64,000 nucleotides of DNA from Catajapyx aquilonaris. Its lineage: Eukaryota. A program made the translations under genes and the position numbers. The stretch is taken from the NCBI GenBank assembly GCA_000934665.2, contig KZ538406.1:1-64000 (forward strand), in the 5' to 3' direction. The notes under the pieces were generated by a model that was not told the origin of the DNA, did no database searches, and saw only the letters and a list, made by a program, of their open reading frames with translations. Positions 1 to 64,000 of the stretch are shown in pieces. Each line of letters begins with the position of its first letter. Positions within the stretch are counted from its first letter, which is position 1.

Positions 1-749
1 CGGCCTGACCGTGCCATGTCCGACGTGCCTTGTCGACCACTGGGGAAATGGCATACCCAGTCCTTCACTGTCGAGTACGCCACGCAAGTGTCTCCATACA
101 CAGCCCTCATGCGTGTATGAATCTCCTTCGGTCCCGCTCCCTCTGCACACAGGAACTGAATTACTGCCCGTTCGTCCGCCTTGGACGCGCCTGATATGGT
201 GACGACATTTTTCGACTGTGTACCGCAGCTATTACGCAGTACACCGAGTTCACTCTTGGCCAGGTTGGTGACTGCTAATGTACCTCACAGCCAACCACAG
301 CAGCACCTGTCTCCGTGTCACCTGGCGACCTCCCGCGGCCGGGAAGGGAACTTATTGACTATACCTAATATTAAAAAATTTATATTTCATAATATGGCTG
401 CCCCCAGAGGGCATTTATGCCTATAGTGACAAATCGGGTGCTGCAAATTCCCTGGCAAAATATTTGAATTTTTGAATGATTTCGCCTCTATTTCCTATTA
501 TTGTAACCTATTTGAAAAATATTTATTACAACTCACGGCCGCCCCTAGAGACCGAGGCAATTGCAATCTCTGCCTAATGACACATTCGGCGCTGCTTCCA
601 GTCGTGTAATTATTTATTATTTATTCTTCGTTTACTTTTTTTTGTATGCCTAAAGCTGCCCCTTGAAATCTGCCACCCTAGGCAACTGCCTAGGTTGCCT
701 TGCCATAACTCACAGGTGGATATTGACAATTGGTCTTGTTGCTTTGCAG

Positions 750-1059
750 GAGAAAGAATCAACTTTGGCTGAACTGGCAGAAAAGGTGGATGTGAGCCAA
801 GGAACTGGCATGGCATCAGACTCATCCAGCGATTCCAGTTCTAGCTCCAGCTCCAGCGGATCTAGTTGCTCTTCCAGTGAGAGTGAGAGTGGGGACAGCG
901 GACAGGAGTCACTCTCGGAGCGAAAGAAAAAGAGGTATTATTTTTTGCTGGCAATTTGACACAAGTTGATCATGACTCAGAAGTTCTTTTTTATCCACTC
1001 TGCTCATCTTCTTTCACAGGAGGAAACTCACCCACACACCTCCACATGAATACAGATAA
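750..1059 (+). CDS. Last two coding exons of an upstream gene with a Ser-rich, basic C-terminus (possibly ZCCHC10-like)
   Basis: Exon 750-934 (ttgcag|GAG...AAG AG|gtatta) and phase-matched exon 1020-1059 (tttcacag|G AGG...TAA) give [74 protein letters not shown]. The poly-Ser tract followed by a KKKRRK end recalls ZCCHC10, but the diagnostic zinc knuckle would lie outside the window. Confidence 0.55.
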
Positions 1060-2754
1060 CATGATGCACTTGCTGTTGCAAAAATGTAGGCAGCTATCTT
1101 AGTTTTTCAAAGTGAAAAACTTGGGATTAATGGTACATCTCTCGTTGCAGATGAAACAAGACTCAGCCTTTTGAAAAGTAATACGACCAGTATCTTCCTG
1201 CCGTTAATGACAGCATTAGCCTTGTGATACAAAAGGTTTCCAACTTTTTTACTGCTATCTAAAACAGTTTGCATATCAGCAGCAGATGTTATTTTGCTAA
1301 CATGAAGGCAAGCTGGGATCTTTTTAAAAAAATCATTTTTCTTTTTACCTGCATTATCTTAAAGCAGCAACAATATTATTGTTGAGAAGTGAAGTTGGAC
1401 TTGGTGGCAGAGTGAACCCTGCCGTGGCTGTGAGGGATTGAAGGGGAGGGGGGAAGGGGGGGGGATTATTTGCAAGGAATGCGATTGACTGAATTTCTTC
1501 CATGAAGTTTAATAATTTGTTTTTCATATCTGGGGGTGGAAAAAATATATTGCTGTACAGGATGTGTTTTTTCCAAGAATCCATTAGTCCCCATGTGCCA
1601 TTTAGAATGAGTCTTCAATACATGTGCCTTAATACCAAACTGTAGTATTTTTTTATCATCCTACATTGGCAAAATGGCATTTACAGCATTTTTTGGATAC
1701 TCATGATTTAAAAAAAAACTCTTTTTAAAGTGTGCAGTTGATAAGAATCTCTAGTGCTTACTTGCACACATAGTGCTTTTTATGTGACTAGGGGGGCAAC
1801 TGCGTACTTGAGCAGTTGTGGTTGCTGTAAGCATGCATCAGTGCCTCAGAGGCATTGCAGTGGTCAGGTGTGGCGACTTTTCATTGACAGATTGTTGCGT
1901 AATTGAGTTTACAATTTGAGACTCTTGGAGTGTCCTTGAGTGCTTTTTCTCCCCTGGTAATTGAATGGCTTAGATATAAAGGCACTCATCCAAATGTATG
2001 AAAGTAAAGATGACAAGTTCGGAAGTACACTTATAAGAAAAGAAAGGGCAGTGGCTTTTGAATTGTGAAAGATATGATAAAAATATATTTCCAAAGTCTT
2101 ATGAACATTCTCATCTGTCATTGGAATTGTAATTATAAATTATAAAGCCTGCACCACGAGGAAATATGAAATCCTTTGTGTGAGAGCAGTGGACAAAAAA
2201 AAAAAAGTCTTCTGCAATCTCCCAATCATATCAAACTTTTGTGAAAGTTCTTAATGCTAAGTCATTGTAACATGACATGGTGCATGAATTGACAGGCATT
2301 TACATGTACATTACTGGATCACCCTGGAGGTATGAATCACACTGCAGGTTGCCACTGTTCGTAAATATGCACATTTGTGAAAAATCTGTATTGCCTGTTT
2401 TCAAGGTATAACAGGTTTGTAACTGAAACTTCCAGCTGCAGAAAGATCTGGGCTTTCCTGTGATATCAATCTTAAGCTTCTAAGTTGATGAGATCTCGGG
2501 AAGATATGAAAATCTAATAAGGTGAAATGTGATGGTGTTTAATCATCTAACAGGCTCCAAAAATGTTGTGGTGGGTATTCCGTCATGAAAATAAAGCTTC
2601 CAGTGATCTGCATATTATCCTTTTCTCATAGCTACGTGTGATTATGCCACACTTGTATTGTGTAGTGACAGTTACAGTTGTTTGAAATATGATTTTGGTG
2701 TGGTGCAAAGCACTCTGAGTGCACCTGTCAAGTACACACTGGCCAGGAGAACTG

Positions 2755-2926
2755 AATGTGTTTGCATGTGAACAATTTGATCGCTTGATGTCATCGCTGA
2801 GCGATAACATCGCTGAGTAACCAGAGTTACGATTGTTACCGTGATTGTTACTTTTGCCCCAAGCAATTGGATTCATCGCTTAGCGATGACATCGTGAGAT
2901 CAAATCGTTCACATGTAAACGCACCT
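2755..2926. mobile_element. Degraded PIF/Harbinger-like MITE
   Basis: Imperfect inverted arms of about 50 bp: gtgtttgcatgtgaacaatttgatc...tcatcgctgagcgat and atcgcttagcgatgac...gatcaaatcgttcacatgtaaacgcacc. The right end reads GGTGCGTTTACATG on the - strand next to TTA/TAA. Confidence 0.6.
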
Positions 2927-3515
2927 TTAAGGTGCATTTTCCCCATGCAACTCCATCTCCTCTTTTACAGTCAGGGGCCTACATTACTAATAACAGGCTT
3001 ATGGAACATTATTACTGCTACTAATGTGAGCTAAATTCTTTTACATGCAAGATGCTTTCACAAAGCATTGCTGTCATTCCATTCTAAACTGCCTTATTCT
3101 CCAATCATTGTTCCATACACTTACAAAGCTGTGATGGTGGTTGTCGTCAAACTAGAAAATATTAGTAGATTGGCAAATGGAACTGGCTCTAATAGCAAAG
3201 GAACCCTGAACTCTGCTACTTGGTGACATAGTCATCCTAAATTCAAGTGACGTGCTTCCAGTAGGAAGGTGGGTGAGGCGGGGTGTTGTGAGCTTTTTTT
3301 TCAAGCACACAAAAATTTAATCATGGTTCTGAGTAGAGGAAATGCCAAAAAATTTGGAATTTTGCAATTTTTTTTGCATGTATTATTACCACAGGAGATG
3401 CCACTAATCCGGGATAATTTTTATCCAATTTTTTTGTTAGCAAAGGTCAATAATGTCAGATTTTTAGAGTTGCAATATGTTGTTCACTGAGGTCCAGTTG
3501 CATCACTTCCAGAAA

Positions 3516-3778
3516 TTGAATAGCCCAACAGAACAAGGGCCACAACTCCATTTCCAATAGAACAAGGGCCGTACTCCGTAGAACCGGCCCCCTGCTTTGC
3601 TCATGGGTCCTATTGGAGTGAAAATTGCAGGATAGGATGCCATGGCGATTTTAAGCTTATTCACTTTACTTCCCCACGTGTTCCTCAAATAATTTACAAA
3701 TGGAGATTTTTTTTTCTTATACCCCCACCTTTTTTCCACCATGATGGAGCTTGTTGCTTGTTCTGTTGGGCTATTCAA
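3516..3778. mobile_element. MITE with 22-bp perfect terminal inverted repeats
   Basis: ttgaatagcccaacagaacaag (3516-3537) and cttgttctgttgggctattcaa (3757-3778). No clear TSD; superfamily unassigned. Confidence 0.65.
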
Positions 3779-4299
3779 ATATTACACCTGCAAAATGGCC
3801 AGAAAAGTTCGTTAGTCATTGCTAGTGGTTTTCTAGAGGCAGTGCAAAGGACCTAAAAGTGATATGTACTGTACGTAATAATATAATTCATTTTTCAAAA
3901 CTTGTTAGTGGTTACCACAGAAGGCACCCTTCAAATAAATGTAATACAACAGGGAACCATGTATTCGTACATATTAATTTCATTAATTATTATTCCTATT
4001 TTGGTGACTTTGCAACTCTAAATATATCAGTCATCAGTTGCCAACATCTACCATTAGCAAGTTGCTGAGAATTATTTAAGGATTCTGGAATCTGTGGCTG
4101 TCTTACTCCAAAATGGTGGTGTGGCATCTTGATTTTCGCAATCTAATTATTGCACCATTACATTATGCCACTTGCAGTGTCGATGTACTGTGGCTATGCG
4201 AAATAAGGTTGTTACCAAATGATTGAAATGATTGCATTAGTATTGGCTTACATGTAGACTGCCTTATGACACCGACGGTCTAGAGTAGTTAGTATAGTG

Positions 4300-4372
4300 A
4301 TGTTGGGTGGAATTTTTGTCCCACTGCTAGTTACTGCTAACTTAGCAGTACCTAGCAGTGGGACAAAAAATC
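4300..4372. repeat. Hairpin-forming interspersed repeat, with a second partial inverted copy near 14053-14133
   Basis: tttttgtcccactgctagttactgctaa-c-ttagcagtacctagcagtgggacaaaaaa. The related sequence ctgctaagttagcagtaactagc...aaaattccacccaa occurs at about 14068-14125. Confidence 0.65.
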
Positions 4373-7300
4373 TATCTGGATACCAAAGTTTGTCTTAACC
4401 TTTGCATCCAACTCAGAGCTGTGTCTAGACACACACTTCAATACCGCCGAATACTGCAATGACATGTAAATCATATAGCAAAATTTTGTCTAGACTATAA
4501 TTTGCAAATCATGCCACGAAACTCCAAGCACTGGGACAGATGTCAGTTGCAGGTTATGCGCACACGGTTTTGTGTACATGCACGCGCATAAGTTATAGTC
4601 CATGTATGCACGGCCACTTTTGCCATGAGCATCTGCAAAGGCGGCGCATTAACCATGGCCAAATAACCCATGTGTGTTCTCATATTAAGATCCTAATTGG
4701 CCGTCCTGCATGTGGAGGTAAAGGGGGTCATTTTCCTGATGCAGCATTTAGGGAATTGAACGTACTGTACATGATACCGAGGCAATTACAATAGGACAAT
4801 TAAACATTTTGTTATATTTGCGCATCTCCATGGAAACGTGAGAAGTGGGAGGTTCCATAATAATAAGCAACTGCATAATTTGTGTTAAATAATTTTAGCA
4901 GTGGAAATAATGCAGCCCTGCAAAAATTTAGCATGTTTTCATGACAACTGCGGTTTGCCATCTAATGCAAGGCAAGCAGACAATCATATTTTTGGTGCCA
5001 TTTTCTGCCTCATCCACAGTGTGTCACTGTAGAAACAGACATCCTGAAAACAATAGTGGACAAGGGTTGTTGCTTGCTACCGCCCATTGTCACCTGCCTG
5101 CCATCCACATTCGCAGCCGTTCAATTTTCGTAATCGCATCATTTCCAGCTGATTTTGATCGGAAGGAGCGCGTGGTTTCCAAGCCTCGTCCTTCCGAACC
5201 GTCGGTGGCCCCTATTTCCAGGCGTGTAAGGGGGCTGCGGCGTTTTGTATCCAACGATTTGGTGTGGGCAAGTGGTGTCGGCGAGGAAGAGCGGCCAGCA
5301 GCAGACGGGCCCAGACCACCCCGAGAGGAGCACGGGGCGGGCGATCTCCTGAGCGGGCTCCTGAGTGGGCAGACGGAGGCAGAGGGACACGCACGTCCGG
5401 CCCTCCCAACCCACCGCTCGAGCTGGACGGGGGGGGCACAGGCCGGAACCGCCTATTGGCCCGGGGGCCGCCCCTGGTGCCAACACCACCACCACGCTGG
5501 GGCCTGGGTAGGTTGACCAGCAGTGGGATCAATCCCTATCATGGACGTTAAGGCTAGCTGCAACATTATGCTCAGAAAGCGATGCATGTCGGATGCACCG
5601 CATGTGTCTGTACAGGTTTTTGGGACAGATATAATTATATCTACTGGATATATGACAAGGCTGCTGCCCTGTCATGGTAAATGTCGGCGGTGCTTTTTAA
5701 TGATTGACGCCTTTCTCTGCTTGCCCACTTATAAAAAGTAAATGGCGAGCCCAATTTGGGCATGGCAGGACCATTTGTACACAGTAAAACCATTTGGGGC
5801 TGTGGGCTGAAGGTGTTGGTGAAGATAATGTAGGCGGCAAGTGCGTTATGAATGGGCAAGTGTGGTTTTACGAGTAGTGTCTCATAGCATATAATGAAAC
5901 ATAGTTGTTGATGTAAATGTGGAAGATGTCACAACAACCTGACCTGAGCTAACATGTCTGTATAACAAACCCTGGACAGCCAAAACTTGTCAATTATGAA
6001 GCCTCGGCTTTATCCATTGTAGAGCATTTTCACTAATTTATTGCCACTCATAATACTATAAACATGCTGAGTGCAGCAGAATGCCATTCTGCTATGAGCC
6101 CAATGTGAACAAGAGCTGTTGGAATATTGTGTCATAGGTATGTTATTTGGGGGATGGCTTTGTGGTCTAATCAAGAGATCTTAACTAAACAGATAAGTCA
6201 GGGCCATAATATTTGTTGTGTTGATTCAAGTGTGTCATCGCAGCATATTTAGATAGGCAGGATTTCAGCTCTAATGCATTTCTCTTCTCTTCCGCAGGAC
6301 AGGTGTTCCCTACCCTCTGCGCATACATGTGGATATGAGCCTTCAAAATTGTGTGTGCATGTGTAATGAAGTGTGAAGGAGACACCAGTCAACCTTTTCT
6401 GTATGACACAAGTATTCGTTTGTGACGTTGAGGTGAACAAGTAGGACCAATGGATGACACAAGCGTACGGGTAGCGGTGCGGTGAGTAAAACCAAGACCT
6501 TTCGTAACAAATGTTACTGACCACAACACAGATATGATTGTAATCAGGCAGGTTGTTATTGATGCCGTAGCTGACATTCCGAGGATTTTTTATTACATCT
6601 GGAACTAATTGTGGAATGTGTGGGGAATTTTTAGACCTGACAGGATGTAGACCCACTTTCAAAATGGGATGAATGGAGCACGTTAAGGGGCGCTGTTTTA
6701 GCCGCCTGTCTTCTCTAAAGTGCATGCAAGGTGCATTGGTGCAAGCAGCAGAGTGGGGTCAGGCAGTGCAAGGCACGTTGGCTCTCCTGAATGGAATTTC
6801 TTTTAAGGGGCATTCCGAGCTGGTGGTTTCCCTTCCTCCTTGTCCAGCCAAGCGAGCTCTCATTGCTCTCGCGGCCTCCAGGAAGCTTTCTTTCTCGCTT
6901 CTGCGAAGTCTTCTTTCCATGACAGCAAGTGTTACAGATTCTTGAGCGTGCGCCTCTCAGGCCAAGCAAGGGCTCTCAAAGGTGTTTTTTTTTTCTCTCT
7001 CTTTTTTCCACTTGGCCGTGAAATTTTGCAGTGAGGGACTGTTAATATGAGGGACTCAAATTTGATTCTGACTAATTGAGTACTTTTCATCAAATTATGT
7101 GAGGTCATGTTTATAAGTGGAGAGGAAATTACACCCTGGGGCTGAGATGCTGATGAAGTGAACACACAGGTTTTTTAAATGAAATTTTGCGGGATAAGTT
7201 GGGGCTCCTCGCAGCAATGAATGGGCACAATGAATCCAATTAAGACTTTTCCTGAGGCCTGGAAGATGATGCACAAATGCCCTTAGCGGATGGGGTCTGA

Positions 7301-10300
7301 GAGCATTGGATGGGTTTAGACACACAGAATTGGACTACTTCCAGCATATCCTTCCAGCGGATAAGGCAGTAATAATGTCAGATGTGAATTTCAATTTCTC
7401 ATCCACCGAGGAAATTGAAAAAAGTTTTGGTAATAATCGGGGGGGTCGTAAGTGTTTTGCCGCCGTGTTGTTGTGACATCTGCGCAAGATATGGGAAAAG
7501 TTCCTCACATAAAGGAGAAACTTGGAGGAGGGACGAAGTATCATTGTTGTGGATTCACGGAAAGTGCACGGTTTCTGAAGAAGTGGCATTCAAATAGTGC
7601 AAAGTTTCCCAGCATTTTAATGAAAGTTAAGCCACCGGATTTGATGTCATATGGGGGAAGCGTGCGTCTCTCCAAAGGAATTTAAGTTGAAGCATATAAA
7701 CTTGCAGCAGTTACTGTTTAGAATGTTGCCTTAAAGTTGTACAGCGGATAGAGAGCGCAAGTATGCATATGTGAGCAGTGCATTGGACTCCCTTGTGAAT
7801 CGACCTGTAGGTCTTATGGATATGGAAGCGCCAATTGCACCCAAACGTATTATGCAACTAGGAACCTCGTTTGCATAAATTAATGGCAGTGCTGTAATCG
7901 CCTAGTGCGTGCTCTTTTTTTTATTATACCGGCGTCAAATGCCCCGTGTAATATCCTTGTAAAGCCGTGCACTATTTTTTGAAAAAAGGCAATACCATTG
8001 TCCACCTCCATCTACGTCTTGCGGGCATTACGTAAGAGCGTCCCAAAGAGGGCCAACCTTTCACGTGTCATTCATTGCCATGTTTCGCCGTAAACAGCTG
8101 ATCAAGGTCGTTATACCTCATTCCTAATAATATGCGACCTCAAACCCCTTGCCTCATTACAAACAAATAGCATAAACATCCCGAAAGCCAAGCTCCCTGA
8201 CAGGATTAATTAGACGGAGTTTACCTGAGGGGGGGCCCTCCGAGTGTGTTTTCTACCATTTAAAAGTGGGCACGTCTTGAAAACCGCCTACATTTACAAG
8301 TAGCCCAAGGTGAGACAACCTCCTCCCCCAGTTACCCCCATCACGTCACCCTACCTCAAGCCCCGGCTCGTACTTATGTATTTATTATACGCCATCGCCA
8401 CAACCGGTCTTGCCTCAACAAGAGTCGGGTTTGTCCACACGTGTCCGTCCCTTCGTATTATTAGTAGTACACACACAGAGTCGTGCGTATCTTGCCACGC
8501 ACTCTGTATGAATGGGACTGTTGATGGCTAGGGATTGCGGCTGGTCAGTTTAATTTTCAAAACACCCAGCATTTGAACCTTGCAGACGACATGTGCCGCT
8601 CCCATACGTATCTGTAGGGTTTACTTTTTATTATATTATTCTGAGAGGATCATGAGTGTGGGCGTATGCAGTTGCGTAAGTGGATAAATCCAGCGAGAAG
8701 AAGAAGCTTAGTCCTTGACATCGAATTGAGGGGGACGCCCTTTTGGTTCGGAGGACAGGTGGGCTGCTTGCTGCAATGGGTGAAGAAGGAGAAAAAAAAG
8801 TATACAGAGAGAGGCGTGGGATTAAAATGCGTGGGTGCAGCGAGGTTGAAACACACGCTATGGCATATCATTAAAGTGCGGAAAAAAGAGCCACATTGTC
8901 ACTGGTTGCAACCAGCCAAAGCAAAGGGGGAAATCACGTTGCCGCACTTTTAGGAATCTGGATGATGACAGCCTCTGTCGATTCCGTTTAATTGCTGCAA
9001 TATGCGTACATTTGAGGTAACTAAATGTGAGCGGAAAATGGACATTGCGTCAGCTTCCTGACGTGTGGTAGAAAGGAATTTGCAGGTTCATGCAAACAAG
9101 AGGCTACCTACACAGCGAATTTGATCATGTTTGAGGGGTATACCCTTGAGAGTTAATTTTTGGAGGAGATCCTGTCGACTTGAGAAGGGTTTCATTAGAT
9201 CCGCAAGGATGGGTTTGTAGAAGCAAAAGAGGAAGTCGCGGAGGAGGATGGGGGGTAGGATCCCTCCGCAACATCACGATCTGTCCATTCCTACTATGCG
9301 CCATGGAGGGGGGGGGGGGGGGGAGGNGAGGAGGATGACGTGTGGTGCTGCAAAAGCGCGGTTTCCCCTTTGGCAGCATCGCAGATTGAGATTGAGATTA
9401 CTTAAAGGAGGTGGGACGGACCCAGAAGGAATTTCACGGTTTCCAGATGGGCTTTTTTCATGTGCAGAAAATTGCTGGACGACACAGTGTCACCTGAAAC
9501 TGCCACGTGTTCTAAATTTTTTTGGGTACCTCTGCTAGAAAGAATCAAGCTGGGGCTCGTGGGAAACTAAGGAGTGATCCCTGGGAGACTTGTAGACTAC
9601 TGGAACGACCCTGAAAGAGGAAGGGGCCATCATTTTCTCACTCCCTTGGTTGGCCCTTTAAAAGTTTGCGAACCATAACTGGGAATAACTGCGGATGAAG
9701 GACGCACCTTTGCCTGTTATAAGTCATCCAGGCTGGTGATATATTGCTCTGTCACGAAATGACGACGATCAAGTGATAAGCCAACCGACTCTAATAATGA
9801 AAAATCCCACCAATCGGATGCTGAAAGTAAGCCGAGTACACCCATTTCTCACTGGGTGTACCTGGAGCTGTTCCTGTGTGAAGGTCGCACCTTCTTTTAA
9901 ATGCCACACTCTCGAAGCACATGCCCGTAATTACTGGTCCAAAAGAAGGAAAGAAGAGTGGGGCTGGGAAACGAATGGATTAATTATCGAGTCTGGAGAG
10001 CAAGCCCTGCATACTTAGGACGGGCATTGTTTGGCATGCATCGCCTGTACACAAACCGAAATGGGGGCACACCCATTCTGGCAATAAATCCGCCCTCGGG
10101 TTATGTTGGGTGCAAGTTGTAAGATGAGAGTGCCCATCTTGTGTGTATGTGTGTGGGGTGGGGTATGTAGAGGGATGAGGAGGGGAGAGGGGAGGGGGAG
10201 AGGGAGAGAACTCCACAACCTATCGATCCGGTGCATTGCATGGATTCCTAGCCTACAAAACCTTGCTTGCTCTGCTGCTATACTACTGCAGCCACACTGT

Positions 10301-11754
10301 TGGAGAGAAAAAAAACAAACAATTATGACTAGTCGCATCATCCTCGAAAAGGGAGACGTGGGATGCTGAGACAAGAATACAGGAGTCGGCAGTCCCATCT
10401 CGATGCCAACTTCCGGGGTTCCTCTTTTTCGGCGGACTTGACCGGCCCTCTCTGTTCTCTAGAGGGGGTATAATTATAGAGCTCCAGGTCCTCTGCTTGG
10501 GAAGCATGGTTTTATAGGGCTCGCGATATTCCCATCAGATGAGGGGGGGTTAGGCCAGATTAACATCTCTGGAAGGGCACTCGTGCATTACAGCATCGTT
10601 TTCTCCCTTATCTTAATGGCGACCTCTAAAATTGCAGTGTTCCCCAGCTGGAGTGTTGACCTCCAGGATCGGGTTTTTAAGGCCGGGTGCTGTTTATGCA
10701 TTCGTTTAGAGTGGTGTCTGGGGCCGATTGCGATTGATGGCTTGGAGACTGATGCAAATGTGTCTCGGTGGCGACTCCTAGGGCACCCTGCTGATTGAGA
10801 GGGTGGTTTAATAAAATCAGATAAACGAAGAGTTGGCAGAGAGGAGAGGCCGGAAGTACGGAGTGGGGGAGGTGAATGTCTCCTGGGTTCTGCCTTTGCC
10901 AGCCTTTCCTTCCAGCTGCGCCCCTTTCATTTCAAGATCAATATTAAAAGGTTTTCCCCCCCTCCACAACTGTATAGGACTGGGGTTGTGCCAGAGAGCC
11001 GTATGCCCTTCAATTATTGCCACGGGCTCGTTTTCTGGCACCTTGACTCTCCATGCCTTGCCAGCATCATTATTTTGGCGGAACCAGATTTAGGAAGGCT
11101 GAAATAATTATTGCAGGAGGACGTAAATAGCTTCCCACAGAGTCAATATTGTTGTTACCTTTGGAGCCGGTAAAAATGCGGGATGATTCAGTCAGGCACC
11201 AGAAGTCAGTGTGGATTACTTATTCATAATGATTTCATCAACTCCAGCTGTGAGATCTGCAAGGAGAAGGATCGCTTGAGCACAGTGTGAATTATTCATG
11301 CTTTGTGCAGCACAGTTGACACCATTACCTGTCACTTGAATTAAACCTTCATGACCCAAAATAAAAACAGCCTGCTTCTAAATTTAGTTTCGAAAAATTA
11401 TTTACAGCCTTCCTGTCATTCTCCTAGATTTGAGTTGCAGGCATTCCACGTAGTTAGCTATTTAACATTCCTATCTTGAGATGTGGTCTTGATATTACAG
11501 CATCTTACCTTCCATGCCAGCCAAGTGTCATTGATTTGCAATTGATGCTCCCACCATGAATACACAGTATTTATACAGTATATCTATATGTACTCTCCTA
11601 TCATCTGTCCTTGGAAATCCAAGTGATATGAATTAACCTGTAGCATTTATCAAGGCAATATTCTACATTTTTGGAAGAAAGACGTTAGCATGAGGATTAT
11701 TGAACTAACACATTCTACTGACAGAGCACTGATTGATATTTCTTTTCTGAACAG

Positions 11755-14700
11755 GATTCGACCCCAGATCCCCCGCGAGGTGATAGACATGTGTCGTGTG
11801 TGCACCAATGTATCTCCAGGTGAACCTCAGGTGTGGCTGGGCTCCGACAAGGCATTCACATACGACTATGTGTTTGACACCGACACTATGCAAGCTGCGG
11901 TGTACAGCAACTGTGTGGAGGCACTAGTCGATGGCTGCTTTGAAGGGTATAATGCCACTGTTCTGGCCTATGGGCAGGTGAGTTATTGGACATTTTCTGG
12001 ACCAAGATATGAGGGCGAGTCAAAACAAATTGGGACTGATTTGTTATGTGATAAAGAGAATTAGTTCATGACTTTTCACAAGTGGCATCGTGTCCAGAAT
12101 GGCTTGAAGTATTGGATCACCAATTAATGTTCGAATCTTCCAAAATCCCAAGCAACAGCTTGACACCGAAAGTAAGCAAAGGTTTGCATCCGCCTCCGCT
12201 CTGCCAGGAGGTTGGCAGTGAGGACCAACATTCAATGTTGAGGTTTTTATTGCATTTGAAGACGACAGCGATGGAAGCATACAACATGCCAAGAGAGGTG
12301 TATGGTGAAGAAGTGTTCCACAGCATTCCGATGGTACAAGGCATTCAGCGAGTAGTAGTAAGCTTTCAAAGACACATGTCTGCAGACGCTCATCAGAGTT
12401 CTGACGTAGGACCTCATTAACACCCCCTGTGCAGTGATTGTTCAGGAAGAACACCACATATCCGTCTATGGCCTTGCCAGAATATGTGGTATTTCCCATG
12501 GTAGTGCCCAAGCAATTTTGCACTGACCATTTGCACATATGACACATTTGCACCCGATGAGATGGGTCCTCAGGTTGTTTACTCCATAGGAGAGGCAGAT
12601 GCTGGTGGAGGTTTGTAAAGAGTTTCAGTGTCTTGTGGCCTCACCAGTATCTGCTGTTCACAATCTTAGCATGTCTTACACCTCTGTGGCTGTTTTATTC
12701 AAACGGAAGCAAAACCTCAACACTGAATATTGGCCCTCACCGCCAACCTCCTGTAAGAGCGGAGGCCAATATAAACCAAGGCCTAATTCCGGTGTCACTG
12801 TCCCTGGGGATTTGAGAATATTCGAACAAAAATTGGTGGTCTAATACTTCAAGCCATTCTGGACACGATGTCACTCACGAAAAGTCATGAACTAAAGTGA
12901 GGAAAACCAAACGACAATCTGATGTCTTCGTTTCTTACATTGTTGCTTTTTGTTGCTACTGTTTACTCATATCGTACTGGGAAGGTATTTCCATGGAAAC
13001 CCTGATGAAGTCAGATCTCTTTTTCGTTCCCGCATTGTAACTCTCTGTATCACATAAAAAATCAGTCCCACTTTGTTTTGACTCGCCCTCGTATGTTTAA
13101 ATAGTGCCCATCGTTTTAGAATCCATGTTACAGAATATCAGTTACTTCATTTATGAATTTTCCATTTGCTCCTATCTTCGCATTATTTTTTATGAGAAAC
13201 TGGGAGCATGAGAGGGGTTAAGATGCTGCTCATTAGGTCAGTGTAGTACATTGAGAATATTATGTTTTCAACTGAAAGTTATATGTAGTTAGTGATGATT
13301 CAATGAAGATGTAGGGTAACAAAGTTTTTAAACATTCATGTCATAAGGAGCAGTACTCATGCTACCTTGGTGTAGTCTTGTGGATCAAGTGACTGTAAAT
13401 GCAACTTGTCAACTTATGCTAAGGTGTAACCTAATCAGTGTGTCTTTTAAAAAAAAAAAAAATGCAGACTGGAAGTGGAAAGACCTACACCATGGGCACA
13501 GGGTTTGGGATGGAATGCTCCCCGGAGCTGCAGGGGATCATACCTCGAGCAGTGCAGCACTTCTTCCAGGGTATAAATGAAAAGCAGGACTTAGCCAAGG
13601 CCAATGGAGAACCTGTTCCAGAGTTCAAAATGCATGCCCAGTTCCTGGAGCTCTATAATGAGGAGATCATTGATCTCTTTGACACGGCGAGGGATCCTGA
13701 TTTCCTGAGGGTGAGTACCAGAAAAGTTTGTAAGAAATTTACAATTGATTGTTGCACAACATAAAGGAACCAATCCAGCTGTAATTTAGCAAACATACAT
13801 AATTATACCATGTGCTACCCCCCCCCCCCCCCNACCCGTCCACCTTGCTCGCACCCCAGGTTAAGAACCGCTTTTATAGGAGGATTCCACTGTACACTGT
13901 CAGTTACATTCACCTAAGCTTGTGTGACCTTGAACCAAAAAAAGTTTCACCTACGGCAGGCTTCTTTGCACTCTCATTCCTGGGGGGTGGTGGGTAGGGG
14001 TAATGGGTGTGTCTCTGTCTCTCTCTTCCCCATCACCCGGCCAAATCCTCTTGGTATACCACTGATGCTGCTAAGTTAGCAGTAACTAGCCGAGGGACGA
14101 AAATTCCGCGAAAATTCCACCCAATGTCAATATCTCTCACCAACGAAGAAATATGAGAGACTTTTTCCAGAAGACAAAGTAAAAATCTGTGGTAGGTTTT
14201 ATTATTTTGATTTGACCAAGCAGCATACTCTCTGTACAGTAGTACATTAAAAACTTGTGAATAGCTCGTTTCTTACGATGTCTAGGACCATTTTCAGATT
14301 ATCTGTGTTTTCCAATTATCCGGCAACACCCATGCAATCATTAGCACAGATAATCAGGAGTACAGTGTACATACATCAGGTTGTTCTTTATATGCATAAT
14401 ATTGGGCAGATTTAAGGGGCGTATTGGAAAAACATGATAACTGACGTTGTTGTCATTTTTGACCTAAACAGTTTGGTATACTCCAAGTTCACGTATCATG
14501 CACGAGACGGCCACACTGTTCGCTCTCCTGAAAAATTACACCTTTGTTAGTTATCATGTTTTTCCACCACACCCCTCTTTGCTTTGTACAGTACCTTATC
14601 ACTCTGTCTTACTCCTGCTAGTGTGATACAACTGATGAAGGGTATTAATTTTATTGCTTTTTGACAATTTCAGGGCAGGAAAAACAATGTGAAGATTCAT

Positions 14701-17700
14701 GAAGATGTTGGAGGGGGAATCTATTGTGTTGGGGTAACTTCCCAAATTGTGAACTCAGCAGAAGAGGCCCTCCAGTGCCTGAGGGTGGGGGCCCTGTCGC
14801 GCACCACAGCCAGCACAGCCATGAATGAACAATCGTCCCGTTCGCATGCCATATTCACCATCCACCTCAGGCAGCAGAGAGTGGTGAAGGTGGAAGACAA
14901 CAGTTCAGATGAAGACAGGGTGGGAGATGGTGGAAATGGTGGAGAAGGGGATGGGATGTTGAGTGAGTTCGAGACCCTGACTGCAAAGTTTCATTTTGTG
15001 GACCTTGCTGGATCAGAGAGACTCAAGAGGACCAGGGCCACTGGTGAGAGAGCTAAAGAGGGCATCTCAATCAACTGTGGACTTCTGGCCCTAGGGAATG
15101 TCATCTCTGCACTGGGAGATAAGTCGAAGAAGGTGTCACATGTGCCCTACAGGGACTCCAAGCTCACCAGGCTCTTGCAGGACTCCCTTGGAGGTATTGA
15201 TGGAAAACCCCTTGGACCCCCGATTTTGTCATTGTTGTTCTTTTTAACAAGACGTACAGTTGGCTGAATGATGTTTGTGTACGCTAGAAAGGCCATACTA
15301 TTGTTAGAAGGTCTTGCCAAAACTGTTATGCATTTTGGCCATCACCCTGTTTCGAAACCTTCGTTGCAAGTGAACTGAATGATTAACATTGTGCGTTTTT
15401 ACTTCACTCAGGCAACAGCCGCACTGTGATGATAGCTTGCGTGTCCCCAAGTGACCGTGACTTTATGGAGACCCTGAACACCTTGAAGTACGCAAACAGA
15501 GCTCGCAACATCAAGAACCGGGTGACTGTGAACCAAGACAAGACGTCCCGCACCATCTCTCTTCTTAGGCAAGAGATCCAGCAGTTACAGCTTGAGCTGA
15601 TGGATTTTAAGCAGGGGAAGAGGGTGGTGGGAACTGATGGAGTGGAATCCATTAATGACATGTTCCATGAGAATACCATGCTGCAGGCAGAGAACAACAA
15701 TCTCAGGACAAGAGTCAAGGCACTGCAAGAGACCATTGACTCACTCACTGCCAGGAATGTTGGGCTGCTCACTGAGAGGGTTACTGCTGGTTGGACCTCT
15801 GCTTCTGGGGATTCAGAGGACAACCAGGAGCGGTGAGGATCTATGTCTAAACATCTCTTAAGCTCTAATTTCACCAGTATTTGAATGGGTTGATGGCTAA
15901 TTTGCCATGTGAGATATCGGGTATGCCCTCTGTGTCTTACCTGATGTGGAGAAACTCTCTTTCATTGGGTGTATATTTCTGGACCTAATTGAGATTTTAT
16001 GATTTGTACGATGTGCTTGAATAAGCTGTCAGTTTTCTTGGGTAGGCTGAAGAGTTTGAGTGAATTAAAAATTTAAAGCAGTAGACATGTGAAGTTGTAA
16101 AGGAAAGGTGTCCTAGTTTCACTTTAATATTTTGCTAGCTTCCAGCTGTTTCTTCATCTCAAAAGTGATGTATTTTGTTTGCTAATTCGAAAATTAACAT
16201 TTTAGTACGGAAGGAGTTGAAGGCGGTGTTGGTGAACTGGTGAAGGGGTACCTGAAGGAGGTAGAAGACTTGAGGGCTAAACTGTGCGAGTCGGACCACA
16301 TGTGCATGCAGCTAAGGAAGGAGAAGGCCAGGCGTGCCACCTCTGCCAATCCATATGGTAGCATGCCCCACGGGCCAAATAAGCTCAACCTACCGTTCAG
16401 TGTTGTTGGCCGTATGTTGCTTGCTTTTTGCTTTGTTTTTAGTTTAGATTTCTTTTTGTTTTGAATGCATAATTATGGCTCATAGCGAGGGATTGTGTTT
16501 TTTATTGATTTTGCAGAATGTGAGCGCTTTTGTTATTTCAGTGTTTCAAATGGATGTCTATTATTTTGTGTAGCTCTTTGCATACTCTAGAACAGGGTTT
16601 CTCAACTGGGGTTTTGCGGAATTCTAGGGTCCCGTGAGCAATCGCTAGGGGTTCTGCAAGAAGTAGTGATGAATAGGCTAAACATATGTAAATACATTTT
16701 TGAGTAATCAATTGATAGGTCTATAATAAAATAATTTTAATGTAGGGGTTTGCTGAGACATGAATATTATTTCAAGGGTTCCGCAAGGGTAAAACGGTTG
16801 AGAAACGTTGCTCTAGAAGCTGCTTCAGCTGAGTGCTTAATGTGCTGCAAACAGAGCAGGTGAATCTATGCAAAACTTACTACTGATGAAAATTAGAAGG
16901 GAATGTTTAATAATGAATACATAAAAAGTGAGGCCACGCTGTATGTCAGACTAATTAACGATCAGGAAACATATCTGGATTTTATGTAAGTACTAATTTA
17001 CAGTTACAAATTTCTTTGCTGTTTGTGTGGGAAGTTGAGCATAGATCATGGAAAGGTGTTTAATGTTGAATGCAATGGAACAGGTATGTGGCAGAATTGC
17101 TCCTGTCCTCAAAAATTTTCTGCAATAAACAAGTTTCCATTAAATCAGGCAATGCCAAACTGGGAAAAATATAACGTCCAATAACAACATGGTATGCCTA
17201 TTTGGCGCCCCAAGTTTGGGCACTTTTTGAACTCCAAATTGGTGCAATGTACTGCCAACTTTTTCCTCTTCAATTACAGTTTTTATGTCCTACAGATGCT
17301 CCGCATGCCCATTTTTTGCCCTAATTCTGATTTTGTTGTTGTTGTGTTGCCATCTTTAATGCAATATTAATTGCACTATGCACAATGGTTTTCCTTACTG
17401 AGGGACCTAGAAGCTGTGGAAAGTCTATCGTTTATCCGCACCTAGCGCCACGGCGGGGTTGGGAGGGCGTGATGGGCTCCAAACCTGTTGACTACGGGTC
17501 GCAAACAATCGATTGCCGGGAGAGCACAACAAAGGGTGTCGTCTTACTCCTGCCACGCGAACCGATCAGACAAGTGCTAGAACCCCGGTCTTAATGAAGG
17601 AGGTGGCAAATTTAAACGCCATGAGGGTTGCCAAGACATCAACCACGATAGCAACTGTGAAGGCATTTGAATTTGGCAGTATCAAGGCACCCCATTGTTT

Positions 17701-20700
17701 GCGACGCACCGCTGCCAACCGTAGGGAGGTCTCCTGCCCACCCAACCCCGACCGCGTCGTTAAGGTGCGGATAAACAATGGTTTATCTGCAGCGGTCTGT
17801 TCCCATGTTAGACAGGTTCCACGTTATCTGACAAAAATGAATGAGAAATCCTACCTCGCTGCAGGATCTGTAAGTTTTCCTGCAGTACTATGTCAGGGTC
17901 TGCAGGCAGGTTTTGCTGAATTTTTTGACAATGCTAAAAGCTGTCTTGTTGCATATGAATTAATTTCTGATATTGATAAGACTTTAAAAGGTCAAGGTGT
18001 TTTCATCAGCCTTTGCAATATCCATTCAAGTTCGGTGATATAAGTAATATTTAAAGGAGACTTCCAGATGGAGAGAGGCTTGTTACATTTTCTTTACTGT
18101 TATTTGATAAAAGACCACCATTACTAACCCCTGTTGTTCACTCTACCTTCCAGGCCCACTCGTAGATGAAGGCATGGAGCCATACCTGCAGAACCTAATA
18201 GAGCAGGCAAAACAGGAGCTGGAGCGTGACAAGCAGGTAAAGAAGTCTAAATCTCGCCACAACTCAGAAGAAAAAGATGGTGGGGGAGAGGAGAAAGAAG
18301 ATGGGGAGAGCACCTTGACGGGAGGAGGTGCTTCCAGTAGTTCAGATGAAACCAGCGGTGAGGAGGAAGAGGATGAAGAGGAGGCTGAGCTGGATGCAGA
18401 GAAGCATAAGATTAGCCAGGAGCTCGCAGAGCTCACCTCAGATATCAGCCTCAAGCAGAAGCTGATAGATGAGCTTGAGCTGTCCCAACGTCGCCTCCAC
18501 ACCATGAAGCAGCAGTATGAGGAGAAATTGATGACCCTCCAGAATAAGATCAAGGCCACACAAGAAGAGAGGGACAAAGTACTGGCTAGCCTCAGTAAGT
18601 GTATGTTACATAGTGATGTGTAGCTTGCAGGGCATGCTGCAAGTCTGTTTTGATGTTTTGATGAAACTTTTTTGTGTTTCAACCAAATATGTGACTTGAT
18701 AGTATTCCTGATATTATTCAGATAACCCTGGAACCGTGACGTGCCTGAAAGTTACAGCAACCGTGACGTGGGGTCTTTTAGGACCCCCATCCATATTTTA
18801 GTTTTTGTTAATTTTTATATGATACTTTTCAATGCATTGACTATATGCAATCATTCTTTGAACAATGCCTAAAATGATCGCTAATTCAAAATAAACATGT
18901 ACTTCCTGTTATATACTTTTTTTAAATGGCAAAAGTTCATTGTAATTTATCATTTTAATGCATTTTAATTTCTTTGGGGTCCTAAAAGACCCCACGTCAC
19001 GGTTCCAGGGTTAACTTACATCCCTTACTTGTACTTGAGTAAGCATAGCAGTACCGTACTTATTTGGTGACATTCCAAGTTTTTTAAGGTGCCAAAAATA
19101 CGTGACCATTGTTGTCATTACTAAGCAATGCCATGATAGCAATAGAAATGAAATGACGTCATTTGAAACTTTAAAAAATTTGGAGTGTAAGCGTGTCAGG
19201 TTACTAAAGTCAGGTTCAGTGTTCTCGCTAGGTAATGCAATGGCATCTGGTAACACCCCAAAGGGCAGGCCAAGATCCAGCAGGTCCGATGTGCGTCCCA
19301 TATCTACAACCTCTTCCTTGTCCTCCTCCAGAATCTCAACCGCTGCCTCAACCTCACACTCCATATCTTACTCCCGTAAGCCTTTCCCTGTTTCCCCTTT
19401 GCTCCACTCAACCACCTGTTCATAATAATGGACCATTTTACATTGTCATACCTTGTGTTTTTTGCTACTAACTCGTTTCACCAATGTTAAGCAGTAGAGC
19501 TATGTTATGTTTTCACTCTGAACTTTAAGCTCCCTTCTATATTGGTAAAAATCTCACAGATGAACATTTTCCTTCACTCTCAGTCCTCAAGAATATCAGT
19601 GAGTTACATACACTGTGGGAAAGCTCATTTCATAAGCTTTCTGACGGTGTGATACATTCGTTAAAACGTGAATGTTGGTTTGTTGGGGTGGAGAATCCTC
19701 TACATTTACAATGAGCAAAATTCTGAAATAGTGTACATGAAAATAAACTCATGCTCCTTCTTTGTGGTGACTTAGGATTTTTCGTATGGGGAACATTTAA
19801 AACTTGCTTTTTTCTGGGCATATTTTTATCTGCATCTCATTTCAGGCGGTCACAGCAGCAATCCACCAGAAGACAAGGTGAAGCGGGTAAAAGATGAATA
19901 TGAGCGAAAGATAGGTCACATGCAGCAGGAGCTCCGTCGGCTTCAGGTGGCACAGAAGGAACATGCTCGCTTGGTGCGCAGCCAGGGTGACTATGAGCGC
20001 CAGCTGCGCAACCTGAAGGGAGAGCTGGGAGATATGAAGCGAACCAAGGTGAAACTGATGACAAAGATCAAGGAAGAGACAACACGCAGGAGAGAACTGG
20101 AGCTGCAGCGCAATCGGGAGGTTGCTCAGTTGAAAAAGGAGGGCCGCAAGAGGGAGAACCAGATCCGGTCTCTTGAAGCTGAGAAGAGGGTGAAGGAGGC
20201 CGTCCTTCGTAGGAAGCAGGAGGAAGTGCAAGCCCTCAGGCAGGTCAGCAGGGGGGCCATGAGTGCAAGGGCCGCTGGACGTATGGTCAGAGGTGAGTTG
20301 CATCAGATGGCGTTAGAAGTGTGGGTGTCATCAACTAGCATGTGGCAGACCATTTATACAGTTGGTTTTTGGAAACCTAAATTATTTTGTGAGAGCTAAT
20401 TTTGCACATTGCTAGTGTGGACTGGGATTTTTCAAAGAATTGTAGGTATGCTGTAGAAATTTCTGCTAAAGGGATGTGAAGTTTTTGGAAAAAATTATGC
20501 AATTTTGTATTGTTTTTGAGAATATACTAACAACTGAGTATTTTGAAATGTTAACTAAATTTGTCTATTATCTTGATAATCGGAGCTACTTCCTGACTTA
20601 CCATGGGCATACTCAGTAACGCTGCTGTTTTCATCTGTCACATAATACTTTTTCTTATGTATGTGTTTTTAGGTCGTAATGCTCGTCAGGTGTACTCCCC

Positions 20701-23700
20701 GAAGGCAGTGAAGATGAAGTGGCAGAAGATGGAGAAGAGTATCACGCAGGCTGTGTTAAGCAAACAAACCATGTCCAATCTAGAGCGTGATATGGAACGC
20801 TATCTGAAAGACAGGGAGCGCCTTAGTCGCCAGCTGGAGAGACTAAAGAGCAGGCACAACAAGCTTCACCAGGATGGTGCTGCTGATGGCGTGATACGCG
20901 ATGTAGAGGACCAAATGGAAAGCATTCGCGCCAACATTGATTATGTCCAGGAAAACCTTGCCGAATGCCAGCAGAATGTGGTGCAGCTGGAAGAGGCCAA
21001 GGAAGGTTTGGAGGTGGCCCTGCCAGATGCCACTGTTCTAACCCAGGGATTAGGGATGGAAGAGTCACATTACATCATTGAGAAGCTGCTGGCCATGGCC
21101 ATGCACCAGGGCTGCCTAGCTGCCCAGAAGGATGCATCCCTGAAGGAGATAGAAGCCAAAATGAGTCAGGAGGTGCAGAACAATGTGGTGCACCAACAGC
21201 TGCTCAACCTGGTCCTGGAAGGACAGGACAACTGGTTTGCTGGAGCCAACTTCAATCCCTCCATCAACCTGGTTCCAGGAGATGGTGATTCTGAACCAAT
21301 CAGTTCCGAGTCATCCAGGTCCAGCTCACCCTTCAGCAGGTCAGGATTTTTATTTGCAGTACCTTCATGACTTGGGTTTTCATTTGGTTCTTATAGCAGT
21401 GCACGTTTATTCTTTTCCTGTGGTAAAAATTTTAGGTTACATTTTGCTGACAGTTGTGTGATAGGATAGCCTATTTTTTGCATATTTACCAATCTACTCT
21501 TATTGCAATTCGTCAAAAGCAAGGGAGACATTAGATTTGATGTTGTTTTTAAAATAAGAAAGTCCCACATGGTTGAGTTACACACTGATATTAGTTTTGA
21601 CACCTGTTGAGCTTATTAGCATTCACTACTCAATATTTTTCATGTTGGAATATTTTTGCACAATTTTTGAAGCCTTTTTGGGCCCAAAATGAATCAATCT
21701 GAAATTTATAGCATGGAAATTTCTGCTTAAAAGCAGGTGTAATTATCTGAATGAAACCTATATTTGCATATCAATTTACCAGTAGGTTACACCATAATAT
21801 CATTACGCAGATTGGCACTTGTTCAAATAGTAGTGGACACTTGGTGCTGAGAAGTAGGTTAATGTAATGCGAGTCGTCAGTATGTGAACTTCTTAGTGAG
21901 CAGAAGTTGTCCTCTACGTTTTTGAATACTTGGGTGATGGGAGTCAATGTTTTTGCAAATGTACGGTACTTAATTTTTGGGCAGTGGAATGTCTTTTAGC
22001 ATAATTTCCTTGTCTTGATGATTCTGCTGCACTAGTAGCATTAGAAAGTAAGCAAGTCAAGGATGTGCATGTGCCCTTATTTCTTCCGTTGGGTAGTTAG
22101 CTCTGAAGACAAAGAGAGCAGCTGCCCTGAATTTTGGCACTTAGAAGCAAGACACATTGCACTCCCAAATTGCATGCGTGGTGCGAGCATAAACCTCAGA
22201 CCGGTGGGACTGACGCTCCCCCTTCCCTTCACTCTCCCCCTTCCCTTCACTCTCCCACCTCCCCACCTCCTCTCGATCATTATTATGATTATTATTTTTT
22301 AAATCCTCTTTATCTACCTTGTTTAAAATCCACCTTGGCCTTTTCTTTCCTGTTGCACCATATGATTTGCCTTTTCTTCCTCTTCTTCTTGTTTCTCTTT
22401 ACGCACATTTTATTTTGCTTTAGTTGGTGGATGGCTGCTTTGTTTCTGGGAAGTGTCCTAGTGTTTGTGTTGCTGCTGTGGACAGAGCGAGGAGGTGCTA
22501 GAGGAGGGTATGTGGAAGGCAGAATCGGGAGGAGGAGAGCGGATGTTGGGGTCTGTCAGCTGGGATCGGGAAGGTGATTGGGGCCTGCTTCTTTAAAAAA
22601 CAGAGATTACCAAGGTGCCTGCATGATTCTTGGTTTATGTGTCCTTCGCTTTATGCCCTGTTGCTTATTACTGAGCTTTTACTGGTTGTCTGCAGCCTGC
22701 TTTCGCTGTTGCTTTCTTTACATTGACTTGACCATCTAAGAGTGCCCTTTATTCTCCACTCTTTAACAACTGTGTCAGACGCGTGAGGTGCAGGCAAGTA
22801 TGCCATCTAGAAGTAATTAAGTAGTGAATCAGTGGTGTGGTAGTTTAACTAGATTCTCTCAGGTGAAAAATGTGGAGTGATTCCGGGGTAAATGAGATTA
22901 CATGGTAGCATTTTTTTTAATGCCACGTGGAAGTGGCTTAGTTACCAAAGTGTCCAGAGTAGACAATGCATGGGGAAGTATGCTTCCATGCTTGTGCATG
23001 ATGCTTCTGACTAGTGTTAGACTACTTGAAACGCTCTGATATTTTGACACCATTATATTAGTTTTTGTGAGATTGTGGTTCTGTCAATTCCCATTTTCAT
23101 TGCCTTCAGATCACTAGTGCCCCTCAGAATCTTATGGCAGTCCACATTTCTAGTCTTTAGTTTCTGATCTCATATGTTGGATCTGAATTCACAAACAGGT
23201 GAAAATGAGAGATCCTTAGCATACATATTGGATCCTCCCATTGCCATAGTGTCCCACTGTAACTTGCCACCTACTTGTGCTGCACATTTGATTTGTGCCC
23301 ATTTGTACCGACTCTGCATATTAGTAAGAGAAGTTATGTCCTGAACCACATTACTTTTGAGCAATTTCTTGAAACATACCTTTATTTCAGTCTTTAATAA
23401 GCAAATTGTAACTTGAAAATATCAAAGTAATTTCTATTGATGCAATTATTTATGGCCTTTGTAAGCTGATGTGACCAATCTGATTACATGACTTTTTGCA
23501 TTTCTGTCCTAGGGAAAAGTTACGACCTACCAGATTGTGAATACTGTATAATTAACACTGCAAAATTAAAATTCCAATTCCAATTATTTTTTGGTCCCAG
23601 GCCACTGTAATTTTGAGATCCTCTGCCGTATTTATACTGGTCTAATGTGTTGGTGCCAAATGGGCATTTGCAATGGCATAGTTTAATGTGACTGTAACTA

Positions 23701-26700
23701 CTTATGGCCAGTTGTATGAATGCATATTAACATGAAAATCTCTGGGTTTGTGGGATTACATATTGTGAATACAGATACATAATTGGAGATTTTTCCTAAT
23801 TTGCTTTCTTACAACCAGGCCTTAGAGCAGCGGTTCCCAACCTGGGGGTCGCGAAACCTTTTCCGGGGGGGGTCATGCGTGGCATAAATAAAAAAATTAC
23901 CTATTTTTTTTACAAAATCGCAAATTTTGTATTGGTAATTTCATCGCGAAGGTTTTTTTTTTCAACACCTACTAACACTCAGGGAGAGGGGGNNNNNNNN
24001 NNNNNNNNNNNNNNNNNNNNNNNNNNNNNNNNNNNNNCTGCCGTAGAGGATGCCATAGACAACTAAGGGGCAGTAATGAGCCAGGGCCCTTTTGTAGCAT
24101 GGATATAATAGTGTGTCCACACTGAGTGAAGGAGGTGAAACATGAACACGTCTGTAGACTCTCCCTTAGTTTGTAACCTCCCCTCTGTGATATTCCCCCC
24201 TGCCCCTGCCCCTGCCCCTGCCCTATCCCACCCCCCACCCCCACTCAGCAGCAGACACCACAGAAAACGAAGTCCATCCCCTGTTCCATGTGCGTCCAGC
24301 ATGGTGGCTGATGGCAGTGAGATGTCAATGGGGCGCCCCAGGGACAAGGTTCGTCAGAGAGCAGCCACAACGGAAGAGCTACTCTACTCGGCAGCTGCAG
24401 GGCTCAAGAGGAGGGAAGACGAGAAGGAGGAAGCCATGTCCAGGAGCAACGGGAACACCATCAGCTGCCCAGTGACTGCCAGGCTTTTGGACAACAACAA
24501 CCTAGTGGAAGAGGACGTGGATGAAGAGTCAATGACCCAGTCCATGCCCAGCGGAGGAATGTCAATGCTTTCCAGAGCCATGTCTAGGGTTCCCAGTGCA
24601 CCTGGGTCCCTCAAGTGAGTTCCTACTATGCTATTTGTACATGCATTTTTATCAAGCTCAGCAGCATCGCATCCTTTGCTTTAAAGCATTGGTCCTCTAG
24701 AGCAGTGGCTGGCGCTCTTGTGATATCTGCAGATATAGTCTTAACTATTTTGAGAAAGGGCTGTCACGTGTTGTGACGTTTCATCAGAAGCAAAAATCAG
24801 AAGCAGGATCAGATGCAGTGCATATTCTGCGCAACTATAATTTATTGCTTTATAAAATAAATGCACAGAGAGTAACCTCGCAACTTACATATCCTTCTCA
24901 AAAGTATATGATCTCACAATATCATTCCTGTACAAAACTATGGCAATATTACCGAGGGAGAAATGTGAAGTGAATGTGGCACCACGTGTTCCCGCGTGAA
25001 TAAGCCTTTCGTAGGGAGGAAGAGGAGGCGTGTCTAGGTCGATGACACTGTCCCTTTCTCAAAATAGTTAGACTATAACGTGATTCGGGTTCAGAATGAT
25101 AGCCTCAATGACAAGCCATGTTGACCTGCAGGCTTAGCTGGACTTGGAGTCAGTGATAGCAATGCTGACTGGTCCAGTTGTGAAATTCAGTTTTTTCTTT
25201 ACCCAGTTTTGCTCAGCTCTCTAATTCAGGTTTTAGGGGATTAGGTTCTGTCAGTAGGCAGTACGGTGCCAACCACTGCAAGGTGGACGTAATATGCATT
25301 AATATGACAGCATGTTATTCACAGATTATTATTATGGGCCACGGTTTTAACTCTCAAAGGCCTGCTAGGGAAAGTCAGGGGTCATGTGACAGGACCTATT
25401 GTCAAAAATTTGTGGGAGTTTAGATAGTGACATGTAAAATACATGCACTTTTTTCCCCGCAACATTATCCATCATTTGGTAGCCTATTCGATAGATTAGA
25501 TTACAATTGGTGTTCAGATTGTGGCCTCAAGTCTTTTAACTCTCTAATCCTAATGCTCTATGTATCTCACAGACTGATCAATATTTGCATGGAAATGTTT
25601 CCTCCCAAGTTTTTGCTGCTTGCTGTGCAAGTGTGCAGCTTATGTAACATTTGAAAATACTTTCTAATGGATTTCGGCATATCAAGTAGGTATATTCACT
25701 TGAATCCAAAAATTATAGAGCACATTTGCATAAATTTTGAATTGGAAACTCCAGGGGAAGTGTGTTTTAAGAATTTGTTTAAAAAAAACCTTGTCTGCAG
25801 GAAGACCTCTAGGAAGAAGGTCTTGATATGTATTAGAAAATTTTTTAAATGGGAATATTATTGATGTTAGAATGACTGTGCATTACAGTGAACCAGTTTG
25901 TATTAATGGAGCAACTAACCCACTCATGTTCCCTTTTGTGTGAGTGGATTTGAGAGATTGAGGTAAGCTGTAGTAACAGTGGGGGTGGAAGAGACTGAAC
26001 TTGGGGGGAATGTTTGCAGGCGAAGGAAGCTGCTGTCAGGGCCTCTGGACTCGAAGCTGCTGCTAGGCTCTTCCCTCTCGCCTTCTCCTGCCTCACCTGC
26101 ACCCACCGCTACTCCCATTTTCCAGGACCATGGTAGGAGCCTACCACCAGCAGGTGCAGCAAGGACAGCAAGGGCAACACTTCCGCCCACCCGTCCCCTC
26201 CCCTCAGCAGCAGCCCTCCCCTACCCCGGGCAGAAGGCCAGGCTTCCTGGAACGACAGGAGTCCACCTCCCCAAGGCCCACCCGAAAGCTTACTAACCAG
26301 GCCACTATGCCTACTGCTGCCATATCTGCTTTGGCTGGATATGCTAACCTCTCTCCCAGAATGTAAGTCATGCTGTGCAAACTTCTGTGAATGAAAAATT
26401 ATATTTACACAAGGAAAATTATGTGTTATTACCCACTCTCTGGACTTTAACCATTTCATTTTAAAGTTCACTAATTTCTTGGGATAAGATCAAGCGATTA
26501 TGTAAATAAAACTTACGCAGATATTACTGTGGTGTTAGTATAGATGTCGAGTATGCACCTTCAAATAAAAAATTGCTCGTATTTTGACAGTACTAGACTG
26601 CAATCTTAATGAAATAAAAAGTATTTACTAGAATTTGTGTACAGGATGGTCCAATTGAAATGCCTGTATTATTAGCACTTTTGTGGCACTAAGTTTCATA

Positions 26701-29700
26701 TTTTTAAGCAGTTACTTTTGCTCAGTAACTCGTAGTGATTATCAAAAGTAGTACAGTAGTCACTTTTGATAACCACTGCATGCATGTAAATTCCAAGTAA
26801 GCAGCTTATGGCCAAAAAATCACTAACCACTACGAACATTTCAATTGGAACAGCTTGCATGTAGCAGTGATTCCCAATGCTCTTTTATGAGTGAGCTGAG
26901 CCCTAAGGTCCATCCCATCCATACCTTCCATGACATACCGTTCAGTCCAGTGGTTACTTTTATTCACATGTGAGTATTTTTGAAGCCTCGTACTTACAAA
27001 TTTTACAGTTGGCGCTGCATTTACTCAATGCCTTGCTTTCAGCTTCATCTCAGTGAGCTGAGAGCCTGAGAGCTCCACCTGCAATCATCCTGCACAGTAT
27101 TTTTTCTACTAGACTTAACTGCCTATGCATGTGCCCTTCTTCCTTTGTCACATGCTGTGTGAATAATGGAATGACTATCTTGTGAGAATAATGGAATGAT
27201 GTGGTGGATTCAGAAAGTAAGAATCCCTTGTGGGTAAAAGGTGTTTGAATAATTCTCATCAAAAAAGGGCATGGCAACTTCTTGGCGTACAATGTACACA
27301 GCCTTAAGAAACTTAATGGCTGTGTGTAGAAGTAGCTGAGAGTACCGTAATGCTAACATGTTGAAATGTTTTTGGGGATCTTTAAACACTCTCTACTCCG
27401 AATTGATTGTTACTTCTGTATGTACCAGATGTTATAATCTGATGACTGCTGTGTAAGTTGATTATGCATCATAATCGAATGTGAAGTTTAAAAAAAGGAG
27501 GGTCCAGTGTTGATGTGTGCAGTGGGAGCCAATGAACTAATGCAGCTGAATTTCCTCGCTATAACTTGCAATATCTAATGACTTCGCTTTAATTTTTCTT
27601 CCCCAACCCTTACCTTGTGTGCCTGACTTCACCTCCAATCCCTTGTTACTCATCTACTCACATCCCCCTTCCTGTAAATATCACAAAACACACAAAAACA
27701 CAACCAATCAGGGATGGCCTAGGCATGTCCTCGCCACCCGCCTCCCCAACCAGTTCAAGGCGTGCAGCATCCGGTAATCGTGACGAAGATGTTTTCTGCC
27801 GCTTGACCCTTGGCACAGCCATAAACAGGGAGAGAGGGCCATCCCAGGGAGTCCTGATGCCTTACCAAGGGAGAGTCAACCTGAAAGCCCCTCTTCATTG
27901 CCTGTACATTGCAGAGGGGCATTCAAAGGCAGTGCTGTCTGTCTGCGCCACTGAGGACTTGCTATTCAGTGGGTCACAAGGTAAGCTCTTTAAAGTATAA
28001 TTTTTGTAACAACTCATATAATTTATATTTAATATTGATTGATATGTTATCATTCATTTGGTATTTTTTTTCAGACCGAACAGTGAAAGTGTGGGACTTG
28101 AGCAGTCAGAAGGAAATAATGTCTCTGACGGGGCACCCCAACAATGTGGTAGTGGTGCGGTACTCAGAAGCCAACCGTCTGGTTTTCACTGTGTCTTCCA
28201 CCTACATCAAGGTTTGGGACCTTAGGAAACATCCTGTTTCTTGTGTCAAGACTCTCAGGTATGCATAATACTGAGAAATATGCCCCTTGTTTTTAATTGT
28301 TTAGAATATGGTTGGAGGCAATATTCAAAGCAATAAATAACAGGGATCAACCACTTGTTTGAGCCTTAGTATTGATTACACAATGCAGCATAAATCTAGT
28401 GACTAAACAATATCATTGGCCCGCAGCTCTTCGGGTCTCACCACATCCGAGTCGAGCCTGATGACGTCATCACTCCGGAAAGTTCAGGCTCCACCTGGGG
28501 AAGCCCTTTTAAATGACGTGGAGCTGAATGTGACTGGAACCACCTTGTACTCTGCTGCTGGAGACAAGGTGCGCATTTGGGATCTGCGTCGATTCATGTC
28601 CATTGGAAAGCTGACTGGTGGACACCAGGCAGCAGTCATGTGCCTGTCGGTTGGAAGGGTAGCCCCCAACCAGGACCTGGTTGTCACCGGGTCAAAAGAC
28701 CATTACGTCAAAGCTTTTGAAGTCATGGATGGGTCTGGAGGGATGGTCACTCCAAAAATGAACCTTGACCCACCACACTATGATGGCATCCAGTGTCTGT
28801 CCATGTGTGAGAACATGCTGTTCTCAGGCTCGAGAGACATGTGCATCAAGAAGTGGGACCTTGAAAAAGAGGAGCTTGTTCAGGTGTGTTTACATATGGT
28901 GTGGTTGAATAGCACTTGGTCTCTGAACAGGGAGGGTAACTTTGCAAAATATGTATGTGTTTGCCAAGGAAATATTGATTAGAATTTGGAAATTGATGTG
29001 CAGTATTTTAAAGGACCATCATAGCAGTTATGCCCAACTGGGGCAATCTAAATTTTAAATGCAAATATTAATGCAAAGTGCAACTGAGACCTACCTTATG
29101 TTGCATAAAGTCTCGTAACAACTCACGTGGCAGTGACGTGAACCAAGATTTCAGCTGAACAATGGCTTCGTTATTTACAACTAATTTTATCTTCAGTCTG
29201 TGAACAATGCCCACCGAGATTGGATCTGCGGAATGTGCATGCTGCCAGGGCGACAGCTCCTCTTCTCTGGGTGTAGGGGTGGGTTTGTCAAGCTGTGGTC
29301 CACTGAAACCTGTCAGATGATGGGGGAGCTGAGGGCACATAATGCGCCAATAAATGCCATCACTACCAATGGGAGCCTCATCTTCACTGCTGCCAGGTCA
29401 GTTTCAACCAAAACCAGCACAAACCCACCAAATGCATATGTGCACATACACAAATGGAACAAGTGTCCCATGTGTGTGTGTGTGTTAGCATTTGTTTTGT
29501 GTGTGTGTGACGGCTATCCATAAATGGTCAAACTCATCATTGCCTAATGTATTTTGGAGTTAACTTAATTTTTCGTGCTATTTTGAATGCAGTGTATTCT
29601 TGGAAGTGACCAGCAAATCTTTTGACTTCTCATGTCGGATAAATTAGTCTGAGAGTACATTGCAAGACATGATTGTTGCGAAGTTTGATTTCTATCCTAT

Positions 29701-30436
29701 TATTATGCATTAGATATTGATGGCCTCCCAAGAACTACCGGTACCTAAAGGCATTAAATTTCATTGGGAATCAATAATTGAGAAGCTATTAAGTGTGTGA
29801 TATTTTTATATAGATTACATACATTTTTAGTAAATAAATATATTTCAGAGGCATTCAGGTGACCATGAGTAAACGTGATGCATTCTAGAACCGTGTATGT
29901 TCTTTGTTGTTATTAATTCCTGGAGCAGCAATTAATAATGATGGCAAACGTTACAGGTTATGGAATGCGTCGTGTAAGTTCGAGTGTTCAAGTTTATGGA
30001 TGGCCCTGTAGACCTAGTTGGATGATTGATAGTAAATGAAAAACAACTACATTCTTCCTTTACTGTCATGCATACAGTCAGCCCTAAAATGAATAACACT
30101 TACAAGGTATAATGTGCTATACAATTGAGAAAAAAATGCTACGCTGCAAAAAATTTCCTTGCATAGAATAATTAACTGAACTTTGACAAATAAACTTGAG
30201 GTGCAGTACAACTAACACTTTTAGGGCTGGTGATGTAACATAAGTGAACAAGTTGTTTTTAAATTTACTACCAATCGTGCAACTGCTTCGTAGTGATTGG
30301 TATTGGCACAGAACAAGAGGTATATTTTTGCGGATTTTGCAGCCTGGGCGAGGTGAAGGTTTGGCGGGTGCTGAACCCGGAGCCACCTCCGCTGATGATC
30401 ATGTCCACCGGGCGCATGTTTGAGCTGGCCCTCTGA
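11755..30436 (+). CDS. KIF21A: Kinesin-4 family KIF21A/B (Klp31E)-like protein: N-terminal motor, coiled-coil stalk, C-terminal WD40 repeats; first coding exon not located
   Basis: Phase-consistent GT-AG exons: 11755-11977, 13468-13710, 14674-15193, 15412-15832, 16206-16411, 18154-18594, 19846-20292, 20673-21339, 24249(or 24300)-24614, 26126-26362, 27712-27980, 28075-28258, 28427-28883, 29197-29396, 30343-30436. Motifs: IRPQ, P-loop [13 protein letters not shown], switch [10 protein letters not shown], switch [31 protein letters not shown], coiled coil [12 protein letters not shown], and WD40 repeats ([21 protein letters not shown]). One ancestral-type KIF21, not specifically A or B. Confidence 0.95.
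12010..13091 (+). mobile_element. Mariner-derived non-autonomous element with long inverted arms, in a KIF21 intron
   Basis: TA TSD at 12008-09 and 13092-93. TIR (c/t)gagggcgagtcaaaacaaa.tgggactgattt. Decayed transposase N-terminus [31 protein letters not shown], plus a frameshifted second HTH leading to RWV-RLFTP (WVPRLL-like, about 12561-12585). 12640-12895 is an inverted copy of about 12061-12310. Confidence 0.9.
14415..14576. mobile_element. Short MITE
   Basis: Imperfect 28-bp TIR aggggcgtattggaaaaacatgataact / agttatcatgtttttccaccacacccct. Confidence 0.6.
16593..16810. mobile_element. hAT (Charlie-like) MITE
   Basis: Perfect 8-bp TSD ctctagaa at 16585-92 and 16811-18. TIR cagggtttctcaac / gttgagaaacgttg. 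Confidence 0.9.
17400..17810. mobile_element. Degraded foldback/MITE-like element with arms of about 100 bp
   Basis: Nested reverse-complement pairs: gtttatccgcacct 17430-43 with 17763-76; cggggttggg 17454-63 with 17741-50; gtcgcaaacaat 17498-509 with 17694-705. CpG-rich relative to the host intron. Ends approximate. Confidence 0.7.
18726..19010. mobile_element. piggyBac-type MITE
   Basis: 18-bp perfect TIR ccctggaaccgtgacgtg, flanked by ATAA (left) and TTAA (right). Subterminal inverted repeat ggggtcttttaggacccc / ggggtcctaaaagacccc. Confidence 0.9.
19232..19375 (+). CDS. Candidate KIF21 cassette exon (48 aa, Ser/Thr-rich)
   Basis: gttctcgctag|GT...TCC C|gtaagc. 144 nt, phase 1-1 matching the host intron 18595-19845, open in frame: [49 protein letters not shown]. 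Confidence 0.6.
22424..22577 (+). CDS. Candidate KIF21 alternative exon encoding a hydrophobic (TM-like) helix
   Basis: Long polypyrimidine tract ending ttttgctttag|T. Phase 2 matches the donor at 21339. Reads [25 protein letters not shown]..., then either the phase-2 donor AG|gtgatt at 22573 (150 nt) or a TGA stop at 22575-77. Confidence 0.4.
23828..24040. mobile_element. hAT MITE spanning the assembly gap
   Basis: Left end cagcggttcccaacctgggggtcgcg preceded by ccttagag. After the N-run, ctg is followed by ccgtagag (7/8 match to the TSD). Confidence 0.7.
23993..24037. other. Assembly gap (45 N)
   Basis: Run of n characters. Confidence 1.
24736..25075. mobile_element. TA-flanked MITE
   Basis: ta-tagtcttaactattttgagaaaggg ... 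ccctttctcaaaatagttagacta-ta; TIR of about 25 bp with a 1-nt indel. Confidence 0.8.
26642..26857. mobile_element. Degraded Tc1/mariner-type MITE
   Basis: ta-caggatggtccaattgaaatg ... catttcaattggaacagcttg, with an internal hairpin gtgattatcaaaagt / acttttgataaccac. Confidence 0.6.
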
Positions 30437-32066
30437 GTATGGTGGGCGGTTGGGGGGGTGGGGCTCGAAGTGGAGGTGGAGGTGGGAGCAAGAGGGAGGG
30501 GGAGAAGAGAGGGGAGGGCAGGGAGCTGGTCCCGCATCAGGGGCTGGGTCTACCTGCTCTCATTCGGCGTACTCTACGGACTCTTGTTCTTCCTCGCCCG
30601 CCCTCCCTGCCATGTGGCTTCCTGAACTACATCTTATTACTCTTTTTGTCTTCACTACTAACATTGTGTTGCTGCTGCATTCCACAACTTGCTTTCATTA
30701 AGGGCGAGCAATGGAGCCTCGCGTCACTAATTAATATGGGCACAATTCACTCCCAAAACTTGATTGCCACCATTAGCCCCTCATTTTATGTTCTGTGTGT
30801 TAATGAGAAGTTTCTCGTAAGGTGGCAGTATGTGATGGATATGTGATGTTATTCGCTAGATAATAATGCTGCCTGAACAAAGTAATTATAACATTAATTT
30901 GACATACACGTGTAAGCAGTGCGGTAGGGAAGTTTACCTTGCACATAAGTCTGCTTGTTATTATTTATTTCCTCCTCATAACCGTCAAGGAAGAGAATTT
31001 TGTCAGGTGATAGTGATAGAAATGGTTGTTGAAACTGAGCCTGAATGAAGTATTATGCATGAATTTTCAGGGCAAGACTTTTTATTAAATCATCACAGTT
31101 GATAAGAATGAAGTAATAAGTAAAATGAGACATATTCAAAGGCTGATCAAGCCTGGCATTGTAGTACTGTCGACACATCACTTTACTGTAGAGAACAGCA
31201 TCACATCATAAAACGTGGGAGCTTTCCTGCCAATTAGCTCCTCTGCTTTGGGGGGGGGAAAAAAAATCTATGGCATGTATTACATGAGTGAAAATCTTCA
31301 CATTGCCTTTCCGTAGAACTGTATCTTGATTGAACGACTGAGATAGACAGGACTTGTGCCCCTAACTAGTTAGAATGTTAGTGAGAAAGGAGGAGAGAAA
31401 AGAGAGAGAGGACTCTTTCTCTATCACTCCTGACTGACGGAGCGATTAAATGTGAGGTAGAGCAAGTGCTTGGGGACTTGTACATAGTTTTGTACTTTGC
31501 TAAGTAGTGAGAACGAGAGTCAGATGGATCTATCTTTTCCTTCCATGCAGCTTCCAATCCCACACCCATTCTTTCCCCAAGTAAAGAGTAAATTTACTTG
31601 AACTGTTGTCAAAAAAAAAGAAGAAAAAAACTGATTATCATCAATGTTCAAATCTCAAGCTTTCTGTTTTTCCTGTCTGTCAACCTGTTTCATGTTTAAA
31701 GCGTGATAGAGAGACGTTAGTGCATCATTCAGAGGTGATTGCAGGAACCAATAAAATAAAATGAACTACAAGTGTGTTCAACTTGGAACCTATGGAAGTT
31801 TTTTAATTCACGAGGCACTCCTTTAAGTGTCGTTGCTTTCCTTGTGACTTGCGTGCACCTGGGGGTGCTATAGTTGTGGCTTTTGATAACATATAATTGA
31901 GTTTGAGCACCATTGTTTTCTGTGTGTGCTTTTCCACCTTAAGTTGAATTTAGGGATTTATAGTCATGGGGAATGTTTGATTGACTTTGTGTTTTATAAT
32001 TTGCTTTTTTGAATCAGTGGAGCATGTGCATGACTTATGCCATTTTTCATTGCCCTCTACCCTCAG

Positions 32067-32139
32067 CGACAATACTGTTGTCTTCTGGACACCTGGAAGG
32101 CGCCTAGCCGGCTCACACCTAGCCAGCGATGCCTCGTAG
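32067..32139 (+). CDS. Alternative (distal) terminal coding exon of KIF21
   Basis: Strong acceptor ttgccctctaccctcag|C, phase 2 like the donor at 29396. Gives TAA-S-DNTVVFWTPGRRLAGSHLASDAS*, a canonical WD40 closing strand (S-D-x-T-V-x-x-W). Confidence 0.75.
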
Positions 32140-33802
32140 GACCAACTGGGACCGTGTCTTCCTCCTTTTTCATTCCCCGTTTTTTTGTGTGTGAAAAAGT
32201 TGTACGTAGCCCTTCTTTCTTCATTCATCTTGGAGAACGTGGGTATATGTTAATCCAATCATGTAGTTAAAGGGCCATGGAACTCCATTCTTTCTGAACA
32301 AGTGATGTGTGCACCTAATGTTTGTGTGGTAGCCAGCAGAGGCACCTACTATCGGGAAACAATTTTACATTCATTTAGCAAGTGAGGCGCACAGGTTCAA
32401 AAGAGTATTTTAAAATCCCACTTTCATTTTGCCGTGTTGGAAGAGGAAAGGCCATCTTCTGTAAATGAAGCATCACCTAGATGAATCATTTCTTAAGTTT
32501 GCCATCTTTAAATGTCCCATCCAGTCCCATCCAAGGTGTGGTCGAATGCCAGATGTACAAGTTGTGGTGTGTGACAGCATTGCAGTATTTAGGGAAACGG
32601 GTCCAACAAGGGAATGGTACGAATGAAGCTTTTGAGTTTCTTAATGAGATCTGATCCATTCAATAGCAATTACATACATGTACTTGCCAAAAGAGCAGAA
32701 AAGATGAGCTTCTCTTGTAACTTACGTACTCACGTCCTAAATTCACCAAACCTGAGTAACTAATCTTTATTGGTGGATCTAATGTATGGCTTTCATGTCA
32801 GAGGGACCTGCTTCCTCATTATTGTGAGTGAATGAAGGAGATGGCAATCCTCTAATTCAAAGTTGCAGTCACTCTTTGTCTCAAACAGCGTGTGTTCCCT
32901 CACTTAAGCTGAAGCACTCGGAGAAAAAAGAAGAAAGAGTTAATTAAACTGAACTTTCCTGTTTTAGTGCAGTGGCCCATTAATTACTGTGCCAATAATG
33001 GCAGCTAGATACGTGATCATAGAAATCTCAATAATTGTCTGGTAAAAATCTTTTATTACTACTGTTTTCATTTTTGTAGAGAAAATTTGTGCATAAGATG
33101 TGGTTGAGATTGTATTTAATGCATGATGGTTGTGTGTTGGTGTATGATGCATATTGTGTAATTGCAGGGATCTGTTCCCATCTCCTGATTAACTAGACTA
33201 TAATTAATCCGTGAGCTAATTTCTGCGGTCAAGTCATGGTGCTCACTTTCCAGGTGCCTTAACTGAGGAACACAGAGATAGTCTCAATTGAAGAAGCGTT
33301 CCAAATAGGGCAGCTCATTAAGATGTACAAAAAAAAAGGTAACTTTATGATTATTGGTTTTAGTATGTGTAAATAAGCGTTTGGATAATGCCATAAGAAC
33401 GTTCTTATCTGAAACAGATTGCAATTAATTATTCTTGTCCGGGTGGGGAACAGGGTATTAATCACGTAAAACAATCCAAGGTGACTGAATGTCTTGGCGT
33501 CACAACCAAATAAATTATTATTTAACTAAACTGGTTTATTTATCTCCCCCCCCCCTCAAAAAAACATTAAAAACTTGAGGAAAAAGCTTCATGCCGAAGT
33601 TCTAGTATTTCAACAGGAATGTAACTTAAGCAATGCAACAGTCTTTTTCACAATCCACAGCACGCCACAAAATTTCTGTGCAACATTAAATGTCCTTTGC
33701 TCACAAGACAAACGCAACATCCATAATATCTTCACATTGCACCAATCACAGCCTTCTCCTGGGGCTACATTTGTTCAAATGACAAGCAACTCTTTCGGTT
33801 GC

Positions 33803-36269
33803 TCAAGTGCATTCCTTTGGCCGTCTCTCCTGCAAGGTACAATGATTTTGAGCTCATCTGACCCTTCAAACACAACTGAAAAATGAGGGGCGAAATATCC
33901 TACATTACCCCAAATCTGCTGCATATAACTTCCTGGAAGTTCTTCAAAATGCCGACTTGATCTTCATGACTCTGCAATCAGAAAGTGAGGTAAGTGCCTG
34001 GCCTGGATTTGCATGAAATGTCAGCTCGATTGAAAACTAGTGCTTTTTCGTTTGTGCTCGTTGCCTGCTTAGTTTGCATACCTGGTCAATGGTGATGGTT
34101 GGAATGAATCCTGCTTTTGGCCTGAGTGCATGTGTGGCGTCTCCATGCAACTTCAGCAGCTGTTCACCCTCCTCGCTCAGAATACATCTGCGGATAGGAT
34201 CCCACGACACTCCCAGCTGTTCGGCACACTGGAGGAGCATCATGGAGGTGAGAAAATTCAGAGTTATGGCGGTACTGTAGAGCATTATTTAACTGTTTTA
34301 TCCCAGGATGACTGCTTCATTAGCACATTGTGACAACTGACATGAAATTGTTAGATAGAACAGCAGGTAACCCACATTTCTGATGCTACTAAATTGTGTT
34401 CCTGGTGCTAATGAGCCAGGAAGTAATATGACTGTGGTCTGGTTGTATCACTCAACAAGGAAATTTCTGTTATTGTTGGATACTGTGAATATTGACGCAT
34501 TTGCCTTCATGCAACAAGCCCTTCGCCCAGCATTAAGAAAAAAGGTCTCGCATTTGTAAGGTCCAAAATGAACCAAAATAATGACAATACTCTCCCTTAG
34601 AAAAGAGAGACAAGGGGGTCCCACTACAATAATATGGCAATCCCATGTTTCTCTCACCTTGCTGCCTGCTGTTTGAGGCTCAAAGTTGTCCAGTATCATG
34701 CAATGGACATAAGCAAGGCGTGTAGTTGCACTGGATATATGGGCAATGGCACAGGCGTGGACTCTATTGGCCTCGCACTCTAGCGGACCATGTTGGCACG
34801 TAAACACAGGACGACCATCTTGCATCTTGGTCTGAAAGGGTGCGGAGCATGAAGCGTCAGAGGCTGTGTTACCACAACAATAAACAGCAACATACAAAAG
34901 CTTTTCCATATGGAATGAGGTTGAGATTCAAATAGGAGGACAATTTCTGGTAGACTGGTTGCAGGTGCCGGTTGATGAAGTGGCGGCTGTCTGGACAGAG
35001 CGCCTCGTAATACACGCTCACGTCCAGGATGCGCGGGGTCAGGGATGATGACTCTCCAGATGCCTTGGAGAAGGACACTTGTGTTAAGATCATGGTATTA
35101 ATCACAACTTATGTAGATATGACTTGTGGTCTTTTCATACATGCCTCATCTGGTACATATGATGCTGCATAAGATTCACAATTATTTTATTATGCAAAAA
35201 CAATCCACACTGTCATGTTGTAGTTTCAGGAATAGTTTCAAGAGAACAGTTATTAAACATAGCAATTGATTAGTGCCTGGCACGCAATCACACTAAATTC
35301 TCAACATTGCATAAATGCGGGCTTGAATCTCAACTGCAGTAGAATTACGAAAAGATCAATGAGCCTAAGTATGTGCATGTGGTCAACAATATCTGCAGAT
35401 TAACAACTGAATGCATAGAGAGCTCATTGTCCCCAGCTTGTTTGTGGCACTCAGCAAATTCCAAGCGTTAGGCCATGAAATTTCTTTGCCACATCATGCA
35501 ACCTCATGTCGTAAAAGAGCCATTAGTACAGAGCCAAGTTACTCAATCATAGTGACAATTATGACAAGAATGTGACGCCTGGATCCATCTGCCAAAGAGC
35601 AATGATACGCTGCAATGGATGGTCTGGTATCCTGCTTCCCCAGCAGTATTTTGCCCCTTTTTAAATTAATGGCTGGTTTCACCAAGCAGGTTATATTATA
35701 AACCCAAGTTTCTCTTTGGAAAATCCTTACTTTTGATTGTTGTCAGCGAGGGTTGCTATGTCAATTCTGGTTATAACCGAGGTTCTAAATTTTAACCAGG
35801 TTGGTGAAACCCGCTCGTTTTTCAGGGGCATCTATAAGGCACGTGGTGAAACAGATACAATTGAGTGGTGCGATGTAATGACGAGCGACGTGCGTGCAAT
35901 CACCTGCAGGTCAAGCGCATCCTCTGCGTCCCTCCCACCCCACCTCCCTGCCTTAATGTCACCGTCCCCTGCGGCACCCTCCCTGCTGAGGTGGTGCTGC
36001 CTGACCCCCGGCCCCCTGGGAAGGGAGGACCCCCCGTCTCCATCGGAGCTGCGCAGAGGGCAAAGCTGGAAGAGCTGCCAGGCCAGCAGGAGTCCCGCAG
36101 CCACGGCCAGCACCTGCAGGCCCAGGAGCAGCCAGGAGACGAAGCTCCACTCTGGAAGGATCCCTCCATGCTTGTTATTGGAGCCAGCAGTGCCTATTCC
36201 CTGCTGGTGCGGATGGTGCTGGTGGAAGCAGTGGCGGAAGAAGCCCAGGATGGTGCTCCCCACACGCAT
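33803..36269 (-). CDS. IFI30: GILT/IFI30-like lysosomal thiol reductase, paralogue 1, with a long N-terminal signal-anchor extension (314 aa)
   Basis: Exons (-): 36269-35904, 35063-34896, 34831-34658, 34228-34082, 33971-33909, 33829-33803, all phase 0. Motifs VYYEALCPDS, IPYGKA, and the GILT signature FTCQHGPLECEANRVHAC. Exon 1 is assigned by its donor CAG|gtgatt and hydrophobic segment and is less certain than the rest. Confidence 0.9.
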
Positions 36270-36729
36270 CTCGAGGGGGGTCAAGGGCCGGCTAGCCCGA
36301 CCTGCCTACCCCACTGCCGCCGAGGACCCACGCCCTGGTATTGCGTCGTACCACGTCTTGTCTGTCTGCTGCACTCGGGAAGTTGGGATGCTGATCAGTC
36401 AGCCCCTGCAGCAGCAGCAGGGCTGGGAGGGGACTGAGGCTGCGGGGATGTTCGCACGGGGCGAGGGAGAGACGCTGCCTGCTAACGGGGAGGGAACTTC
36501 GGGTTGCGCGCGGGACACTTTCAATTCGACAAGCCCAGGGGTTATTCCAGCCGGTCACGAACTACGTGGGGACATTGGCACATTGCCTTCTCTTAATAAT
36601 GGCAGTGGCTCATTCGGACCATTTTTTCTATAATATTGCTCACTCACGCTCAGCTTCATAAACAAACAAACAAACAAACAAACAATGAACGAATAAACAC
36701 AAATACATACACAGGCCTGCATAAAAACA

Positions 36730-37131
36730 CACTGCACTCCCGATTATCCGGGCTAATGACTGCACGGCCGGATATAAATAGGAAAACACGAATAATTCAA
36801 AAATGGACTTGAGTCACTTCTTGATAACTGATATCGCCCGATATCAGATATCAAGAAGTGACCCACGAACTTGGAACACCCGGTATATACCGTAAAAGCG
36901 AGCTATTCACAGGGTTTTTCACGAACTACTGTATACTGTATGCGTCTTTAAATAAGTTTTATTTAAAATATTTGACACATTTTTTTGTTTGTCTTCTGGA
37001 AAAAGTAGGCTGCTATATATTTCTTTGTTTGCGAGACATATTGACATTTTCCCAGACTTTCATTTATTTTTCTCTTGTTTGGGCGATGCACGGATAATCC
37101 GCACCCGGATAATCGGCAGTAGGCTACAGTG
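36730..37131. mobile_element. pogo/Tigger-like MITE remnant; related inverted fragment at about 14299-14369
   Basis: cactgcactcccgattatccggg ... cccggataatcggcagtaggctacagtg. The 14299-14369 segment matches the reverse complement of the left end. Confidence 0.6.
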
Positions 37132-38959
37132 TCAATAAATAAATAGATAAATAAATAAATAAATAAATAAATAGACTGACGTTCCTTCACGTGTGAAAAG
37201 TGTTATGGACATCCTTGTAATGTACGTTGAAGTCGTATATATTACACATTACTGAGCAATGAACAGAAACGAACCTTTAGCTACATGTTGGACCGAATAA
37301 TAGCGCGGCGTATGTAGGGTACACACGTGAATAGTTAATAAGTGACGCGACTTGTTGGTTATGTATGTTGTTTACCGACCGAATGCACGGTGAGAAATGA
37401 AACAATAAATAAGGCATGGATTTTCCGCTCTCTCTTTCTGTTTCTAGTAAGTACGAAAGTACCCACAGCAGTTTTCCAGCCGAAAAAAATTTGATTGCAC
37501 TTGCGGTCCGGGGCACGACAACACTGTATACAACTGTACCTGTCCGTAAATGAAGTCGCAGTTGAATCCTTTCAACAGAGCCGGGAGAAGCCAAATCCAG
37601 GCCACGATCAGGAAATGCGGCTTCCCCTGCATGACCTGAAAAGACATTCGCCCGACTCTTTTATCTCTCATAATGTCCTGGAAAAAAAAAGAAGCGCGGT
37701 GCATGTTTTCCACCCAGGTTTTTAGAAATGACGGGTTTTTTGATAACATTTCCCCCCTTCTCTTCTTGTCTTCAATTCTGCTGAATCTGCCATCCAGCCA
37801 TCCAGGGGTAGAAAAGGCAGGAAACGGACGTGGATCAAATCTGCTGTCTCCATGACGCCCAGCCTCGTTCCTTCCTTGTATATACCTGCATACATGGAGT
37901 CTCAGCTTTCAACCACTCTATCAATGCCCCCCCGTCTGTCTGCAGGGTGGCCAAAATCTCCAGTGTCAATAAATGCATGGATTTTTATCCCAACCCAAAG
38001 AGAAGCAACTGTGGCAGTGCACCACCCTGTACTTCAGTTTATTCCCTCAGGCAGATTTTTTTTTTTTTAGGTTGCTGTTGCTGGGGGCGGTTGCATGTAT
38101 AAAGGATCGAGAGAGGGTGGAGGAGTTGGGGATGGGCATGTTTTGTTGCTGTGGGGGGCGTATTAAAGTCACTTGGCTGTCGGGGTATAAGGTGGGAGGT
38201 GGGGAGCATTTCGGGGGGGATAGCAGTGGAGACATTTGACTACTCAATTATTCAGGTCCTTGTTCATGCCAGTCTGTTCAATCTTTAATTATTCTCTCCA
38301 AGTTGATTGCCCTTGTGCGTTTTAAGATTTTGCCCTGGCTGCGTATTTATTTTAGAGCAACCTGATAGTTGGAATCACAGATATCGCATCCCAGACAAGC
38401 CACCTATACACTATTAATACGTAATTATTTTAAATCGCAATGTACACTGTAATATAGTATTTTACAAATATTTTTTCTGAAAGAGTTTGTGCTATACGCG
38501 ACAAAAATTATGCTCCGTCTGGCTGCACGACCAAGCATCGGGTAAAAAAATAAATGCCTGCTGAAAATGGCCTGCTCTTAATCTCACAATGGATGTTAAT
38601 TTATAATTCATGCAATAAATGTTGAAAGCCCTGGACCAAAAAGGGAACCTGAATTTATCATTCATAATTCATCGGATGCGCGGGAGTAGACGGTGCTGGA
38701 TTTTCTAAAACATATGTTAATGTTTGATGTGGCATTACTTCCGCAGAGAAAGGAACCCAAAAGCTGTCCGCATGCATTACATGAAAGCATACGTTTCATA
38801 CATTGTGACACTAATTGCAAAGAATACGCTTGAAGTTTGCCGCCTGTTTTGAAAACACAGGAAAACACCTTGCTTCACTTCCTGTGTAAATTAAGTGGGT
38901 GAAAAACATTGTAATGATGATGGGCCTTGATTGGAAAAGAAAGTGCCTGCCTGACTTAC

Positions 38960-39161
38960 CTTGAGGAAAAGGAGGCTTGTCCTTCGAGTGTTGACAATAT
39001 TGAGGTCCTCTCTCTGGTATTGAAAAGCACCCATTGCAGTCTATTCGGGGGAGAAAATACTGGCAAGGAGGAGCTAGGTCGGGGCAGCAGGATGCGCACG
39101 CTTAATGTGGACCAATGAACAGAGAAATCACACATGTATAGCACCAGCACCAGCTTTTATA
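38960..39161 (-). promoter_or_regulatory. Possible TATA promoter and non-coding first exon of GILT paralogue 1
   Basis: Minus-strand TATAAAAG starting at 39161, and a consensus donor AAG|gtaagt near 38959. Confidence 0.35.
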
Positions 39162-40566
39162 ATATTCATAGACTTATTTATTGAAGAAAAGGGCTGGTGT
39201 CAGACGCTGCAAGTGTCACCTTCACCGGAGAAATCACTGGCTTTCTCCACTTTTACCGCGATAAAAAATACGTTCAAGTGTGCAAATATGTTGCAAAAAA
39301 ATTCGCATTCTTAGAAGCGTATTAATTAAACATGCATGGCTCCGGGCTGCAGCGTCTATAGCGCTGTCTATACGGGCCTGTAAAGTGCTCTAACTAAGAA
39401 TAGGTTTTCACTGTTTCCTGCCTGTTTCCAAGAGAGAGGAAGGATAATATATGCCAGCAGTTTGGCTGTAAATGGAGGAAGGATGAAAACAAAAGAAGCG
39501 GATAATTCGATTTGGATGGCGCCCAAACTTTTTTTCTGGAGCCTTCCGGTGGTCATCTGCGTCTCGGAAAGAGCCGGAGGAAGAAGACCATTAGCTAATG
39601 GCAAAGGCCAACTTTGAAATGTGGAGAATTAGATGGCTTTTCTAAGAAGTTACTTCGACGTACCATTCTGGCGCCTATTTTTTTGTAGAAGTGGGTGAAT
39701 GGGAGGTGTTTTTTTGTCATTTTATCGTAACACTTATAGGTGAGAGATGTCAGATATTTTTAAAGAAGTGCGGCAACATCTGATTCAAGGAAATGTGGCA
39801 AAGTTGCTTATGCATGCTGAATGTAAGGATGGGGCATCCAGGCGCAAAAAGGTGTAAGAGAAAGTTAGATTCGGTTCAGGGTTTGGAGAAGGTGGCAGCA
39901 TTTTACTTCCTTCAGGTAAATATTGCTACATATATGTTTCAGCACAATGTAGATTTTTCCGTAGATGAATTTATTATTATAGTGCGGGGTCTAACAGGTT
40001 ACATCATGCGTGAGGAATTTGTAATTTGGTGGAAAATGAAATTTGCAATTTTGATTTTGTGGCTTTTTTTTGTACACGGGCGTTATTAGAGCGAGACAAG
40101 TAGAGCAGGCAGTCATACGTGTATATGATTTTCACTGAGAGAGCAAATAATGAATTCAAGTTTTGTTGACCCTGAATACCGAAAGGATATGAAAATACTC
40201 TGCATTTTAGCAGTACCGTAGTAAAAGAAACATGTACTTTACTCGAGAGTGATAACTTACACTCAGGCCAGAAGACCATGACTCAATAATTATTATTGTG
40301 TCATGGACTTCTGGTAGGCTACAACAAAGCCACCTCATAAAACATCTGCCATTTGTTGCGGCATAGACAAACATACAATTGTATATTATTTGTCTATACA
40401 TACCACAGCAGGCAGTATCAGCGTGTGGAGGCAAATTCTATAGATCTAGGCAGAGAACATTGATTCGCGTAAGTTTCCAAGCGCAAAATTATCTGACTTT
40501 TGCTTTATTTGACAAAATTATTAATATTCGTATTTTAGCTGACACGAAAATTCTGACATGAGTTCT

Positions 40567-40693
40567 TATAGATGGGTCGGTGAACGAACGCAAGCAGATG
40601 GCCAATTTTATTACAGGTCGGAATACAGTTTGTAATGTAATTCCTGTAATAAAATTGGCCACCCGCTTGCGTTCGTTCACCGACCCATCTATA
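40567..40693. repeat. Near-perfect hairpin / short TA-flanked MITE
   Basis: tatagatgggtcggtgaacgaacgcaagc... / ...gcttgcgttcgttcaccgacccatctata; arms of about 50 bp. Confidence 0.85.
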
Positions 40694-41353
40694 GTTGCAA
40701 AATTCGCTTTTATGGCCTAATCTTATGTTAAATGACTCAAACTAATATATTAAGCGCTCAATATACTGCTGCGGTCAGATGCCCCTCGCCTACACCTTTT
40801 CGACACAGCCGAGTATGGGCCTACTACCCAAAGGTTTTCTTCAATTTTTTCGTGAAATTCTTCAAGATAATAACAGCTGAAATTATTCAGAAAACTAAGT
40901 GGAGGGGCGTAAAACTAATTTAATATAGCCCCAGGTATGTCGGAATCTAGAATTTCTCTAAATTATTTCGCCATTTGGAAGCTGCCTAGATTTCGACTTG
41001 TGACATTTATGATTTTTTCCAATATTTTTCGTAGTTGCTTCGTGGAGCACAGTACCGGCGGGATACTGTACTAATGGAATAAGTAAAGCTCGCGTAGATC
41101 CGGCCTTACCTACGATTCCCACAATTAAACGCTAATTGCGCAATGGTAATTACGAGGCAATTGAAACTGCATTAGTAAGCTCGCATGATTTTTTAAACTG
41201 ATAATAATCAAACTCATGGCACCGAGTACGATGTGCGTAATAACGGACTGTGTACGGTTCGCCATCGGTTCAAAGTACTTGATAAAATATTGATACTACA
41301 GCTATTTGTATTTTTATCGGAGCGTTTTCTTAGTACAATATTATGACTTAATT

Positions 41354-41728
41354 GGGGAATTCGAGCCACGCAGTCATTTACTAACTGAATTAGCAGCATA
41401 CTTTCCGGTGCATTGAGAGAATCAGCTTGTGAGGAAGGAAACGTGCAAGGATAGGGAAAATTTCCCCGGTCGTCAACACGGCCCCAAGTCCAAGGGCGAA
41501 TTTCTGCCCGGACCTGTTTGCGAACCTTCGGAGACAAGTTGATTGAGCACGTGACAGTTGCCCTGTAGTCGTTTTCGCAACCTTGGTGAGGTAGGAAGCC
41601 TCAGGAAAATCCCCAGGCAGCCTCCGTATCACTCCATCTCCATTGATCCTGCTGGCAAAGGAAATGAGATTTCAAACGTCATTTGGAAATCCTAAAAAAA
41701 TAAAGGGTCCACAAGACAGGGAATTCCT
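41354..41728 (+). promoter_or_regulatory. Cluster of NF-kB/Rel-like sites upstream of GILT paralogue 2
   Basis: GGGGAATTCG 41354, GGGAAAATTTCCCC 41454, GGAAAATCCCC 41604 (GGGGATTTTCC on -), GGGAATTCCT 41719; E-box CACGTGAC at 41548. Confidence 0.5.
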
Positions 41729-41862
41729 TCAGTTGTGCAATATATGCGCTCTGATTAGATTAATGCTAGACAATGAGCACGACGCAACTCTGCGATATGT
41801 GAATAAAAAGCCCCAGCTTCATTGGTACCTGTCCACAGACTAAGGTGCAGCGTTGTCTGAAC

Positions 41863-43042
41863 ATGGCGAGTCATTTGCAGTCGTTTGTGGCCTTCTTGCT
41901 GCTTGCTTCAGCCTATGGGAAATCTATTGCACCAGAGGTATAGTTATTGTTAAGGCTACTCTTGTCTGTTTGACTCTAATGGCTCCTATCTTACAGGCAG
42001 GAAAGGTGGACATTGAAGTTTACTTCGAGTCACTCTGCCCTGACAGCATTCGGCTTATCACCACCCAACTGGCCCCTGCCTGGAGACATGGCTTCAAAGC
42101 TTACATGAACGTCACCCTGGTGCCTTTTGGAAAAGCCAGTGTAATCAGTCGTTACATATTTTGACATTTTTTATCATTATTTTACAGGAAAAGTAGCGTG
42201 GGGTTGAACCCCATCATAAGCTTTGCACTACCCTGATTATGTGATGCAATATTTTCAGTGGGCGCATAATAGAGATGGGTCTTGGACATTTTCTTGTCAA
42301 CATGGCCAGGGAGAATGTGAGGGAAACAAGATGCTCGGCTGTGGGCTTGAGCAGCTCCGGGAATCCAATCCTGACCAGCAAGTGCCTTTTGTAGACTGCG
42401 TTATGGGTTCTGATTATCCCCCGGATTCAGGGAGGCAGGTAAAGCCCATATTTTGCATATTTTAATAGTGGAGAGTAATTAATTTAAATATTTCAGTGTG
42501 CTACGAGCCTGAACATGGATTTCGAGTCATTGGACGAATGCTCTAAGGGAGAAAGAGGATCAGTTCTTCTGAGCCAGAATGGGATTCTCACGGAGAATCT
42601 GGATCCAGCTCTCACATACGTCCCATGGATTGTCATCAACGAGGTACGATCCAATTTGTATAGCTCTCTTTTGCAAATTTATCACGTAAAATAAACAAAT
42701 ACATATAAATAAATAAATAAATAAGGAACTGTAATCAGTCAGAATATTCAGCAGTAATTTGCATACGTGATGACTGCTGAACAAGAAGCTGGCAAAAGTG
42801 CAAGGGTGCATGAAACGGTACTTGCGTCAGCCTTGAATCTCACCGCATGTGTTTGACATCTCACACCCACGCACCTTGACATTCTAGACCGAAGGTGACT
42901 GACTCCACGCATTAAAACGCTAATGCTGCCTCCCAAATTTGCATTCCAGAAATTCACAAAGGCCAACCTGAACGCTGCCCAACGAGACCTTCCATCCTTG
43001 CTGTGCTCCAACCTGGACCAGAAGCCGGAAGTCTGCAAATAA
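41863..43042 (+). CDS. IFI30: GILT/IFI30-like thiol reductase, paralogue 2 (212 aa, cleavable signal peptide)
   Basis: Exons 41863-41937, 41997-42140, 42259-42438, 42497-42643, 42950-43042. Signal MASHLQSFVAFLLLASAYG; motifs YFESLCPDS, VPFGKA, FSCQHGQGECEGNKMLGC, YVPWIVIN. AATAAA at 43075. Confidence 0.95.
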
Positions 43043-43779
43043 GTCTGTAAATCCCCGAAGAACAACTCTTGTACAATAAAGCCACCCTTTTGAGTATTAT
43101 GAATCAGGAGACTAATTAAGGGGCGTGGACCAGTTCTGCCAATCTGAGTGGGGACGCTGGTCATCAAGGTTTCCCTAATGGACCATTTGGTGGCTCCCTG
43201 AATCGTTGTCCCCTGTCATTTGGAGGGCCTCAGAAGCAGATGGGCGCGAAGGTTATGGTTCGAGATGACTTACAAACCAAAGGGGTCTTATTAGTGGCGG
43301 TATATCACAAGACGTGACGTTTTATGCACAGCCATTGACGTTAGGAGATAATTATCGGAGCAAGTGTCATTCTGCAAAAATAAAGGTTTGAACTTGGGGG
43401 GCGGTATGCGGTTGAATGAAGTTCGAGTTGACTGATAAATCACGAGGCAGACCGCATGACTTGTCTGTGGGGAAGGCCAGACAGATACGGGACAGCTGGA
43501 CAAACGAATCGTCGCGAGGTCTTTTCTCTGGTGAGATTCTAATTAGGTGATCATCTAATGAGAAATTGTTGGGGTGTGAACTTATTTTTGGCCTGGTACT
43601 GGCCCCGATTATTTCTCTCTAATTTTTAAATACGACCTAGGATCAGCTGATGCTGAGTAATTAGAATCTTGTAACCAACAACTCGGCATTTTCATTGCAC
43701 TCCTATATTTACATTCCGTTCTATGGGCTCAGTGGCACTTATGCAGCGCGATATGTAGGGTACGCATTATCATATAACG

Positions 43780-43865
43780 TAATTGAAGGGCTCGGGAGTA
43801 AACAATGGTAAGGGTAACTGTGTTACATATCCCTTACCATTGTTTACTCCCGAGCACTTCAATTA
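43780..43865. repeat. 86-nt hairpin (35-bp arms, 1 mismatch)
   Basis: taattgaagggctcgggagtaaacaatggtaaggg / cccttaccattgtttactcccgagcacttcaatta with a 16-nt loop. Confidence 0.85.
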
Positions 43866-45349
43866 GGACAGGGGATTTGCCTGACAATAAACTGAAAACA
43901 GTCGCAAGATATGATTATGCTATAATAGATGAATGTGGCCTGGTACAGTACACACTACACTGCCGACCTGCCGTGTTGCTGTGGAGAATTATTGTAACGA
44001 CTGTCAAGACTTCGATTGATATGATAACTAAATGTTGTCGCACTTTTGTTACCTGCTGTACTGCTCTTGTTAATATTTTGGGCCTTTTAGACACTTGATG
44101 TATAGGCCTACTCATAAAAATGACGTAGGCAACATTCAGTACCTGGAATGTCAATACTCTACACGTACAGTATTATACGTGCACGCTATACTTTTGTTAA
44201 ATACATGCAAACTTACGTAATCATGTCATGTCCAATGTGCAGAGAGTTTTAGCACTATCTTTTTCTCTGCAATTTACAAGTGAACATATTTGTCGAGAAT
44301 GATGCATTGAAAGTGCTCCACCCAAAGGGCGATATTTCCTTATCTTCGTGCTACCACGTCAGTGTTGTAGCCTGCCATACTGCCGTGAGTACACTGCACC
44401 TTACCCTTTCATAACCAGCAAGACTGACGAGTGGTGACAATGTGTGCAGATAAATTCCGTGACTCTCTGCAAAACTGTGATAAGCGTTACTTTCGGGGGG
44501 GGGGGGGGNGGGGGGGGGGGGGGAATCCCCATGTATGAGGTATAGGCTAATGTTATTGTAATGTTAGAAGTTATTGTTGCACGTGGTTAAAATTGCAGTA
44601 GCATAGGAGGATGGTATGTGTATTTCAATAACTGGGAAGTAGACGTAGAATGAAACTTTTGTGTACGAAGACTTGAAAGGCAGCACAATCAGAGTTACAT
44701 TTTGGTCTAAATTTAGAATTGTTTAACATAGGCCCTGGTGTGTGCTCTCTGATAATCAATAAGGCAATTCCATGATAAAGCAATGATATTCCCATTGAAA
44801 ATTATTTGGAAACTAGACGTCATCAGAGATAGTGCAATGTTCATTACAGTATAACCCTCATCATATATCTCGAAATTACAGATTGATTCCAGTTGTTCAG
44901 TAATGATCATAATAATATTCATAATAATTAGGCCTATATTTTATGTATACACTATAAGTGTGGGGGGTGTTGACGAAATGACAAAGCATGTGGTTTTGCA
45001 GAGTTAATGTGAATTTTTAACATCAAGCTTAGTTATACTAACTGGTGAAATGAACAAGTTTTCTAAATGAAAGCGAGCTTGCTAATGATGCTCCATGTAT
45101 TTGGTCAGTCACAAGAGCCACGTGATTGCAATTGAGCTGTAGATGTGAAGGTCTTTGAATTTAGGCCGAATTTAGGTGGTGACCATTGTCCATATGGACC
45201 CGAACTGGCCTGCGTACAAGAAGATGATAAAATGCATTTGAAAGGAGCGTGATGGCGAGCAGGGTCAACTCTTCTTGGCTCCTCTCCAGCTAAATCAGCA
45301 CTTTAAATTGTACACAGGCCTGTAATATAGGGACGTCGGATCAGCCAAG

Positions 45350-46394
45350 ATGGGCGTCTACAAGGTGGTCATAGTCGCTCTCACCGTCGTCGCAGTCATG
45401 ACCCTAGGACTGACCCTCGGCCGAATTATGTCCGACCAAGACTCACAGGTGAGACACATATACTCCTAATCGCTTTAACTTTGAGTAGGCCTACTTATTA
45501 GGCTACCACATGGGTACAGCGGGCATTATTTGAAAATTAATTATTATTTCGATATAATTCGTATCAATTGCAATTCGATTCACTTCAGCGAATTTAATTT
45601 AATTTATGTCTCCTGCAGTCAAACCAGGTGGTACATCTGAGTGTGTATTACGAGAGCTTGTGTCCGGACAGCATCCGGTTTGTTAGGAGGCAACTGGCTC
45701 CAACCTGGCCACAATTGCGCCAGTATCTCAACTTGACGCTGGTGCCATTTGGAAAGGCAAATGTGAGTTATGCTAATTGATAAAGCCCACTCTTTGCCAG
45801 CCTGATAATTGCGATTCCTTCCAGTTTGTCAAGAAGAGCTCGGGAGGATGGAGCTTCAAGTGCCAGCATGGGTCAGAAGAATGCAGGGGAAACATGATGA
45901 TGAGTTGTGGGTTGAAGTACATCCAGGATGATAATCTTCAAGTCCGGTTTGTTTCCTGCGTCATGAGCTCCCGGTATCCTCCAGATGCAGGATTGCCTGT
46001 AAGACCACCACCATGTGTAGACTCTGCAAGAATACACGCAATGCAAGCATTCATGTAAATCTTTTCTCCAGTGCGCAAGGTCACTCGGAGTGGATTATTC
46101 TCGAATTCAAATATGCACCAGCGGGCAGGAAGGAGAAGATCTCCTTCACGACGAAGGTGTCCTAACCAAAGCTCTAAATCCGCCTCTCTACTACGTGCCT
46201 TGGATTACTGTCAATGGAGTAAGTAGTTATTAGGGCTAGTAATGTGTACTATCTACAAACACGCAATTGACGAGTCTTACTCTTCCCCTCAGAAGTTTTC
46301 TCGAGATGAGCTTCAGTTGGCCCAGACTGACCTGGCCGAGCTGGTGTGTCGTTACCTGAAGCCTCCCAAGCCACCAGTATGTGGTGGACACTGA
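45350..46394 (+). CDS. IFI30: GILT/IFI30-like thiol reductase, paralogue 3 (221 aa)
   Basis: Exons 45350-45448, 45619-45762, 45825-45998, 46072-46218, 46293-46394. Hydrophobic N-terminus MGVYKVVIVALTVVAVMTLGLTLG; motifs YYESLCPDS, FKCQHGSEECRGNMMMSC, YVPWITVNG. AATAAA at 46546. Confidence 0.95.
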
Positions 46395-49300
46395 ATATCC
46401 GCCGACCCAGTCTTCTATCAGCCATAATTATAACCGGTTGTGTAACACTATAAAATAGGTGGGTAAGGCCCAATGGAAAAAAGGGATCTCGAATTCGATT
46501 TGATGTCAATCATGAATTTGGATAGGCGAGATAGTTAGTTTGTCTAATAAAGTACTAATTCTATAACTGTGGTTATTATTGCATGACGTGTGTTTCGTTG
46601 CAGAATTCTTCTGGAGATGTCCTGTGTCTTTCTGATTCCAAGAAACAAAGAATATGTTTGATATTTTCCTATCAAGGTGAGTCACGTTTCGCTTCCAACA
46701 GTATTGCCCAAGGCATCTTTATTGTTTCCACTACGGTGGCGTACCGAGTACTCTGCAGTGTCACGATTTTTATCCCCCGATAGGGTCACGCAATGGGGTT
46801 AAGGTCACGTCCACGCTCAAGTCGCTCTCATGTGTGACCGTCTCGTAGATCTCCAAAATATATTAATAATGATAAAAAATGAGGACAAAATATTTTTATG
46901 ACCCCCCCACAGATAAGGCTAAAAAAAAGGGGACACTTGTCAGATTAAAAGAGGACATTGATTGGTATATCTGTCCATATTACTTTTAAGGTCAAAGTCC
47001 TACGTACAGTTGGAAGCATGAGAATAGTACATCACCCGGGAAAGAGCAGTGTAGTTTTTCCCATAATAAAATCACAGTGCTCCATGGGGTGTGTCGTGCG
47101 CCGACTGCTGTAACAACCACGGTTACGCAAGGACGGAATAGGACTGAAAAATGTGTAAAGTGATAATAAATTCCTTGTTGGCAAAAGGCACGAGGGAGAA
47201 GGTGGGGAAGGTCAGCTGCTGATAATTTATTACAGATTTGGCTTGGATGCTTACTTTCTCACCCTCACCTTTTGTTTGCGCGGCCTTTAATAAGTTTTTC
47301 GCCAGTGGTGTGACCCACACGGACGTTTGCTAATGGACAGCAGGTGAAGGGTTGGACTGATGCATCTCCAGTGAGGTCACCAATCCTTCGCATTTCCATT
47401 TTGGCGTCAACCTCGACAAGTCCTCTCTTGGACATTACTCCACCGGCAGCAGCAGCAGAGAGGTCAGTTCGTTTTATTTGACTAGAAGAGAAGCCTTCCT
47501 TCTAAAATATCTGTGTTGTCAATCTATTAGAGTTGTGGTGGTCCAGGGGATACCCAAGGCCTATTTATTTGCGAAATACTTAGGGAGTACTGGTTTTTAC
47601 TGTGCAGTGCTTGCAATTGAGTGACGGGACTTCAACCTACACTGCATTATTATTACTAGGTGTGAGTTGTTTGAAACGGACAAACGCCTTTGGAAATTTA
47701 AGTTAGTTAATAGTACATTGTAATTAATTTTGTACATAGTATATTTTCTTATGTTGTCAGTAGGACACAAAAATAAGGAAGTGAAATATTCTGTGGAAGC
47801 GCTCCCTTTTTTCGTTGGCAGCTTCACACAGATCTCGGGAGTTAAGAAAGAGTTGGCATCAAAATGTGACATTACGATGGGCTATGCAAATAGAAGTCTT
47901 TACTACCTGCAGCAACTGTTACGACATAAGTAATTTCTTGTTTGGGATAATCAAGAAGTATCACTGATTTCGGAGTACAACAAAAGATGGTGACTATTAA
48001 AAACTCAATAATTTTCGTGATGTACCGGTACTGTAGAAGTTACTGCACTGCTGGATGATGGCCAAACAATGCCGCAAGTCACACAGTTTTTCTCAACTCT
48101 TTTAAACACAGGTCCGCAGAGTTCGTCCTTCACCTTATCTCGCGTACACAGCATTATATCATTGATTGTTATTAGTTATAACAACAAAGGCATTCTCCAG
48201 GAATTGTTATAATTACCTGGGTAATATGATAAATTTGGATAACGTTGATAGTGATGTTTAGTTTCTTTCGCACTGTTAGGTGTATTCGTGGCACACCATT
48301 TAATCGATTTCCCCTCCAGTTTAAGAATAAATTATGTTATCGTTCTAAGAATAAGAGAACTTGTTCCATTGTAAATACTGTACGACGTCTTAGAGTCTGG
48401 AACTGCAAATATCGCATTTAAGTGTTTTGGTAGACTTGACAGTCCTTTGTAGGGTTGCACAAGGATCCATTTTATTAGCTGAGCTGTATAAATAATGTAC
48501 ATAAACAGTTGTGCAGCCGTTCCTCTTTACCTCACTTCTGAGCAAATGCACGTGCGCTGTCTGTTAACATATTATATTACGCTTAACCACAATATAAATA
48601 ATCTCACCTAATTTAACATAAATTTACTGAAGGATGAGATAAAAAGTGATTTGATCTCCCAACAGTGAATATAACGCGAGAGATCCTAGACAAAAAAGGT
48701 AATGAGACCTCAAATGAGCCGAAATATTATTTTGAATGCACTTTTTGAACTGATACTTGTGATTAAGGATACTTTTAAATGGCTGCTGATGGTGCTGGTA
48801 TGATGGTGCAAATGATTCAGTAAAAAAATGTAAGGGTAAATTAAATACAAGTGGCGCCCTATTTGACCCAAAATACTAATTTCTTTAATGTTTATTCCCT
48901 AATCTGTTCACGTGTCAACAGCACAAAACATTTACCTCATAATAATTATGTGAGTTACATAGATGCAATTCTCCAAAAACAATTCTGAGCTTGCAAGTAC
49001 AGTAAGCTACATCCCACTCTTACAACTAAAACTGCGAATATAATGAGCTAGAAAATTAATGTACCCTGTCTCACTTCCATATGCATGGTATATTATGTCC
49101 TATTATTTTAGTCTCCAGAGAACTCCTTATGTCAGTTGCAGTTTTCAAAGTCTCTTTAGTATGGTTCCTTTTTATTCCCCTGGCCCTATACAATAATAAC
49201 AAAATACATTAGGTGGTAGAGCTAAGCAAAAACTTAAAAGTTGCATAATTATTATGTTAAACTAACAATGTAACATCGATCACAAAAGGACAAGTGCTTA

Positions 49301-50729
49301 CCTCATTGCGTCCTTGGGGTGGGCACCTCTAGTACTGTGTAGCAAGTTACCTGACCCTGATGCAAGATTTAGCTCATCCATTTAGTACCTAAGCACAGCA
49401 TCATTCTCAGTAGATCTTGCGTTGCAAAAAATATAATCGCGTAAATTATACTTAAAGTTTCATCAATTTCTTTGACACTTTGAATTAGTATTTTTATGGC
49501 ATATAATTTCTCATTCATTATGAGGTGCACTGCAACTAGACAGCAGCGAGAATTAAGTGTAAAGCTTGATTCAAGGCATGACCAACGCAAGTATACTATT
49601 GTGAGATTGGCAATGGTGCCTCATTACATCTTGGTGCCAGAATGAGCGGAACTGAAGGATTTGGAATGGTCAGGTGAACAAATGATGCGATGGAGGACAT
49701 CTGCCATCAATCATTATTTTTATTATCGCATTGAAACACTCAAGGATTAAATGCATGTCATCATTGGAGAAGATGTTGGCGCCCTTCAAAAGTGTGAAGA
49801 TGCATTTGTAAGAGACTGACTTCCGCGAGTCTCCAAATGCAACGCAGCCAGACATTTTCAGACTAGGCCAAGACCGATTGGCTGACACCTATATACCGTA
49901 TGGCGTATGTTTTCAGTGTGCAATGTCTAAATATTGGCACTGACCTGTAAAACCTACAACTTCCATCTTGGGTGTGATACAGTTGCCCGCTTGCAATGGG
50001 CAACTGAATATTGCAGGGGTGGTATGCAGTAGCTGACAACTGCATTGTTGTCGAATACACAAGGTACATAGTTCTAATATTGCATGCCAATCATAGAAAA
50101 CTGAAAAGGCATGCTCAATTGTTGCGGAACAACAGCTGATGAGTAATTTCTGTGGAATTGGCAAGGTCGTACTAGCAATGAGTATATAGACACTGGTGGG
50201 TGGTGGCAATAAAATTTTGCTTTCCTTAGGAGATAGATCCCTTACAAACATTGCTGTCCCCATTTTCGTAACGAATACTTATTTCATGAGACTATGTGCT
50301 GTACTTGTTTAGTAATTCAGAATCTACACGAAGGGTGAATTATATTAGAATCTTGTACGTTTATAGCCTCTGCACATGTAATAACGTTGTGCAATCTTTG
50401 TTGTCAACATCCCCCACCCCTACTCTTCTGCTCGGACGTAACTGGTAGGTGTTAGCCCATGTTGTTATAATTTTTTTTTGTGATTGATCAAAGTCTTTCC
50501 ATAAAACATTAGCTACGTGTAGGTTGTTGTTTATGTAGTGCACGAGCTGTGCACACGTGGTGAGCTGTGTTGGGAAACAATTGGCATTTATAAGGCAGGA
50601 AGTGGTGCGATCGGGTGTGACACTTATTTTTATGGGGAATAGGAAAAGGTGTCATGGTGACAAATGCGAAAGAATTAATTTGTGTGCTTTATTCTTCCAT
50701 CCAGCACGTTGTTTGCAGTTGAAGAGAAG

Positions 50730-52283
50730 ATGAAGCTACTGCAGTTTGTGCTCCTACTTTTCTCCCTCGCCGAAGGTAATTTTACTGTGCCGCATTACGG
50801 CCTATTTTAGAGTAATTACCCCCACACTGGGGGGAGGGGGGCAGACAGTTTTTCCAAGTAAAGCTGTTACGCAACTGTTGACTGAAGAGTGCAATTTTGC
50901 ATTATTGTGCTACATTCCTGAGAATTGCGGTGGATCAGCAATGAACCTGGGTTGAATTGCTGGCATGCATGTGTAATTACGTATTTTAAATTATAAGTTA
51001 TATCAAGTTGAAGAGAACGCAAAATTTCGTTTCTCCTAATTGCTCGAAGCATTAGGGTAGGTTTCACGATAATGGACAGAAGTCTTATTTCTGAAGGCCA
51101 ACCTTGCAAGAATATTACAGTAACCTGAAATCACGTAATAAAGATGCCCGACTTTAGCTTGTGCACATGTTCAAGGTCCATGCATACTCATCAGTAAACT
51201 ACAACATGAAAGTAAAGTAATATATTGCATAACAGACTGTAATAATGAATCCTGATGACAATAGGGACCAGGGCCTGTATTACTGAAATAATGTTTGTGA
51301 CGAGTAAAAATAATTTTCCAGGTATCAGAGGCGACCTCCCATGCATAGCACGTTACCTGGGAGAAGAAAGCTTCGTGTGTGTTTGCAATGCCACTTACTG
51401 CGATGATCTGGAAGAACCTTCCAAAGTGCCAAAGGGACAGCTGCTCGTCTACTCTTCCGATCAACACAGATTCCGTTACTACAAAGAGGTTTTCAGTTTC
51501 AACGAATCTCAGCTTGTCCCTCATATGCCATCAGGTAACTTTGCATATAATGTGCTATGCCACGTACAGGATGTTTCAGCTTATTTGCTCCATTAATGGT
51601 ACCAAAGCTCTGAAGCTATAATCTATACTTTTTATTATAATTCAATGTTGATCTCTCAATGGGGCAAAATTAAATTAAATAAATAAATAATTAATTAATT
51701 AATTCAATGACCTAATGCAACAAGGGACGAAGTACAAGGTAGACTGTCTAAGTAATTTCGACAAAAATGTGATTCTGATCGTTCCGCTTTTCAGTATTGC
51801 ATGAAAGCGCAAGGGCTGGAGATTGGCATAGAAGAGAGAGGTTAAGATGGCAATAGTGTGCAGAGGGGGTGTTCACAATATACAGTACTGCATTAGCTCG
51901 AATTAGGCCTATGAATTACTTAAGTACAGAGCATAACAGTGCTTTTACTTAACCTAATAAAATATTGAACATCATTTCTTAGTTCCACAGAAGCTCTGTG
52001 CATCAGTGACTGCTAATAGAAAGAAACGGTCATTCTGAAATATTGAAACGTAACAAGACAGTTCAGATGGATCACCCTCTTTAGCCCCAAGTCTGCACTG
52101 CAGCTGTCTAATAAATATTTCTTTTCCGAAGATGGCGCAGGAGCACTTCTCAAAATCGACCCAACCGTTACTTTTCAATCTCTGATTGGTTTTGGAGGAG
52201 CTTTTACTGATGCCACTGGAATTAACCTGATGGGTCTAAGCGAAGATGCCCGCAACAATGTCCTCAAGTAAACATTATTATTT

Positions 52284-52366
<83 letters not shown>

Positions 52367-54491
52367 TTTTATTTTTATTTAGGTCCTACTTTTCGGACAA
52401 CGGTGCTGCATACACTTTGTGCCGTGTGCCGATTGGTGGGACAGACTTCTCGGACAGACCTTACACATATCGAGATGCCATCGGTTTAGATCAACATCCT
52501 CCTTTTACTTTGCAAAAGGACGATCACAGATACAAGGTAAAAAAGAAAGAAATTTGAGGATGTCACAAACGGAATTAACTACTAATTTAAAAAGTCACGT
52601 TGCTCTAGATTCCGCTTATCCAACAAGCGATAGAATTGAGGGGCCAAAAACCTTTGAAGTTGTTTGCAAGTCCGTGGAGCGCGCCACCAGCTCTGAAGAC
52701 AAACTTTAATCATTTCGGGATGGGCTTCTTAAAATATGAATATTATCAAGAGTACGCCAATTATTTTATCGAGTAAGTATCGCGTGTATGAAATCGAGGC
52801 CACAAATATTATATTGCATTTTGTCCAGCTTCCTCTCAGCATATCAGCAACATGGAATAGACTTCTGGGCTGTGACGACCCAAAACGAGCCAACTAAAGG
52901 CTACATACCGTTCTTTCCGTTCAACTGCATGGGCTGGACACCTGAGCAGATGGCCAAGTTTGTGGCCAAAAACTTAGGCCCTACCTTGGCCAGATCTAAC
53001 TTTAGTTACGTCAAGATCATTGTACTGGACGACGACCGGATGATGATTCCTCTGTGGGTTGCACCCGTAAGTCATTTACCTTCACCTTTCATTATGCTGT
53101 TAATTAATAATATTGAACGTTACATGTCGCTTGTAGTTGTTCAGCTATCCTGGGGTGAAGGACTACGTGTACGGTGTTGGTCTGCATTGGTACTTCAACT
53201 TCATGACCCCAGCATACGTGCTAGATTACGCCAAATTAAATCTGATGGCTCCCAACCAAGTCCTGCTAGCAACGGAAGCCTGTGAAGGTCAATGCAACCA
53301 GCAAATATTATTAGAATTATTACAGTTAAAATAAGCACTTCTATACACTGTACTTTGCAGTAGTTATTTTAAATTGTTATCAAAAGCTTAGGTTCGATGC
53401 GAAGACAAAAGCAATGACGTCCAATGTGTGACACCAACTTTGTGTTAAAGGAAACATAACCTAGTTCCAAATTTCAGGATTTGTGAGCTTCCACAAGGTG
53501 TTGCTGGGTTCCTGGAGAAGAGGCGAAAACTACGCTCAGGATATTATTGAGGTAAAATGAGTTCACCTGGATATGGCAGGTGCCCGTTTTAGTCTGAGAT
53601 TTTTTCCAGCCTAAGTTGGTTACTGTGAGCAATTTTGTTTATTTTTATCGTCACATAACAGTTCCCTCTCCCCTTGAGTAGTGGGGGACAACCATGAAAC
53701 ATATATGTTGCAAGATTCATGTCCATATCTACATTTAAAAAAAAATACAAAGAAGACAAACGTTTTGAAACATTCTTAACATGTACTCATACATGGGGCA
53801 AATCTTTTAAGCAGTTACTTTGGAACAGTTTTTTAAAATAGATTTCTATAATTTGGAACTGCATTGCAATTCCAAGCTTGGACAGATAATTCGATTTCCC
53901 TATTGGCAGAAAATATACCGTTAATAGTATGCTACCTGTTCCAACTTCCAATGTACACGGGTGAAAAAAATCTGTCAGATAATACGAACACCTACCTTGG
54001 AAAGTGCAGTGGTGGGCACATTTACTGTTGGTTTTTGTGGCCGTCAGAACTTGAATCACTGGGTGTCGAGCTGGGTGGACTGGAACATGGCCCTGAACGC
54101 AACTGGAGGACCCAACTGGGCGGGTCTAGGGGCAGACTCGCCCATCATCGTCAACTCAACATCAGACGAGTTCTACCGTCAGCCTCTCTTCTACACCATG
54201 GCCCACGTGTCCAAGTTCTTCCTACCTGGATCTGTCCGAATCGGGACCACATTTGCCTTCGAAGGAGGGCCTTTGGAAGGAGTGGCCGTTCGCAGGCCGG
54301 ACAAGGCCATTGCCATATTCCTTCTCAATAAGTAAGAGACTTTGCCCTTTCACGCCTATACAGGATTGACATGCTCGCCTTTTCCCCTCAGGAACGATCA
54401 GGATGTACAAGTTGTGCTGCAGGATCCAGAAAGAGGAGTGGCCAAGTTTACTAGTTACAAGAGATCGATTCAGAGTGTACTTTATTGGTAG
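50730..54491 (+). CDS. GBA1: Lysosomal acid glucosylceramidase-like protein (GH30)
   Basis: Exons 50730-50775, 51322-51534, 52132-52267, 52383-52536, 52609-52772, 52829-53066, 53137-53287, 53478-53551, 54048-54331, 54392-54491. Signal peptide; VCVCNATYCD, GFGGAFTDA, RVPIGGTDFS, ASPWS, acid/base TTQNEP, LHWY, nucleophile ATEAC, WVDWNMAL. Confidence 0.95.
52285..52365. repeat. (TCA)27 microsatellite inside GBA intron 3
   Basis: 81 nt of perfect TCA repeat within intron 52268-52382. Confidence 0.98.
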
Positions 54492-55127
54492 GCTTAATTT
54501 TGAGTGCAAAGACAGATATTTTACCGTTTAGTCACCTGAGATTTGGTTTTTACTCAGGAATTAGTATTAGACTACACGAATTGGTTCCATGCCAGAATGA
54601 ACCATTAATATTTTAATGCCCTTTATTTTGTCTAACTTGGGCGGCTAAGTGCATTTCAATTTCTGTTCAAAACTGACATACAGACACATAGGCCTGCCGG
54701 CATGGTTCCATAATCTAGTCTGCTTATTTGCTATTTGTGTAATTAAAAAAAAAAAACTGACCCACACGAAGTAAATTTTTATACTGTAGTACCGTAAGTT
54801 ATGCATATTATTGACACGAGATTTAAAACACTACTCCATGATTAATGAGAAAATATAAACTAAATGTTATGGTTATTTATATACCGTCAATCAGATCCTA
54901 TAGTACACTCTGGCGGTATATGTTAAAGTTATTTTTTAGCCTGACGGAAGTATTCTCAATGTTATCAACATTTTGTAGATTACATCTCAAAGCACAAAGT
55001 TTTAGTCGTTACATATATGGGTCAGAAATCGTGCACTCAACTGGAATAATATTGTATTTATTTATTTTTGAATAAAGCCATATTTTATTTATCAAAGTGT
55101 AACAACTTCTGGTTATCAGGCGATGTT

Positions 55128-55620
55128 TCAATTCTGTTTCTTGCGAAATAGGTCGATAATTCGACGAACTGACTCGTGCTCTGCCACATCTTTCAGATGA
55201 GTGGCCGCCTGTTCAATTTTCTTGGCGTATTCACTTACGCGATCCAGAAAGTCTCTCAGGCCTCGTTTCTCTGACGGTAAAGAAAGAAATGTCAGGATTT
55301 TATCAGATAAAAACACATTAAAAATATTATAAAAGTCACCTCGCAGTGTATGAGCGCTCCTTTTATCCAAAGGAATGCCTCTGAGATCATTATCCAGCTT
55401 TTCGAGATCTGCGAGTGTATCTAGGTTATTGTCAGCAGACCTCTTCTCGAGTGACAGTGCTACAATAACAATGCAACAATATTACATAACATGTACGTAT
55501 ATTAATACCTTAAGTCTTAAAAAGACAGAACTGAAATCCGTACTCACCCGCTCCATTTCCCACATGTATCATCACCAGAGCAAACACAACCACAGCAATC
55601 CATACGTTTAATTTCGCCAT
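55128..55620 (-). CDS. Orphan secreted prepropeptide (111 aa): signal peptide, acidic propeptide, three KR sites, 44-aa amphipathic mature peptide
   Basis: Exons (-): 55620-55548 (G|gtgagt), 55459-55340 (ttgtag|..G|gtgact), 55270-55128 (cgtcag|). Both introns phase 1, total 336 nt. MAKLNVWIAVVVFALVMIHVGNGA-ALSLEKR-SADNNLDTLADLEKLDNDLRGIPLDKR-SAHTLREKR-GLRDFLDRVSEYAKKIEQAATHLKDVAEHESVRRIIDLFRKKQN*. TATA box upstream and AATAAA downstream (55089-55084, -). Confidence 0.85.
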
Positions 55621-55658
55621 GTTTGAAGTATGGATCTCAGGCAAAGAGAAACATGCAG

Positions 55659-55695
55659 CAGTGAGGTTGCTCCAAACCCTCTGTTCCTATTTATA
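55659..55695 (-). promoter_or_regulatory. TATA + Inr-like core promoter of the prepropeptide gene
   Basis: TATAAATA at 55695-55688 (-), TCACTG about 30 nt downstream (55664-55659), and the ATG in a CAAAC ATG G context at 55620. Confidence 0.65.
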
Positions 55696-57253
55696 CCTTT
55701 CCCTCGTGGAAAAACATTTCCGACATCCGGAGGAAATTGAGGTTTTTCGCAAAACGCGGTATAGGTCTATTGATAAAGAAAAGTGGCAGTCGGTGGAAAA
55801 TAATAATCTGGAACCGAGTTGATATTGGCTTGGGTTTGGCTCCGGGTGCTTGCGGTTTTCCTCGTTGTGGGTGCCGACAAGTTTATATCAGATGTCTTAG
55901 TATACCGGTCAGTAAACCTCAAGATATGATTTTACGAAAGAATGAATGTCCTGCAAAGTAGTAATTTCTCTCAGTTTATTCCCGTTTTCCCTGCAAAGAA
56001 TTAAACTCAAGGGGATGAACTCACTCTTGGTAATTGTTATTAATGATTTTTTAGCGGAAGTGTTCAAACGTCCGGAATTGTGTACATGTGGCCGATTTGC
56101 TCTGGAGACCAATTTATCCGTTGAAGCAACAATCATGGCCGCATTTTACTTGTCGTGGATTGTTGCTTCTTTTTAATCTTGTTGCTGGACTTTAGCAAAC
56201 TCAGATAGTGCAGCCTTCCCTCACCTTGGACTCGGAATTCGGATAGTGCAGCACAAACACTGACAAGAACTGCATGCATTAGTATTGTAAAATGATGCCA
56301 TTTGTATAGGCCACAACAGGGTGAGTCAAATTGAAACGTGTGGATGTGTACTTGTACCATGATAGGCTGTAGGCCTACTGAATAAAATGACGACACTGAA
56401 AACAATCTCTGACCTTCAGGTACGGACGTACGGTTATTGAGTTTGTGATCCACCACTGTGCAACATGTTAGATTACGTGCAACGACAGAACATGTCCTGT
56501 CTTCAAACACGATACACATCACCTTTGGACTGCCGGTGGCTGAGCAAGATGAAAATTAATATACATTACAGTAGTTATTAGAGCAGGTTGCTGTAACCAC
56601 TGCGAAACCTGAATCATTGGACGGTGAGTGCATAATGGTAAACGCGACATTCGTTCTCTGAAATAACTCCTCGAAACCGCGATCTTTTGCAGGTCAATCA
56701 TTCGTAAGTCTCGACTTTGTGACGCAGGCTCTGGGACGCTGCAGCATTGGGCAGAAGAGTATACAGCACCATATTGGCGTAATGCCATAATCATTGTTTA
56801 GACTAGAGGTGAGTTGAAATTGCACTTTGTAGTCAAATGCCATTGCATTGTACTATATAGGCCTACTGCGAAAAAATACTGCTCTCTTTCCGTCACTTGC
56901 TACATTGCCATGTCATTGTGCACACGATATTCATTCCTGCGACATGACCACTTATTATGATCATTCTAGAAGAGCACAATGGGCATGCGGTTGGAATTCA
57001 AAAGCAACAAATGGTTACAATACTATACTGCTGTTTTTCCTGCACAATACTTTTCTGTTCCCATGGAATAGGCGTCAATCAATCAGCTTAATTACAAATT
57101 TACAATCAAGTGTCATTTGCAATTATTATACCTACACATAATACGCGTATCGTCTCTGATCTGATAATTCTTGATTTATGCAGCACAGCATTGCAGATGT
57201 ATCAAGTAATAACACGATTTGCTTTCGTCCACAATATACGAAGGAAAACTTTA

Positions 57254-60200
57254 TTATGCGACTTCATCTGTAGGTTTTTCTTTCTTTCGCCTACAGCACT
57301 GGGAGCAAAATATATTCTTCAGTATCTTGTTCTTTCCTAAATCTCGTGCATCTGTTCTCTGGCCCTTTGCAAACACCAAAAATATCTGCTCCAAGGTGGT
57401 CTCACCCACCGAATAGTCCTCCACCAGGGGCCATCTCTCCTTTATACCCTCCAGTTGCCGAAACAGCGTGGACCAAGGAATCTTCGGATCCGTCACGTGA
57501 TAATGTAGAAATCCCTAAAAAGATACCGTATGTTTCAAACTAATAATTACGGAGATTCTAAGCACTGAAGTTCATTGCTAGAGATTTCATCAGTGGTGGA
57601 ATTTCACCTGGTTTTTATCCTTGAGGACGCACGGTGCGAGTTTGGTGAGTATTTCTGTTTCGAGAACCTCTTCGTCCTTCAGGGCATGAGGCAGCTCCAC
57701 CAGCATCGTCGGCCTCAGTTTGACCAGCACCGTGAAGCCCTGCCCAAACTTGTTCTTCAGCTGCTGGGGACTTCCCAAGCACTGGAACTGCCCGTTGACC
57801 ATGATGGCCACTCTCTGGCACAGCACTTCGCATTCCTCCATGCTGAAATTAAGGGACTGCTGGATCACACACCCCGATGGTTGATGGCAGAATATATTTC
57901 TTCTACCAATAATAATAATCACCTGTGCGACGTGAGCACAACGGCCTGCCCCAGCATCTGGATGTTAGCCAAGGCTTTCCAAAGCCTTCTCCTGGCCCTT
58001 GGATCCATCCCGCTGGTTGGTTCGTCCAGGAGAACCAGAGGGGGGTCGCCAACTAGCGCCATCGCCGTGCTGAGCTTCCTCTTGGTGCCTGAGCTGTACT
58101 GGCCGCACTGCTGGTCACAACTATCCTCGAGGCCTGCAACGTGCACAAGAAATGGCTATTTATCACCTGCTGCACCAATTGCATCCCCTGTTGTCAGCTA
58201 ACTTACCCAGGTATGCCAGCCATTTCTCAGCCTCGCCTTTCACTAAAGACCAGGGGACTCCTCTGAGGCTCGCAAACAGCTGCAACATCTCCTTCCCGGT
58301 CAGGGTGTCCACCAGCCCGTCGTACTGAGGACAATAACCGATGCTCCGGAGGTACTGCAGGTGCAGTTAAGACAAGGGACGGTTACAATGATCAGATGTT
58401 ATTTATCTGATGCAACTGACCTCTGAAGTTTGTCCCTTGAGGGAATAGCCCTGGACAACTGCGTTTCCCCTGGTGGGACGCATGTCCCCAGTCAGCATCC
58501 TGAACGTGGTGGTCTTCCCCGCTCCGTTGACGCCTAGCAACCCGAAGCACTCGCACAGGTCCACCCTGAACGACAGCCCCTGAACGGCCACCAGGGACCC
58601 AAAGGTCTTGGCCACGTCCTGGACCAGCAGAGCGTGCTTCTCTTCTGCTTCCTCTGGTTCTGACGACTTTCGGTGAAGGCTTTTCTTGGCCACCAGCTGC
58701 CTCTCCAGCCTGACCTCCTCCTCCAGCTCCGACTCTCCCATATCCACCGTGGTCCCCCTGTCCTTCAGCAGCATCTTCAGGGTGCGGCTGCCCTCCAGCA
58801 GCAGGACCAGCAGCATGTAGGCCGTGCCCAGGAGGAACATGTACACGATGCACTGCCCCGGAGCGGGTAGCTGTCGGTCGCTGGGCGTCTTCGTCTGTTC
58901 CTTTCCGCAAGTCTGTTCACCTCCGCCGGATCCTTCCACCGTCAATTTGCCCTGCAGCACTTCCCAATCCAGGTACTTGATGACCTCGTGGCAAGCGTGG
59001 CGATTCAGGCGGCAAAAGTTTTCTGGGGCACAGTAAGAGTTGCCAGTTAAGCTTTTACTCGCAGATAAGTCAAACGGTCTGTTCCATTTTTTTAAAGGTC
59101 CAAGTGACAAAATTATACTCATTCACAAAACATAATTATTGGAGATTTCCTCCTGACGATTTGATGCAACCAGCACTTTACGATAACATTATAGTGGCAT
59201 TGCAGGAACAGTAAAATTATAGCAAATACGTTTCGAAACATAACGAATCATTGACTATTATACAAGTGAGTGTATACGCATTAGCAACCACATACCGCAG
59301 CAGGAGTATATGGAGTTGGCAAACGCAATACTTCTGGGGCTCTGGCTGAAATCCTGATCGCACGTGCTGTTTAGGAATTTTTCGGTGTAGTATTTGCACT
59401 TGTTGTTCTTGGTGGCGATCTGGGAAAACCGAAGAAGTCCGTAGGAGACCAGGTAGGCAGGAAAGAGCTGGAAAATCCATCGCAGGATGTTTGCCACCAG
59501 GGCGTCGTTCTTGTCCTCCTCCAGGGTGAACACCACGTAGCACAGGACGGTACCTGGTTCCAGGTGGAGGTGACGACACGTCACACTGTTTACGTATGCA
59601 AGGTACCACTACACACCCTTATACTACAGGATTTTCTCTAGAGAGGCAGACAAACTGAAGAGTTTTGTAATGATTCTAGTAACAGAGCGACTTTCTCGCA
59701 TTTCTGTGATCATACCAATACAGTAACATACGTATTATTTTGAATATCGCAGACTACAGTCATTGAAAAGCTATATGGGCTTCTTTACGCAGTTTTACAG
59801 CTAGATCTCCCTATACACTCTGCACACCCGCACTCACCGCTGACAACATGCAACAAGCTAACCAGTCCCAGGGCTCCAGATACGCTCTTACTGAAGAAGC
59901 TGACCAGGTAGGAGAAAGCCAGGCTGCACCAGCTAAAGGTGAGGAGCAAGTAGAATATGCTACCTGTGCGATATAAAGGTACCACCTTGAAATGCCTATC
60001 GCAATGGGAAATTCATCGCAGCCTCCACCAATCCACGACTGGAAACAGTAGACTAAGTATTGTATACTGACCAAGGCCTTCGAAGTGGACGTATGTCCCG
60101 ATGTCGTCCATGAAGTAGATGACCAGGACGACCAGCACGTGGGTGAGCAGCACGAAGAGGGTGTCCCAGAAGAGCATCACCATCCAGTAGGTGACGGGCG

Positions 60201-63200
60201 AGGTCCCGGTCATGAGCTGCAGCTGCTTGGCCGAGGAGATCTTCTCTTGGGTCGGGGTGATGAGGAATCCCGTGGCCAGGAGGGACAGGCCGATGGTCAT
60301 GAAGATGGAGAACATGACGCTGATGTTGAGGAGTTTGCTGGCCCCCGAGGAGATCGGGAGGAACCCTTGATGACCCACCACCATCGGGAGGGGATAGTTC
60401 GCCGTGGTGATGCTGTATTCTGAGTCCTTTCCTCCGGTGTAATGTCTCAGCATCGCGTTGTGGACCAGGTTCAGCGAGAGAGGCGCCCCGTGGAAGGCGA
60501 AGGCGGAGAACATGGCTACCACCTCATGGCCGCTCTTGAAGTCGGCCGCGACCACGAAGGCCGCCTTGTAGGCCATCTGGTCCTTTCTGGCCTGGTCCAG
60601 CAGCGATTGGGTTAGGTTCTGGTTCGTGTCCACCTGAAAGGAACGGTTGTCAACTCCCCAACTATCAACTTAATTTTTGCCCAAGACCTATTCAACTCAG
60701 TACCTGAGTGAATATGGAGTCACCCGGGATGAAACTCTGGTAGACCTGGACTATCCCCGTCCCGTTGGGCCATCCTTGAGGATCCAGGTGGACCATCGTG
60801 CTGGTGTCGCTGTAGTCCTCCAGACTGAATACTCGGTATGGCGGGGGCTCTGGCTGGGTGTACATTTCCACCGAGTGGTTACTCAGCACGATGCAGGACA
60901 CGGTCAGGAGCACCATGATGAAGGCCTGACCGATGTACATGGGCCAACGACGGAACATGTTCAGGAAGCTCTTTATCATCAGGGCTCTCAGACGCTGGAA
61001 GCCCAATAAGACCCCGCGGAGCTTCTCGCTCTGGGCCACACCTTGCAGGACACAAAGAAGGACTATAGTTATGACTGACAGGTTGCTTCCGGACAATGCA
61101 GTTCATGTGGTACTGCTTGCTGGGACAAACCTTCCCTGGATATCTTTTCATCTATACAGCAATTATTCAATCTTCAACTGTGGACTTTGGACAGTGGCTT
61201 TACTTACTTTTTCTTTTTCGGAGTGAGACAACATTTCCCTCCTCTAGCGTCTGCGGCTCCTCCGTATCCTCTTCAACTACTCTGCACAAAATGAGAAAAT
61301 TTATGACAGAGGGTTACAGTGCTGTCACTATATACACGATTGTCTGGCTGATACAATGGAACCAAGTGCACCTGTTTCCTTCCGCTGACATTTTCATTTA
61401 CAAAAAAAAGAGTACGGACTTATGGCCTTAATAACTTACTTCATGAAGACGTCATCCATGGTGGTGAGCGACACCCCGAAGCTGGCTATGCCCAACTTGC
61501 TTCGCTCCCGGTCCATGACCTCGAAGAGCTGGAGGAACCTGGAGCTCTGGTTCACGGGCAGGCGGTAGCCCAATTCTTTGTTGGAACTGGAGGGCTCTCT
61601 CTTTACGCCAGGGAACTGGGACTGAACCAGTCTAGTCACCTGATCCTCATCGCCAGAGCTGGACATGGTCAGCTTCAAGTGGTAGCCCATCTCTGCAGGA
61701 GTGACCACGAAGGTGTTGCAAAACTACGATATAGGCCCAAACTACATGACAGAGAATCACTTTATGTAAAGATGTCGTTCGGCCTGTGCCACCTTGTTAT
61801 CGAGATTGGCTTCAAACGAAAGATATGAAGTATCCTGGAAGATACACGTCACGTCTCGCTACCTTGCAGTTATTTTTTTAATTTTAATTTTTCTTTACAT
61901 TATAATAACAAGGCTGCGGACGGTCACCTAAACGGCACTCCTATACAATTCTCCTGGGTCAAGGGGTCATCTTATAGGCATTTGTATGCATCATTACGAA
62001 ACATTCTGTATCATACGTTGCTGTATTTCAGAACACGTATATATACGTGTTCTGAAATACAGCAACGGCATTTCATTTGATTACCATAAGCCTTTTTGAG
62101 GAAGTGCGGACTTCCGCAGCACTTGATGCTTCCGTGAACCATGATTGCAATGCGGTCGCCAAGAATGTCGGCTTCCTCCATTATTTGGGTGGTGATCAGG
62201 GTCGTGTACTGCCCTCGGAGTTCCTGCGTAAGGAAGAGCTCCCAAAGAGTTGAGCAATCAGCAAAAAAGAAGATGAATGCACCTTACCAAAAGGAGGTCC
62301 CACACTGCTCGACGCGCTTCAGGATCCATTCCAGACGTGGGCTCATCAAGGATAAGCACCTGGAACATTAACACACATTACCAGATTGTTCTCTACGAGT
62401 GTGTACAGAGACTTATCCTGGAAGTCAGTCTTCCGCGCATTGCAAGAGAGGTGCATGGGTTGCCCTCGAGGGATATGATAAAATGGAGGAAATACTATTT
62501 TTTTTCGGAGAGTTATGACTCAAGATTGACATTATGTGCAGCATACCCGTAGCAACATTAAAAGTCATCACCTGTGGCTCTCCTAAGAGAGAGATCCCTA
62601 GACACAGCTTCCTCTTTTGTCCCCCGGAGAGGGTTGAAGCCACCGCGTTCAACTTTTCCCGAAAGTTCAGTTTCTCGGCCAGATCCTCCGCTTGCCTGCT
62701 GGCGTCAGCCTTTTTCATGTCCTTCAGCTGCATACCCCGCAAGATCACAATTTATTACTAAGCACACCAATCTCAGACCATCTGCATGCTCAATTTAATG
62801 CTCATCCCATACCATCCCGAAGAAGACAAAGTGCTCCTTGACCGTGAGTCCCTCTATCAGCATGTTGTGCTGCGGGCAGAACCCGACCAGCCTCTGTGCC
62901 TTGGCGAGGTGCCTCTTGATGTTGACCCCTCCCACGTGGGCCCGACCTTTGTCCGGGGAGTAGAGGCCAACCAGCATGTTGAGGAGGGTGCTCTTCCCAG
63001 CCCCAGTGTCTCCCAACAGCACCGTGATCTGCCCCTGGAAAGCGGTCAGGGTGGCGTCGGACACCGCCATCACCGTCCGTCCCCCGAACAAGGAGAATGT
63101 CTTCTGCATGCCCGACACCACTATTCCGGCAGGAAGACCCTCCGGTTCCGCCTCGAAGCTCGGAGTTGCAGATGGCAAAAGCTCTTCCTCCGGACCCGGA

Positions 63201-64000
63201 TCTGGGATGGTCTTTCTTATCCGTTTGCGGCAATCGCATGGCTAATAAGGAGGGGATTTAAAAACTGTAACATACTATAGTAGTACGCCGACGAAATTTC
63301 CACGCTTTGACATTTCGCAGAAGGTCGACGGCTCACTTGATTTGAAGGAGCCAAAGCAACTATGGCTATCTGGCTATGACACAAGACACAAGGGTGGGAC
63401 AGATGGAGAGAAAAACGAATAAGAGCAGCTCTTGATAAGAGACAATAAAGAAGAGTCTCCCAAAGATCTGTCCAACTTGGGTGGCCATATACTAGTATAG
63501 ACGAAGCTATACCGCCGGCATAGCTCTTCGGGGTCATGGATCTTACCCGAAAGATGAAGTACCACGGCTTGGTCACGCCATATCCGCCGGGCATCACGTT
63601 GGAGACGTACACGGCAAGGGCGAGGTATATGACAGTGTCCACCGTCAGCATGATGTACACGTCCGCCACGGTAAAGTTGTCGTCCATTTCTCCTAGGGGC
63701 GTCAATAGCTTTCCAGGAGTGGTGAGCTTCCCAAACGTTAGTCTCTGCCCTGGGCGACAATGAAAAAAGAAACAAAAAACACACGCAGTCATACTCATGA
63801 AGGTGCATAGGCTTATCAAATACGAGGATCCTCAGACTACTTTCGCTTCCTACAGTTTTCCTCGTATATGGCGAATACCACTAGCCCTTCCGTCAGCGCT
63901 GCGTGCGGACTAAGGCAAGTCAGCATTTTGACAAGGTACGAGAGGGTCGGGTATTTGGGCAGAAGGGTCAGCGCTGGAGCCAGGTAGCTGATGATCCAGA
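57254..64000 (-). CDS. ABC transporter subfamily A (ABCA3-like full transporter), 5' part outside the window
   Basis: Exons (-): 64000-63854, 63749-63547, 63241-62813, 62727-62572, 62359-62288, 62223-62085, 61692-61440, 61281-61208, 61041-60704, 60633-60072, 59963-59838, 59553-59296, 59022-58421, 58354-58207, 58133-57923, 57842-57608, 57514-57254. NBD1: [34 protein letters not shown]2: [40 protein letters not shown] hallmarks [26 protein letters not shown]. Confidence 0.95.
62016..62067. repeat. Perfect 52-bp palindrome in an ABCA intron
   Basis: cgttgctgtatttcagaacacgtata|tatacgtgttctgaaatacagcaacg, no spacer and no mismatch. Confidence 0.95.

Follow-up and report, generated by a model that had tools for sequence, protein, structure and literature searches.

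Among long helical hormones, the ligands of class-B GPCRs (CRF/urocortin/DH44, PTH, GHRH and calcitonin/DH31) are mixed-charge amphipathic helices of 30–44 residues, mostly Cys-free, which are cut from their precursors at dibasic or furin-type sites and bind the receptor ectodomain via one hydrophobic face. A second group consists of linear peptides of defence and venom. Dermaseptin-type precursors of frogs possess a 22-aa signal, a Lys-Arg (KR) pair, an acidic spacer and another KR ahead of the mature peptide, and the mature peptides of this superfamily are cationic, 23–34 aa long, with a C-terminal amidation extension (-GGQ/-GEQ) (PMC6151546). In spider precursors, the rule for the processing quadruplet motif (PQM) calls for Arg at position -1 and Glu at -2 to -4, with an Asp variant in 4% of motifs (PMC8290080). 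There are also helical peptides of mixed charge: LL-37, whose hydrophobic residues make up 35% and whose Boman index is 2.99, and the anionic dermcidin, with a net charge of -2 (PMC4035769).

Here, we describe a small three-exon gene that appears to encode a secreted precursor of this general kind. It was analysed within a window of 64 kb, the whole stretch of DNA under study, in which it is flanked by genes for a GH30 glucosylceramidase and an ABCA-type transporter. A search of the whole window against Rfam gave 0 matches. Judged from the neighbouring genes, the host is an animal, apparently a bilaterian, with no close relative in the library. The motor exon of its KIF21 gene shares only 70–77% identity with those of the animals listed (best, 77%), so the host is close to no annotated frog or spider; for the glucosylceramidase exon, the closest library protein is 63% identical.

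Gene structure and transcript

The gene is located on the minus strand (Table 1). It opens with an ATG at 55620, in the context AAACATGG, and its joined CDS of 336 nt comprises 111 codons plus the stop. A preliminary description of this DNA had proposed a complete three-exon gene with two phase-1 GT-AG introns, and all its features are found on the minus strand where it placed them.

Table 1. Features of the gene and its flanks (positions within the window)
Feature	Position	Strand	Details
TATAAA box	55690-55695	-	Motif scan; ~33 nt upstream of the Inr-like site; candidate, X1 contig starts at 55650
Inr-like TCACT	55660-55664	-	Motif scan; putative transcription start A at 55662, from the motif only
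Exon 1, coding part	55548-55620	-	73 nt; ATG + 24 codons + 1 base
Intron 1	55460-55547	-	88 nt, GT..AG, phase 1; spliced out in X1 contig
Exon 2	55340-55459	-	120 nt; pro-region; in X1 contig
Intron 2	55271-55339	-	69 nt, GT..AG, phase 1; stop-free, in frame; spliced out in X1 contig
Exon 3	55128-55270	-	143 nt including TGA 55130-55128; completes REKR↓G, then 44-mer; in X1 contig
44-residue C-terminal peptide, coding part	55131-55262	-	Within exon 3
Candidate poly(A) signals AATAAA	55089-55084, 55066-55061, 55062-55057	-	Motif scan; X1 contig ends at 55124

The transcript is found in a public run (X1, library type unrecorded), which gives one 370-nt contig identical to the three exons, with 0 other letters and 0 gaps, at a depth of 24.8, a poor gauge of expression level. 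Its segments (55124–55270, 55340–55459, and 55548–55650) omit exactly 69 + 88 nt, and the ends of the gaps read CT..AC on the plus strand, that is, GT..AG on the minus strand. Since the contig shows no differences and skips both introns precisely, spliced RNA of the modelled three-exon structure exists; both junctions through which it had been proposed to check the gene (55547–55460 and 55339–55271) are present. The TATA box, Inr-like site, and AATAAA reported earlier were likewise recovered by motif scan, as candidate elements outside the contig span (55124–55650).

Short multi-exon peptide genes slip past ORF-based tracks, and this one is an example. Because intron 2 keeps the reading frame and contains no stop codon, the ORF track displays a single 117-aa frame made up of one exon and the intron, and the gene is, as had been noted, only partly captured. 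A product that retains intron 2 was considered and set aside; it is without support in the single X1 contig, from which intron 2 is removed.

One might also regard the locus as a young, lineage-specific transcript whose open frame has no selected function or whose protein output is negligible. No homologue was found in the libraries searched, and there is no paralogue within the window, where tblastn of the precursor recovers only the gene itself; both would suit a young transcript. Such an origin is nevertheless very unlikely in our judgement, given a well-formed architecture (TATA box, good ATG context, precisely removed canonical phase-1 introns, signal sequence, ordered processing sites) and a product that AlphaFold2 models confidently as helical and whose amphipathicity is highly non-random. 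The depth of the spliced contig points the same way, with the reservation already made about depth.

Signal sequence and processing sites

The 111-residue precursor can be sub-divided into a signal-like N-terminus, a spacer with three Lys-Arg sites, and a C-terminal 44-mer, with no Cys in any of the three. By inspection, the N-terminus has a short charged n-region, a hydrophobic core of 13 residues, and a c-region of small residues (GNGAA), and G21/G23 fit the -3/-1 rule, here applied by eye as a rule of thumb. By this rule, the first 23–25 residues would be expected to serve as a signal peptide and to be cut off.

The three sites read LEKR↓S, LDKR↓S, and REKR↓G (precursor residues 27–31, 54–58, and 63–67), with the KR pairs at residues 30–31, 57–58, and 66–67 and small P1' residues (S, S, and G). 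Exon 2 carries LEKR↓S, a 25-residue acidic spacer (pI ~4; calculated mass, 2739.36 Da), LDKR↓S, and the short segment SAHTLR; its AlphaFold2 model is of low confidence (pLDDT 64.8), and we picture the pro-region as a flexible acidic spacer. By a similar rule of thumb, subtilisin-like proprotein convertases would be expected to cleave after all three Lys-Arg pairs, and most surely at REKR↓G, which fits the furin consensus R-X-K/R-R. The other two sites, LEKR and LDKR, are without a P4 Arg. Cleavage would free the C-terminal 44-mer, within which the internal KK, RR, and RKK pairs, which lie in predicted helices and two of which are followed by Ile, would probably escape cutting. The three sites and a Cys-free 44-mer with 10 K/R versus 8 D/E are as the preliminary description had them. 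By its sequence, the predicted product would be of the kind known as a convertase-processed secreted prepropeptide, in which dibasic or furin-type sites delimit the predicted peptide and should release it.

The fact that only REKR fits the furin consensus, the other two sites having no P4 Arg, would also suit a small, secreted helical protein outside the classical bioactive peptides (e.g., a lipid- or surface-binding, reproductive or seminal, matrix, chaperone-like, or inhibitor protein), with the furin site used alone or no KR site used. Against this, three KR pairs, each followed by a small P1' residue and located where the model is flexible, resemble processing sites.

Structure and chemistry of the 44-mer

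When modelled with AlphaFold2 from the single sequence (run as a 46-mer), the peptide forms helix 2–29, a break, and helix 32–45, with a pLDDT of 91.3. The break, at residues 28–29 of the 44-mer, shifts the amphipathic phase. Hydrophobic periodicity of the i+3/i+4 type had been claimed for the peptide at large; it is strong in the first helix only. Over residues 1–27/29 the hydrophobic moment (muH) is 0.55–0.58 versus 0.18–0.20 ± 0.09–0.10 in shuffled sequences, a value matched by 0.015–0.05% of 20,000 shuffles, whereas amphipathicity is borderline both over residues 30–44 (reached by 4.7–6.4% of shuffles) and, at 100 degrees, over the full length of the 44-mer (5.8% of 10,000 shuffles). Up to residue 27, all heptad a/d positions are hydrophobic. 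Pairs of opposite charge at i/i+3 or i/i+4 number 13, compared with 6.9 ± 2.2 in shuffles (reached by 0.6%).

The 44-mer has a net charge of +1.9 (about +2) with 8 acidic residues, a pI of 9.3, and a calculated monoisotopic mass of 5221.82 Da. Its hydrophobic residues (36%) form a narrow, heptad-type stripe; mean Eisenberg hydrophobicity is -0.30, GRAVY -0.84, and the Boman index ~3.2. The peptide ends RKKQN-stop, with no Gly ahead of the stop or of the C-terminal basic residues that could serve as an amidation signal, and it has neither an N-terminal residue of the pyroGlu type nor Cys. Both reservations expressed earlier, the missing Gly signal and the low net charge, are thus well founded. 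A modelled dimer of two copies scored 0.01 (mark, 0.32), a result that carries no weight either way on self-association.

The heptad pattern, together with a resemblance to designed coiled coils (see below), suits protein–protein or self-association and hence, again, a small helical protein. Exchangeable apolipoproteins typically carry class-A-like amphipathic helices of mixed charge, which also counts for that alternative. There is, however, no match to apolipoproteins or other helical families, and we regard it as improbable overall.

Homology searches

Searches with a peptide this short are insensitive, the HMMER filters discard very weak matches so that remote kinship could escape, and the libraries contain no close relative of the host. 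At E <= 10, Pfam matched neither exon 1 (24 aa) nor exon 2 (39 aa) nor the 117-aa ORF to any family; the frog signal plus acidic propiece does have a Pfam family. A protein library search with the 117-aa ORF gave 14 word-sharing candidates, none at E <= 1. In a library of 1.84 billion representatives, from which the protein itself is missing so that an empty result is weak, phmmer produced 3 matches at E <= 0.001, all to long repetitive proteins (2027, 1194, and 1426 aa). These were rejected as spurious, as they align to the spacer only, via repeated low-complexity words.

With the 44-mer as query, the ESM Atlas gave no usable match. Among PDB sequences (phmmer, E <= 10), the matches were confined to designed coiled coils, Vav, RsgI2, and one protein with a MARVEL domain; the best resemblance, to designed antiparallel coiled coils (E 9e-4), agrees with the heptad pattern, and we treat these matches as designed coiled coils and chance helical segments. 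Foldseek of the AlphaFold2 model against the PDB gave 0 matches at E <= 10. In JGI metagenome contigs, 509 pattern matches led to 0 confirmed ones, and peptide words of the precursor are absent from the full text of openly available papers (main text). The earlier statement that no family is recognisable therefore holds across Pfam, PDB sequences, Foldseek, two very large protein libraries, the ESM Atlas, and full text. None of the tools used places the 44-mer in a family; its orphan status is provisional because the libraries are without close relatives of the host.

Proposed function

Our preferred explanation, held tentatively and a little short of even confidence, is that this genuine, expressed, three-exon gene codes for a 111-residue prepropeptide with a 44-mer of the extracellular ligand type. 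Judged from its sequence and model, the 44-mer would be a stable, water-soluble helix-break-helix with a narrow hydrophobic stripe and many intrahelical salt bridges. It may work as a hormone-, neuropeptide-, or cytokine-like signal, its stripe docking on a receptor or other partner much as long helical hormones do. To our knowledge, a non-amidated and Cys-free neuropeptide of 44 residues would be unusual, and this counts against a ligand, as do the missing amidation signal, pyroGlu, and Cys and the lack of Pfam or PDB sequence matches to the known long helical hormones.

The main competitor is a host-defence or venom effector, which would share the precursor and its processing; its 44-mer would be membrane-active (helix-hinge-helix on the membrane, or helix bundles like those of LL-37 and dermcidin) and made by haemocytes, epithelia, or gland. 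The order of parts, with a signal, an acidic spacer, and KR ahead of an amphipathic helix at the C-terminus, is the dermaseptin-type layout (PMC6151546); it also fits simple spider linear-peptide precursors, LEKR and REKR obeying the PQM rule (PMC8290080). The high hydrophobic moment of helix 1 and the pI of the 44-mer add to this, and helical antimicrobial peptides of mixed charge are known, LL-37 and dermcidin (net charge -2) among them (PMC4035769).

Most of the chemistry, however, runs the other way: 8 of the 44 residues are acidic and the net charge reaches only about +2; the stripe of hydrophobic residues is narrow, and mean hydrophobicity is negative; with so many intrahelical salt bridges, the helix should be stable in water from the outset; and there is no amidation signal. 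Neither Pfam nor the PDB offers sequence kinship to antimicrobial or venom families. A crude promoter scan of ~600 nt upstream of the TATA box contained no kappa-B-like, GATA, or CRE motifs, which is weak evidence; the absence of the first two speaks, weakly, against defence. We consider an effector of this type rather unlikely. The low charge, acidic residues, salt bridges, low hydrophobicity, and narrow stripe lean against a classical cationic lytic peptide, and a protein-binding ligand is, on sequence and model, the most likely mode of action, ahead of a detergent-like membrane disruptor. The same chemistry would be compatible with membrane activity too: amphipathic helix-hinge-helix peptides of similar length are also known from host defence and venoms, LL-37 comes near the 44-mer in hydrophobic content and Boman index, and dermcidin is even anionic (PMC4035769).

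For now, the gene counts among the many orphans that encode small secreted proteins, its product a candidate hormone, defence peptide, or something else. If the 44-mer is bioactive, it would represent a new sequence family among secreted signalling or defence peptides, in a lineage barely covered by public protein libraries. It is possible, if doubtful, that this gene founds a family, so far undescribed, of bioactive peptides with a helix-break-helix form, conserved in a poorly sampled animal lineage and invisible to present databases: either a new hormone that has a receptor of its own or a defence peptide of low charge, stabilised by salt bridges, that acts by oligomerising. Being short, Cys-free, and unmodified by prediction, the 44-mer is easy to synthesise and assay.

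Comparison with known peptide systems

The preliminary description had likened the gene to frog dermaseptin-type and arachnid linear-peptide precursors. The resemblance is real but confined to layout; Pfam gave no sequence relationship. As in the frog precursors, a signal of ~22–24 aa is followed by an early KR, an acidic spacer, and a KR just before a Cys-free C-terminal amphipathic helix, but the mature peptide would be 44 aa rather than 23–34 aa and is far less cationic (PMC6151546). Moreover, the signal and spacer show no sequence similarity to those of dermaseptin precursors (0 Pfam families), a Gly-containing amidation extension is missing, there is an extra third KR site, and the host is far from vertebrates, to whose proteins its KIF21 motor exon is 71–75% identical.

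Like the 'simple precursors' of spiders, the predicted protein consists of a signal, an anionic propeptide with internal motifs, a final motif of the X-E-X-R type, one linear peptide, and a stop (PMC8290080). REKR and LEKR fit the PQM rule and LDKR is the rarer Asp variant, a weak test since so short a motif coincides with ordinary KR sites. The sites here, unlike those of PQM precursors, are Lys-Arg dibasic and equally well explained as ordinary convertase sites, and iPQM linkers are absent. The 44-mer further differs from spider linear venom peptides in its net charge of +1.9 with 8 acidic residues and in having no homologue in nr/UniRef-containing libraries; to arachnid proteins, the KIF21 motor exon of the host is no nearer than 70–75%.

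Set against the long helical hormones, the peptide has no Pfam match (CRF, Parathyroid, Hormone_2, or calcitonin-type, E <= 10) and no counterpart among solved hormone chains in the PDB, and unlike most of them it carries no C-terminal Gly amidation signal. Its modelled helix begins at residue 1, without the flexible N-terminal activation segment, and is predicted to break at residues 28–29.

Human dermcidin (DCD-1L) and the cathelicidin LL-37 are Cys-free C-terminal helices of ~37–48 residues with many acidic and basic residues, proteolytically released from a secreted precursor, and in all of this the predicted 44-mer would resemble them. Their proteases and gene structures differ from those of the present gene. 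Both of those peptides self-associate. There is no sequence similarity, as both are in the PDB and neither surfaced at E <= 10, and the precursor, with no Cys and no Pfam domain, does not contain the four-Cys cathelin domain of cathelicidins. In hydrophobic content the agreement is close: 35–38% for dermcidin and LL-37 versus 36% for the 44-mer (PMC4035769).

Gene structure and transcription

The peptide gene lies on the minus strand, and its exon/intron boundaries were located by script when that strand of 55128-55700 was read. The spliced frame is 336 nt (111 codons). Because intron 2 keeps the frame and contains no stop, a stop-to-stop scan finds a single 117-aa frame at 55128-55481 from which exon 1 is absent.

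The preliminary description had made the splice junctions the test of this gene, and both were found, exact, in a contig of X1, a public sequencing run. X1 contains 49% of the words sampled from 55060-55690 (one run, library type not on record), and its contigs were aligned to 54700-56100. One of 370 nt (depth 24.8) has no differing letters and no gaps relative to the window; it covers 55124-55270, 55340-55459, and 55548-55650, and omits exactly 69 and 88 nt, whose plus-strand ends CT..AC correspond to GT..AG on the gene strand. Joined exons are the form given by spliced mRNA, and the gene is thus transcribed and exactly spliced; a processed retrocopy in a DNA library is a far-fetched alternative, which would still need spliced RNA to have existed. 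The contig spans the entire CDS, with just 30 nt of sequence before the ATG and 4 nt after the stop codon, so the start site and poly(A) signals are only proposed. Retention of intron 2, which is removed in the single contig seen, would add 23 residues directly before the last cleavage site without truncating the protein. At the left edge of the aligned stretch, 54700-54744 is overlapped by a second X1 contig (181 nt, depth 2.5), which may be 3' UTR of the glucosylceramidase transcript.

Features of the peptide gene and other genes in the window
Feature	Position	Strand	Remarks
TATAAA	55695-55690	-	motif scan
Inr-like TCACT, putative start site	55664-55660	-	motif scan; 33 nt downstream of TATAAA
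Start codon ATG	55620	-	context AAACATGG
Exon 1	55620-55548	-	
Intron 1	55547-55460	-	GT..AG, 88 nt, phase 1
Exon 2	55459-55340	-	
Intron 2	55339-55271	-	GT..AG, 69 nt, phase 1
Exon 3	55270-55128	-	TGA at its end
AATAAA, candidate poly(A) signals	55089-55084 and 55066-55057	-	motif scan
KIF21-type kinesin gene	11627-29523	+	motor exons (Pfam Kinesin, E 6e-49), long coiled-coil stalk, C-terminal WD40 repeats
GH30 glucosylceramidase gene	about 51249-54335	+	Glyco_hydro_30 TIM-barrel and beta-sandwich exons
ABCA-type transporter gene	57254-64000	-	ABC_tran and ABC2_membrane_3 exons; runs off window end

Genomic neighborhood

The peptide gene stands alone between the glucosylceramidase and transporter genes. 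The former is convergent with it and ends ~0.8 kb from its 3' end, and the latter has its own 3' end nearest, with the last coding exon finishing near 57254 and ~1.5 kb separating it from the TATA box. The ABCA-type exons are GC-rich enough to leave long ORFs open in other frames. Two other GC-rich stretches (4932-5551 and 35737-36633) carry long overlapping ORFs on both strands with no Pfam match, and could be CpG-island-like promoter sequence or exons of low complexity. An ORF at 34448-34927 (-) has a GILT (gamma-interferon-inducible lysosomal thiol reductase) domain (E 1e-12). There is an assembly gap of 45 N at 23993-24037, inside the KIF21-type gene, and a single N at 9327, 13833, and 44509.

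Precursor layout and predicted processing

The signal-like N-terminus has a 13-residue hydrophobic core and, around residues 21-25, small residues at the -3/-1 positions. It is followed by LEKR/S (slash, predicted cleavage point), a 25-residue acidic spacer (pI about 4), LDKR/S, a heptapeptide, REKR/G, and the Cys-free C-terminal 44-mer. The REKR site fits the furin consensus, R-X-K/R-R; at the other two, which are simple dibasic sites, P4 is Leu and P1' is a small residue. The 44-mer has internal basic pairs (KK, RR, RKK), all within the predicted helix and two of them followed by Ile. By the usual rules of thumb, such pairs should be poor convertase sites.

The precursor would enter the secretory pathway and lose its signal peptide. 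A convertase would then cleave the KR sites, of which the furin-type REKR/G is the most secure, and free a 5.2-kDa helix-break-helix peptide.

Searches for relatives

Pfam returned no family for four precursor pieces, matches to E <= 10 included. A PDB sequence search with precursor pieces gave nothing relevant, Foldseek of the 44-mer model against PDB gave no matches, and the ESM Atlas gave no usable match. A word-indexed search of 5.8 billion proteins yielded 14 candidates, none at E <= 1, and none of 509 pattern matches in JGI metagenome contigs was confirmed. Exhaustive phmmer against 1.84 billion representatives gave three matches, which were rejected, all being long repetitive proteins that match the spacer only, through repeated words. 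Eight peptide words of the precursor were not found in full-text literature searches, and the 64-kb window holds no paralogue.

The protein libraries include animal proteins from nr and UniRef, with the precursor itself absent. The best library proteins share only 70-77% identity with the KIF21 motor exon, about equally among arthropods, hemichordates, vertebrates, and molluscs, so the host has no close library relative. Glucosylceramidase exons reach best identities of 55-63%, and 63% for one exon marks the nearest relatives as distant. A query of 44-87 residues attains significance against billions of sequences only at high identity; "no known family" therefore means none detectable here.

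Structure and proposed mode of action

AlphaFold2 without an alignment modeled KR plus the 44-mer (mean pLDDT 91.3) as a helix at 2-29, a two-residue break, and a helix at 32-45. The exon-2 spacer was poorly modeled (64.8), as would be expected for a flexible pro-region.

Chemistry of the 44-mer
Property	Value	Shuffled sequences
Hydrophobic moment, residues 1-27/29	0.55-0.58	0.18-0.20 +/- 0.09-0.10; 0.015-0.05% of 20,000 reach observed
Hydrophobic moment, second helix (30-44)	about 0.66-0.69	reached by 4.7-6.4%
Hydrophobic moment, whole, at 100 degrees	0.31	reached by 5.8% of 10,000
Opposite-charge pairs, i/i+3 and i/i+4	13	6.9 +/- 2.2; reached by 0.6%
K/R vs D/E	10 vs 8	
Net charge	+1.9	
pI	9.3	
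GRAVY	-0.84	
Mean Eisenberg hydrophobicity	-0.30	

Because the helix break shifts the phase, the moment of the peptide as a whole is weak. In the best heptad register, all a/d positions are hydrophobic through residue 27. Among PDB sequences, the 44-mer resembles only designed antiparallel coiled coils (E 9e-4 over residues 3-30), a resemblance of heptad pattern and not of kinship. Complex prediction with two copies of the 44-mer yielded no answer and was left out of the ranking.

Given the narrow a/d stripe, negative mean hydrophobicity, near-neutral charge, and salt-bridge excess, we tentatively rank a signaling or ligand role first, as a fair chance that stops short of probable. The 44-mer would be a soluble helix, stable in water, offering one face to a protein partner; its chemistry appears to resemble that of long helical peptide hormones and of coiled-coil ligands, and to differ from that of cationic peptides whose folding requires a membrane. 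The same chemistry tells against a membrane-active host-defense or venom peptide, which we place second and consider somewhat unlikely. Nevertheless, LL-37 and dermcidin are mixed-charge or even anionic helical peptides, yet can be antimicrobial, according to PMC4035769, and the precursor layout is as in dermaseptin-type (PMC6151546) and spider linear-peptide (PMC8290080) precursors, which makes the ranking soft. Third, and less likely again, comes a small secreted helical protein with another use; a young transcript without function is the least probable of the four.

Comparison with known systems

Animal genomes commonly contain small secreted orphan peptides; therefore, a specialist would not be surprised by this gene, which may be the founder of a lineage-restricted family. 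What it offers is a verified gene model, together with a candidate peptide that is easy to synthesize. The sequence-defined features of the CRF, PTH, glucagon, and calcitonin hormones, of cathelicidins, and of dermcidin are absent from it. It likewise lacks those of the dermaseptin superfamily (PMC6151546), and has the precursor layout in common; with spider linear peptides (PMC8290080) it has in common only that layout and a short PQM-like motif. In its workings the peptide gene resembles a convertase-processed prepropeptide, a kind already well known.
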